Virus record (IMG/VR): IMGVR_UViG_2529292718_000014
Span: 1 to 15,294 of that record
Source of the DNA: a virus
Lineage: Duplodnaviria > Heunggongvirae > Uroviricota > Caudoviricetes
Direction: 5' to 3' (one strand)
Length of the DNA: 15,294 bases
Shown here: one piece after another, positions 1 through 15,294 of the stretch
How the letters are laid out: every line of letters starts with the position of its first letter
How positions within the stretch are numbered: position 1 is the first letter of the stretch
Translations under genes and position numbers: made by a program
The notes under the pieces: model-generated
Told to the model about the DNA's origin: nothing
Seen by the model: only the letters and a program-made list of their open reading frames with translations
Database searches by the model: none

Positions 1-1119
1 TCAAATAACCAACTTAACCCATTCCTGACCTCGAGTATCGTTATAGCGATCGGTGGTTGCCTGGACTTTATGTCCTAGTAATGTTTTTGTATCGATACCC
101 TGTGCACGGTACAGCCGTTCTGATAGAGAGCGTTGTTCATGAAATGTTGGCGGAGTTTTTCCTGCTGGTGGAATTATCCCAGCCAGATCCCGTGCTTTGG
201 CAAAGTAGTCGCTCAGGTTGTCTTTACTCATCGGCTTCGGTTGTTTCTGGTGCCGACTATGGATTAGATATGGACTTAATATTCTGTCTCGGCACCCATC
301 AATAACTTCTTTTAACGTTATCCCAATGGCATCACAGCGTAGTGTAAGCGGTAACGCCAGACGCATTCCGGTTTTTCCCTGGGTGATATGCAAGTGTTCG
401 TTCCACACATCTGAAAAACGCATGTGGCAAATGTCATCACGGCGCTGACCAGTAACAATCGCAAGAAGCATTGCGTTACGGATAAAGTGTTTTTCAGGCG
501 TTGCATTGTAAATTTTTTGCCAGTCTTCCATGGTGAGCCTGGCTCTGGTTACTTTAGGGATCGGTTTACGGGTAGCCTCCGGAGGATTCCATCCAGGAGG
601 AACTTCCCCTGCATGCTGTGCTTCTTTATAAATATCAACCCATAATCCGCGATTTACTCTCGCTGTGCTGACCATGTCTTTATCCAGCCACTCATCCAGT
701 ATTAATGCAAAGTCTCTTACTTCCAGTTCTTTCAATGGGTGGTTTCCCAGACGGGAAACCAGGTATGCAGCCATTCGAGCTTTTTCTTTGTGAGTTGTAG
801 CTGCAATATCTCCATTTTTCAGTCGCGTGTCCTGTATTTTCAGATATCGATCAACCCATGCCTTTAATCTGATACCCCGACGTTTTGTTGCTGACGGACT
901 TTCATCAATTTTACGCATGAAATATTCAGCTTCTGCTGCAGCTATTCGCTGATTGGCTGTGGAAGCGATTTTTTCTGCCTTACCTTTGTCTGTTCCTAGT
1001 CCGTGAAATTTTCCAGTCACAGGATTTTTATACTGGTAGTAAACTCTGCCAGTTCTGCGATCAAACTTTTCGTAAAGACCGGCTACGTCAGTGCTGTTTT
1101 TTCGTGGCCTCGGTGACAT
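1..1119 (-). CDS. int: Lambda-family tyrosine recombinase (phage integrase), 372 aa, complete
   Basis: Complete ORF with stop at 1-3. C-terminal block HEQRSLSERLY...LLGHK...TDRYNDTRGQEW matches the lambda Int catalytic region (HxxR, terminal Tyr) as I recall it. AAGGAG Shine-Dalgarno about 10 nt upstream of the ATG at 1117-1119. Start overlaps the upstream xis-like ORF by 32 nt, as in lambda xis-int. Confidence 0.93.
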   Translation of the reverse strand: MSPRPRKNSTDVAGLYEKFDRRTGRVYYQYKNPVTGKFHGLGTDKGKAEKIASTANQRIAAAEAEYFMRKIDESPSATKRRGIRLKAWVDRYLKIQDTRLKNGDIAATTHKEKARMAAYLVSRLGNHPLKELEVRDFALILDEWLDKDMVSTARVNRGLWVDIYKEAQHAGEVPPGWNPPEATRKPIPKVTRARLTMEDWQKIYNATPEKHFIRNAMLLAIVTGQRRDDICHMRFSDVWNEHLHITQGKTGMRLALPLTLRCDAIGITLKEVIDGCRDRILSPYLIHSRHQKQPKPMSKDNLSDYFAKARDLAGIIPPAGKTPPTFHEQRSLSERLYRAQGIDTKTLLGHKVQATTDRYNDTRGQEWVKLVI

Positions 1120-1366
1120 GAGTTAAAATCTCCTTCAGTGCATCATCATCGCCAGTATGAATTTCCGGCGCAATTCCCGTTTCACCAGGCCCAACAAATA
1201 CTGCTCGGCGATCTATCAGCCAACGCCCACGAATTTTTTGTGGTCTTGGAACGATGTATCCTAGTTTTCCGTATTTCACCAGGGTAGTGTTTGTTATTGG
1301 GAGACTGAACCGTTTTGGTTTCCACTCATCGAGCGTTATCAGGTATTGTTCGCTCATGGCTATCAC
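1088..1366 (-). CDS. xis: Excisionase-like small DNA-binding protein (92 aa; true start may be the Met at 1357)
   Basis: Small ORF immediately upstream of and overlapping int. N-terminal motif YLITLDEW resembles lambda Xis YLTLQEW (recollection). Position and size are typical of an excisionase. Confidence 0.75.
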   Translation of the reverse strand: MIAMSEQYLITLDEWKPKRFSLPITNTTLVKYGKLGYIVPRPQKIRGRWLIDRRAVFVGPGETGIAPEIHTGDDDALKEILTHVTEATKKQH

Positions 1367-1418
1367 TCCGGAACGCGCCAGTTGCAGAATACCAACGACA
1401 ACTGGCGACGGTTGAACA

Positions 1419-3383
1419 TTAAAAATCAGCCTGACTCGGGATCAGTTTTTGCCAGATAGCTGAAATGTATTTTGCCTGGTAACGAGCGTCATCAAGTGCA
1501 TTATGGCGCTCACCTTCGAATGGAATAGCCGTTCTGGCATCGAAGTCCAGGGCTTTTCCTAATTCAACGATTGTGCGTACATCGCGATCGTTGCAGTAGC
1601 GCCACGGGCAGGGGATCCCCTGTCGTTCGTATGAGCGGCGTAAAATCACGTTGTCGAAGTTGTCTCCATTTCCCCAGACCTGAACAAAAAATTCACCGGA
1701 GTTTTCGTCGATAAATTCCCGCAATTGCAGTAGTGCATCATCTAACGGGATTTCATCGGTCATAATGGCAGACTGCGCTTCACGTGATTGCTTCAGCCAC
1801 CATTTAATGACGTCACGATCAATGACTCCGCCAGCAGTATCCAGATCGATGGTCTTGCTAAATTCCGGTCCCATATCTCCGGTTTGTGGATCGAAAAATA
1901 TTGCGCCTATTGAGATAATCGGGGCATCGGGATTTTTTCCCATGGTTTCAAGGTCGATCATCAGATGAATCCCCGCTCTGCTGGTGGATGTGAGATTATG
2001 ATGACCGTTCGCCTTAATTAAGAGATCTGTCGCCTCGCCAGTTTCATTATCGCTGGCGTGGTCCTGAGCGCTGCCAGCATTCTCCTTGTGTGGATGTTCA
2101 GCGCCTTCCATTTCCTCCGAATCGTCTTCCTGAACTTCAACTTGGTTCTCGTCATCGAATGTTTCCTGGTATGTTGCGTCGCCCATCACCGCGCCACAAT
2201 CAGGGCAGTTGCCGCCACCGCTCTGACCGCAGACGGTGCAGACTTTTTCCGGTTCCTGTTGCGCTACTGGTTCGGATTGTTTCGTTTTTGGCTCTTTTCG
2301 TTGCACATTTGGGCTGTTTTGTTCCGCTTTCTGGTCGTTCTGTTCCGTTTCTTGCTGGTTCTGGTTCACAGAATCGCGGGTTTCAATCCCCTTCACCCAT
2401 TTCGGATCATTCGGATCGCTAATCCCTGCAACAAATTCACCACGTGATACTGCAAGCAGTTCATCGGCGTCAGGCTGGCTGATATTGGCTGCCTGCATAA
2501 TTTTGTTTACTTCGTCAGCGGTAACTTTTACCGGCTCTGGTTGTGCGGTCGTGTCAGATGCACCAGTATTTTGTTGTAAACCTGAGTATGTACCGTTTTT
2601 GCGGGCGAAATATTCTTCTTTCGTGATTTCAGTAGCCCCGGCAGCCAGCGCCTTATCCAGACCAGAAAGTTTGTTTGCGCGACCGTATTTTTCGCCATCC
2701 TTGTCGGTGAAGAGGAAGTAGAACGGCCCCTCACGTTCTACAGATGGTTCGACTTCCACTTTGCATTCGGTTTTTTCGTTGTCCGGAATTGCCGTTTCCA
2801 CTGCATCAGTTTCTGGTACTGGCGACGAGAGAGTATCAGTTGCGCTCTGATTTGTTCCTTCATCTTCAAACACGCCCTTTGTAGTCAGGTATTCAGTAAT
2901 GTATTTGTTCAGTGCCACAGGGTCTTTGTGAATGTCGATCGGACGTTCACGGACAAGGCCAAAAATAGTCTGGCGGTCGTAGCGAAGGGCATCAGGCTGT
3001 TTGCGCATTGATGCCGAGATACGCTTCCAGTCTTCGCGGTCGTTGTCGATAACTTCATTTTTTGCCCAGCGATGGATGCTGCCGTCAATGTTTCCGGCAT
3101 CCACATCACCAGGCCAGAGAGCGTAGGCCAGTTCGTCATCCAGTGTTTTCCATGTCTGCTTGTATTCGCGATGAATGGCAGCAATGACCGGGTTGATATT
3201 TTCCTGCTGAGTTTTCAGTGTGCTGTCGGTTGACTCTGGCGCGGGCGAGATCAACAGCAGACGTGTATTTTCCGGTTTCCTTGCGTTCACCTTCGCGACG
3301 TTTTTTCCAGATGCGCATCTCTGCCTGAATTTCGGGCCATTTAGCTCCAGGCTTACATTTATGCTTAACCCACCCGATGGCAT
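1419..3383 (-). CDS. DEDDh-type 3'-5' exonuclease domain protein with Cys-rich zinc-ribbon-like motif (654-aa ORF; probably the C-terminal part of a larger disrupted gene, reminiscent of DLP12 exoD)
   Basis: C-terminal region has DnaQ-like motifs: MIDLETMG (Exo I D-x-E), a later acidic motif, and HNALDDARYQ (Exo III H-x4-D). CTVCGQSGGGNCPDCG suggests a zinc ribbon. The N-terminal 248 nt overlap another protein-like frame (3136-3654), implying a frameshift. The resemblance to exoD is from memory and its position next to xis, not a search. Confidence 0.72.
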   Translation of the reverse strand: MPSGGLSINVSLELNGPKFRQRCASGKNVAKVNARKPENTRLLLISPAPESTDSTLKTQQENINPVIAAIHREYKQTWKTLDDELAYALWPGDVDAGNIDGSIHRWAKNEVIDNDREDWKRISASMRKQPDALRYDRQTIFGLVRERPIDIHKDPVALNKYITEYLTTKGVFEDEGTNQSATDTLSSPVPETDAVETAIPDNEKTECKVEVEPSVEREGPFYFLFTDKDGEKYGRANKLSGLDKALAAGATEITKEEYFARKNGTYSGLQQNTGASDTTAQPEPVKVTADEVNKIMQAANISQPDADELLAVSRGEFVAGISDPNDPKWVKGIETRDSVNQNQQETEQNDQKAEQNSPNVQRKEPKTKQSEPVAQQEPEKVCTVCGQSGGGNCPDCGAVMGDATYQETFDDENQVEVQEDDSEEMEGAEHPHKENAGSAQDHASDNETGEATDLLIKANGHHNLTSTSRAGIHLMIDLETMGKNPDAPIISIGAIFFDPQTGDMGPEFSKTIDLDTAGGVIDRDVIKWWLKQSREAQSAIMTDEIPLDDALLQLREFIDENSGEFFVQVWGNGDNFDNVILRRSYERQGIPCPWRYCNDRDVRTIVELGKALDFDARTAIPFEGERHNALDDARYQAKYISAIWQKLIPSQADF

Positions 3384-3895
3384 GCAGCTTAAGCTCCGGA
3401 TACATAGCGTTAACTTCTGGCATTTTCATCAACGCTTCAACGATATGGCCGTCGAATGTTGCCATGTCTTCCTGCAACAATTCCTGTGCGCTAATCACCA
3501 TATCAACAGTGATGTTTTCACATGTGTCGAACTTAACCATGACAGCGTTCTGTACTTCAGGGGCTAGGTTGTCAAAAGTGACGTTCATCGGATCGGATTC
3601 AGTCTCGACCGGGACAAAGGAAGCAGACGCCTCATCCCAGCGGTTTTCCTGCATATATTCAGCATCCCAGGAATCGAGGGCAGGGCGGGGTATACCGGGT
3701 TTATCCTCGCAAACAAGAAATTTATAAGCGCAGTCCTGAGCAGCCGGATAATGTTCCAGGAATTGCCAGTGAAATTTTGCGCGGGCGCGACGTTCATCAC
3801 CGGCTTCAATGGCAGTGGCTACAGTGACGGCACCTTCTTCCTTTATTGCCTGTTCGTCCGGAATGGCGGCGCAAATAAAGACTGATCTTACCCAG
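3136..3895 (-). pseudogene. Upstream protein-like reading frame of the exonuclease locus, lacking a start codon for its first ~80 codons; likely a disrupted 5' portion of the same gene
   Basis: The frame of the 172-aa ORF (3136-3654) stays open and protein-like upstream to a TAG near 3895 (…AIKEEGAVTVATAIEAGDERRARAKFHWQFLEHYPAAQDCAYKFLVCEDKPG…), with no ATG/GTG/TTG before the Met at 3654. It overlaps the 654-aa ORF by 248 nt in another frame. A T6/A6 run lies at 3301-3306. Confidence 0.45.
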
Positions 3896-3986
3896 CAATA
3901 GTGGACACGCGGCTAAGTGAGTAAACTCTCAGTCAGAGGTGACTCACATGACAAGAATGAAAGCGGATGTTTATTACGGAACTGTT

Positions 3987-4178
3987 TTAAAGACCTGCCG
4001 GGATTTCGTTATTATCCTGGTGAATAACTTTATCGACCGGGTAACAGTTACCGGGAATTTTCTGTTCGGTTGCTGCAGTCATACATTCCTGCATTGTCCT
4101 GTGAACACTGACTGCAATATCAACTGACTCTCCGGAAACAAGATAAACTGTCAGAACAAGCGCAAATGCTGAATTCAT
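3987..4178 (-). CDS. Small hypothetical protein (63 aa) with N-terminal signal-peptide-like or transmembrane segment
   Basis: MNSAFALVLTVYLVSGESV… has a hydrophobic N-terminus followed by a polar domain with two Cys. Its ATG overlaps the stop of the upstream ORF in an ATGA arrangement, suggesting translational coupling. The ORF track's longer 81-aa start is less likely. Confidence 0.45.
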   Translation of the reverse strand: MNSAFALVLTVYLVSGESVDIAVSVHRTMQECMTAATEQKIPGNCYPVDKVIHQDNNEIPAGL

Positions 4179-4363
4179 TGTGCACATTCTTTTGGCATCA
4201 GACGTAAACGAGCCAGCATTGAAACAATGCATATTTTATTTAATAGCTCCCGTTCTTGTTTTCTCTTGTTAATGGCATCTTCAGTAAATACTGGGTTACT
4301 GATAGTGACACCAATTTCAAAACAACCTTCAGACGTATTAACGTTTGGTAATAACGTTTCCAT
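4175..4363 (-). CDS. Small hypothetical protein (62 aa from the METLL start; ORF track extends to 4468)
   Basis: Protein-like translation METLLPNVNTSEGCFEIGVTISNPVFTEDAINKRKQERELLNKICIVSMLARLRLMPKECAQ. The N-terminal extension in the ORF track runs through an inverted-repeat motif (4418-4440) and reads poorly. Coupled to the downstream small ORF. Confidence 0.4.
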   Translation of the reverse strand: METLLPNVNTSEGCFEIGVTISNPVFTEDAINKRKQERELLNKICIVSMLARLRLMPKECAQ

Positions 4364-4921
4364 TATCGCGTCCTCAACAATGAATTTTGTGATGCGGTGC
4401 CTAGTGCCTCCAGGTGACGTTAACCAGTTAACAATTAACGCCGGATACAGAGAACCCACCCATAACACTGTTTTTGGTTTTAACTGTTCCGCGTGCGCTT
4501 AGCCGCATTCACCGCATCACAAAATTCACTTTAAAAAGGGCGGCAGAGCAGTCACGGAGTAAAACTGATACCGCTAAACGCCACCAGAAAATTGATAACA
4601 GAGGGCGTTGCAGCGGGGTTGTCACTTAAGCGTATGGTCAACCTGACAACCCGGTGTCCTCAACGGGGAAGGAATAACCCCGCCATACTTACCGCCGCGC
4701 CATTTCGCGGATTGCCACAACCGGAAGCGCACGGTCGAATTAAATTTAACGACACCGTACAGACAGAATAACTTCGCCGTGCGCTTTCGCGTTATGTCCT
4801 GACTTTTCAGGGATATATCCTTCCAGTAAACTGCCAGTGCCGGATGCTCACCCGTGTCCGGCGCACGCACTCCACCTGACCCGTGGAGAACTCCTTAATT
4901 ACCAACCCTCAGGAGGGTGAA

Positions 4922-5143
4922 ATGACTAGTAAAAATGTAAATATCCAGTTTAACCACGATGTTTCTCCTGCTGGACTTGCGGATGAGCTCACTGCTATAA
5001 AAACGGCAATTATGCTACTTGCTGCTAAGTTGCCTGCGTCATCAAAGCCAGCGGAAATTTGTGACTCATTGCGTAAGATGAATTCAACAAAATGCAATGA
5101 GATGGCATCACTTATTGAAAGTGCAATTGATTTTAATGATTAA
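4922..5143 (+). CDS. Hypothetical small protein (73 aa)
   Basis: ATG at 4922 preceded by AGGAGG at 4911-4916; the upstream extension in the ORF track is unlikely. It is the only plus-strand ORF in a leftward block, and its 3' end overlaps the convergent ORF 5133-5507 by 11 nt. Confidence 0.5.
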   Translation: MTSKNVNIQFNHDVSPAGLADELTAIKTAIMLLAAKLPASSKPAEICDSLRKMNSTKCNEMASLIESAIDFND

Positions 5144-5507
5144 TCGAAATTTCATGGCTAACTGTAACACTCCCATCTGTGGCGGGATGGTTTAAATCGC
5201 TGGGATTAATGCCGCACTCAGTAAAATGGTTCTTAAGGGGTTCTATCCGAATCCCTTTCTTTTTCATTAACAAGCCAAACCCCTTATCAATGATATCCAT
5301 TAATTCCAGGAGGTATTTTTCATGTAAATCCTGGTTATCAGAGAGCTGCTTCTCTTCGTACAGACCGATAAAGGCACGACGCACGTTACCGGATATAGTA
5401 TCGATGGTTTCTTTTTCTACGGTACTCAGGTCAAGAGTCGCCAGTTGGGAACGAACTATATTCGCTGCCATTTCCTGGAATTGCATTGGTAAATCTTTAA
5501 ATTCCAT
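5133..5507 (-). CDS. Hypothetical protein (124 aa)
   Basis: Clean ORF with protein-like composition in the leftward early operon. No family recognised. Confidence 0.6.
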   Translation of the reverse strand: MEFKDLPMQFQEMAANIVRSQLATLDLSTVEKETIDTISGNVRRAFIGLYEEKQLSDNQDLHEKYLLELMDIIDKGFGLLMKKKGIRIEPLKNHFTECGINPSDLNHPATDGSVTVSHEISINH

Positions 5508-5529
5508 TATTAGCCTCGTTGGTTAGCTA

Positions 5530-5748
5530 TTAACGTGGGTATGTAATCATTCTGGCAATGCTTAATGCCGCTGCTTTTTCCAAATTGGTGATATCCTGCT
5601 CCAGAGCGGACAGATTTTCAGCCTGCTTAGCCTTGGCTTCATTGGCCCATTTCAGGTCCTGCGCGGCCTTAATTTTCTGGCGCATCCACTCATAAAGCTC
5701 ATCATCGGTATAGTCTGGCGCGATGATGACGGGTTCTCGTTTCTGCAT
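5530..5748 (-). CDS. Hypothetical small protein (72 aa), predicted helical/coiled-coil
   Basis: ORF in the leftward operon. The segment KIKAAQDLKWANEAKAKQAENLSALEQDITNLEKAA is heptad-like. Confidence 0.55.
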   Translation of the reverse strand: MQKREPVIIAPDYTDDELYEWMRQKIKAAQDLKWANEAKAKQAENLSALEQDITNLEKAAALSIARMITYPR

Positions 5749-5777
5749 ACTGATTCCTCGCGGTGCTGTTTCGCTTA

Positions 5778-5906
5778 TCAGCCGTTAGATTTTGCCGAGC
5801 TGGAAAGCGCCCGTTTAAATTCGCTGAAGCTGAGAGCTTCTTCGCCTTCGGCAAGGCCTTCGAAGTATTCTTCGTAAGCCTTTTCCATGATTGTGTCGAA
5901 ATCCAT
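5778..5906 (-). CDS. Small acidic ORF (42 aa), not in the supplied ORF track
   Basis: Found by manual translation: MDFDTIMEKAYEEYFEGLAEGEEALSFSEFKRALSSSAKSNG. The ATG lies 1 nt after the stop of the upstream 78-aa ORF, with GGTGAG just upstream. Confidence 0.3.
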   Translation of the reverse strand: MDFDTIMEKAYEEYFEGLAEGEEALSFSEFKRALSSSAKSNG

Positions 5907-5907
5907 A

Positions 5908-6144
5908 TCACTCACCTGAGTTTCTTTCCAGCCAGCGACGGGCACCATTTTCGGTTTTAAACGTTTTGCTTTTGGTATACGTCATCGCGGTGAACGTACC
6001 GTCCTGGTTGGGGAACACGCCACATACCAGAGATTCGCTGTTGCCAAGATCGATAGTATCCATGCTGACCTCATTTCCCCTTAACGCCGGGGTAGCGGAA
6101 CAAAAACCTGCTGCATAGTTATTAAAGTTGAACCCTGCCGTCAT
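5908..6144 (-). CDS. Hypothetical protein (78 aa; alternative start at internal MDTIDLG), first gene of the leftward early operon
   Basis: ORF immediately downstream (leftward) of the OL-like operator region. Not recognisably N-like: no arginine-rich N-terminus. Confidence 0.5.
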   Translation of the reverse strand: MTAGFNFNNYAAGFCSATPALRGNEVSMDTIDLGNSESLVCGVFPNQDGTFTAMTYTKSKTFKTENGARRWLERNSGE

Positions 6145-6240
6145 GTTCTTACGCCTCGGGCTGGCTACTTAACCCCTGACCACTGCTTGGTAACTCGAAG
6201 TATTGCCCTGCATTCTGTGGGGCGGGGTGGGTGGTAGGCA

Positions 6241-6290
6241 TATAATGTACTTTGCGTTCATTGTTGTAAAGTACTTTTAGTACATTTTGT
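6241..6290. promoter_or_regulatory. OL/pL-like operator-promoter region with ATGTACT / AGTACT / AGTACAT repeats
   Basis: ATGTACT at 6245-6251, palindromic AGTACT at 6270-6275, and inverted copy AGTACAT at 6279-6285. Located between the repressor gene end and the leftward early genes. The same heptamer recurs in the cI-cro intergenic region. Confidence 0.45.
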
Positions 6291-6360
6291 GTGTAAAAAA
6301 ATGAGATGGGATAAAGTGAAGCACAAACCCGGAGGAAGGCGCTACCGGATTTATGCTGGT

Positions 6361-6780
6361 TTAAGAGGCTTTTTGTTTTTTCTTTCGTGCTAACTCTTCG
6401 TAAATTGCATTGTACTTCTGTTTTTTCTCTTCAAGAGTTTTTAAAAGTTCATCTGTCTCACTGTCAGGGAGCTCGTCCAGAAGGTCAATGATGATTTTTT
6501 GTCTTGGATTTAACTCCTGATAGAAACGTACCTGTCCACTTTCTTCTGTATCCTCTCCCAAAAGATAGGTTGGTGTTGTTCCTATTAGTGTTGCTAATTC
6601 CCTTAATTTCTCCCGGCGAGGAATTGTTTCGCCATTAAACCATTTGCTAACCGCTTTTGGTGTTAATTTCATTCGACGGGCAATTTCTGCCTGCCTTCCA
6701 TGTTGTTCATAACCAGCGTTTTCACAGGCTAGCGCAAGCCTACTGGCGAACTCTTTACGCGCTTTATCTTCATGAACCAT
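6361..6780 (-). CDS. Prophage repressor, XRE-family HTH (cI-like), 139 aa, without a recognisable S24/LexA-type autocleavage domain
   Basis: N-terminal HTH-like segment (…QAEIARRMKLTPKAVSKWFNGETIPRREKLRELATLIGTTPTYLLG…) with a charged helical C-terminus. Divergent from the Cro-like gene, with shared operator repeats between them. No Ala-Gly/Ser…Lys peptidase motifs seen. Confidence 0.82.
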   Translation of the reverse strand: MVHEDKARKEFASRLALACENAGYEQHGRQAEIARRMKLTPKAVSKWFNGETIPRREKLRELATLIGTTPTYLLGEDTEESGQVRFYQELNPRQKIIIDLLDELPDSETDELLKTLEEKKQKYNAIYEELARKKKQKAS

Positions 6781-6859
6781 AAGTTCAATGATATTCGCTC
6801 TTGAATGTACTGTCAGTTCTGTTATGGCATGTACTCAAAGTTCACATTGTGAGGGTGAT
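6781..6859. promoter_or_regulatory. OR-like divergent promoter/operator region (pRM/pR analogue)
   Basis: Intergenic between the divergent repressor and Cro-like genes. Two direct ATGTACT copies at 6805-6811 and 6829-6835. GAGGGTG Shine-Dalgarno precedes the cro-like ATG at 6860. Confidence 0.45.
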
Positions 6860-7114
6860 ATGAACCAGAAAACACTTGAAGATGTAATCAAAACTGTTCG
6901 CGTTGCTGTTGTGGCCGACGTTTGTGGTGTCAGCCAAAGAGCAATCTATAAATGGATGGATAACGGAAAATTGCCTCGCACAGAATATACCGGCGAAACA
7001 AATTACGCTGAAAAAATCGCTCTTGCATCAAACGGATTATTTTCTGCCGATGCAATTTTAACTATTGGCAGGAATAAAACTACTACGAAAAAGCTGATGG
7101 GAGTTGATTCATGA
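6860..7114 (+). CDS. Cro-like HTH regulator (84 aa from the ATG at 6860)
   Basis: Segment VADVCGVSQRAIYKWMDNGKLP is HTH-like. It is the first rightward gene, divergent from the repressor. The ORF-track start at 6788 would sit inside the operator region. Confidence 0.7.
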   Translation: MNQKTLEDVIKTVRVAVVADVCGVSQRAIYKWMDNGKLPRTEYTGETNYAEKIALASNGLFSADAILTIGRNKTTTKKLMGVDS

Positions 7115-7536
7115 AAATCAAGCATGAACACATCCGCATGGCGATGAATGCCTGGGCGCATCCGGACGGCGAAAAAGTACCGGCTGCGAAAATTACCAAA
7201 GCGTATTTCGAGCTGGGAATGACGTTCCCGGAACTGTATGACGACAGCCATCCGGAAGCCCTGGCTCGCAATACTCAGAAAATTTTCCGCTGGGTGGAGA
7301 AAGACACCCCTGATGCGGTTAAAAAAATTCAGGCGTTGTTACCAGCTATCGAAAAAGCAATGCCACCTCTGCTGGTGGCCCGAATGCGCAGTCATAGCTC
7401 AGCGTATTTTCGGGAACTAGTGGAGACGCGGGAACGACTGGTGAGAGACGCTGATGATTTTGTCGCAGTGGCGATCGCTGGTTTCAACCAGATGAATCGT
7501 GGTGGCCCTGCAGGAAATATTGTGGCTGTGCATTGA
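7111..7536 (+). CDS. CII/YdaT-like early regulatory protein (141 aa)
   Basis: Start overlaps the Cro-like stop (ATGA-type coupling). Position immediately after cro matches cII/YdaT-type genes of lambdoid and Rac-like prophages. Family assignment is by recollection only. Confidence 0.55.
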   Translation: MKIKHEHIRMAMNAWAHPDGEKVPAAKITKAYFELGMTFPELYDDSHPEALARNTQKIFRWVEKDTPDAVKKIQALLPAIEKAMPPLLVARMRSHSSAYFRELVETRERLVRDADDFVAVAIAGFNQMNRGGPAGNIVAVH

Positions 7537-7607
7537 CTCGCAATATTCATACCGGATCACTTCCGGCAATTTGTGAGTAAAAAGATTCGGTATCAAAAGA
7601 GGTGAGT

Positions 7608-8678
7608 ATGGCTAACGCCTGGCTCAGATTATGGCATGACATGCCAAATGACCCTAAGTGGCGAACAATTGCCAGGGTGTCAGGGCAGCCAATTGCAACA
7701 GTGATGGCAGTGTATATCCACCTCCTGGTGAGCGCGTCACGAAATGTCACGCGAGGTCACATTGATGTCACGACAGAAGATTTGGCAAGTGCGCTCGACG
7801 TGACAGAAGAGGTAATTGATTCAATTTTGCAGACGATGCAGGGGCGGGTACTTGATGGTGATTTAATCACTGGATGGGAAAAACGCCAGGTGCTGAAAGA
7901 GGACAACGGCAATATTTCGCAAACCGCAAAATCTCCGGCAGAGCGCAAGAGGGCGCAGCGAGAGAGGGAAAGAAAGCGGGAACAAAATGGCGATTGTCAC
8001 GGCGAGTCACGAAATGTCACGCACATGTCACGACGAGTCACGACAGATAAAGATACAGATAAAGATACAGATCAAGAAGATCAAAACACTATGGTCCATG
8101 GCGTAAAAAACGCCACGAACCAGGCAGGGGATGTTCAGACCGTCACTCCTGGCCAGCCCGCAGGCACGACACCGGAAGCCGATTCAGCGTATGCGCTGAA
8201 AGCCGATTCGGGCGCTGTGCAGCAGGTGATGACCGCAAGGCAGGAGCAATCACACCAACTTCAGCAGCCTGAAGCCGATTCCGCCATTCAGCGGGAAGCC
8301 GATCGGGTAGTCCCGGAAAACACCGGGCAGCCTGTGGGACGAGTGGATTATCCTGATGTGTTCGAACAGGTCTGGCGGGAATACCCGTTGCGTGCCGGGG
8401 CAAACCCGAAGAAATCCGCTTTCAGTGCCTGGAAGGCCAGATTACGCGAGGGGGTGCCACCAGAGGCCATGCTGGATGGCGTGAGGCGTTACGCAAGATA
8501 CTTGGCGGCTACCGGGAAAACGGGAACGGAATTTGTTCAGCGAGCGACGACGTTTTTTGGACCGGACCGGAATTTTGAGAACCCCTGGTTGCTCCCGGTA
8601 AGCGGCACGAACAACCAGCGTTGTGTGAATCATATTTCTGAACCGGATAACGAAATTCCGCCGGGCTTCAGGGGGTAA
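7608..8678 (+). CDS. Replication initiator / replisome organiser (lambda O-like), 356 aa, containing the iteron origin
   Basis: AGAGGTGA Shine-Dalgarno before the ATG at 7608. The gene body contains two arrays of GTCACG repeats at 10-11 bp spacing and an AT-rich tract, as lambda ori sits inside gene O. The encoded protein repeats SRNVT…VTT accordingly. Confidence 0.65.
   Translation: MANAWLRLWHDMPNDPKWRTIARVSGQPIATVMAVYIHLLVSASRNVTRGHIDVTTEDLASALDVTEEVIDSILQTMQGRVLDGDLITGWEKRQVLKEDNGNISQTAKSPAERKRAQRERERKREQNGDCHGESRNVTHMSRRVTTDKDTDKDTDQEDQNTMVHGVKNATNQAGDVQTVTPGQPAGTTPEADSAYALKADSGAVQQVMTARQEQSHQLQQPEADSAIQREADRVVPENTGQPVGRVDYPDVFEQVWREYPLRAGANPKKSAFSAWKARLREGVPPEAMLDGVRRYARYLAATGKTGTEFVQRATTFFGPDRNFENPWLLPVSGTNNQRCVNHISEPDNEIPPGFRG
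7736..7772 (+). repeat. Iteron array 1: four GTCAC(G/A) repeats at 10-11 bp spacing
   Basis: GTCACG at 7736, 7746 and 7767, and GTCACA at 7756. An inverted CGTGAC copy lies at 7799-7804. Confidence 0.55.
7996..8085 (+). repeat. Iteron array 2 (five GTCACG repeats) plus adjacent AT-rich tandem repeat; probable replication origin core
   Basis: GTCACG at 7996, 8006, 8016, 8027 and 8037 (spacing 10, 10, 11, 10). Followed by ATAAAGATACAG x2 and AT-rich sequence to about 8085. A 17-bp block GTCACGAAATGTCACGC is shared with array 1. Confidence 0.6.
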
Positions 8679-8718
8679 GTGTTAATTTCTGGTCATGAGG
8701 TAATTTTCAGGAGGGCTT

Positions 8719-9174
8719 GTGGCAAAAGTTTTTACACAAGAAGAGCGGGAAAAAATTAAAGGGCAGGTTGTTGAACTCGTACGCCAGAGTGGGCGCGAGA
8801 CGTTACGACAACTGGAAACTAAAACTGGGGCAACAAGATATCTGATGAGCGTTCTGGCCAGAGAGCTGGTTGCCAGTGGCGATGTATACAACTCTGGTTA
8901 CGGGTTATTCCCGTCTGAACAGGCGCGTAAGGACTGGCAAAATGCCCGTAAAAAGCTCTCAAGGGCAAAGCTGAAGAAACCATCTGCGGTTGATCCGGAC
9001 CTTATCTGGTCATTACCTGACGGAGAAATACGTCGCTACGACAGGCGTCAGAACATAATCTGTCGCGAGTGCCGGAAGAGCGAAGCTATGCAGCGTGTAC
9101 TGGCATTTTACCAGAATGGTTTTCGAGAGACATTCGGTGAACAGGTTGTGCATGAGGGAAATCATGGCGCTTAG
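8719..9174 (+). CDS. Hypothetical protein (151 aa, GTG start)
   Basis: AGGAGGG Shine-Dalgarno before the GTG at 8719. Protein-like composition, CxxC near the C-terminus. Sits where a helicase loader would be in lambda but shows no recognisable similarity to one; may be truncated. Confidence 0.5.
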   Translation: MAKVFTQEEREKIKGQVVELVRQSGRETLRQLETKTGATRYLMSVLARELVASGDVYNSGYGLFPSEQARKDWQNARKKLSRAKLKKPSAVDPDLIWSLPDGEIRRYDRRQNIICRECRKSEAMQRVLAFYQNGFRETFGEQVVHEGNHGA

Positions 9175-9189
9175 GCAATTGTGTAGACG

Positions 9190-9480
9190 CGTTGACGGCC
9201 GAAAGCATAGGAGGGTTGATTGATCGTTCTAGTTATGCTGTCAGAGCGAAAGCGCAGGAACTGGGTATCAATAGGATGTTAAGAGGGGGGGTTATAACCA
9301 ATCAAAAAAACATCCGCAAAGCGATATTGAGCTAGTGCGGAAGCTTCATCAGTGTGGAGTTCCCCGCCGTGATATCGCTGTAAAACGCGAAATGTCCTTG
9401 GGCATGATTAATCAGTACGTTTATTTCGACAGGAGAGCGCATGAAGTTTGACATCTAGACAACTGGGGGAGCGCTGAAAA
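9190..9480 (+). pseudogene. Decayed coding remnants (HTH-like peptide fragments in two frames) with a G7 homopolymer
   Basis: Short protein-like stretches interrupted by stops: …SSYAVRAKAQELGINRMLRGG… and …VRKLHQCGVPRRDIAVKREMSLGMINQYVYFDRR…. G7 run at 9285-9291. No intact ORF of 60 aa or more. Confidence 0.3.
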
Positions 9481-9599
9481 CGTTCTTAATTGATGTTGGA
9501 TTCGCTTTACATACTGAACTGTTTGGCTGAAAGACACGGTAGTATCACCAATCAAGGTGCTTTTGATAAACGCTTGTGTGTTTGTTTTTTAATCCATTG

Positions 9600-9628
9600 T
9601 TGACAACTAGGTTAGTTTTCCATATCAT
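9600..9628 (+). promoter_or_regulatory. Near-consensus sigma70 promoter for the ParA-like gene
   Basis: -35 TTGACA at 9600-9605, 17-nt spacer, -10 TATCAT at 9623-9628. The ATG at 9659 follows about 30 nt downstream, with GGTGG ahead of it. Confidence 0.55.
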
Positions 9629-9658
9629 CAATAAAAGTGTAAAACTAATGGTGGCGAT

Positions 9659-10705
9659 ATGACTAGTGAATCAAATGTTAATGCTCTGATAGAGCGTCAA
9701 TTCGAAGTTGCTGACGGTAATGTAAGAAGTCTTAATTTGCCGAAATATGATAAATATACAGTATGTAATTTACGGGGAGGCATTGGTAAGACATCTTTAA
9801 CTTTTAATCTGTCATATTTGGCGGATAACGCATTAATCGTGGATACGTGCCCGCAAGGAAATTTATCATATTTTTTTGACAATAATTATGCATCTTCGTC
9901 TAGCACAACTGCAAATGACCTCTTAATGCCTTATTTTGTTCCAGGGCTTGGATTTGCAACGCGTGCTGCAAAGCTAGTATCATCAACTAATGCTTGGTTT
10001 GCGGGCAAGAATAACTATTTTATTCAATCTGATAGTCAACTTTATCTTCTACCTACGCAAATGGCGAATGCTCTGGCTCAAGCCAGAACAATTTCTGGGG
10101 CTACTCAGCAGGTTGTTATTGATACAATTCTTTTTTCTCTGAAGAAAGAAATAGCCAGAGAAATGGTTGAAACTGGTACTACAAAAGCGTTAATTGATAC
10201 ATCACCTTTTTTCTCTGGAGCGACGCATTTATCTTGGCATGCAACAGATGCTTTAATAGTTCCAGTGAGGACAGATCAGCAATCGATTAATTCATTAAGA
10301 TTACTTATTGATACTCTGACTAAACCAACATCAGAATTTAGAAAGATAATGCCGTCTGATGGCCATACACCAAAAATTCAGATGGTGGTTATTACCCATT
10401 GCGGATGGTCAACAGTGGCAGGAGCAAGGAATAAACCAAATCAACAGACAAAAATGTACATCGAAGCTGTAAGAGAGGTAATTCGACAAAATATTAGTAA
10501 TTTTACAACAGATGATCCTAATAATCACATTGTGATTCTTGATGATTTTCTGGGTAGTGGCAGAATGTCAAGTGCTAAGTCTAAACCATTAGAGTTGTTA
10601 AATCCAGGAGATGCAATGACTGTGAATAGAGTTAGGACATCCGTGAATTTATCTGTTAACAAAATAAAAAATGAATTAAAGTTCATTCACAACTCCATAT
10701 GGTAA
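9659..10705 (+). CDS. Orphan ParA/MinD-family P-loop ATPase (348 aa) with variant deviant Walker A
   Basis: NLRGGIGKTS matches the deviant Walker A KGGxGK[ST], with Arg in place of the signature Lys. DTCPQGNLS matches the ParA D-x-D-P-Q-G-N motif. LIDTSP is a Walker B-like motif and ALIVPVRTDQQSINSLRLL a ParA-like segment. C-terminal extension of about 100 aa. The region is visibly AT-rich by eye. No ParB-like gene is adjacent. Confidence 0.8.
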   Translation: MTSESNVNALIERQFEVADGNVRSLNLPKYDKYTVCNLRGGIGKTSLTFNLSYLADNALIVDTCPQGNLSYFFDNNYASSSSTTANDLLMPYFVPGLGFATRAAKLVSSTNAWFAGKNNYFIQSDSQLYLLPTQMANALAQARTISGATQQVVIDTILFSLKKEIAREMVETGTTKALIDTSPFFSGATHLSWHATDALIVPVRTDQQSINSLRLLIDTLTKPTSEFRKIMPSDGHTPKIQMVVITHCGWSTVAGARNKPNQQTKMYIEAVREVIRQNISNFTTDDPNNHIVILDDFLGSGRMSSAKSKPLELLNPGDAMTVNRVRTSVNLSVNKIKNELKFIHNSIW

Positions 10706-10862
10706 ATGACATTTTATTTGAATAATCTGGATTGATAATTATTGTTACATTAATTGTTATTAATTCTAAATAATCCTATCGTTCTTCAGGATGAGATAAT
10801 TTATATTTATTTGTGTTGTGATTTTTTGAATTTATTTAGGTTTATGAACTGTTTTAGATGAA

Positions 10863-10982
10863 ATGAATCATGAATACGAAATTGTTGCGGTACTGATAAC
10901 GAGGAAAGACCTCTGCGAGGTACGAATCCGAACCGGCCAGACGGAGGTCGCTGTCTTCACAGCTTACGAACCTGAGGAGTAA
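10863..10982 (+). other. GC-rich element: candidate 39-aa small ORF or 5' part of a structured small RNA
   Basis: ATG at 10863 to TAA at 10980-10982 encodes MNHEYEIVAVLITRKDLCEVRIRTGQTEVAVFTAYEPEE with a weak Shine-Dalgarno. The segment is much GC-richer than its AT-rich flanks. It is followed by a perfect 8-bp hairpin with GAAA loop (10991-11010) and the terminator at 11050-11072. Confidence 0.3.
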
Positions 10983-11049
10983 GAGACCAGGCGAGGGAGA
11001 AATCCCTCGCCACCTCTGATGTGTCAGGCATCCTCAACGCACCCGCACT

Positions 11050-11072
11050 TAACCCGCTTCGGCGGGTTTTTT
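11050..11072 (+). terminator. Rho-independent terminator (copy A of an identical 23-bp element)
   Basis: TAACCCGCTTCGGCGGGTTTTTT: 6-bp GC stem ACCCGC/GCGGGT, UUCG loop, T6 tract. An identical 23-mer occurs at 12885-12907. Confidence 0.7.
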
Positions 11073-11073
11073 A

Positions 11074-11120
11074 TTGGTTGACAAAATTATGAATATGCAC
11101 CAATATCTTGGTTGACAAAA
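11074..11120 (+). promoter_or_regulatory. Two direct TTGGTTGACAAAA repeats (34 bp apart) upstream of the cassette; candidate promoter -35 elements and/or operator
   Basis: 13-bp perfect repeats at 11074-11086 and 11108-11120, each containing TTGACA. The -10 matches at 17-bp spacing are weak (CAATAT, GGATTA), so an operator role is also plausible. Confidence 0.4.
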
Positions 11121-11155
11121 GTCGTTTTTTGCACGGATTAGGCGGAGAAGTGTCT

Positions 11156-11749
11156 ATGCAGAACCATCCATTCCCTTGGGAGTTCTTTCCTGAGTTAACA
11201 GAGGTGCGTTTAACCATTATAGCTGAGGAGTTGCTCAGGATACAGGATATTACTCATGAGTTATTGTCATCGCCCTATGATGATAATTACACTCGTGGTG
11301 GTTGTACATTTGGGCGTCAGCGGCAGGCGTTGCTACAAATGTGCGTACGAAAGACATATGACTGGTTAAGACTACTTAATCCTGGCATGGATCTTACGTT
11401 TTCAATTGGGAATGTCCCTATTCGTTTCTTTACTGATGACGCAGATAACCCCAAGAAACGCGGTTTTTTCAAAAGAAATGATGCTGATCGACTCTTTGAG
11501 TCAGAGGAGACTACTCCAACTATGCATCGCTTTGTGGTTGAAAAGCCTGAATTTGAAGGCGAGGGTGGTAGAGTCATTTTTAATGGCTATAACGTGTTTG
11601 GTGAGATCGTGTCAACTTGGACATATGGTGCGGACCGTGTTGTTATGCTGAACTCTGTCGATGATGTACCTCCAGCACCGGTACCTATCGAACTAGAACC
11701 TATCAGTGCGTCTAAGACTGAGAAGGAAAAGAAACAAAATAGCAAATAG
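11156..11749 (+). CDS. Hypothetical protein (197 aa), first gene of the accessory cassette
   Basis: ATG at 11156 with GGAG 8 nt upstream; the TTG start in the ORF track lies inside the upstream repeat and is unlikely. Protein-like composition with an acidic, Pro-rich C-terminal tail. No recognisable catalytic motif or family. Confidence 0.7.
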   Translation: MQNHPFPWEFFPELTEVRLTIIAEELLRIQDITHELLSSPYDDNYTRGGCTFGRQRQALLQMCVRKTYDWLRLLNPGMDLTFSIGNVPIRFFTDDADNPKKRGFFKRNDADRLFESEETTPTMHRFVVEKPEFEGEGGRVIFNGYNVFGEIVSTWTYGADRVVMLNSVDDVPPAPVPIELEPISASKTEKEKKQNSK

Positions 11750-11759
11750 TGGGTGAAAT

Positions 11760-12881
11760 GTGTTTAACGGTACTAATTTAAGACTTGCTCGTCTGTATCA
11801 CGAGCTATCTCTGGAGCAGGTTGCTGAGAAGGTTGAAAAAACACGCCAGTATGTACAGCGACTGGAGTCTGGTTCAGCTACTCCATCCCCAGAGCTTATA
11901 AATAAATTAGCCGAGGTTTTGCGCGTGAAGCCCGCCTTTTTCGAAGGGCAGGAACATTCTCCTGTTAATGAAGAGATTGTACATTTTCGTAAACGCGCCT
12001 CGACAAGGATGTCAACGAAGCTATCAACACTCGCTAAGGCTGAGTTTTATCGTCGTTTTATTGATGTATTTGAAGATAACCTTAATTTGTCACCTGTTCG
12101 ATTTCCTGAATTTCGTGTCCATACACAAGAAGATATCGAGCGAGCGGCAGAAAAATGTCGTATTGAGTGGGGCTTAGGCTTTGGCCCAATTGAAAATATG
12201 ACTCGCCTTGCCGAGAAACTTGGGGCGTTTGTTACTTCATTTGACTCCGTTTCGGATGAAGTAGATGCACTGTCTGTTCCTCTACGAAGGCCTTTTATTG
12301 TTCGAAATACAGCTAAAAATTCACCTTGTAGGCAACGCTTTGATATTGCTCATGAGGTTGCCCATTTGATTCTTCATGAAGGAATTTCTACTGGGGATAG
12401 ATTAACTGAATCCCAGGCAAACCGTTTTGCCTCTGCTCTGTTGCTTCCCAGAACGTCGATGGCGAAATATTTTCCAAGACCTGTGGGGGGGAGGATAAAT
12501 TGGCAGGGACTAAGCCAATTTAAGTTGACATGGAAAGTAAGTAAGGCTGCCATTGTTTACAGGGCTCATCAATTAGGACTTTTGACTGATGAGCAGTACA
12601 GAACTGCATTTATGGGGTTGAAACGGAAAGGGGAAGCTATTGATGAAAAAGAAGATTATCTAATCCCTCATGAGCGTCCTGAGTTATTCCGTCGGGCTTT
12701 ATCGTTTTTATTTGAAGAGTTAGGATACGACCCACAGCGTATAGCTGATGAAATGGATATAGAAGTGGACATTTTTTATGAGTTAGTAGGAGATGATCTT
12801 CCTGCGGTTCATGAACTGCCAGGAAGTGGTGATGTTGTTTCACTACAATCTTACCGAACTCTTAGAGGCAAAATTCACTAG
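11760..12881 (+). CDS. XRE-family HTH fused to ImmA/IrrE-type (COG2856, M78-like) zinc metallopeptidase domain, 373 aa
   Basis: N-terminal HTH (LRLARLYHELSLEQVAEKVEKTRQYVQRLESG). Central HEXXH motif in RQRFDIAHEVAHLILHEG, followed by a downstream acidic region typical of ImmA/IrrE proteins. Starts 10 nt after the 197-aa gene, so likely co-transcribed. Followed by terminator copy B. Confidence 0.85.
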   Translation: MFNGTNLRLARLYHELSLEQVAEKVEKTRQYVQRLESGSATPSPELINKLAEVLRVKPAFFEGQEHSPVNEEIVHFRKRASTRMSTKLSTLAKAEFYRRFIDVFEDNLNLSPVRFPEFRVHTQEDIERAAEKCRIEWGLGFGPIENMTRLAEKLGAFVTSFDSVSDEVDALSVPLRRPFIVRNTAKNSPCRQRFDIAHEVAHLILHEGISTGDRLTESQANRFASALLLPRTSMAKYFPRPVGGRINWQGLSQFKLTWKVSKAAIVYRAHQLGLLTDEQYRTAFMGLKRKGEAIDEKEDYLIPHERPELFRRALSFLFEELGYDPQRIADEMDIEVDIFYELVGDDLPAVHELPGSGDVVSLQSYRTLRGKIH

Positions 12882-12884
12882 GCA

Positions 12885-12907
12885 TAACCCGCTTCGGCGG
12901 GTTTTTT
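12885..12907 (+). terminator. Rho-independent terminator (copy B, identical 23-mer)
   Basis: TAACCCGCTTCGGCGGGTTTTTT, identical to 11050-11072. Begins 4 nt after the stop of the HTH-peptidase gene. Confidence 0.7.
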
Positions 12908-12982
12908 GTTTTACGTATTCTGGTTTACAATCTACAGGCCAGCCTGAACAACTGGCACCTGCTGCGCCAGCAGAGAAAACCG

Positions 12983-13255
12983 ATGGCGCACGATACCAAA
13001 CATCACAATTCTGATACTGCCCTTGCCAGCTGGTGCGGGCGGCGTTTTCATGCATTCAAATCTGACTGGTACCAGCATGCCCCATGCACTGAAGAACAGG
13101 CCGAATGGCTGATTCAGAACTACCGCAGGCGTGGGTACGACTTTCAGAAAGACCTCGGCCCTGACTTCCGACACTGGATAATTTCTGTCAGGCTCCCTTA
13201 TTCCGAACGCCCACCGCGTCCGTCCCGCACATTCCAGCAACGCATCTGGAGGTAA
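12983..13255 (+). CDS. Hypothetical nin-region protein (90 aa)
   Basis: ORF whose stop (13253-13255) lies 1 nt before the GTG of the next gene, suggesting coupling. The C-terminus is Pro/Arg-rich and reads poorly, so the call is uncertain. Confidence 0.45.
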   Translation: MAHDTKHHNSDTALASWCGRRFHAFKSDWYQHAPCTEEQAEWLIQNYRRRGYDFQKDLGPDFRHWIISVRLPYSERPPRPSRTFQQRIWR

Positions 13256-13256
13256 C

Positions 13257-13691
13257 GTGCGGGTATTACTTCGACCTGTTCTGGTACCGGAACTCGGGCT
13301 GGTTGTCGTTAAGCCAGGTCGTGAATCCATGCAGGTATTCCATAACGGCAGGGTACTGGTGGAGCCGGAACCGAAAAGCATGCGTAATCTGCCGTCCGGG
13401 GTCGTTCCTGCCGTTCGCCAGCCGCTGGCGGAGGACAAAACATTGCTGCCGTTTTTCAGTAACGCACGGGTAATTCGTGCTGCTGGTGGTGCTGGTGCAT
13501 TGTCTGACTGGCTGTTGCGCCATATTAAATCCTGCCAGTGGCCACACGGCGATTATCATCACAGCGAAACCGTTATTCACCGATATGGTACCGGCGCAAT
13601 GGTGTTGTGCTGGCACTGCGACAACCAGCTGCGTGACCAGACATCCGAATCACTCGAGCAACTGCTCATCAAAACCTGTCAGCATGGATGA
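13257..13691 (+). CDS. Hypothetical nin-region protein with Cys/His cluster (144 aa; GTG start, or internal Met)
   Basis: GGAGG 5 nt upstream of the GTG at 13257. Motif C-x-W-P-H-G-D-Y-H-H…C-W-H-C-D suggests metal binding. Its stop overlaps the next ATG (ATGA). Confidence 0.55.
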   Translation: MRVLLRPVLVPELGLVVVKPGRESMQVFHNGRVLVEPEPKSMRNLPSGVVPAVRQPLAEDKTLLPFFSNARVIRAAGGAGALSDWLLRHIKSCQWPHGDYHHSETVIHRYGTGAMVLCWHCDNQLRDQTSESLEQLLIKTCQHG

Positions 13692-14305
13692 TTGACGTCA
13701 TCGGTCACGCAATAAGCGGTACGCAGGAGCGTGAATTATCTCTGGCTGAATTATCCTGGTGGGCGGTCCGCAATCAGCTGGCGGACGCGCTACCGGAAGC
13801 GGTATTACGTCGCTCGCTGGGATTACCAGCGGAAAAAATCTGCTCGGTGTACCGCGAAAGCGACATCGTACCGGGAGAGCAGACCGCCACCAGCATATTG
13901 AAACAGCGCACAAAAAATCTTGCACCGTTGCCTCACGCCCACCAGCAACAAAACCCATCACAGGAAAAGACGGTGGTAAGCATCACCGTTGATCCAGAGT
14001 CTCCGGAATCTTTCATGAAGCTGCCTAAACGTCACCGGTGGGTTAAGGAGAAATACACACGCTGGGTTAAGACACAGCCGTGTGCTTGCTGCGGTATGCC
14101 AGCCGACGATCCGCATCATCTGATTGGTCACGGGCAGGGCGGAATGGGAACCAAAGCACATGATCTCTTTGTTTTGCCTTTGTGCAGAAAGCATCACGAC
14201 GAGTTGCATACGGATACCGTGGCATTTGAAGAGAAGTATGGCTCCCAACTGGAGCTGATTTTTCGATTTATCGATCGCGCGCTGGCAATTGGTGTGCTGG
14301 CCTAA
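13688..14305 (+). CDS. nin-region protein with HNH/zinc-finger-like motif (205 aa), possibly NinG/Rap-like
   Basis: Motif [18 protein letters not shown]…[10 protein letters not shown] has a CxxC…HH…C…HH pattern. Position just upstream of Q matches the lambdoid nin region. Family name is by recollection. Confidence 0.65.
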
Positions 14306-14322
14306 TTTTGTGGAGTAAGTTG

Positions 14323-14700
14323 ATGCGTGATATTCAGATGGTTCTTGAGCGTTGGGGGGCATGGGCGGCTAATAATCATGAAGATGTGACCTGGTCGTCC
14401 ATTGCCGCCGGTTTTAAGGGATTAATTCCTTCAAAAGTAAGATCTCGTCCGCAATGCTGTGACGATGACGCGATGATCATTTGTGAATGTATGGCTCGCC
14501 TGAAAAAAAACAACAGCGATTTACATGATTTATTGGTGGACTATTATGTCGGCGGCATGACTTTTATGGCGCTTGCACATAAGCATGGGCGATCTGATTG
14601 TTGGGTTGGCAGGATGCTCCAGAAAGCTGAGGGCGTAGTGGAGGGCATGCTGATGGTGTTGGATCTCCGATTGGAGATGGATGCTGATTGTTCGAAATAA
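14323..14700 (+). CDS. Late-gene antiterminator Q (phage 82 / DLP12 QuuD-like type), 125 aa from the ATG at 14323
   Basis: N-terminus [24 protein letters not shown]… and the Cys cluster [17 protein letters not shown] match my recollection of QuuD-family Q proteins. GGAG 9 nt upstream. Followed by a tR'-like terminator. Confidence 0.8.
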
Positions 14701-14798
14701 TTAAAGGAAAAGTTGCTGTCTGATTTTCATTAGTCTAACATTTTAAATGTTGGAATCGCAACGTAGTTATTATCATATAACAGCTTGTTTCCTGATTT

Positions 14799-14828
14799 AG
14801 CCAGCCTCCCCAAAGGCTGGTTTTTTTC
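14799..14828 (+). terminator. Rho-independent terminator downstream of Q (tR'-like)
   Basis: Stem CCAGCC/GGCTGG (14801-14806 and 14815-14820), 8-nt loop, T7 tract at 14821-14827. Expected late promoter/qut region lies between the Q stop and this hairpin. Confidence 0.65.
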
Positions 14829-14990
14829 TAATAAGTATCATTTCGGGTGGGGATTTTATTGTTTAACCCATAATAGTTCATTGACATTGAATCCCAACTT
14901 TTGAGCGGTACGCACATAGTCTGCTTTTACATTATCTGGAATAGTTTGGGTCCTTGCCAGAATCCATAGGTATTCTCTGTTCGGACCACT

Positions 14991-15294
14991 GGTGATGCTG
15001 CCAACTTACTGATTTAGTGTATGATGGTGTTTTTGAGGTGCTCCAGTGGCTTCTGTTTCTATCAGCTGTCCCTCCTGTTCAGCTACTGACGGGGTGGTGC
15101 GTAACGGCAAAAGCACCGCCGGACATCAGCGCTATCTCTGCTCTCACTGCCGTAAAACATGGCAACTGCAGTTCACTTACACCGCTTCTCAACCCGGTAC
15201 GCACCAGAAAATCATTGATATGGCCATGAATGGCGTTGGATGCCGGGCAACCGCCCGCATTATGGGCGTTGGCCTCAACACGATTTTCCGCCAT
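14991..15294 (+). mobile_element. IS1 insertion sequence, left end (partial; continues beyond the window)
   Basis: Terminal inverted repeat GGTGATGCTGCCAACTTACTGATTTAGTGTATGATGGTG begins at 14991 and matches the canonical IS1 end, followed by insA. Confidence 0.95.
15046..15294 (+). CDS. insA: IS1 InsA (partial, 3' end outside the window)
   Basis: GTG start at 15046. Translation [83 protein letters not shown] matches IS1 InsA as I recall it. Confidence 0.95.

Follow-up and report, generated by a model that had tools for sequence, protein, structure and literature searches.

A Short DicA/Gifsy-Class Lysogeny Repressor of an Escherichia coli Prophage and Its RosmerTA Peptidase Neighbour

Results

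A prophage region of 15,294 nucleotides (the whole of the analysed stretch, IMG/VR record IMGVR_UViG_2529292718_000014, called the window below) encodes a 139-residue protein. It is a typical representative of a known class: short prophage repressors that do not cleave themselves, such as Qin DicA and the repressors of the Gifsy prophages. Taken as a whole, our reading is that this is probably a Qin/Rac-type lysogeny repressor of the DicA/Gifsy class, operating a switch that is blind to the SOS response, and that the peptidase RmrA encoded nearby is an incidental neighbour. An earlier, sequence-only reading had offered two routes of induction, another anti-repressor or a peptidase acting in trans. 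The first is documented for the class (DicA with Rem; the Gifsy repressors GfoR/GtgR with GfoA/GftA); the second found no support.

The repressor

The ORF at 6361 to 6780 on the minus strand is no chance ORF; it is the gene of a genuine and very common E. coli prophage repressor. The exact protein (RefSeq entry WP_000233320.1) was found in 32,452 indexed blocks of an assembly collection, and in the LF82/Tritos lysogen the transcript of the repressor gene was reported at 24-fold over background (PMC9928086). Using Pfam, BLASTP and an AlphaFold2 model, we assigned the product as a CI-type lysogeny repressor of the DicA/GtgR class. The Pfam matches were HTH_3 (residues 29–73, E 1.8e-9) and HTH_31 (E 9.1e-7) and nothing else; the HTH is of the XRE/CI type, and the earlier description of a cI-like repressor holds. 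The model (mean pLDDT 80.6) places the HTH helices at residues 2–74, in a five-helix fold. The HTH domain (residues 1–75; 6556–6780) is followed by a disordered linker (residues 76–91; 6508–6555), within which residues 78–86 have a pLDDT <50, and by a two-helix tail of the DicA type (residues 92–139; 6364–6507); the stop codon is at 6361–6363. In the model the tail is a hairpin of helices 92–103 and 106–138, in agreement with the charged helical tail that had been read from the letters. A Foldseek search against the PDB gave no solved homologue of the tail and only generic XRE-HTH matches, the DNA-binding domains of ImmR and DdrO being among the fold matches of the repressor. In the same search, kinship with SinR/SinI came down to an architectural resemblance.

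Peptidase_S24 (PF00717) was absent from the 139-residue repressor, even when the Pfam threshold was relaxed to E ≤ 0.1. Since the same precomputed Pfam annotation marks PF00717 in relatives of 235–240 residues with a shared N-terminal domain, we regard this absence as real, and the profile search left the claim that the domain is missing intact. Alignment with the S24 relatives revealed that the repressor is without the Ala-Gly site, the serine of GDSM and the lysine of KRLQ, all three of which the relatives have. Because there is no S24 domain, RecA-stimulated autocleavage of the repressor is not expected, as the sequence-only reading had anticipated.

Class membership and the tail module

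The repressor has four features of the class: an XRE HTH, a length of the ∼135–150 residues typical of it with no S24 domain, Ala-Gly site or Ser-Lys dyad, the tail motif, and a position in the immunity region, divergent from a cro analogue, with repeated operators on its flanks and a left operon of the kil/dicB type. Its best NCBIfam match was the DicA subfamily (NF007257), at 56.8 bits against a cut-off of 101 bits. The score being under the cut-off, the protein is a relative of DicA, neither DicA itself nor an orthologue.

The tail is homologous to the tails of DicA and GtgR. A search with the tail only retrieved 40 representative clusters out of 1.84 billion; the homologues are always C-terminal, in proteins of 120–216 residues with diverse HTH N-termini and no S24 domain. 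On the other side of the junction, aligned homology to S24-type CI proteins stops at the linker, after YLLG(D/E). The DicA-type tail is in this way delimited as a shuffled C-terminal module that has no Pfam model.

Inactivation in the DicA/GtgR class proceeds through small antirepressors (Rem, GfoA/GftA) or by stochastic switching. The Gifsy repressors lose their activity through antirepressors, some of them acting in trans, and not through cleavage; DicA and RacR have been named in the same group. Rem relieves repression by DicA, which can also flip spontaneously, with neither RecA nor Rem. Mitomycin C does not affect PaaR2, whose switch is bistable (PMC8630535).

The immunity region

A Cro-like regulator of the YdaS type (84 residues; 6860 to 7114, plus strand; PHROG 35, E 6.8e-14; HTH_17; RefSeq CDS) is divergent from the repressor, and the two genes are always co-inherited. 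It is followed on the same strand by a YdaT-type CII analogue (7111 to 7536; Pfam YdaT_toxin, E 1.1e-9; PHROG 163 "CII-like", E 3.5e-45); YdaT is functionally analogous to CII (PMC8630535). On the minus strand, Pfam (DUF1391, DicB) and Rfam identified a leftward operon of the Qin type, predicted to be under control of the repressor (4175 to 6144). It comprises a ydfA-like DUF1391 gene (5908–6063/6144), a ydfB-like gene (5778–5906), a ydfC-like gene (5530–5748), the DicF sRNA (4538–4589; Rfam, 68.6 bits) and dicB (4175–4363), in the gene order of Qin of K-12.

The motif ATGWAC-N5-GTWCAT occurs nine times in comparison with 2.2 expected matches, a count reached in 0 of 200 shuffles, and five of the nine matches lie in two regions flanking the repressor gene. 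Motif, repeats and a promoter scan define a putative OR of three 17-bp operators (6772–6788, 6805–6821 and 6829–6845; 6772 to 6845 overall) between the divergent repressor and cro genes, with a leftward promoter-like site within it at 6816–6788. A putative OL (6245 to 6285), defined in the same way, consists of two operators, 6245–6261, with perfect palindrome arms, and 6269–6285. It overlaps a leftward promoter-like site at 6270–6242 serving the ydfABC-dicF-dicB operon. The enrichment of the motif predicts that the 139-residue repressor binds these operators. Operator-like matches within rmrA (11968, 12265 and 12796) are at chance level.

We propose that the repressor works as two modules, a CI-type HTH (residues 1–75) and a DicA-type tail of ∼50 residues that would occupy the place of an S24 domain, with the disordered linker between them. 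Dimerised or oligomerised through the tail, the repressor may bind five 17-bp ATGTAC-N5-GTTCAT operators, two in OL and three in OR, and would so silence the leftward ydfABC-dicF-dicB-exo-xis-int operon and the rightward cro-ydaT-replication operon. Because the repressor has no S24 domain and the prophage no LexA box, the switch would be blind to the SOS response. For the derepression step, analogy with the class suggests two routes: stochastic flipping of a bistable repressor/Cro switch, or a small antirepressor protein akin to Rem/GfoA that would come from outside the window, perhaps from another prophage, none having been recognised within it.

Search for antirepressors and SOS control

Rem and the gftA candidate of Gifsy-2 had no tblastn match under E 0.3 in the window and 14 related loci. 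A PHROG scan of small or unassigned genes, run on the window, the closest complete prophage and phage 666R9, hit no antirepressor family. A dedicated antirepressor elsewhere in the prophage, which would have refuted the sequence-only reading, did not appear: neither the window nor its closest complete relative nor phage Tritos yielded a Rem/GftA homologue or a PHROG antirepressor. The window contains no perfect LexA box, and matches with one mismatch were at chance level. A stricter 20-mer scan gave none in the window, locus L001 or Tritos and found the control box of Gifsy-2. With LexA box, dinI and gftA homologue all absent and the Gifsy-2 control box recovered, SOS coupling is not expected here.

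Phages with DicA/DicC immunity carry rem in a slot between hok and the p1212/ydfU genes. In further copies of the present repressor locus this slot is empty or occupied by other cargo, and the small ORFs of the "empty" slot in loci L006, L011, L012 and L014 are AT-rich junk ORFs only. Immediately upstream of the DUF968 gene the window encodes a conserved nin-region protein of 90 residues (12983 to 13255, plus strand; PHROG 1212), suspected as a Rem equivalent from its position upstream of DUF968/ydfU. It has no similarity to Rem, which belongs to PHROG 340, and its homologue coexists with rem in Qin of K-12 (an unannotated ORF, L004:307-585), so it was rejected as an antirepressor. A homologue is also present in Gifsy-2.

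An antirepressor of an unrecognised family could still be encoded in cis, outside the window or among its small ORFs, and answer a signal other than LexA. Well-studied members of the class all have a small antirepressor (Rem, GfoA, GftA, GfhA), such proteins diverge fast (Rem was detected only via iterated PSI-BLAST), and small ORFs of unknown function exist in the window at 4883–5143 (plus), 5133–5507 (minus) and 12983–13255 (plus). We nevertheless consider this unlikely. Tritos and vB_EcoS-666R9, whose repressors are 99.3–100% identical, have nothing in common, apart from the tail-tip genes, beyond the immunity module, DUF1391, DUF977, hok, a portion of the exonuclease gene and the integrase end. 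No plausible independently regulated antirepressor is found among them. The rem slot, moreover, is empty in four contexts with the identical repressor.

Tritos is a plaque-forming phage with the identical repressor and a variant of RosmerTA. Its virions are made spontaneously, at 2.8e6 genomes/mL, and trimethoprim reduced their production. The prophages for which induction by ciprofloxacin was reported, in one strain and after 2 hours with the drug, did not include Tritos (PMC9928086).

Decay of the prophage offers another explanation, in which the repressor does no more than keep dicB, dicF and other toxic genes permanently silent and has kept no mechanism of inactivation. The exonuclease gene of the window is split (1419–3383 and 3136–3654), as is its DUF968 gene (13257–13691 and 13688–14305), the closest complete genome has truncated portal and tail genes, and DicA and RacR serve as such silencers in K-12. 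However, the identical protein runs the switch of plaque-forming Tritos, so its properties are those of a repressor that functions in a phage, regardless of the condition of the window copy. We find this explanation very unlikely, and it bears on the fate of this prophage more than on mechanism.

The RosmerTA cassette

Judged from its sequence, the HTH-M78 protein encoded at 11760 to 12881 (plus strand) is RmrA and belongs, as antitoxin, to an anti-phage cassette of the RosmerTA type. In RosmerTA, a toxin–antitoxin system with a defence role, the antitoxin is the ImmA-domain protein RmrA; for other members, neutralisation of the toxicity by RmrA and protection from phages are known. PADLOC model PDLC03943 matched the protein with E 4.3e-201 over residues 1–368 of 370, Pfam gave HTH_3 and Peptidase_M78 (E 8.4e-17), and the translation contains the zinc-peptidase motif HEVAH. 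The toxin gene rmrT (11156 to 11749, plus strand; PADLOC PDLC03929, E 6.9e-92; PHROG 5786) adjoins rmrA, toxin first, at a distance of 10 bp; its start at 11156 is backed by RefSeq and PADLOC, the longest ORF beginning at 11108. Pfam, PADLOC or PHROG scans of ∼20 plausible genes in the window gave RmrA as the sole M78 peptidase. The start of rmrA is 4,980 bp from that of the repressor gene, and replication genes and two terminators lie in between. The earlier statement that the only such peptidase in the window is an HTH-fused one about 5 kb away was therefore accurate. RmrA and the repressor have no BLASTP similarity, and the idea of an HTH common to the two was dropped.

The insertion (11050 to 12910, plus strand) is bounded by 26-bp direct repeats at 11050–11075 and 12885–12910. 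They read TAACCCGCTTCGGCGGGTTTTTT(A/G)TT, which is the hok terminator in duplicate; locus L012, which encodes the identical repressor, has the empty site with a single copy of the terminator. The cassette is a discrete 1.8-kb insertion at the hok terminator within a cargo hotspot, and the hok-ydfU slot is documented as a hotspot for defence cargo with clean insertion boundaries.

Of ten sampled contexts of the identical repressor, a single one has any M78 gene at a distance of up to 10 kb. Other contexts carry GAPS4, AbiH, QueH, TehB-like, Beta_protein or lipoprotein genes, and phage 666R9 has BstA as cargo. Three of four phage genomes with this repressor lack an M78 gene. Among 5426 complete E. 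coli genomes, 1047 have the immunity region, 23 this RosmerTA cassette and 41 the Tritos-type variant. The same cassette also occurs in prophages with a repressor of the LexA family or of the PaaR2/ParE2 type, and the RmrA of Tritos, whose repressor is 100% identical to that of the window, is only 32% identical. The cassette travels independently of the repressor, and their proximity is incidental.

These data bear on the least probable explanation, that RmrA acts like ImmA of ICEBs1, cutting the repressor linker and inducing the prophage either constitutively or when defence is triggered. ImmA-type proteases can cleave HTH repressors, which counts against our main reading. The M78 domain of RmrA is intact, HEVAH included, and the PADLOC models of CapP and CapH match; the linker of the repressor appears exposed in the low-confidence part of the model, and the repressor itself gives a weak CapH match (E 1.2e-5, PADLOC). 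Furthermore, the cassette sits in the slot used by rem in DicA-type phages, and Tritos also has an RmrA-type gene. Against this, RmrA already has an adjacent partner, RmrT, and an HTH of its own that has been proposed in the literature as its substrate or regulatory target. Its gene lies within a terminator-bounded insertion and is inherited separately (23 versus 1047 genomes), the identical repressor lives without an M78 gene in nine of ten contexts, and the cassette accompanies unrelated repressors. In the LF82 lysogen, the M78 gene of Tritos and the gene beside it are expressed as morons while Tritos remains lysogenic, with no reported induction by ciprofloxacin (PMC9928086). The suggestion that the cassette peptidase acts on the repressor in trans is not supported.

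A narrower version, which we rate as just as remote, is that where both proteins co-occur, phage-activated RmrA might cut the linker and let the prophage leave a doomed cell. If RmrA were to moonlight as an inducer, the position of the cassette in the rem slot would be more than coincidence. As it stands, that position is a coincidence, though one that could be read in favour of a trans-acting RmrA.

Discussion

The repressor type is present in about one-fifth of complete E. coli genomes and controls toxic genes of the dicB/dicF type and working phages such as Tritos; because it is so widespread and has these targets, the trigger of this switch is relevant to how prophages are induced in E. 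coli from the gut and in pathogenic strains. No new mechanism is opened by the analysis: short non-cleavable repressors, together with the antirepressor route, have been in the literature since 2011, and the peptidase is part of an unrelated defence system that is already named. Modestly useful by-products are the DicA-type tail, delimited as a module, and the hok-ydfU slot as a cargo hotspot.

Compared with known RosmerTA systems, the window copy has full-length matches to both PADLOC models, adjacent genes with the toxin first, and an antitoxin with HTH and M78 domains; it is prophage-borne, as is the validated system of Gordonia phage Kita. Nothing notable differs. It represents one of several RmrA subtypes, and its role in defence is predicted by homology.

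ImmR/ImmA of ICEBs1, CapH/CapP of CBASS and DdrO/IrrE likewise combine a short HTH repressor, helical in its C-terminal part, and an M78 zinc peptidase in one element. In those pairs the protease gene adjoins the repressor gene and is co-inherited with it. The present pair has the M78 domain with HEXXH and neither adjacency or co-transcription nor co-inheritance. Here RmrA has an HTH of its own in the same polypeptide and a toxin as its partner, and it is encoded 5 kb off and inherited independently.

The N-terminal domain of the repressor is 47% identical to that of the S24-type CI of HK022 and 62–72% identical to those of Klebsiella/Raoultella prophages, which is nearer than it is to DicA. 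S24-type CI repressors have the autocleavage domain at the C terminus; here, a DicA-type tail stands in its stead.

The Gifsy repressors GtgR, GfoR and GfhR (136–138 residues) are as short and non-cleavable as the present one. GtgR of Gifsy-2 has the tail motif LLxLFxxLPxxE in common with it (BLASTP E 1.8e-9), and both prophages offer a lambdoid setting with a RecE-type exonuclease and Q. In Gifsy, the antirepressors GftA, GfoA and GfhA are under LexA control, in contrast to this prophage, which has no LexA box, dinI or gftA homologue.

DicA of K-12 (Qin) is of similar size (135 versus 139 residues). Two differences set its locus apart: the Cro partner of the present repressor is YdaS-type, with no similarity to DicC, and RosmerTA occupies the slot in which DicA-type phages carry rem, a gene that is missing here. 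The proteins are 29% identical over residues 30–137, tail included (BLASTP E 5e-15). Neither has an Ala-Gly site or an S24 domain, and both have the order HTH, linker and tail with LLxLFxxLPxSE...EEKK...Y..L.EEL. DicA also holds the same genomic place, divergent from the cro analogue and upstream of ydfABC-dicF-dicB.

Domain composition of the repressor

The repressor gene (6361-6780, minus strand) encodes 139 residues. The gene is real. It carries a RefSeq annotation, 32,452 blocks of the assembly collection index the exact protein, and its transcript is 24-fold over the prophage background in a lysogen of E. coli LF82 carrying phage Tritos (PMC9928086). Pfam detected only an XRE-type HTH (HTH_3, residues 29-73, E 1.8e-9; also HTH_31). 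Peptidase_S24 was not found even when the search was relaxed to E ≤ 0.1, in agreement with the sequence-only reading, which had described a 139-residue repressor without this domain. In an AlphaFold2 model built from 33 family members (mean pLDDT 80.6), residues 2-74 form a five-helix DNA-binding domain, the linker is of low confidence (pLDDT < 50 at residues 78-86), and C-terminal helices span residues 92-103 and 106-138. These helices correspond to the "charged helical tail" of that reading.

A conserved tail replaces the S24 domain

The repressor is built of two modules. Residues 1-77 share 62-72% identity with the corresponding domain of PF00717-bearing, 235-240-residue CI-like repressors of Klebsiella/Raoultella prophages, and the N-terminal domain is 47% identical to that of HK022 CI. 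The homology to the S24-type relatives ends at the linker, after YLLG(D/E). Past this point the relatives have the Ala-Gly site, GDSM and KRLQ of the S24 fold, whereas the repressor has its tail. The high N-terminal identity to S24-bearing repressors, from a comparison of 6556-6780 (residues 1-75) with P0021, P0034 and HK022 CI, therefore indicates that the sensor half was swapped, S24 for a DicA-type tail, while the DNA-binding half stayed nearly unchanged.

The tail is homologous to those of DicA of Qin (BLASTP 29% over residues 30-137, E 5e-15) and Gifsy-2 GtgR (E 1.8e-9). Searching residues 78-139 (6364-6549) against 1.84 billion cluster representatives at E ≤ 0.001 gave 40 matches, all representative clusters of short HTH proteins. 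The tail lies at the extreme C-terminus of every full-length match (120-216 residues). The N-terminal domains are highly diverse; the tail itself is conserved (about 45-70% identity), with the consensus LxPRQKILLELFxxLPxSExDELLKxLEEKKxxYDxLxEEL. These properties indicate that the tail is a conserved, shuffled C-terminal module. Its bearers carry HTH families and in none of them S24, and neither a Pfam model nor, in fold searches, a solved homologue matched the tail. The helical hairpin of SinR bound by SinI is similar in architecture (1b0n was among the weak fold matches), a resemblance only. The tail would mediate oligomerisation and may be the surface engaged by an antirepressor.

Operator-like sites flank the repressor gene

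The 17-bp palindrome ATGWAC-N5-GTWCAT occurs at nine window sites with at most two mismatches, against 2.2 expected; none of 200 shuffled windows reached nine. Five of the nine fall within the two regions flanking the repressor. In the motif search, putative OL sites (6245-6261 and 6269-6285) overlap a leftward promoter-like site, and putative OR sites (6772-6788, 6805-6821 and 6829-6845) lie between repressor and cro. This is a classic OL/OR layout, to which the repressor presumably binds. Three further matches with one or two mismatches lie within the peptidase gene rmrA (11968-11984, 12265-12281 and 12796-12812). They are probably meaningless, because the number of sites outside the immunity region (four) is about the chance level (2.2 ± 1.4).

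Antirepressor candidates and LexA boxes

No LexA box was found by scanning the window, the closest complete prophage and Tritos; the scan recovered the Gifsy-2 box upstream of dinI as positive control. Among the related loci, only a prophage with an identical repressor (L012) has a good LexA-box-like site, AACTGGATATTTTTACAGTA (L012:3266-3285, 16/20), located where a gene for an N6/N4 DNA methyltransferase begins.

A dedicated antirepressor, which the sequence-only reading had named as evidence against a role of the peptidase, did not emerge: Rem and the Gifsy-2 gftA candidate had no tblastn match in the window or 14 related loci, and no antirepressor family was hit when the other small genes were compared with PHROGs. 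Phages with DicA/DicC immunity carry rem in the order hok-rem-(p1212)-ydfU, p1212 being the PHROG 1212 gene, or hok-rem-irsA, and this slot is the RosmerTA position in the window. The conserved 90-residue ORF at 12983-13255 was rejected as Rem, since its homologue coexists with rem in Qin and also occurs in Gifsy-2. That homologue in K-12 Qin, an intact 92-residue ORF between rem and ydfU (L004:307-585; NC_000913.3 ~1644306-1644584, minus), is 67% identical to the window ORF (PHROG 1212) and is without annotation in the MG1655 record.

An antirepressor hidden in cis in the prophage is unlikely. Apart from tail-tip genes, Tritos and phage 666R9, whose repressors are near-identical, have in common only the immunity module, DUF1391, DUF977, hok, part of the exonuclease and the integrase end. 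We infer that the repressor switch would be SOS-blind, and that derepression may occur by stochastic repressor/Cro flipping or through a small antirepressor acting in trans or belonging to an unrecognised family. Tritos forms plaques and produces virions spontaneously; ciprofloxacin was a strong inducer of Gally and Cyrano, no induction of Tritos is reported, and with trimethoprim Tritos production fell 3.4-fold (PMC9928086).

Prophage layout and distribution

The window covers the left and centre of an E. coli lambdoid prophage of the Qin/Rac type, and its gene order is that of K-12 Qin. The left part holds integrase, excisionase, a RecE-like exonuclease, ydfD, dicB, the DicF sRNA (Rfam 68.6 bits) and ydfC/B/A. 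Next is the repressor; genes for a Cro-like protein and a CII analogue of the YdaT type diverge from it, followed by a replication protein, DUF977, the accessory region, DUF968 and the Q antiterminator. An 86-residue ORF between dicF and ydfC (4883-5143, plus strand; PHROG 7249) runs opposite to the leftward early operon; such reversed small genes are present in other Qin-type copies, not in Rac-type ones.

Simple decay of this prophage copy is a very improbable explanation. Two genes intact in relatives are split in the window, the exonuclease (overlapping ORFs 1419-3383 and 3136-3654; 823 residues in relatives) and DUF968 (13257-13691 and 13688-14305; 349 residues), by frameshifts that reflect either decay or sequencing error. 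A RusA gene, present in the closest genome between DUF968 and Q, is absent. Of 5426 complete E. coli genomes, 1047 have the immunity region (6145-7120) at ≥ 80% coverage. It is also present in isolated phages: in Tritos, with 99.5% DNA identity and a 100% identical repressor, and in vB_EcoS-666R9, 673R7 and 613R10, whose repressor is 99.3% identical.

The peptidase belongs to a separately inherited cassette

As noted from the sequence alone, the window genes include a single M78 peptidase, the HTH fusion encoded at 11760-12881; 4,980 bp separate it from the repressor start. It matches RmrA over its full length (PADLOC E 4.3e-201), and the gene 10 bp upstream matches RmrT (E 6.9e-92). By these matches the two are assigned to RosmerTA, a toxin-antitoxin system for defence in which the antitoxin is a Zn-peptidase with an ImmA domain and, mostly, an N-terminal HTH of its own. 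Two copies of the 26-bp hok terminator TAACCCGCTTCGGCGGGTTTTTT form a direct repeat (11050-11075 and 12885-12910); the L012 prophage has an empty, uninterrupted site with a single copy (L012:6440-6500). The cassette is thus a discrete insertion with a clean footprint.

The slot between DUF977/hok and DUF968 (9175-12980) is a cargo hotspot. Across the window and otherwise similar prophages (L003-L014) it holds RosmerTA (two subtypes), GAPS4, AbiH, BstA, QueH, a TehB-like gene, Beta_protein with P4-cII-like, an FRG-domain gene, a lipoprotein, relBE or rem; 666R9 has BstA, and K-12 Qin has relBE, hokD and rem. Only one of ten distinct contexts encoding the exact repressor has an M78 gene, a Tritos-type rmrA; the others hold GAPS4, AbiH, QueH, the TehB-like gene, Beta_protein, a lipoprotein or nothing. 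In the Tritos lysogen the M78 gene and its neighbour are expressed as morons (PMC9928086). Of the 5426 genomes, 1047 have the immunity region, 23 the window's cassette and 41 the Tritos variant. At 99.8-99.9% identity, the window's cassette also occurs in prophages with a LexA-family repressor (locus L016) or a PaaR2-PaaA2-ParE2-type repressor (L017). The two RmrA proteins found together with the identical repressor share only 32% identity. Repressor and peptidase are therefore inherited independently, in both directions. Sequence comparison found no similarity of RmrA to the repressor.

That RmrA acts on the repressor, as had been proposed, is not supported, given its RosmerTA partner gene, the discrete insertion and the two-way independent inheritance; with all comparative evidence running contrary, cleavage by RmrA is very improbable.

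An orphan ParA/AAA_31-like ATPase without a ParB partner (9659-10705, 348 residues, PHROG 164) has a near-consensus promoter-like site (9600-9628, 11/12) and a hok remnant downstream (10881-10982). It accompanies the cassette in L017, not in L016, and could be defence-related.

Comparison with known switches

Adjacent genes and co-inheritance are among the features that define an ImmR/ImmA-type pair, and on testing the repressor and RmrA showed neither. PaaR2, without a peptidase motif, is unresponsive to mitomycin C and forms a bistable switch with YdaS/YdaT (PMC8630535). DicA has no Ala-Gly bond; Rem derepresses it 165-fold, about 1% of cells switch spontaneously, independently of RecA and Rem, and the switch responds to urea and heat via DicC (bioRxiv 10.1101/2023.04.14.536235). 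Gifsy repressors remain uncleaved and are inactivated by LexA-controlled antirepressors, which can also act on the repressors of other prophages; most E. coli genomes reportedly encode homologues, and DicA and RacR are named as members (PMC3121763). Existing knowledge resolves the puzzle of the short repressor, apart from the identity of the inducer. The repressor differs from DicA itself in its score (DicA is the best NCBIfam subfamily, at 56.8 bits under the 101-bit cut-off), its Cro partner and its lack of rem. In each defining feature that was tested it agrees with the DicA/Gifsy class, a group of short lambdoid repressors that are not cleavable, and it appears to work like them.

Follow-up and report, generated by a model that had tools for sequence, protein, structure and literature searches.

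Iteron plasmid origins, with their Rep_3-type initiators, combine multiple direct repeats, a dedicated initiator and an adjacent AT-rich region, and two separated, cooperating repeat clusters are found in P4 (ori and crr) and in R6K. The iterons of phage lambda are sites of about 19 bp with internal symmetry, and the AT tract of its origin is followed by an inverted repeat. Lambda ori lies inside gene O, where the iterons precede an AT-rich tract, and variants with six iterons occur in Stx phages (PMC7466680). In the Bacillus subtilis phage SPP1, oriL lies inside gene 38, the repeats bound by G38P adjoin an AT-rich unwinding element, and the initiator itself has no AAA+ domain (PMC5737612, PMC6316719). 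The Rac prophage has been reported with an active origin, oriJ (PMC3945230), for which we did not find a map position within Rac.

The design of an iteron origin inside the initiator gene is already known, and the two-array variant presented here is uncharacterised. It lies in a Rac/Qin-like lambdoid prophage of E. coli, in a stretch of 15,294 nucleotides (the window; positions 1 to 15,294 of IMG/VR record IMGVR_UViG_2529292718_000014), and the initiator gene belongs to the early-right operon, where cI-like, cro-like and YdaT/cII-like genes precede it. The preliminary description of this DNA had proposed a prophage origin inside the initiator gene, made of iterons and an AT-rich unwinding tract, and a comparison with about 50 homologues now lends this strong support. 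We put at roughly 0.8 the probability that positions 7736-8122 form a bipartite iteron-type replication origin inside the gene of its own initiator. Our literature searches found no origin described for this replication module and no binding or replication experiment reported for the initiator family. The features on which the argument turns are as follows.

7608..8678, + strand: replication-initiator gene, 356 aa (open reading frame, translation, PHROG 3729, AlphaFold2 layout)
7736..7772, + strand: array 1, four iterons (GTCACG, GTCACG, GTCACA, GTCACG), encoding aa 44-55
7799..7804, - strand: single inverted iteron, GTCACG on the - strand, 27 bp past array 1
7935..7985, + strand: basic helix aa 110-126 (AERKRAQRERERKREQN) in AlphaFold2 models, with no iteron overlap
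7996..8042, + strand: array 2, five GTCACG iterons, encoding the start of the disordered linker
8043..8091, + strand: AT-rich tract, purine-rich on the top strand, proposed DNA-unwinding element (tandem repeat, GC, duplex stability, conservation)
8092..8122, no strand assigned: imperfect inverted repeat, 13-pair stem and 5-nt loop, directly 3' of the AT tract
8604..8675, + strand: C-terminal 24 residues (SEPDNEIPPGFRG), like the C-terminus of the host primosomal protein DnaT (NCBIfam, PDB)

Repeats, AT-rich tract and initiator in the window

All nine GTCAC(G/A) copies previously placed in two arrays at 10-11 bp intervals were recovered at their + strand positions, those of array 1 starting at 7736, 7746, 7756 and 7767 (spacing 10, 10 and 11 bp) and those of array 2 at 7996, 8006, 8016, 8027 and 8037 (10, 10, 11 and 10 bp). 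That inventory had overlooked a tenth copy, the inverted one at 7799-7804. The iteron core is 6-7 bp long and asymmetric, it recurs with a period of 10-11 bp, and the intervening 3-4 bp vary. A 17-nt block common to the two arrays (GTCACGAAATGTCACGC) is indeed present at both 7736 and 8006. With 19 GTCACR in the window against 13.4 +/- 3.5 expected the count itself is unremarkable, but the clustering is unusual: five copies fall within 50 nt, where more than three were never reached in 300 first-order Markov simulations, and no other 5-mers of the window are as clustered as GTCAC and TCACG. The nine copies sit at CDS offsets 128, 138, 148, 159, 388, 398, 408, 419 and 429, and all three frames are used. 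The matching peptide repeats that had been noted, SRNVTRGHIDVTT (aa 44-56) and SRNVTHMSRRVTT (aa 134-146), both occur in the translation of 7608-8678, and since the iteron copies lie in all three frames it is the DNA repeats that give rise to the peptide repeats and not the reverse.

The AT-rich tandem repeat described after array 2 is there as well, Tandem Repeats Finder giving ACAGATAAAGAT x2.9 at 8043-8077, followed by GATC-containing AT-rich DNA. This tract has the lowest GC of the gene (0.33) and a strong A-over-T skew, and the least stable 50-bp duplex of the gene starts at 8042, with a nearest-neighbour dG of -57.2 kcal/mol, the mean for the window being -69.0 kcal/mol (sd 5.1). A promoter and terminator scan stayed at background level, and the inverted repeat at 8092-8122 came to light there; DnaA boxes were in no excess across the window, with no exact pattern match inside the proposed origin.

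The initiator matches PHROG 3729 'replication initiation protein' at E 7e-257 and the PHROGs 'replisome organizer' families at E 7e-6 and 1e-4. Its relatives are named 'phage replisome organizer' by NCBI, and the RefSeq annotation of the gene in identical genomes is 'hypothetical protein'. In Pfam no family passes its cut-off with the full protein, and at E up to 10 only HTH_Crp_2, PhyR_sigma2 and Phage_rep_org_N are returned. The last of these (PF09681 / TIGR01714) aligns residues 5-123 to profile positions 1-119 of 121 and stays sub-threshold, with 16.5 bits for a cut-off of 23.3 and 15.5 bits for a cut-off of 49.8 (E 0.009-0.015); judged by this match below curated cut-offs, the N-domain appears to be a distant relative of the SPP1 G38P-type replisome organizers. 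In the AlphaFold2 layout a putative DNA-binding domain occupies aa 1-127 and a helical C-terminal domain aa 245-330, with disordered linker between them (aa 128-244) and the DnaT-like tail at the end; the models are of moderate confidence, the full-length one of low confidence (mean pLDDT 50.8). The loop encoded by array 1 lies between helices 29-48 and 56-63 of the N-domain, also at low pLDDT. When the N-domain model was compared with the PDB by Foldseek, no match was significant (best E 1.6) and the weak hits were winged-helix-like, so a winged-helix reading of this domain is unproven. The PDB sequence search with the initiator gave matches confined to the DnaT tail (6aep, 2ru8 and 9zbt), and the tail also matches positions 156-179 of 179 in the NCBIfam DnaT profile; a function for the DnaT C-tail was not found in the preprimosome paper.

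Set beside the described systems, the locus shares with SPP1 oriL the direct repeats and the adjoining AT-rich element inside the initiator's own gene, as well as an initiator that lacks an AAA+ domain. It differs in belonging to a temperate lambdoid phage of a proteobacterial host, in having two arrays in one gene where SPP1 has one oriL and a distant oriR, in the absence from the window of G39P/G40P-type loader or helicase genes, and in an initiator that, unlike G38P, ends in a DnaT-like tail. The likeness to lambda is one of architecture: the place in the early-right operon, the mid-gene position of the origin, the iterons followed by an AT tract and then an inverted repeat, and the coding role of the iterons and AT tract, which specify a flexible linker joining N- and C-domains, as in O. 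The gene had been called O-like, and this stands for position and role and fails for homology, as the Pfam search gave no match to lambda O. Likewise, the proposed resemblance to lambda ori holds for iterons and an AT tract within the gene and not for the 19-bp type of site, the cores here being short, asymmetric and set at a 10-11 bp period. Also unlike lambda, a second array lies within the region coding for the DNA-binding domain, and no P-type helicase loader gene stands directly downstream of the initiator. With iteron plasmids the initiator family differs, no Pfam Rep family being matched here, and the iterons of the prophage, much shorter than theirs, are set within a coding sequence.

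K-12 Rac is a similar type of prophage, with a similar gene order that places ydaS/ydaT-like genes upstream. Its ydaU shares the GATACAGATAAAGAT cassette, there with short direct repeats before it and a C/G palindrome after it, and YdaU shares the DnaT-like tail. In contrast, the N-domain of YdaU (DUF1376) is non-homologous, the ydaU repeat core is TGTTCAA-like, and ydaU is followed by the DnaC-like gene ydaV. YdaU was considered as a homologue and rejected, BLASTP giving only a match of the 19-residue C-tail and of the low-complexity linker.

Conservation across homologous loci

Some 50 homologous loci, drawn from Gamma-, Beta- and Alphaproteobacteria, were compared. Both arrays keep their places in the gene (CDS nt ~128-165 for array 1, ~360-450 for array 2), and array 2 has three to six copies in nearly all homologues, always immediately before the AT tract. 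Three core classes occur (GTCACG, GTAACG and cGAACGC), and the dominant core is the same in both arrays at 43 of the 43 loci that have both. Array 1 is kept in 43 of 45 loci with array 2, being absent from L040 and L053, and about seven loci are without clear arrays. In the GTCAC class 129 of 144 gaps measure 10-11 bp, and most loci of this class also have an inverted GTGAC at a CDS offset of about 192; several GAACG-class loci have an inverted CGTTC near offset 160. Downstream of array 2 the homologues invariably carry (GATAAA/GATACA)n, at host GC of 33-69%, and for each of 45 loci the AT fraction of the richest 30 nt is between 0.60 and 0.90. Across the family an inverted repeat is enriched behind the AT tract, and it is kept at DNA level in L059-L061; as a universal feature it is only partly supported, with a background rank of <=0.1 in 12 of 45 loci and seven loci without any.

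Third codon positions within the cores have a mean conservation of 0.95 vs 0.51 outside them (Mann-Whitney p = 3.5e-7; 19 loci, fetched regions of 34 to 69% GC), and in array 1 the synonymous third positions of the cores are invariant or nearly so. The comparison shows selection acting on the DNA of both arrays and of the AT tract beyond coding needs, and arrays and AT tract occur together in the initiator family nearly throughout the loci compared. The idea that array 1 might be a recent duplication did not survive comparison with relatives, where array 1 proved ancient and in the same place in distant homologues. Blocks shared within a locus average 12.6 nt vs 10.3 nt between loci (p = 0.017). 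This is weak support for a recent conversion of one array by the other, and as the 17-nt block recurs in unrelated loci the idea was set aside. Viral contigs were approached from the DNA side, since protein alignment against IMG/VR yielded near-identical E. coli copies alone, a set unusable as a diverse test set. Three GAACGC set 10 bp apart occur in 120 IMG/VR viral contigs, and in 72-76 of these the triplets fall within this N-domain family, their offsets being 120-160 or 320-400.

Core class is accompanied by changes in the protein. Counted over loci that are phylogenetically related, residue 117 is Q in 24 of 25 GTCAC loci, Y or F in 6 of 7 GTAAC loci and W in at least 11 of 14 GAACG loci. 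As Q117 tracks iteron class across the family, the helix aa 110-126 is a candidate specificity element, and L040 has Q117 and GTCAC, yet the remainder of its domain clusters with GAACG loci. Physical linkage could also account for the way in which residue 117 varies with array 2, because the helix is encoded about 10-60 nt upstream. After an invariant Arg-Gly comes His in the GTCAC class, Arg in the cGAACG class and, at a single GTAAC locus, Asn. Residue 51 was tried as the specificity reader and is not robust: it is N, E, R or V in GTAAC loci, His is also found in L048 and L049, which lack GTCAC arrays, and in most loci the encoding iteron forces the residue. We regard it as quite improbable that array 1 also encodes part of the protein surface that would read the iterons, so that one DNA is both site and code for its reader. 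Some support comes from L040, where His-51 is encoded by GGACAC, a non-iteron, and array 2 uses GTCAC. If array 1 does encode the reader, the core-class switches, of which a rough neighbour-joining tree with the loop masked gives at least eight, would be coupled changes of site and reader.

Proposed origin and competing explanations

The origin reading is supported by arrays and an AT tract conserved in position, by constraint at the DNA level, and by covariation of the cores between the arrays and with a protein residue. Also in its favour are the identity and operon context of the gene, the low stability of the AT tract, the reverse scan of IMG/VR, the infectious phage Tritos with its matching cores, and the precedents of SPP1 and lambda. 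In the mechanism that we propose the N-terminal domain would bind the 6-7 bp cores, and since these are one helical turn apart the protomers may be aligned on one face of the DNA. Array 2, with its five sites, would nucleate an oligomer directly beside the (GATAMA)n tract, and this tract, the gene's least stable DNA, would melt at the oligomer. The C-terminal domain and DnaT-like tail may then recruit host DnaB-DnaC, a proposal drawn from the phage having no loader gene of its own; for the tail in particular, we infer that it recruits the host helicase. That the gene can double as host to an origin is understandable, as the arrays fall in a sequence-tolerant surface loop and in a disordered linker. 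On our best reading the core origin would be array 2 with the AT tract, and array 1 (four sites and one inverted), about 225 bp upstream, a conserved auxiliary site. Its specific role is guesswork: array 1 most likely would add cooperative binding or loop the intervening DNA, and alternatively could limit read-through of the initiator gene. It is not indispensable, given L040 and L053, which are without it, and the roughly seven loci without clear arrays.

The explanation that survives best beside this one overlaps with it and differs over the role of array 1 only. The arrays would again be bound by the initiator, and array 1, possibly both, would serve mainly for control rather than firing, for example through autoregulation by road-blocked initiator transcription, titration, or pairing of origins in the manner of plasmid iterons. 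Suggestive here is the position of array 1, which lies about 130 nt into the gene next to an inverted copy and is separated from the AT tract by about 225 bp; the two loci that keep array 2 and the AT tract without it indicate that array 1 is separable from the core. Retention of array 1 in 43 of 45 loci, with a core that always matches, fits a structural part of the origin equally well, and we consider a mainly regulatory role possible but rather unlikely.

Two further explanations we hold to be very unlikely. In one of them the conserved DNA is a recombination junction for the exchange of phage modules, retained for joining interchangeable N- and C-terminal halves, and has no replication role. 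It is true that the (GATAMA)n tract is the exact point at which the N-domain is fused to several different C-terminal modules, and that the GATACAGATAAAGAT cassette occurs also in the non-homologous K-12 ydaU and in a second IMG/VR initiator type, but mosaic joints are an expected by-product of an origin. A junction would moreover leave unexplained the one-turn spacing, the matching cores of arrays 225 bp apart, the covariation of three core classes with a residue of the protein, and the invariant synonymous sites of array 1, well inside the N-domain.

The other, which we rate just as poorly, has the repeats bound by a different protein, whether a host factor, a YdaT/cII-like protein or the DUF977 protein of the adjacent gene. 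YdaT-like and DUF977 genes are common neighbours in such prophages, and in the window the genes 3' of the initiator are DUF977 and then ParA-family. The arrays, however, accompany the N-domain in three proteobacterial classes despite differing neighbours, and they are still present in L059-L061, where an IstB/DnaC-like gene stands in place of DUF977; the reverse scan of IMG/VR places them mostly inside genes of the initiator family, and their core class follows an initiator residue.

Finally, that the repeats are protein-level peptide repeats, chance or a recent duplication is hardly credible, for although similar SRNVT...VTT peptides occur twice and a 17-nt block is common to the arrays, all three frames are used with synonymous sites fixed, array 2 encodes a disordered and poorly conserved linker, the clustering lies above all 300 simulations, and distant homologues have both arrays, with the 17-nt type of block recurring in unrelated loci.

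Distribution and meaning of the module

The replication module is very common in E. coli genomes and in IMG/VR: 1646 of 5426 complete E. coli genomes contain at least 80% of a 1.4-kb query, and IMG/VR has >580 relatives. It occurs too in the infectious phage Tritos, with 96.9% identity over the same query, iteron cores at the same positions and a single differing spacer base in the stretch of the arrays compared. Tritos forms plaques, and no P- or DnaC-like gene is annotated beside its initiator.

The comparison maps a putative core origin, in which array 2 is followed by the AT tract and the inverted repeat, together with a conserved auxiliary array, and thereby defines the pieces for experiments. 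Three natural iteron classes and a candidate specificity residue at position 117 (Q, Y or W) make this a tractable system for asking how an initiator and its sites change specificity together. It is tractable also for the question of how a phage without a loader recruits the host helicase, possibly via a copied DnaT tail. More generally, the locus is a clear case of strong DNA-level selection on synonymous sites within a coding region, a kind of selection that gene-based annotation overlooks.

The initiator gene and its embedded repeats

The repeats, an AT-rich tract and an inverted repeat all fall within a single ORF, the initiator gene at 7608-8678 (356 aa), which is carried by a Rac/Qin-type lambdoid prophage of E. 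coli. The gene order begins with integrase, excisionase, RecE-like exonuclease, ydfD, dicB, ydfABC and a cI-like repressor, and continues with cro-like, YdaT/cII-like, initiator, DUF977, ParA-family, hok remnant, ImmA, DUF968, RusA and Q. A 24-nt tandem repeat (2.0 copies, 6243-6290) between the divergent cI-like and cro-like genes probably represents operator sites, and the gene for the ParA-family ATPase (9659-10705) lies beside the hok remnant, among the early genes of a prophage that integrates. About ten complete E. coli genomes match a 1.4-kb region of this DNA at 100% identity and seven phage records match it at 96-99%, and at least 80% of it was found in 1646 of 5426 E. coli genomes. 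Among the seven is Tritos, a lambda-like phage of strain LF82 that forms plaques (PMC9928086); its iteron cores match those of the window in position, with one spacer base differing in the stretch compared. The elements are as follows.

7736-7772, + strand: array 1, four GTCAC(G/A) cores starting at 7736, 7746, 7756 and 7767 (spacing 10, 10 and 11 bp)
7799-7804, - strand: a tenth, inverted core copy
7996-8042, + strand: array 2, five GTCAC(G/A) cores starting at 7996, 8006, 8016, 8027 and 8037 (spacing 10, 10, 11 and 10 bp)
8043-8077: AT-rich tandem repeat ACAGATAAAGAT, 2.9 copies, directly abutting array 2
8092-8122: imperfect inverted repeat with a 13-pair stem, 3' of the AT-rich tract

The nine direct copies in two arrays, 10-11 bp apart, and the 17-nt block GTCACGAAATGTCACGC common to both had been described previously and were confirmed; the inverted copy is new, and the AT-rich repeat, earlier counted as two copies, extends to 2.9. 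The total number of GTCAC(G/A) in the window is ordinary (19 vs 13.4 expected). The cores are clustered, with five copies within 50 nt, a span in which none of 300 Markov simulations exceeded three. The least stable 50-bp duplex in the gene starts at 8042 (dG -57.2, vs a window mean of -69.0, sd 5.1); from there the tract reaches the gene's minimum GC of 0.33 and shows a strong top-strand A excess. Two GATC (Dam) sites lie within the AT-rich tract, at 8070-8073 and 8079-8082. The nine cores start at CDS offsets 128, 138, 148, 159, 388, 398, 408, 419 and 429, which spreads them over all three reading frames. The matching peptide repeats that had been pointed out do exist, as a by-product of the DNA repeats.

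Layout and core classes across homologues

Scanning a single genome for each species turned up 55 loci with the same N-domain in Gamma-, Beta- and Alphaproteobacteria, and three further loci (L059-L061) were added through exact protein look-up. In nearly all loci a short repeat core is the commonest hexamer of the gene's first 750 nt, and its copies make up two arrays at positions equivalent to those of the window, array 1 at CDS nt ~128-165 and array 2 at nt ~360-450, often with an inverted core ~30 nt beyond array 1. Array 1 is not a recent duplication: in the comparison with relatives both arrays are conserved in position. A spacing of 10 or 11 bp prevails; in the GTCAC class it accounts for 129 of 144 gaps. 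Cores fall into three classes, GTCACG(C), GTAACG(C) and cGAACGC, with a common 3' ACG(C) and different bases at the first three positions. The dominant core was identical between arrays in all 43 two-array loci (25 GTCAC, 5 GTAAC, 13 GAACG), and, once array-encoded columns are masked, a rough neighbour-joining tree built from the N-domain requires at least eight class changes, so that both arrays have changed together repeatedly.

Immediately 3' of array 2 stand tandem GATAAA/GATACA-type hexamers, encoding DKDKD or DTDTD and present even in loci with 60-69% GC; over 30-nt stretches beyond array 2, AT content peaks at 0.60-0.90 in each of the 45 loci examined. A GC-rich inverted repeat is a frequent, though not constant, next element (12 of 45 loci reach background rank <=0.1), and the window's own at 8092-8122 shows DNA-level conservation in L059-L061. 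Two loci (L040 and L053) keep array 2 and the AT-rich tract with array 1 absent, and about seven are without clear arrays.

Several variants were also seen. In L046 and L055, whose genes are longer (396 and 434 aa), a CTACGT/TACGTAG-rich insert after the N-domain (CDS nt ~330-540) replaces the usual array 2. Repeat number varies among close alleles: array 1 has six iterons in L005 (E. albertii), the same loop insertion is seen in the protein alignment for homologue P0003, and P0002 has one TDKD unit fewer. In homologue P0019 most of array 2, AT-rich tract and inverted repeat is missing, as if a decaying prophage had lost its origin by deletion. Several enterobacterial relatives, as well as K-12 ydaU, have the sequence AAAGATCTAAAA 3' of their GATAAA repeats.

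The layout was also recovered from the opposite direction. A protein-blind scan of IMG/VR for three GAACGC at 10-bp spacing gave 120 contigs, in 72-76 of which the array lay within a gene bearing the same N-domain signature, at offsets of 120-160 or 320-400, the two canonical positions. In 17 the array lay in a second initiator type, often followed by GATAAA-type repeats, and the remainder held arrays in other ORFs or non-coding DNA. The second type (N-terminus …FNAYHSYL…LNDAExGxLF…; e.g., L146, L152, L153 and L165) carries its GAACGC arrays in the linker, ~266 nt into the ORF, and then GATAAA repeats encoding DKDKDK. Arrays of 7-8 GAACGC copies at 10-bp spacing in L158 (~2814-2870), L226 and L184 (~7254-7339) stand at the very start of ORFs without this N-domain, or outside long ORFs, and may be origins of another kind.

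Selection on the DNA and its link to the initiator

Third codon positions were compared across 19 GTCAC-class loci, the fetched regions spanning 34-69% GC and hosts including Entomomonas, Bordetella and Pseudothauera. Inside the cores they are essentially invariant, with a mean conservation of 0.95 and a value of 1.00 at V47 GTC, T48 ACG, G50 GGT, H51 CAC, V54 GTC and T55 ACG, against a mean of 0.51 in other codons (Mann-Whitney p = 3.5e-7). Several invariant residues (P13, T20, P28, V32, G89) have third positions conserved at only 0.32-0.37. On these alignments, selection acts on the DNA itself in the iteron cores, beyond coding constraint.

AlphaFold2 models, of moderate confidence, predict a helical N-domain (helices 4-14, 16-25, 29-48, 56-63 and 67-77) with a low-confidence loop at ~46-55 and a basic helix at 110-126, then a disordered stretch (128-244) and a helical C-domain. 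Array 1 thus codes for the loop, and array 2 with the AT-rich tract for the start of the disordered linker; as modelled, these are the two places where the initiator should tolerate almost any sequence. Foldseek gave no significant structural relative, and the fold is therefore not established.

Two sets of columns distinguish the core classes: the loop residues that array 1 encodes, dictated by the DNA, and a few in helix 110-126, a segment whose coding contains no iteron. The variable residue of the motif ER-x-x-x-[Q/Y/W]-R-E follows the core class among these loci, which are phylogenetically non-independent: 24 of 25 with GTCAC cores have Q, 6 of 7 with GTAAC have Y or F, and at least 11 of 14 with GAACG have W. 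L040 pairs Q with GTCAC, yet elsewhere its domain clusters with those of GAACG loci. This tracking fits an initiator that reads the cores with helix 110-126 taking part, with the caveat that the helix is encoded just upstream of array 2 and recombination would move both together.

A putative origin and its relation to known systems

These comparisons show the arrays and AT-rich tract to be selected DNA elements belonging to this initiator family, and both arrays to share one specificity, which tracks the initiator protein. The N-domain would bind the cores, the one-turn spacing placing protomers on a single DNA face, and an oligomer on array 2 would melt the adjoining (GATAMA)n tract; array 1 may stabilise or shape the complex, e.g., by looping the ~225 bp between arrays, or give control. 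Neither the window nor Tritos has a P- or DnaC-like loader gene after the initiator, the window continuing (8719-10705) with DUF977 and then the ParA-family gene; in three divergent relatives the next gene downstream is IstB/DnaC-like (L059 3960-4706, L060 3972-4697, L061 3951-4694). The initiator's last 24 residues (8604-8675; …NHISEPDNEIPPGFRG) and the C-terminus of DnaT, a host primosomal protein, are nearly identical, and this tail may be a copied docking peptide; K-12 YdaU, otherwise unrelated, has the same end. From the missing loader gene and the DnaT-like tail we infer that the C-terminal part would recruit host DnaB-DnaC.

The initiator belongs to PHROG 3729 ('replication initiation protein'), and NCBI labels relatives 'phage replisome organizer'. 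A Pfam search placed no family above its cut-off; residues 5-123 align end-to-end, sub-threshold (E 0.009-0.015), with Phage_rep_org_N, the N-domain of SPP1 G38P. This is the sole relevant signal. The initiator is not homologous to lambda O, and the gene first termed O-like resembles O only in position and role. K-12 Rac YdaU was likewise rejected as a homologue, its similarity being confined to the short tail.

SPP1 oriL is the closest characterised system: it lies in gene 38, its G38P-bound repeats stand beside an AT-rich unwinding element, and a 356-bp segment suffices in vitro (PMC5737612, PMC6316719). The parallel drawn with lambda ori, which sits in gene O (PMC7466680), holds for the logic and the operon position; the protein is unrelated, however, and lambda iterons are of another type. 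Rac has a reported active origin, oriJ (PMC3945230), although YdaU is a different initiator. K-12 ydaU (L003 4472-4660) nevertheless repeats the layout of the window, with four to six short TGTTCAA-type direct repeats, then a GATACAGATAAAGAT cassette identical to the window's and a C7...G5 palindrome; this region may be oriJ, and the AT cassette appears common to different initiator families. What sets the present system apart is its short iterons with one-turn spacing, together with three co-varying specificity classes, a DnaT-like tail and a second conserved array within the region coding for the DNA-binding domain. No origin for this initiator family was found in the literature searched, coverage of which was incomplete.

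The conserved layout, core selection and residue tracking in homologues support the prophage-origin reading of the preliminary description. Judged from sequence, the origin would be a variant of a well-known design, unsurprising in kind but clearly delimited, distributed very widely and ready to be taken into experiments.

What the first reader, a model, noticed from the sequence alone, without database searches (positions are those of the whole stretch)
9480..10860. AT-rich segment encoding an orphan ParA/MinD-like ATPase with Arg-substituted Walker A and its own consensus promoter
This segment is visibly more AT-rich than its flanks (judged by eye, not computed), suggesting separate acquisition. 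It encodes a 348-aa ParA-fold ATPase (RGGIGKTS, DTCPQGN, LIDTSP) with a C-terminal extension of about 100 aa, driven by a near-consensus promoter (TTGACA, 17 nt, TATCAT). No ParB or centromere-binding partner gene is adjacent, and the signature lysine of the deviant Walker A (KGG) is replaced by Arg. Orphan ParA-like ATPases usually position cargo or act as switches; one sitting in a prophage accessory region beside a putative defence cassette is unusual and may belong to the same system.
Basis: partly seen in the sequence, partly recalled or inferred. Interest (0 to 1): 0.6.

Follow-up and report, generated by a model that had tools for sequence, protein, structure and literature searches.

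The report
Solitary self-regulated ParA-like prophage gene
An intact, strongly conserved ParA-type ATP-binding protein with two altered catalytic residues travels between very different bacteria as a single gene with its own promoter and a palindromic control site; it has no partition partner and is most plausibly a prophage-carried phage-exclusion factor, though no experiment has tested this.

Summary
The ORF (9659-10705, 348 aa), the AT-rich composition, the motifs, the TTGACA-17-TATCAT promoter and the lack of a ParB are real. The '100-aa C-terminal extension' is not: the whole protein is one ParA/McdA fold with an N-terminal helix and internal insertions.

The gene belongs to a tight, isolated family, 50-67% identical across at least seven bacterial groups, with dN/dS about 0.02. 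Arg replaces the signature Lys and Cys replaces the switch-I catalytic Asp in 147 of 149 loci examined.

It is solitary. No neighbour recurs in 86 genomic loci, it is almost absent from plasmids, and its GC is below its flanks in 67 of 70 loci. RosmerTA, the downstream cassette, occurs without it and vice versa, so they are separate modules in a variable prophage cargo slot.

New here: a palindrome (TTAGTTTTCCA-N15-TGTAAAACTAA) brackets the -10 box and is conserved across phyla. A wider prophage clade has arrays of CCTGC repeats with a 19-bp period and usually sits just downstream of a cI-like repressor.

A remote relative, GiPD474, is a proven single-gene prophage defence.

Best reading: an autonomous, autoregulated DNA-binding ATP switch used for phage or mobile-element exclusion. 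The function is inferred, not shown.

The parts
9452..10880 (.). AT-rich cargo segment found only in ParA-bearing prophages. It replaces other cargo between the small DNA-binding-protein gene remnant and hokD.
   Evidence: GC is 0.32-0.38. The left flank, up to about 9451, is homologous to a phage 'DNA-binding protein' gene in about 900 E. coli genomes. Homology to ParA-less prophages resumes at 10881/10888 inside hokD. The identical 1381 bp occur in 14 of 5426 complete E. coli genomes.
9600..9628 (+). Sigma-70-type promoter: TTGACA, 17 nt, TATCAT.
   Evidence: It matches 11 of 12 positions and is the best site in the region. It is conserved in the ~95%-identical variants L104/L107/L113, whose DNA homology to the window begins at 9588-9600.
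9612..9648 (.). Palindromic operator-like site, TTAGTTTTCCA-N15-TGTAAAACTAA, bracketing the -10 box and the likely transcription start.
   Evidence: It is the only copy in the window. The same inverted repeat occurs in 46 of 88 unique upstream regions of family members from several phyla, against 0.26 expected from shuffles and 1 of 88 downstream controls. With up to 2 mismatches it occurs in 69 of 100. Spacer classes are 17/18 and 38/39 nt.
9650..9654 (+). Shine-Dalgarno-like GGTGG, 4 nt before the ATG.
   Evidence: Read from the sequence. A GGTG or GGAGG lies at the same place in homologous loci.
9659..10705 (+). 348-aa ParA/McdA-fold NTP-binding protein. Walker A is R39-GGIGKT-S46, switch I is D62-T-C64-PQ, Walker B is D180, and the C-terminal residue is W348.
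10706..10880 (.). AT-rich 3' tail of the segment. It has no ORF of 50 aa or more, no terminator and no RNA-family match, and it is not shared with the ~95%-identical variants.
   Evidence: The first terminator downstream is the hok one at 11051-11068.

Best explanation
The segment is an autonomous one-gene module made of a promoter, a palindromic operator and an ORF. It was inserted into a variable cargo slot of a Rac-like lambdoid prophage.

Shown:
- The product is an intact ParA/McdA-fold protein under strong purifying selection.
- The P-loop Lys and the Walker B Asp are kept.
- Across the family, Arg replaces the signature Lys and Cys replaces the switch-I Asp. That Asp is the residue changed in the McdA(D38A)-ATP structure.
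- The gene has no partner gene anywhere and is almost absent from plasmids.
- It is independent of the neighbouring RosmerTA system.

Inferred:
- The protein works as an ATP-bound sandwich dimer with slow or externally triggered hydrolysis. That makes it a switch rather than a motor.
- The dimer binds the inverted repeat that overlaps its own -10 box. This sets its own dose in whatever host it lands in.

Most likely biological role (inferred, not shown): a factor expressed in the lysogen that excludes superinfecting phages or other mobile DNA. GiPD474 of Gifsy-1, a remote ParA-like relative, does this as a single gene.
For: Fold and motifs. McdA D38 aligns with C64 of the query (6non 'IDADPQSN', 6nop D38A 'IDAAPQSN', query 'VDTCPQGN').

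Family signature: RGG(I/V)GK(T/S) plus DxC(P/A)Q in 85 of 86 genomic and 62 of 63 viral loci.

Constraint: 55-67% identity across phyla at a near-constant length. dN/dS is 0.022 at dS 1.55.

Isolation: only 179 of 1.84 billion cluster representatives reach E<=1e-3.

Solitary and horizontally moved:
- No recurrent neighbour.
- 133 different Pfam families among 139 nearest neighbours.
- Gene GC is below flank GC in 67 of 70 loci, with a median difference of -0.098.

Not partition:
- 5 of 72,556 plasmids carry it, and the two Aeromonas plasmids inspected each carry a separate 214-aa ParA gene with a small ORF beside it.

Module limits run from the -35 box to the stop codon.

Operator:
-.
- Half-sites co-vary.
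- Spacer classes differ by about 21 bp.
- Only 2 of about 19 mismatched positions would be G-U pairs (my own count from the list). This argues against an RNA hairpin.

Context on mobile elements and next to defence genes:
- A variable cargo slot.
- RosmerTA next door in the window.
- A complete Bunzi system next to the ~95%-identical variant.
- A homologue beside attP/int in Ralstonia phage RsoM1USA.
- A cI-like repressor within four ORFs in 28 of 63 viral loci; in 21 it is upstream and co-directional.

Precedent: GiPD474 (PMC12724215) is a single ParA/MinD-like prophage gene next to the repressor. It gives about 5 logs of protection against T4, Alf5 and FO1. Its sequence also has Cys at the switch-I position. 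hhalign against the family profile gives 97.8-99.9% probability.
Against: - There is no experimental evidence for this family.
- PADLOC has no model for it.
- In chromosomal loci the nearest neighbours are mostly housekeeping genes. Only a handful are defence genes, so there is no clear defence-island enrichment.
- The very strong sequence conservation is unusual for proteins in an arms race.
- GiPD474 is only 24% identical over 210 aa. It scores no better against the narrow family profile than generic ParAs do, so the functional transfer is weak.
- That the protein itself binds the palindrome is inferred only from the absence of any co-travelling partner. It has no recognisable HTH.
- The ATPase consequences of the R and C substitutions are inferred from other ParA/MinD proteins.
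Confidence: 0.42

Rival explanations
1. A ParB-independent DNA-positioning or tethering system. The ParA-like protein reads its own cis repeats (a palindrome in the core clade, 19-bp iteron arrays in the wider clade) as a centromere. It anchors or segregates the DNA that carries it, for example an excised prophage or a small plasmid, on the nucleoid.
For: Repeat arrays directly upstream of a parA gene are the classic layout of type Ib partition loci (established knowledge). 34 of 44 wider-clade loci have 3 to 12 same-strand CCTGC repeats with a 19-bp period. The palindrome is conserved across phyla. Structural neighbours include P1 ParA and V. cholerae ParA2, which bind DNA.
Against: Most copies are single genes in chromosomes, among housekeeping genes, where segregation of the locus is pointless. 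Only 5 of 72,556 plasmids carry it, and the two plasmids inspected have a separate ParA gene of their own. The repeats overlap the -35 and -10 boxes, as operators do. The window holds a single two-arm site, not an array. The catalytic Asp needed for the ATPase cycle that drives partition is missing.
Confidence: 0.15
2. A mobile-element-borne regulator of host physiology. It would be a Soj/MinD/FleN-like ATP switch that titrates a conserved host protein (DnaA, a division or transcription factor) to benefit the element. Phage exclusion would be at most a side effect.
Against: There is no indication of which host target. The distribution is patchy and rare (14 of 5426 E. coli genomes). Placement in prophage immunity or cargo slots beside defence systems is more typical of exclusion genes.
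Confidence: 0.15
3. A third component or regulator of the adjacent RosmerTA (RmrT/RmrA) defence system or of the hok locus.
For: It lies about 450 bp upstream of RmrT on the same strand. No terminator lies between the ParA stop codon and the hok terminator at 11051-11068.
Against: RmrT/RmrA with an intact hokD occurs at 99.3-99.7% identity without the ParA gene in at least 8 genomes. Outside the E. coli prophage and its identical viral-contig copies, none of the family loci examined has RmrT/RmrA beside it. The ~95%-identical variant sits next to Bunzi instead. The hok terminator and the RmrT upstream region are the same with or without the ParA gene. The insertion destroyed hokD.
Confidence: 0.03
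4. A decaying remnant of a plasmid or phage-plasmid partition operon that lost its ParB.
For: The generic annotation is 'ParA family protein'. The signature Lys and the catalytic Asp are absent, which could look like loss of function.
Against: dN/dS is 0.02. Length is constant at 342-350 aa. About 80 to 110 columns are invariant across phyla, including the R and C positions. There is no ParB in any locus.
Confidence: 0.01

Closest known systems
GiPD474 (STM474_RS13505, WP_000368620.1) of the Salmonella Gifsy-1 prophage: a single-gene ParA/MinD/Soj-like anti-phage protein (Bosma, Noireaux & Bowden 2025, PMC12724215)
   Same: - A single gene with no partner.
- A ParA-type AAA_31 fold of similar size (361 vs 348 aa).
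- Prophage-borne and horizontally spread.
- Cys in place of the switch-I catalytic Asp (VIDACPQSN vs VDTCPQGN).
- It sits directly downstream of, and co-directional with, the prophage repressor, as the wider clade of this family does.
- The profile match covers 303 columns.
   Different: - Only 24% identity over 210 aa.
- It keeps the signature Lys (NNKGGVGKT).
- No palindrome or iteron array was seen upstream.
- It fails the paper's own family threshold of 70% identity or more.
- Its anti-phage activity is demonstrated; for the window gene nothing is tested.
- Its mechanism is also unknown.
McdA (cyanobacterial carboxysome-positioning ParA-type ATPase; PDB 6non/6noo/6nop)
   Same: - It also lacks the signature lysine in Walker A (SGGQGKT).
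- It is a ParA without a ParB.
   Different: - McdA keeps the catalytic Asp (D38).
- It works with McdB and carboxysome cargo in a dedicated operon.
- It is not on mobile elements.
- The window protein has Arg at the signature position, about 100 extra residues and no partner gene.
Type Ia partition ATPases (P1 ParA, F SopA) as autorepressors
   Same: - A ParA-fold protein whose gene is preceded by an inverted repeat overlapping its own promoter.
- They are structural neighbours (3ez2, 3ez9, 7npd).
   Different: - Type Ia proteins carry an N-terminal domain of about 100 aa with a winged HTH. They act with ParB and a separate parS centromere on plasmids.
- Here the N-terminus is a single helix (residues 3-18). 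There is no ParB, and almost all copies are chromosomal or in prophages.
Type Ib partition loci (pSM19035 delta/omega, TP228 ParF/ParG) with repeat arrays upstream of parA
   Same: The wider clade has arrays of short direct repeats with a fixed period directly upstream of the ATPase gene. The delta protein is among the structural hits (2oze).
   Different: In type Ib loci a small ParB-type protein (omega, ParG) binds the repeats. No such gene is present here: the next gene is usually on the opposite strand within about 50-130 nt.

Membership tests
ParA/MinD (SIMIBI-class deviant Walker A) ATPase superfamily | ParA/MinD alpha/beta fold | tested here: met
   [not shown]
ParA/MinD (SIMIBI-class deviant Walker A) ATPase superfamily | P-loop GK[ST] and Walker B Asp | tested here: met
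   G43-K44-T45 and D180 are invariant.
ParA/MinD (SIMIBI-class deviant Walker A) ATPase superfamily | Signature lysine of the deviant Walker A (KGGxGK[ST]) | tested here: not met
   Arg at position 39 is invariant in the core family. It is present in 147 of 149 loci.
ParA/MinD (SIMIBI-class deviant Walker A) ATPase superfamily | Switch-I catalytic Asp (Soj D44, MinD D40, McdA D38) | tested here: not met
   Cys64 aligns with McdA D38. DxC(P/A)Q occurs in 147 of 149 loci.
Type I ParABS partition system | Adjacent ParB / centromere-binding protein gene | tested here: not met
   No recurrent neighbour of 45 aa or more in 86 genomic loci, or of 60 aa or more in 63 viral loci. ParB does not appear among the neighbour families listed (top 25 shown).
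Type I ParABS partition system | Carried on low-copy plasmids, phage-plasmids or near a chromosomal origin | tested here: not met
   5 of 72,556 plasmids carry it, and the two plasmids inspected have a separate ParA gene. 1 of 50,697 phage records carries it. Chromosomal contexts are heterogeneous.
Type I ParABS partition system | Cis-acting centromere repeats | tested here: inconclusive
   A two-arm palindrome (core clade) or 19-bp-period repeat arrays (wider clade) lie upstream. They overlap the promoter and could be operators only.
GiPD474-type single-gene prophage defence | Sequence membership (the authors used 70% identity and 70% coverage or more) | tested here: not met
   24% identity over 210 aa, E 3e-11. 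Against the narrow family profile it scores E 1e-12, like generic ParAs.
GiPD474-type single-gene prophage defence | Single ParA-like gene in a prophage region expressed in the lysogen, next to the repressor | tested here: inconclusive
   The window gene lies in the replication-to-nin cargo slot with its own promoter, not next to the repressor. Wider-clade members lie downstream of cI-like repressors in 21 loci.
GiPD474-type single-gene prophage defence | Protection against phage infection | not testable with these tools
   Needs efficiency-of-plating assays.
RosmerTA (RmrT/RmrA) defence system | Obligate co-occurrence with RmrT and RmrA | tested here: not met
   RmrT (6.9e-92) and RmrA (4e-201) lie at 11108-12881. 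They occur without the ParA gene in at least 8 genomes. The ParA family occurs without them in every locus examined outside the E. coli prophage and its identical viral-contig copies.
Phosphoribosyltransferase-type defence effectors (PADLOC PRTase_III-A, ShosT) | PRTase fold / PRPP-binding loop | tested here: not met
   [not shown]

The most novel reading that the evidence does not exclude
This would be a ParB-independent, sequence-reading ParA. The ParA-fold protein has a rewired catalytic site (Arg for the signature Lys, Cys for the catalytic Asp). It recognises short DNA repeats itself: a phased palindrome in one clade and 19-bp iteron arrays in another. The resulting long-lived ATP-dimer-DNA state would serve both to set its own expression and to exclude incoming phage or plasmid DNA. 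That would make it a self-contained one-gene immunity module that has spread across bacterial phyla.
Probability: 0.22. Interest if true: 0.8.

Novelty: new variant of a known kind. Interest (0 to 1): 0.6.

Why it matters
ParA/MinD ATPases are textbook two-component positioning machines, made of an ATPase and a partner that stimulates it.

This family is different in several ways:
- It breaks two of the superfamily's catalytic rules.
- It has no partner gene.
- It carries its own conserved DNA site.
- It moves alone between bacteria from Proteobacteria and Firmicutes to Planctomycetes.

If it is a defence or exclusion factor, it and GiPD474 would define a class of single-protein ParA-like immunity that current defence-finding tools miss, since PADLOC has no model for it.

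If it is instead a partner-less DNA-tethering device or a regulator of the host, it would still extend what the ParA fold is known to do.

In practical terms, it sits in prophages of enterotoxigenic E. coli strains and could affect phage typing or phage therapy.

Tried and rejected
1. PRTase reading of residues 262-311 (weak PADLOC and Pfam hits). Rejected by the structure and fold searches.
2. Separate C-terminal domain. Rejected.
3. Conserved partner gene. All-against-all clustering of neighbouring ORFs in 86 genomic and 63 viral loci found none, apart from integrases (5 loci) and cI-like repressors in the wider clade.
4. Integron-cassette idea for the Vibrionaceae loci. No attC-like repeat arrays.
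5. Known RNA element. Only sub-threshold isrK and rsmX matches at the hok terminator. No tandem repeats.
6. RNA-hairpin reading of the palindrome. Disfavoured: the left arm lies in the promoter spacer, mismatches are rarely G-U, and the spacer classes differ by about 21 bp.
7. Co-variation between protein columns and half-site variants (TT vs CC). Confounded by phylogeny and uninformative.
8. Further copies of the palindrome in the window. None.
9. Defence-island enrichment from the nearest neighbours. Only a few hits (restriction-modification, Cas6, PbeA), so not convincing.
10. BFVD fold search. Nothing useful.
11. Literature searches for the accession and for ParA-like defence. These found only the GiPD474 paper.
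12. DNA search of isolated phages. Only the hok part of the query matches.
Full report
**1. What is at the coordinates**

The window holds an ATG ORF at 9659..10705 (+) of 348 aa.

GC falls to 0.32-0.38 between about 9400 and 11000. The flanks are 0.45-0.59.

The promoter TTGACA-17 nt-TATCAT lies at 9600-9628. It matches 11 of 12 positions and is the best site in 9100-11300. The total count of promoter-like sites in that region is not above chance. A GGTGG lies 4 nt before the ATG.

No terminator follows the ORF. The first one downstream, at 11051-11068, belongs to a truncated hok gene. There are no tandem repeats and no RNA-family match above threshold.

**2. Surroundings**

The window is part of a Rac-like lambdoid prophage. 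Searches identify these features:
- an integrase and a RecE-like exonuclease to the left;
- a repressor (6361-6780, minus strand);
- YdaS-like and YdaT-like genes;
- a replication gene;
- a DUF977 gene (8719-9174);
- a frameshifted small DNA-binding-protein gene (9192-9451);
- the ParA-like gene;
- a hokD remnant (10881-10982);
- RmrT (11156-11749) and RmrA (11760-12881), which form a RosmerTA defence system (E 6.9e-92 and 4e-201);
- DUF968, with RusA and antiterminator Q beyond it in the fuller copy of the prophage.

The identical 1381 bp occur in 14 of 5426 complete E. coli genomes. All copies are chromosomal, and several strains are enterotoxigenic (ETEC) going by their strain designations.

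**3. A cargo slot, and independence from RosmerTA**

Other E. coli prophages with the same backbone carry different genes between DUF977 and hokD:
- small DUF4014/DUF551 genes (L088);
- a cassette of an ATP-binding protein, a STAS-like protein and a hypothetical protein (L089);
- DUF4406/DUF4752 plus two reverse-strand genes (L090).

Backbone homology runs to about 9451 on the left. It resumes at 10881/10888, inside hokD. So about 9452-10880 is the ParA-specific segment, and its arrival removed the 5' half of hokD.

RmrT/RmrA with an intact hokD occurs without the ParA gene at 99.3-99.7% identity in at least 8 genomes. Outside this E. coli prophage and its identical copies, no family locus examined has RmrT/RmrA beside it. 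The two are therefore separate modules that happen to be neighbours.

**4. The protein**

Pfam sees only AAA_31 over residues 34-223. That is probably why a C-terminal 'extension' was inferred. Other evidence shows one continuous fold:
- PHROG 164 (ParA-like) covers residues 32-334.
- The AlphaFold model (pLDDT 87.2, pTM 0.88) continues the beta-alpha pattern to a final helix at 333-347.

The extra length comes from an N-terminal helix (3-18) and from insertions around 63-117 and 126-172. The weak PADLOC and Pfam PRTase hits at 262-311 fall on a ParA strand and loop and are spurious.

**5. The family**

More than 700 homologues were found. The best 120 are 342-388 aa (nearly all 342-353) and 61-96% identical to the query.

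A genome scan returned 80 loci. They come from:
- Gamma-, Beta-, Alpha- and Delta-proteobacteria;
- Magnetococcales and Mariprofundales;
- Lachnospiraceae, Selenomonas, Clostridium and Paenibacillus;
- Synergistetes;
- Planctomycetes;
- cyanobacteria;
- Bacteroidetes.

In a library of 1.84 billion cluster representatives only 179 reach E<=1e-3 and only 30 reach 1e-30. The family is therefore a small, sharply bounded island within ParA sequence space.

About 80 to 110 columns are invariant across the two alignments. They include the following:
- N37-L-R-G-G-I-G-K-T-S46;
- D62, C64 and Q66;
- I179-D-T-S-P-F-F;
- P202-V-R-T-D;
- D295-D and G301-R;
- the C-terminal W348.

Arg at the signature-lysine position and Cys at the switch-I position occur in 85 of 86 genomic and 62 of 63 viral loci. 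The PDB profile alignment puts C64 opposite McdA D38. That is the residue mutated to Ala in the 'McdA(D38A)-ATP complex' entry 6nop.

From established knowledge of Soj (D44A) and MinD (D40A), loss of this Asp traps the ATP-bound dimer. I therefore infer slow hydrolysis, or hydrolysis triggered from outside. This is an inference, not a measurement.

The gene is not decaying. Against the ~95%-identical variants, dN is 0.035 and dS is 1.55, giving dN/dS of 0.022.

**6. Solitary and horizontally moved**

- Clustering all ORFs of 45 aa or more within 3.5 kb in 86 loci found no recurrent neighbour. The largest clusters are an ABC-type ATPase (6 loci) and an integrase (5 loci).
- The 139 nearest neighbours fall into 133 Pfam families, many of them housekeeping. 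A few are restriction-modification, Cas6 or PbeA.
- Individual contexts include a ParE/PaaA2 pair in Burkholderia pseudomallei, a cluster of small ORFs including a weak HicA-like hit in Desulfovibrio, and an integrase in Massilia.
- Gene GC is lower than flank GC in 67 of 70 non-redundant loci, with a median difference of -0.098.
- Only 5 of 72,556 plasmids carry it. All five are from Aeromonas. The two inspected each also carry a 214-aa ParA gene with a small ORF beside it.
- Only one of 50,697 phage records carries it. This is Ralstonia phage RsoM1USA gp55, right beside attP and int.

Together this argues strongly against a partition role.

**7. The module carries its own control site (new here)**

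DNA homology between the window and the ~95%-identical variants is 82.5% at the nucleotide level. It begins at the -35 box (9588-9600) and ends at the stop codon. Promoter and ORF therefore move together.

Within the promoter, TTAGTTTTCCA (9612-9622) and TGTAAAACTAA (9638-9648) form an inverted repeat around the -10 box.

Frequency of the repeat:
- With 9-nt arms, at most 1 mismatch and the core T[AT]G[TA]T[TC][TC], it occurs in 46 of 88 unique upstream regions.
- Shuffles predict 0.26, and 1 of 88 downstream controls has it.
- With at most 2 mismatches it occurs in 69 of 100.

It is found in Enterobacteriaceae, Desulfovibrionaceae, Magnetococcales, Mariprofundales, Bacteroidetes, Lachnospiraceae, Negativicutes and Planctomycetes. 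The DNA between and around the arms is unrelated in these groups.

Half-sites co-vary: TAGTTTTAC/GTAAAACTA, TAGTTTTCC/GGAAAACTA, TAGTTCCGC/GCGGAACTA and TTGTTTTAC/GTAAAACAA.

Spacers fall into two classes, 17/18 nt (43 loci) and 38/39 nt (10 loci). The difference is about two helical turns.
- In the short class the arms bracket the -10 box.
- In the long class they bracket the whole promoter.

Three observations favour a DNA operator over an RNA hairpin. The left arm lies in the promoter spacer. Only 2 of about 19 mismatched positions would be G-U pairs (my own count from the list). The spacer classes are phased.

No other gene travels with the module. The simplest reading is that the protein binds its own promoter. 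This is inferred and not shown. The N-terminal helix, with near-invariant R13 and Q14, is a candidate reading element.

**8. The wider clade**

Viral contigs hold 63 loci. About 17 belong to the core family and about 46 are 32-37% identical to the query.
- 28 of the 63 loci have a cI-like repressor (HTH_3 plus Peptidase_S24) within four ORFs. In 21 it is upstream and co-directional, recalling the cI-rexAB arrangement in lambda.
- 34 of 44 unique loci have 3 to 12 same-strand CCTGC repeats in the 300 nt upstream. The mean is 5.0, against 0.6 on the other strand and in the background. The gap between repeats is 19 bp (135 gaps), or alternating 9 and 19 bp. These repeats overlap promoter-like hexamers.

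Different clades thus carry different repeat motifs in the same place. This is consistent with a DNA-reading protein that has co-evolved with its site.

The ~95%-identical variant of the window gene lies next to a complete Bunzi system, with BnzA and BnzB at E about 1e-206.

**9. Closest characterised relative**

A literature search found GiPD474 (PMC12724215). It is a single gene next to the Gifsy-1 repressor and has a ParA/MinD/Soj-like fold. It gives about 5 logs of protection against T4 and Alf5, and resistance to FO1, in both Salmonella and E. coli. Its mechanism is unknown.

I recovered its sequence from a viral contig, using a knock-out primer arm given in the paper. It has NNKGGVGKT, so the Lys is kept, and VIDACPQSN, so it has Cys as in this family.

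It is only 24% identical to the window protein over 210 aa.
- Against the broad family profile, hhalign gives 99.9% probability over 303 columns. That profile contains a GiPD474-like sequence.
- Against the narrow profile it gives 97.8% and E 1e-12. This is similar to generic ParAs.

GiPD474 is therefore a precedent and a remote relative, not the same family.

**10. Verdict**

The 'extension' is wrong, and the link to RosmerTA is not supported.

The element is an autonomous, strongly constrained, probably self-regulated one-gene ParA-fold module with a non-canonical catalytic site. It sits in a prophage cargo slot.

Estimated probabilities for its role:
- phage or mobile-element exclusion expressed in the lysogen: about 0.4;
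- ParB-independent DNA tethering or partition: about 0.15;
- host-directed regulation: about 0.15.

None of these has been tested experimentally.

Noticed in passing
window 11108-12881 (RmrT probably starts at 11156; RmrA at 11760): A complete RosmerTA defence system: RmrT at E 6.9e-92, and RmrA at E 4e-201 with HTH_3 and Peptidase_M78 domains. It lies directly downstream of the hok remnant. It occurs with an intact hokD and without the ParA gene in at least 8 other E. coli genomes.
   Followed up: partly
window 10863-10982, terminator at 11051-11068: hokD is truncated at its 5' end by the ParA segment. A chimeric 39-aa ORF (MNHEYEIVAVLI + TRKDLCEVRIRTGQTEVAVFTAYEPEE) remains but lacks the transmembrane part. 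The hok 3' region gives a sub-threshold Rfam isrK match (31 bits against a cutoff of 50).
   Followed up: partly
window 9192-9451: A small phage 'DNA-binding protein' gene, 70-78% identical at the DNA level to genes in about 900 E. coli genomes and plasmids. Here it is split into 47-aa and 38-aa ORFs, possibly at the A7 run near 9303-9309 (frameshift site not pinned down).
   Followed up: partly
L126-L160 (viral contigs), about 25-200 nt upstream of the ParA-like gene; for example L136 5788-5893: Arrays of 4-12 same-strand CGACCTGCA-type repeats with a strict 19-bp period (or alternating 9 and 19 bp). They fill the gap between a cI-like repressor gene and the ParA-like gene and overlap promoter-like hexamers. 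Loci L120 and L122 show GATAGACA repeats instead.
   Followed up: partly
L104-L106, L113, L148 (viral contigs), about 7.2-10.5 kb in locus coordinates: The ~95%-identical variant of the ParA-like gene lies convergent with a complete Bunzi defence system (BnzB E 1.2e-207, BnzA E 4.3e-206). A LexA-like repressor gene lies on its other side.
   Followed up: partly
L089 2245-4202 (E. coli F2_407_2_2 and many other genomes): The same prophage cargo slot (DUF977 to hokD) holds a three-gene cassette in many E. coli genomes: an ATP-binding protein (376 aa), a STAS-like protein (104 aa) and a hypothetical protein (172 aa). The ATP-binding protein has no PADLOC match; the other two were scanned only against PHROGs. 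It is a candidate uncharacterised accessory or defence cassette.
   Followed up: no
L090 2030-3513 (E. coli 504239): Another occupant of the same slot is two reverse-strand genes (310 aa and 184 aa). They match PHROGs of unknown function (15676 and 15250); the 310-aa gene has no PADLOC match and the 184-aa gene was not scanned.
   Followed up: no
L092 6048-6818 (Ralstonia phage RsoM1USA gp56): A DUF3800 protein follows the ParA-like gp55 at the attP-proximal end of this P2-like phage. It has no PADLOC match.
   Followed up: no
window 9612-9648: The half-site GTTTTAC differs by one base from the chromosomal parS half-site GTTTCAC as I recall it. In parS the half-sites abut, while here they are 15-17 nt apart. 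This is a lead recalled from memory and was not tested.
   Followed up: no
window 6361-7536: The immunity region is Rac-like. It has a divergent repressor (HTH_3, minus strand), a YdaS-like HTH gene and a YdaT-family gene (PF06254). In the related UMNF18 prophage (L001) the YdaT gene is annotated as frameshifted and a RelE/ParE toxin gene is present.
   Followed up: no

Follow-up and report, generated by a model that had tools for sequence, protein, structure and literature searches.

The 15,294-nt stretch of DNA analyzed here (hereafter, the window) belongs to a lambda-like E. coli prophage of the Rac/Qin-like kind and contains an exact 23-mer, TAACCCGCTTCGGCGGGTTTTTT, at two positions on the plus strand, 11050–11072 (copy 1) and 12885–12907 (copy 2). 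A sequence-only reading had reported identical hairpin terminators in the same orientation on both sides of a two-gene cassette, which we confirmed, and its description of them as directly bracketing the cassette was accurate: copy 1 ends 5 nt before the first TTGACA box of the cassette, and copy 2 begins 3 nt after the rmrA stop codon. The features at the locus are as follows.

10881–10982, plus strand: 5'-truncated hokD remnant, the last ~33 codons and stop; an incomplete Hok/Gef pseudogene in NZ_CP029981.
10983–11049, plus strand: hokD mRNA 3' UTR up to the terminator; conserved upstream of the hairpin (...ggcatcctcaacgcacccgcact).
11050–11072, plus strand: copy 1, predicted hokD terminator hairpin; same post-hokD position in empty-site prophages.
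11076–11134, plus strand: cassette control region, with two 25-nt repeats GGTTGACAAAA-N9-TGCAC at 11076–11100 and 11110–11134.
11156–11749, plus strand: rmrT, RosmerTA toxin, 197 aa; PADLOC RmrT E = 5e-92, full length; phrog_5786.
11760–12881, plus strand: rmrA, RosmerTA antitoxin, 373 aa; PADLOC RmrA E = 4e-201, full length.
12885–12907, plus strand: copy 2, predicted rmrTA operon terminator; continuous with empty-site sequence.
12908–12931, plus strand: spacer and CTGGTTTACAAT box (12920–12931), -35-like, ahead of the small ORF; resembles the cassette TGGTTGACAAAA box.
12983–13255, plus strand: conserved small ORF, 90 aa, first gene of the right flank; phrog_1212.
14308–14700, plus strand: Q antiterminator gene; Pfam Phage_antitermQ E = 1.6e-50.

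Profile matches identify the two genes between the copies as RosmerTA, a described anti-phage defense system (10.1101/2022.05.11.491447), and protection by this allele is predicted. Gene order and domains are those of RosmerTA, with a RmrT toxin gene followed by a gene for RmrA, in which Pfam recognized HTH_3 and Peptidase_M78 domains, that is, an HTH fused to an ImmA/IrrE-type zinc peptidase; a Pfam search with the rmrT product gave no match. The 25-nt repeats of the control region are putative promoter -35 boxes and probable operators for the RmrA HTH domain. Repeats of the form GTTGACAAA...TGCAC are conserved upstream of rmrT in relatives with 71–88% RmrA identity that lie in other contexts, and across three strongly diverged RosmerTA variants at the hok site just two islands of DNA are conserved, one of them TGGTTGACAAA. 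Phage morons (reviewed in Cumby et al. 2012, PMC3594210) are independent units of promoter, gene, and terminator, a definition said to come from Juhala et al. in 2000, and the rmrTA unit fits it, having its own promoter boxes (predicted promoter activity) and its own predicted Rho-independent terminator, lying between conserved phage genes, and being absent from close relatives. The moron concept names no insertion joint, whereas here a terminator shared with the resident site would mark the crossover.

The gene to the left of copy 1 is a remnant. Similarity of the window to intact hokD begins at ~10881–10888, so the 5' half of the gene is gone, and with it the promoter and start codon; in NZ_CP029981, a 99.6%-identical record, it is annotated as an incomplete pseudogene. 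Other carriers of the same RosmerTA cassette have an intact hokD. The intact hok and mok frames, promoter, and sok antisense RNA of a hok/sok locus are missing from the window, in which an Rfam search returned DicF as its sole match and no sok RNA. Copy 1 nevertheless occupies the place of the 3' terminator after the hokD 3' UTR, as in hokD/relF of the K-12 Qin prophage, and the ...ggcatcctcaacgcacccgcact sequence upstream of the hairpin is kept in thousands of E. coli prophage hokD loci, as well as in about half of the viral contigs that contain a 21-mer of the hairpin. The idea that the hairpin is tied to hok genes was rejected: the K-12 hokC and hokE regions have no copy, and a plasmid hok locus uses a different terminator.

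By terminator prediction, each 23-mer has a 7-bp stem (AACCCGC/GCGGGTT), a UUCG loop, and a T6 tract. The hairpin is a perfect 18-nt stem-loop with a folding energy of about -14 kcal/mol per copy in a 41-nt context (z-scores of -2.9 and -3.2). Both copies combine a G+C-rich stem-loop with a U-tract on the coding strand at the 3' end of a transcription unit, and we infer that they are Rho-independent terminators, copy 1 of hokD and copy 2 of the RosmerTA operon. The 23-mer has no other match in the window even with up to three mismatches, and 200 dinucleotide-preserving shuffles of the window yielded none. Without gaps the repeat is 26 nt long with one mismatch, and longer similarity needs a gap: on the left, copy 1 is followed by ATT-GGTTGACAAAAT (11073–11087), and on the right, copy 2 is followed by a 15-nt spacer and then ATTCTGGTTTACAATCT (12917–12933). 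The hairpin is accordingly followed by TGGTTGACAAAA on the left and by CTGGTTTACAAT on the right, at sites neither of which was called by a promoter scan; the CTGGTTTACAAT box may be the second half of a composite terminator/-35 repeat, the similarity being weak.

Prophages lacking the cassette provided the comparison that the sequence-only reading had proposed for its suggestion of gain or exchange by recombination at this element, and they support it. At ~27 cassette-less hok-context loci, a single hairpin is joined straight to the right flank. Six viral contigs contain the exact 23-mer once, followed by the GTTTTACGTATTCTGGTTTACAA flank allele, which is the window's own; they were recovered with a relaxed pattern, and their hok 3' UTR differs by one base. 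The right flank of copy 2 is identical to that of the empty-site contigs L296, L302, and L312. Relative to this empty site, the window has gained 1,835 bp (11073–12907), made up of a 1,812-bp cassette and one 23-mer, with a perfect direct repeat of 23 bp at its ends. Among 5,426 genomes, none contained a cassette-less prophage with the window's left context (a ParA-like gene and truncated hok). The first gene of the right flank, the small ORF, is annotated as hypothetical beside a DUF968 gene in all compared prophages.

RosmerTA is one of several cargoes at this position. In lambda-like E. coli prophages, the gap between the hokD terminator and the block of the small ORF, ydfU, and Q acts as a hot spot for cargo, and of the ~10 cargo types found after this terminator, six have the same hairpin at their end, directly against the flank. 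These are three RosmerTA variants whose RmrA proteins are only 33–41% identical to one another, a 130-aa ORF, a 164-aa ORF, and an HTH and peptidase pair. At least six cargo types are therefore bounded by one motif that would serve as an exchange point, in keeping with the earlier suggestion of a modular boundary sequence, since the other cargoes are bracketed likewise. A second hairpin is absent from about four cargo types (rem of K-12 Qin, L005, L009, and L066).

The anatomy of the junctions is informative. The six unrelated bracketed cargoes share an exact 14-nt hairpin core, and their right-hand hairpin copies are chimeric, with a cassette-specific 5' arm (TAA, ATA, or AAA) and in some cases a variant loop (CTCG in L120, TACG in L257), while from the 3' stem onward each right copy equals the local empty-site allele. 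In every bracketed cassette, the flank allele resumes within the hairpin or its T-run, with no leftover cassette T-run and no duplicated flank. At the left copy, cassette sequence begins directly after the T-run, and junction positions vary within the repeat between cassettes. The same cargo can be joined to different surroundings at the hairpin: flanks of the rem type (L261) and of the small-ORF type (L257) both follow RosmerTA variant v3, the 164-aa cargo is found with two types of flank (L049 and L053), and the window's variant, v1, has two right alleles and three left contexts. Conversely, one flank allele was seen in four states, namely empty and filled with v1, v2, or the HTH and peptidase cargo. 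As judged from these related prophages, the hairpin is the apparent joint at which several different cargo cassettes have come and gone.

A perfect 23-bp direct repeat around an insert, relative to an exact empty allele, would also be produced if a transposition-like insertion into the hokD terminator had duplicated its target. We rejected this explanation, which is hardly credible given the junctions just described: neither a transposase nor terminal inverted repeats are present, the repeat length varies (23 bp in the window, ~27–28 nt in L004 and L039, where it takes in a T-rich tract, and only 20 nt, one of them mismatched, in L120), and the right copies of other cassettes have their own arms and loops, differing from the target in the 5' arm and loop such that they cannot be copied from it. 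The same hairpin, moreover, accompanies the cassette at other sites.

Those sites lie in phage contexts unrelated to hok, where RosmerTA relatives end in the same core hairpin. The v1 relatives that keep it elsewhere have 71–88% RmrA identity, and the v3 copies that do so have ~70–90% DNA identity to the hok-site v3 cassette. The hot spots that hold hairpin-bearing RosmerTA are the tape-measure/minor-tail interval, a position beside a P2-type replication gene, and a position beside dinI-like and holE-like genes. The hairpin was absent from all 80 loci of RmrA homologues from other species that were compared and present in enterobacterial phage versions, and the view that it is intrinsic to RosmerTA everywhere was rejected on account of those 80 loci. 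On this comparison the hairpin travels with the cassette, and copy 2 is the cassette's own predicted terminator, not a copy of the target. A left hairpin also occurs in some non-hok cassettes, in L256 and, in degenerate form, in L259.

The identity of the two hairpins carries less weight than their junctions. The sequence-only reading started from the premise that unrelated terminators rarely share such a sequence, which proved weak: the hairpin core also terminates rnpB and the argX-proM tRNA operon, near-matches number 4–16 per E. coli genome, most of them in the 113-bp repeats of rnpB or in the tRNA operon, and the 21-mer was found in more than 50 unrelated phage contexts. We also moderated our own first estimate, by which very few phage terminators have this hairpin, as terminators that combine a CCCGC/GCGGG stem with a different loop turned out to be common in these prophages. 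Because the core is a common design, sequence identity alone proves little, and with near-matches in every E. coli genome we dropped it as an argument; the case rests instead on junction anatomy. The sequence-only reading had named two outcomes that would count against it, relatives without the cassette having no 23-mer at this position and the 23-mer being a host-wide terminator at many unrelated loci. The relatives do carry it at the site, but the second outcome holds in part, because the core is widespread in E. coli genomes and phage contexts.

Some of the resemblance between hairpins could therefore be convergent, and convergence might be extended to the whole arrangement: an illegitimate insertion into a permissive intergenic gap of a unit ending in an unrelated but favored compact terminator (AACCCGC-UUCG-GCGGGTT and T-run), with selection keeping strong terminators upstream of Q, which lies 1.4 kb downstream of copy 2. 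The recurrence of the core at rnpB, the tRNA operon, and more than 50 phage contexts, the abundance of CCCGC-stem terminators in these prophages, and the RosmerTA relatives that bear the hairpin in unrelated contexts are all what such a history would predict. We nonetheless regard it as unlikely, as it leaves unexplained why the flank allele resumes exactly in the hairpin or T-run in every bracketed cassette, why cassette sequence starts immediately after the T-run of the left copy, why the exact 14-nt core recurs in six of ~10 unrelated cargoes at a single site, and why the repeat is a perfect 23 bp relative to an exact empty allele.

A dedicated enzyme that recognizes the hairpin as a structured site, in the manner of integron attC or an HUH transposase, so that the terminator doubles as an att-like site, would account for hairpin-bounded cassettes in several different phage hot spots and for the left hairpins of L256 and L259. 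The resemblance to integron cassettes is that cargo is bounded by a hairpin-forming repeat and that one site exists in alternative states. Integron attC sites are imperfect hairpins of 57–141 bp, however, whereas the terminator here is a short, perfect 18-nt stem-loop without their extrahelical bases or length, and the cassettes have a predicted promoter of their own. The window and related loci yielded no gene for an integron integrase, a transposase, or an HUH enzyme, the only recombinase being a lambda-type prophage integrase with an arm-binding domain (Int, 1–1119), and junction positions are not fixed within the repeat. We rejected the integron reading, there being no integrase or attI near the cassette, which has its own TTGACA boxes and the perfect hairpin, and enzymatic recognition of the hairpin in general seems very improbable.

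We favor, with moderate confidence, recombination within the shared terminator hairpin as the explanation for the bracketing. We observed directly the repeat, the gene identities, the empty site, and, in many cassettes and contexts, the anatomy of the junctions; the direction of events is our reconstruction. Cassettes of the form [-35/operator box, genes, UUCG-hairpin terminator] would enter, leave, and replace each other via ~20–30 bp held in common with the resident site, a stretch consisting of the hairpin with its T-run, to which RosmerTA cassettes would add a TGGTT(G/T)ACAA box. The recombining stretch probably extends to this adjacent -35 box: at the left junctions of other RosmerTA variants, the empty-site spacer is kept up to the box (CTAGCAT..CTGGTTGACA in L120 and GCATTAGTCTGGTTGACA in L261). 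Integration of a circular or unequally paired cassette would leave the hairpin as a direct repeat on both sides, and a crossover between those repeats would return the site to its empty, single-copy state. The junction of the postulated circular intermediate would read ...CACTAGGCA-TAACCCGCTTCGGCGGGTTTTTT-ATTGGTTGAC...; neither circle junctions nor tandem cassettes of v1 or v3 were found in viral and metagenome contigs, assemblies being a poor test for them. The recombination could proceed through RecA, through annealing of the phage Red/RecET type, or through a template switch at the hairpin. With 23 bp, the shared sequence lies near the lower limit of the homology that known recombination systems use, and the RecE-like exonuclease gene of the prophage looks frameshifted.

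Prophages carry hot spots of anti-phage system turnover, and the entry and exit of these systems are mostly credited to unspecified illegitimate recombination. The locus described here provides a specific joint that can be tested: the 23-bp terminator occurs once when the site is empty, occurs twice around cargo of at least six types, and accompanies the cassette to other hot spots. Should recombination at shared terminators prove general, it would account for morons arriving with regulatory signals that work, predict the landing places of new defense genes, and make short terminator repeats usable for engineering or tracking cassette exchange.

Our literature searches found no description of this hairpin joint, and the closest precedent is that of the PeSLs, terminator stem-loops with a sigma-70-type promoter that flank accessory genes in T4-type phages (Arbiol et al. 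2010, PMC2839356; Comeau et al. 2014, PMC4122927). PeSLs are present in two copies in the filled genome and in one copy in a relative without the gene; recombination, possibly via mini-circles, has been proposed to delete or insert the gene, and termination at the motif keeps accessory-gene transcription out of downstream genes (PMC2839356; PMC4122927). The joint here is likewise the short conserved stem-loop of a predicted terminator, in two copies around accessory genes and one at the empty site of a close relative, and a putative promoter box lies next to it. PeSLs, however, number ~50 per genome in lytic T4-type myoviruses, with ~100 bp conserved and mini-circles demonstrated (PMC2839356; PMC4122927), whereas the present case is a 23-bp hokD/RosmerTA terminator with weak -35 similarity, in two copies in 15.3 kb of a lambda-like temperate prophage; it has no sequence relationship to PeSLs, and viral and metagenome contigs contained no mini-circle sequences. 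We regard it as an analogue of PeSLs and not a member.

More tentatively, the UUCG hairpin with its adjacent -35 box might be a general att-like joint through which promoter-bearing cassettes of the RosmerTA type hop, perhaps as small circles, between hot spots of temperate phage families, a possibility to which we give limited credence. The hot spots observed in this analysis are the hokD/Q region, the tape-measure/minor-tail junction, the neighborhood of the P2-type replication gene, and the dinI-like and holE-like moron sites. If true, this would be a temperate-phage counterpart of PeSL shuffling in T4-type phages and would give prophage defense turnover a defined sequence mechanism.

Transcriptional insulation of the cassette, as the sequence-only reading also supposed, is plausible given the positions of the predicted terminators. 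Within a lysogen, the constitutive rmrTA transcript should end at copy 2 and not extend into Q, and transcription arriving from the left should end at copy 1. A predicted terminator upstream of Q would show how a constitutively expressed defense operon can sit in the lytic control region without triggering lytic control. The nin region of lambda has Rho-independent terminators, tR2–tR4, upstream of Q, and the hairpins here resemble them in position and type, being predicted Rho-independent terminators between the replication genes and Q in a lambda-like early-right region.

The 23-nt sequence TAACCCGCTTCGGCGGGTTTTTT occurs at 11050-11072 (copy 1) and 12885-12907 (copy 2), both on the plus strand; no further match was found in the window with up to three mismatches allowed, and none arose in 200 shuffles. 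Ungapped, the repeat spans 26 nt, one of them mismatched. A terminator-like hairpin is called at either copy, its 7-bp stem closed by a UUCG loop and trailed by a T-run; folded within 41 nt of sequence, each copy reaches about -14 kcal/mol. The direct bracketing of a two-gene cassette described in the sequence-only reading is real: copy 1, which lies 3' of the hokD 3' UTR, ends 5 nt ahead of the cassette's first 25-nt repeat, and copy 2 starts 3 nt past the rmrA stop codon. The enclosed genes constitute a RosmerTA defence system, a type described by Millman et al. (10.1101/2022.05.11.491447).

Features of the window around the bracketed cassette
1-1119, minus strand: lambda-type integrase gene
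1419-3654, minus strand: exonuclease gene with weaker RecE-type (exonuclease VIII) similarity (phrog_2082, 823-aa profile)
4538-4589, minus strand: DicF small RNA gene (Rfam, 68.6 bits)
9659-10705: ParA-like ATPase gene
10706-10880: AT-rich stretch
10881-10982: hokD remnant, last ~33 codons (pseudogene in a 99.6%-identical record)
11076-11134: two 25-nt direct repeats, GGTTGACAAAA-N9-TGCAC, 34 nt apart
11156-11749: rmrT (PADLOC E = 5e-92)
11760-12881: rmrA, HTH plus M78 peptidase (PADLOC E = 4e-201)
14308-14700: Q antiterminator gene

The window covers the early region of a prophage of lambda-like, Rac/Qin type, with which the DicF gene is consistent. Beyond DicF follow a repressor/cro-like pair, a ydaT homologue, a replication initiator and a DUF977 gene; to the right of the RosmerTA region lie a small ORF, a ydfU-like DUF968/HNH gene and Q, in that order. 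No integron integrase or transposase was found in the window. The exonuclease gene is read as two overlapping ORFs (172 and 654 aa), suggestive of a frameshift. The DUF968/HNH gene (13257-14305) is likewise read as ORFs of 144 and 205 aa, versus a single 349-aa ORF in NZ_CP029981, where rusA, absent from the window, lies between this gene and Q. The 5' half of hokD is replaced by the ParA-like gene and the AT-rich stretch; in other prophages this position is taken by relBE, queH, a DUF5677 gene or an IS element, so that a ~190-bp hok-3'/terminator island lies between two variable regions.

The premise that unrelated terminators rarely share 23 identical bases proved weak. Downstream of rnpB, the core hairpin recurs in every 113-bp tandem repeat (with AAAAACCCGCTTCGGCGGGTTTTT in L128, a contig of the E. 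coli rnpB region), the source of most host-wide near-matches, and it is also the terminator of the argX-proM tRNA operon; the 21-mer was found in over 50 unrelated phage contexts, and these prophages often have terminators with a CCCGC stem and another loop. Because the core hairpin is a common design, identity of the 23-mer alone argues little, and convergence may account for some of the resemblance. A host-wide 23-mer had been named as an observation against exchange at this element; near-matches do number 4-16 in every E. coli genome, which partly bears out that objection, and the case for exchange rests on the anatomy of the junctions. In 15 contigs outside the hok context (L012, L019, L023, L027, L029, L040, L043, L078, L079, L093, L096, L104, L109, L117 and L124) the 21-mer is followed by TTAT(T)GCCCGGAG, which precedes the start codons of different genes, suggesting that other phage families share a longer conserved junction of terminator and ribosome-binding site. 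The related contigs L086 and L105 differ by ~0.9 kb of additional ORFs; these lie immediately 5' of a CCCGC(T/C)(T/C)CGGCGGG hairpin that precedes a conserved gene, and the place may be a further cargo site with this type of hairpin as its boundary.

Of 5,426 complete E. coli genomes, 23 have the cassette (identity at least 99%), at this site every time; thousands of other prophages have hokD and the small-ORF/ydfU block but lack the cassette. Cassette-less prophages have one hairpin abutting the right flank (e.g., NZ_CP046396), an arrangement also seen in ~27 viral contigs. A targeted scan recovered the exact 23-mer once in each of six contigs, between the hok 3' UTR and the window's flank allele GTTTTACGTATTCTGGTTTACAA, as had been expected of a site lacking the cassette. 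Relative to these six, the window carries an additional 1,835 bp (11073-12907), with a perfect direct repeat of 23 bp as its boundaries. A prophage that lacks the cassette but shares the window's left context (ParA-like gene and truncated hok) did not turn up among the 5,426 genomes.

The site accepts other cargo. Two further hairpin-bracketed cargoes adjoin allele GTTTTACGTATTCTGGTTTACAA, namely a highly divergent second RosmerTA variant and an HTH plus peptidase pair. Across 102 hok-context loci, the same core hairpin abutting the flank ends six of about ten cargo types (three RosmerTA variants, a 130-aa ORF, a 164-aa ORF and the HTH plus peptidase pair), and the second hairpin is missing in about four, including rem of K-12 Qin. 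The three RosmerTA variants share 33-41% RmrA identity, and their only alignable DNA is TGGTTGACAAA and the hairpin.

A target-site duplication would account for a perfect direct repeat around an insert, but the copies are chimeric, which rules it out. Right-hand copies have a cassette-specific 5' arm (TAA, ATA or AAA), in some with a variant loop (CTCG or TACG), and are identical to the local empty-site allele once the 3' stem begins, the product expected from a crossover within shared sequence. Left-hand copies retain the hok 3' UTR and TAA, with cassette sequence directly beyond the T-run. The third RosmerTA variant is joined at the hairpin to a rem-type flank in L261 and to a small-ORF flank in L257, the 164-aa cargo meets two flank types there, and the window's own variant is found beside two right alleles and in three left contexts, one with intact hokD. 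At RosmerTA left junctions, empty-site spacer is kept past the hairpin as far as a -35-like box (TTTTTCTAGCATCTATCTGGTTGACA in L120 versus TTTTTTCCTAGCATTCTGGTTTACA at the empty site; GCATTAGTCTGGTTGACA in L261; in the window, ATT-GGTTGACAAAAT at left versus ATTCTGGTTTACAATCT at right), so the repeated unit would comprise a terminator and a putative promoter box. The GGTTGACAAAA-N9-TGCAC repeats are kept 5' of rmrT in diverged relatives and are probably promoter boxes combined with operators for the RmrA HTH domain.

Among viral contigs, relatives of the window's variant (RmrA identity 71-88%) and copies of the third variant (~70-90% DNA identity to its hok-site form) occupy unrelated phage positions (the tape-measure/minor-tail gap, after a P2-type replication gene, and beside dinI-like and holE-like genes) and mostly keep the same core hairpin after rmrA. 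This retention indicates that copy 2 belongs to the cassette, as its own terminator by predicted activity. At homologue loci of other species the hairpin was found in 0 of 80. In L259 (~2700-4640), a RosmerTA variant between tape-measure and minor-tail genes is bounded by a 9-bp repeat, GCCCGGAGG, the ribosome-binding region of the tail gene, with a degenerate hairpin at left and an intact one at right.

Empty sites, bracketed alternative cargo and chimeric junctions together support the proposal that the cassette was exchanged by recombination at a modular boundary. From sequence comparison, the feature is best described as a terminator-mediated cassette joint of a temperate lambda-like prophage, resembling the promoter-early stem-loops (PeSLs) of T4-type phages. 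Those are terminator/promoter composites on both sides of accessory ORFs, and empty sites have a single motif; recombination from one motif to another has been proposed as the mechanism, and mini-circles were observed (PMC2839356; PMC4122927). The window's hairpin similarly flanks cargo and has one copy at the empty site, but it differs in sequence, copy number and type of phage, making it an analogue, not a member; in contrast to PeSL mini-circles, no circle junctions of the cassette were found in viral or metagenome contigs. The rmrTA cassette also fits the concept of a moron, a phage cargo unit with its own promoter, gene and terminator. Gain or loss would proceed by crossover within the hairpin sequence common to cassette and resident site, in either direction. 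Copy 1 should halt transcription coming from the ParA-like gene, and copy 2 should keep a constitutive rmrTA transcript in the lysogen from reaching Q, 1.4 kb downstream.

Elsewhere, the left copy of a bracketed cassette has decayed while the right copy is intact: L004 and L129 have a 2-7 nt deletion (alignment-dependent) in the 3' stem/T-run, and in L305 and L315 the left copy reads TAACCCTCTTTGGCG. Decay of one copy would stabilise a bracketed cassette against deletion.

What the first reader, a model, noticed from the sequence alone, without database searches (positions are those of the whole stretch)
11074..12907. Two-gene accessory cassette: unknown 197-aa protein plus HTH/ImmA-IrrE metallopeptidase fusion; candidate defence or TA-like module
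Between the prophage replication module and the nin/Q genes sits a compact, apparently co-transcribed pair. The first gene (11156-11749) encodes a protein with no motif I can recognise. The second (11760-12881), 10 nt downstream, fuses an XRE-type HTH to a COG2856/M78-like zinc peptidase domain with an intact HEXXH (HEVAH). In characterised systems (ICEBs1 ImmA/ImmR, Deinococcus IrrE/DdrO) such peptidases cleave an HTH repressor on a stress signal, and Xre-COG2856 modules have been predicted to be TA-like. A fused sensor-regulator next to an uncharacterised partner, in a prophage accessory region with its own repeats and terminators, fits a stress- or infection-triggered effector module. The function of the 197-aa protein is unknown and may be new.
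Basis: partly seen in the sequence, partly recalled or inferred. Interest (0 to 1): 0.8.

Follow-up and report, generated by a model that had tools for sequence, protein, structure and literature searches.

The report
Known RosmerTA toxin-antitoxin defence cassette
The two genes are a real, self-contained insert in a prophage, but they belong to an already catalogued toxin-antitoxin/anti-phage family (RosmerTA), and this very gene pair has already been studied in E. coli, so the finding is correct but not new.

Summary
Genes at 11156-11749 (197 aa) and 11760-12881 (373 aa; XRE HTH plus M78 peptidase, HEVAH intact) form a compact operon with its own promoter and terminator. The operon is bounded by two copies of a 26-nt terminator. 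About 2,700 complete E. coli genomes have the same prophage site empty and 23 carry the cassette.

The cassette is already known. PADLOC models match both proteins end to end: RmrT at 5e-92 and RmrA at 4e-201 (RosmerTA, Millman 2022). The antitoxin is protein WP_000481765.1, the E101_02644 of Rousset et al. They showed that this prophage pair is a toxin-antitoxin module, that it makes clpP essential, and that toxin mutation T46S suppresses the effect. The Vibrio homologue Vmi480/Vmi470 is a validated toxin-antitoxin pair.

Across 26 related loci the toxin gene is always followed by an RmrA gene. All carry two conserved TTGACA-N12-TGCA boxes about 34 nt apart, which I read as RmrA operators.

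Three things remain open:
- The toxin's target is unknown. It is soluble and has no Pfam match or confident structural relative.
- The phage trigger is unknown.
- Phage defence has not been shown directly for this toxin subtype.

Novelty: already known. Interest: low.

The parts
11050..11075 (+). Left copy of the 26-nt terminator repeat (hairpin 11051-11068 plus T-run). It is the terminator of the truncated hokD gene and marks the left border of the insert.
   Evidence: The alignment with the empty site in E. coli SE11 shows a single copy there.
11078..11100 (+). Box O1, TTGACA-N12-TGCAC. The TTGACA at 11078-11083 is a perfect -35 hexamer.
   Evidence: Conserved in 26 homologous loci. Its role as a binding site for the RmrA HTH is inferred.
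11101..11106 (+). Candidate -10 hexamer CAATAT, 17 nt after the -35. The predicted transcription start is near 11113.
   Evidence: Read from the sequence. The equivalent position in homologues reads CAATAT, CATTAT, CAACAT or GATTAT. The promoter scan missed it because only 3 of 6 bases match the consensus.
11112..11134 (+). Box O2, a second TTGACA-N12-TGCAC unit 34 nt after O1. It overlaps the predicted transcription start and has no -10 of its own, so it is a likely repressor site.
   Evidence: The function is inferred.
11144..11147 (+). Shine-Dalgarno GGAG for rmrT, 8 nt before the ATG.
11156..11749 (+). rmrT, the toxin gene (197 aa). The protein is soluble and acidic (pI 5.1) with no transmembrane segment. 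The DDNYTRG motif at residues 42-48 contains T46, the site of the published suppressor. V17 (nt 11204-11206) replaces a conserved acidic residue.
   Evidence: (PDLC03929, E 5e-92, positions 1-197 of 198). Genetics from Rousset et al..
11760..12881 (+). rmrA, the antitoxin gene (373 aa, GTG start). It has an XRE HTH (nt 11778-11942), an M78 zinc peptidase (nt 12210-12566) with HEVAH (nt 12351-12365) and E217 (nt 12408-12410), and a C-terminal region of about 100 aa with no assigned domain.
   Evidence: PDLC03943, E 4e-201; 31% identity to the verified OLC-716 RmrA, E 2e-38.
12885..12910 (+). Right copy of the 26-nt terminator repeat (hairpin 12886-12903 plus T-run). It terminates the operon and marks the right border of the insert.

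Best explanation
The region is a RosmerTA-type toxin-antitoxin cassette carried as a moron, with its own promoter, two genes and terminator, in a Qin/Rac-like lambdoid prophage. rmrT encodes a soluble cytoplasmic toxin. rmrA encodes its antitoxin, a fusion of an XRE HTH, an M78 zinc peptidase and a C-terminal region.

SHOWN elsewhere for this same module (identical RmrA; a toxin whose accession differs from this one by two digits) or for its homologue Vmi480/Vmi470:
- The upstream gene is the toxic partner.
- The downstream gene neutralises it.
- Depleting host ClpP releases the toxicity, and a T46S change in the toxin abolishes it.

INFERRED here:
- The operon is transcribed from TTGACA(11078)-17 nt-CAATAT. 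It is probably auto-repressed by the RmrA HTH binding two conserved TTGACA-N12-TGCAC boxes, one over the -35 region and spacer and one over the transcription start.
- RmrA keeps RmrT harmless with the help of ClpP-dependent proteolysis. Most simply, the M78 domain and/or ClpXP removes the toxin.

INFERRED by family membership:
- When a phage infects, neutralisation fails, RmrT arrests the cell and the infection aborts, which protects the lysogen population.

The molecular target of this RmrT subtype and the phage trigger are unknown.
For: - Both proteins match PADLOC RosmerTA models end to end.
- All 90 members of the wider toxin family hit the same RmrT model.
- RmrA is 31% identical over 311 aa to the experimentally verified E. 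coli OLC-716 RmrA, E 2e-38.
- The zinc ligands H198, E199, H202 and E217 are invariant.
- RefSeq assigns identical DNA to WP_000481765.1. That is E101_02644 in Rousset et al., who report the toxin-antitoxin behaviour, the clpP dependence and the T46S suppressor. T46 lies in the most conserved motif of the family.
- Vmi480 (198 aa) and Vmi470 (362 aa) have the same gene order and a 5-bp gap. The toxin is lethal alone and is rescued by its partner.
- A 2025 preprint explicitly treats the E101 module as RosmerTA and finds clpX essential only in the Pectobacteriaceae strains that carry RosmerTA.
- The toxin gene is followed by an RmrA gene in all 26 loci examined.
- The genomic contexts are typical for defence systems: the P2 gpA/portal hotspot, an Aeromonas island with helicase and nuclease genes, and prophage accessory slots.
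- The cassette is a discrete insert: about 2,700 genomes have the site empty and 23 have it filled.
- The operator-like boxes are conserved across Gamma- and Betaproteobacteria.
Against: - I found no direct test of phage defence for this RmrT subtype. The verified RosmerTA systems (OLC-716 and phage Kita) carry unrelated toxins.
- The window's toxin carries V17 where 82% of the family has D or E, so its activity could be weakened.
- How the M78 domain contributes is untested.
- In the related three-gene system PD-lambda-2, the Xre-peptidase protein was itself the toxic component.
- RmrA binding to the boxes is inferred only from their conservation and position.
Confidence: 0.82

Rival explanations
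1. The pair is a selfish addiction (post-segregational killing) module. It stabilises the prophage and has no role in phage defence.
For: It is a toxin-antitoxin pair. It sits next to other maintenance-type genes, a ParA-like ATPase and a hokD remnant. Defence has not been shown for this toxin subtype.
Against: In Rousset et al., three of four suppressor clones had simply excised the prophage and survived, so loss of the element is tolerated. Homologues sit in recognised defence hotspots and islands, not only on elements that need stabilising. Other RosmerTA members do protect against phage.
Confidence: 0.1
2. The pair is an ImmA/ImmR-like or IrrE/DdrO-like regulatory switch. On a stress signal the M78 peptidase cleaves an HTH repressor, either its own N-terminal domain or the prophage repressor, to switch on prophage or cargo genes. 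In this reading the 197-aa protein is regulated cargo or a cofactor.
For: The HTH plus M78 domain combination and the intact catalytic motif. Domain-level similarity to CapP and CapH. Conserved operator-like boxes upstream.
Against: The prophage has its own cI/cro-type immunity region 4 kb away. About 2,700 related prophages lack the cassette altogether. The upstream gene is genetically the toxic element and the downstream gene its antidote. The pair travels as a unit into unrelated elements: P2-like phages, chromosomal islands and phage-plasmids.
Confidence: 0.04
3. The roles are reversed: the HTH-peptidase protein is the toxin and the 197-aa protein neutralises it, as reported for components B and A of PD-lambda-2.
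For: In PD-lambda-2, over-expressing the Xre-peptidase protein alone was toxic and the upstream gene rescued the cells.
Against: For this module, the suppressor mapped to the upstream gene (T46S), and silencing that gene relieved the toxicity. Vmi480 alone is lethal while Vmi470 alone is harmless. The rmrA deletion of the OLC-716 system could not be transformed. rmrA is essential in three Pectobacteriaceae strains.
Confidence: 0.03

Closest known systems
E. coli E101 prophage module E101_02645/E101_02644 (Rousset et al., bioRxiv 10.1101/2020.05.25.114553)
   Same: The antitoxin is the same protein accession, WP_000481765.1. The toxin is a near-identical allele: WP_001179380.1 there and WP_001179382.1 here. 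The variants of this cluster that I aligned are 97-99% identical, apart from one Enterobacter member at 90%. Both modules sit in a prophage.
   Different: The window's allele has V17 where the commonest allele has E17. I could not retrieve the E101 toxin sequence itself, so the exact differences are not verified.
RosmerTA of E. coli OLC-716 (Millman et al. 2022), the family's verified anti-phage system
   Same: A two-gene operon. The RmrA proteins have the same length and architecture (373 and 370 aa), share 31% identity (E 2e-38) and have the same HExxH and E..A.RFASA motifs.
   Different: The toxins are unrelated at the sequence level: BLASTP E 7, hhalign not significant, and different PADLOC models, PDLC03929 here against PDLC03935/03932 there. 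Only the OLC-716 system has been shown to block phages.
Vibrio mimicus Vmi480/Vmi470 toxin-antitoxin pair (Luo et al. 2015, PMC4671572)
   Same: Rousset et al. report 33% and 42% identity to the E101 pair. The toxin gene comes first and encodes 198 aa. The antitoxin is an HTH plus Zn-peptidase protein of 362 aa. The intergenic gap is tiny.
   Different: It lies on a mobilisable genomic island rather than a lambdoid prophage. It is used as a counter-selection marker, and no phage or Clp data are reported.
Streptococcus pneumoniae RipA/RipB (PMC12795458)
   Same: The authors assign it to the Rosmer family. Its antitoxin is an XRE plus ImmA-like protein, and its toxin makes a Clp component (ClpX) essential.
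   Different: RipA acts on the sliding clamp DnaN.
Gordonia phage Kita RmrT/RmrA (Ernits et al. 2023, PMC10440598)
   Same: It is phage-encoded, has an ImmA-type antitoxin and gives narrow-range phage defence.
   Different: The Kita toxin has a C-terminal membrane segment and depolarises the membrane. This RmrT has no hydrophobic segment: the maximum 19-residue Kyte-Doolittle mean is 0.82.
ImmA/ImmR (ICEBs1), IrrE/DdrO (Deinococcus) and CapP/CapH (CBASS regulators)
   Same: They share the M78 peptidase and XRE HTH domains. RmrA hits the PADLOC capP model at 2.8e-17 and the capH model at 5e-10, and the CapP structure 7t5t at 1.7e-7.
   Different: In those systems the peptidase and the HTH repressor are separate proteins that form a transcriptional switch for neighbouring genes. 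Here the two domains are fused, and the protein acts as the antidote to a co-transcribed toxin.

Membership tests
RosmerTA (RmrT/RmrA) | RmrA: an XRE-type HTH fused to an M78 (ImmA/IrrE) zinc peptidase, homologous to verified RmrA proteins | tested here: met
   Pfam HTH_3 and Peptidase_M78. PADLOC RmrA PDLC03943 at E 4e-201, plus 13 other RmrA models. 31% identity and E 2e-38 to the OLC-716 RmrA.
RosmerTA (RmrT/RmrA) | Intact metallopeptidase motif (HExxH plus a downstream Glu) | tested here: met
   H198, E199, H202 and E217 are invariant in the alignment of 8 RmrA proteins.
RosmerTA (RmrT/RmrA) | An adjacent, co-oriented small gene of no known domain that matches a catalogued RmrT type | tested here: met
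   PADLOC RmrT PDLC03929 at E 5e-92, covering positions 1-197 of 198. The gap is 10 nt. The pairing is kept in all 26 homologous loci.
RosmerTA (RmrT/RmrA) | RmrT is toxic and RmrA neutralises it | not testable with these tools
   Published for the same module (Rousset et al.) and for the homologue Vmi480/Vmi470. Not verified for the V17 allele in this window.
RosmerTA (RmrT/RmrA) | Protects against phage infection | not testable with these tools
   Shown for the OLC-716 and Kita systems, which carry different toxins. I found no test for this toxin subtype.
ImmA/ImmR-type anti-repressor switch | A separate HTH repressor gene whose product the peptidase cleaves, controlling the element's own excision or induction genes | tested here: not met
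   The HTH is fused to the peptidase. The cassette lies 4 kb from the prophage's cI/cro region and about 10 kb from int/xis. It is absent from most related prophages.
CapH/CapP regulators of CBASS | Located next to the CBASS genes (CD-NTase and effector) that they regulate | tested here: not met
   No such genes are in the window or in the homologous loci. The similarity is at the domain level only.
PD-(D/E)xK restriction-endonuclease-like fold (for RmrT) | A structural match to the nuclease core with a conserved D...(D/E)xK catalytic triad | tested here: inconclusive

The most novel reading that the evidence does not exclude
This RmrT subtype may be a soluble toxin of about 200 aa with a fold of its own, acting on a target different from the two known RmrT actions (membrane depolarisation and DnaN). 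The cassette may work as a guard of host Clp proteolysis: RmrA together with ClpXP continuously disposes of the toxin, and a phage that inhibits or overloads Clp, or that binds the uncharacterised C-terminal region of RmrA, releases it. The widely conserved pair of TTGACA-N12-TGCA boxes would be the RmrA operator. I did not find it described in the papers I read.
Probability: 0.3. Interest if true: 0.5.

Novelty: already known. Interest (0 to 1): 0.2.

Why it matters
Defence-finding tools would already label this cassette RosmerTA, and the same gene pair has published genetics, so it adds no new kind of system. It does have some value as a worked example:
- It shows a defence or toxin-antitoxin moron swapped in and out of a fixed slot in Qin/Rac-like prophages, after the hokD terminator, with each cargo bounded by the same terminator sequence.
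- It points to open questions for this family: what this RmrT subtype attacks, why neutralisation needs ClpP or ClpX, what the M78 peptidase cleaves, and what phage signal triggers release.
- The conserved dual operator and the E17V allele carried by enterotoxigenic strains give concrete handles for experiments.

Tried and rejected
- **Domain and sequence searches for RmrT.** Pfam found nothing for the window protein, and only scattered chance hits across 45 family members. A profile search of PDB sequences found nothing.
- **Link to the verified OLC-716 toxin.** BLASTP and hhalign were not significant and the PADLOC models differ, so I treat the two as unrelated toxin types.
- **Libraries and scans that failed.** The afdb50 fold library was unavailable. 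The deep alignment was too divergent for a genome scan, so I used the closer alignment instead. That scan used one strict peptide pattern, so the absence of Streptococcus says nothing about RipA.
- **Other collections.** No match to the cassette in 50,697 deposited phage genomes. Four plasmid or phage-plasmid matches at about 70% identity.
- **Second promoter at box O2.** Rejected because no -10-like hexamer is conserved 17 nt downstream of it in any lineage.
- **RNA genes.** Rfam and tRNA scans found nothing inside the cassette.
- **Literature.** Searches for a solved RosmerTA structure or mechanism, including PDB entry 9vzy, returned nothing usable.
Full report
**1. The observation**

They are 11156-11749 (ATG, 197 aa) and 11760-12881 (GTG, 373 aa), with 10 nt between them. 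A GGAG lies 8 nt before the first start codon.

The second protein has an XRE-type HTH at residues 7-61 and a Peptidase_M78 domain at residues 151-269. HEVAH is at residues 198-202. H198, E199, H202 and the downstream ligand E217 are invariant in eight homologues. The first protein has no Pfam match.

A 26-nt direct repeat that contains a GC hairpin and a T-run lies at 11050-11075 and again at 12885-12910. A 13-nt direct repeat TTGGTTGACAAAA lies at 11074-11086 and 11108-11120. GTTGACAAA occurs nowhere else in the window, against 0.2 occurrences expected by chance.

**2. The setting**

The window is the early region of a Qin/Rac-like lambdoid prophage. The gene order is:
- integrase, exonuclease and the DicF sRNA;
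- a cI-like repressor and a cro-like gene;
- YdaT, a replication gene and DUF977;
- a low-GC ParA-like gene and a truncated hokD;
- the cassette;
- a 90-aa gene, DUF968 and Q.

The cassette has 42-45% GC against 50-56% in the downstream flank.

A synthetic junction with the cassette removed matches about 2,700 of 5,426 complete E. coli genomes across at least 80% of its length. In these, the hokD terminator runs straight into the 90-aa gene, as in strain SE11. Only 23 genomes carry the full cassette, and those listed with a source are mostly from human hosts. In other strains the same slot holds an unrelated 130-aa gene that also ends with the same terminator sequence.

The cassette is therefore a discrete accessory insert with its own promoter, two genes and a terminator. 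It sits in a slot where cargo is exchanged. It is not a core lambdoid gene.

**3. Identity**

Both proteins match PADLOC models of the RosmerTA system from end to end. The 197-aa protein hits RmrT PDLC03929 at E 5e-92 over positions 1-197 of 198. The 373-aa protein hits RmrA PDLC03943 at E 4e-201, and also hits 13 other RmrA models.

RosmerTA was defined by Millman et al. as a Zn-peptidase antitoxin paired with a toxin of unknown function. Their verified example is from E. coli OLC-716. The window's RmrA is 31% identical to that RmrA over 311 residues (E 2e-38) and has the same architecture.

The toxins are unrelated: BLASTP gives E 7, hhalign is not significant, and the PADLOC models differ. 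This fits the published picture of one antitoxin family paired with many toxin types.

**4. This very module has been studied**

RefSeq assigns identical DNA to WP_001179382.1 and WP_000481765.1. Rousset et al. describe a prophage module in E. coli E101 made of E101_02645 (WP_001179380.1) and E101_02644 (WP_000481765.1). The antitoxin is therefore the same protein as here. Their findings were:
- clpP is essential in E101 because of this module.
- Suppressors had either excised the prophage or carried T46S in the upstream protein.
- Silencing the upstream gene relieved the toxicity.
- Moving the module into K-12 made clpP essential there, unless the T46S allele was used.

They also note 33% and 42% identity to Vibrio mimicus Vmi480 and Vmi470. 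That pair is a validated toxin-antitoxin system with the same gene order and protein sizes.

A 2025 preprint treats the E101 module as RosmerTA and reports that clpX is essential only in the Pectobacteriaceae strains that carry RosmerTA. In S. pneumoniae, the Rosmer-family toxin RipA makes clpX essential and acts on DnaN.

**5. What I added on the toxin**

The family is moderate in size. A word-indexed search found 80 clusters at 90% identity. A full profile search found 423 clusters at 50% identity at E 1e-3 or better, and most of the full-length listed hits are stand-alone proteins of about 200 aa. All 90 diverse members that I aligned hit the same PADLOC RmrT model.

The protein is soluble (no hydrophobic segment) and acidic, with pI 5.1. 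It is therefore unlike the membrane-depolarising toxin of phage Kita.

Across the family the best-conserved polar residues are D42, G48, R54, R90, P99 and R125. T46, the suppressor site, lies in the DDNYTRG motif between two long helices.

AlphaFold models (pLDDT 81.5, then 90.8 with the deeper alignment) show two long helices followed by six strands. Fold searches gave no confident relative:
- Foldseek places ThaI first at E 0.03.

Because no nuclease-type acidic triad is conserved, I do not assign a nuclease function. The target of this toxin remains unknown.

**6. What I added on pairing and context**

In every homologous locus I examined, the toxin gene is followed at once by an RmrA gene. 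There are 26 loci:
- Seven lineages came from contig look-ups and plasmid hits. They are the window, Klebsiella and Salmonella, Providencia, Proteus, Aeromonas, and two metagenomic lineages.
- Nineteen species came from a scan of GTDB representative genomes. They include Pectobacterium, Pantoea, Enterobacter, Zoogloea, Gallionella, Methylotenera, Caballeronia, Stenotrophomonas and Lysobacter.

The contexts include the P2-like gpA/portal hotspot in Proteus and Salmonella, a phage-plasmid in Klebsiella, and islands with helicase and nuclease genes in Aeromonas and in a metagenome contig.

**7. What I added on regulation**

All these loci keep the same upstream architecture, although the proteins are only 41-61% identical. 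Two TTGACA boxes lie 31-34 nt apart, and each is followed about 12 nt later by TGCA. Among the 19 GTDB loci, 16 have two exact boxes and the other 3 have a second box with one mismatch.

In the window the units are TTGACA-N12-TGCAC at 11078-11100 and 11112-11134. Only the first unit is followed at 17 nt by a -10-like hexamer: CAATAT at 11101-11106 here, and CATTAT, CAACAT or GATTAT in other lineages. The first box therefore doubles as the -35 element, and the second box sits over the predicted transcription start.

The simplest reading is that the RmrA HTH represses its own operon through these two operators. This rests on conservation and position only and has not been shown. I did not find it described in the papers I read.

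**8. Mechanism**

Shown by published genetics on this module or on close homologues: the upstream protein is the toxin, the downstream protein is the antidote, and toxicity appears when ClpP is depleted.

Inferred:
- RmrA represses its own operon.
- Neutralisation involves proteolysis by the M78 domain and/or ClpXP.
- Phage infection interrupts neutralisation and the freed toxin aborts the infection.

The last step rests on family membership. Phage defence has been demonstrated for RosmerTA systems with other toxins, and I found no test of this subtype.

One caveat applies to this copy. The window's toxin differs from the commonest allele only by V17 in place of E17, at a position that is acidic in 82% of the family. 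I cannot tell whether this weakens the toxin.

**9. Rivals**

- **Pure addiction module.** This is possible but weakened, because E101 suppressors survived loss of the prophage and because homologues sit in defence-type contexts.
- **ImmA/ImmR-like induction switch.** This is unlikely. The prophage has its own immunity region, most related prophages lack the cassette, and the pair moves as a unit between unrelated elements.
- **Reversed roles, as in PD-lambda-2.** This is contradicted by the genetics of this module and of Vmi480/Vmi470.

**10. Verdict**

The finding is already known. It is a RosmerTA system that standard defence-annotation models recognise, and its exact antitoxin and a near-identical toxin were characterised genetically in 2020-21. 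What interest remains lies in the unknown target and trigger of this toxin subtype, the Clp dependence, and the conserved operator pair.

Noticed in passing
window 11078-11100 and 11112-11134; the same architecture in L005-L014, L016-L018 and L019-L037: Two TTGACA-N12-TGCA(C) boxes 31-34 nt apart lie upstream of rmrT in all 26 loci from Gamma- and Betaproteobacteria, although the proteins are only 41-61% identical. Only the first box has a -10-like hexamer 17 nt downstream. They are probably RmrA operators. I did not find them described in the papers I read.
   Followed up: yes
window 11204-11206 (RmrT residue 17): The window's toxin, an allele seen on 145 contigs, has V17. The commonest allele has E17, other close variants have D or E, and 82% of the wider family has D or E at this position. 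It may be an attenuating change.
   Followed up: partly
window 11050-11075 and 12885-12910; L003 1590-2360; L004 1590-2420: The slot after the hokD terminator is empty in about 2,700 E. coli genomes. It holds RosmerTA in 23 genomes and an unrelated 130-aa gene, with no Pfam or PADLOC hit, in others. Each cargo ends with its own copy of the same ACCCGCTTCGGCGGGTTTTTT terminator, which suggests cargo exchange by recombination between terminator copies.
   Followed up: partly
window 9659-10705 (+), with the AT-rich stretch 10700-10880: A stand-alone ParA-like ATPase gene with very low GC (32-37%) has weak C-terminal hits to PRTase effector models (PADLOC PRTase_III-A at 1e-4, ShosT at 2e-3). It looks like a second foreign insert, and its arrival appears to have truncated hokD.
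   Followed up: no
window 10881-10982 (+): Only the C-terminal part of hokD remains (TRKDLCEVRIRTGQTEVAVFTAYEPEE). RefSeq marks it as a pseudogene in identical DNA.
   Followed up: partly
window about 13662, within 13257-14305 (+): The DUF968 gene is split into two ORFs (13257-13691 and 13688-14305) by a 1-nt deletion relative to strain 99-3165. This is either a frameshift pseudogene or a sequencing error.
   Followed up: yes
window 14991-15294: The end of the window matches IS1 (99.7% to the IS1B copy in L001). Here Q follows DUF968 directly, without the RusA gene seen in L001. No complete RefSeq E. coli genome matches the whole window (best 95% coverage at 98.7% identity).
   Followed up: partly
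window 4538-4589 (-): A DicF antisense sRNA (Rfam RF00039, 68.6 bits) is present, consistent with a Qin-type dicB region.
   Followed up: no
L001 1267-3346 and 29828-29951: In strain 99-3165 the related prophage lies between potC and potB, so it interrupts the potABCD operon.
   Followed up: no
L008 4716-6725: In a metagenome contig, a second cluster of a separate HTH gene, an M78 peptidase gene and a Peptidase_C1 gene lies just downstream of the RosmerTA pair.
   Followed up: no
PDB entry 9vzy chain A: A solved 393-aa 'HTH cro/C1-type domain-containing protein' with an N-terminal HTH and an M78 domain matches the RmrA profile at E 4e-8. It may be a structure of an RmrA-like protein. I found no paper about it.
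   Followed up: partly
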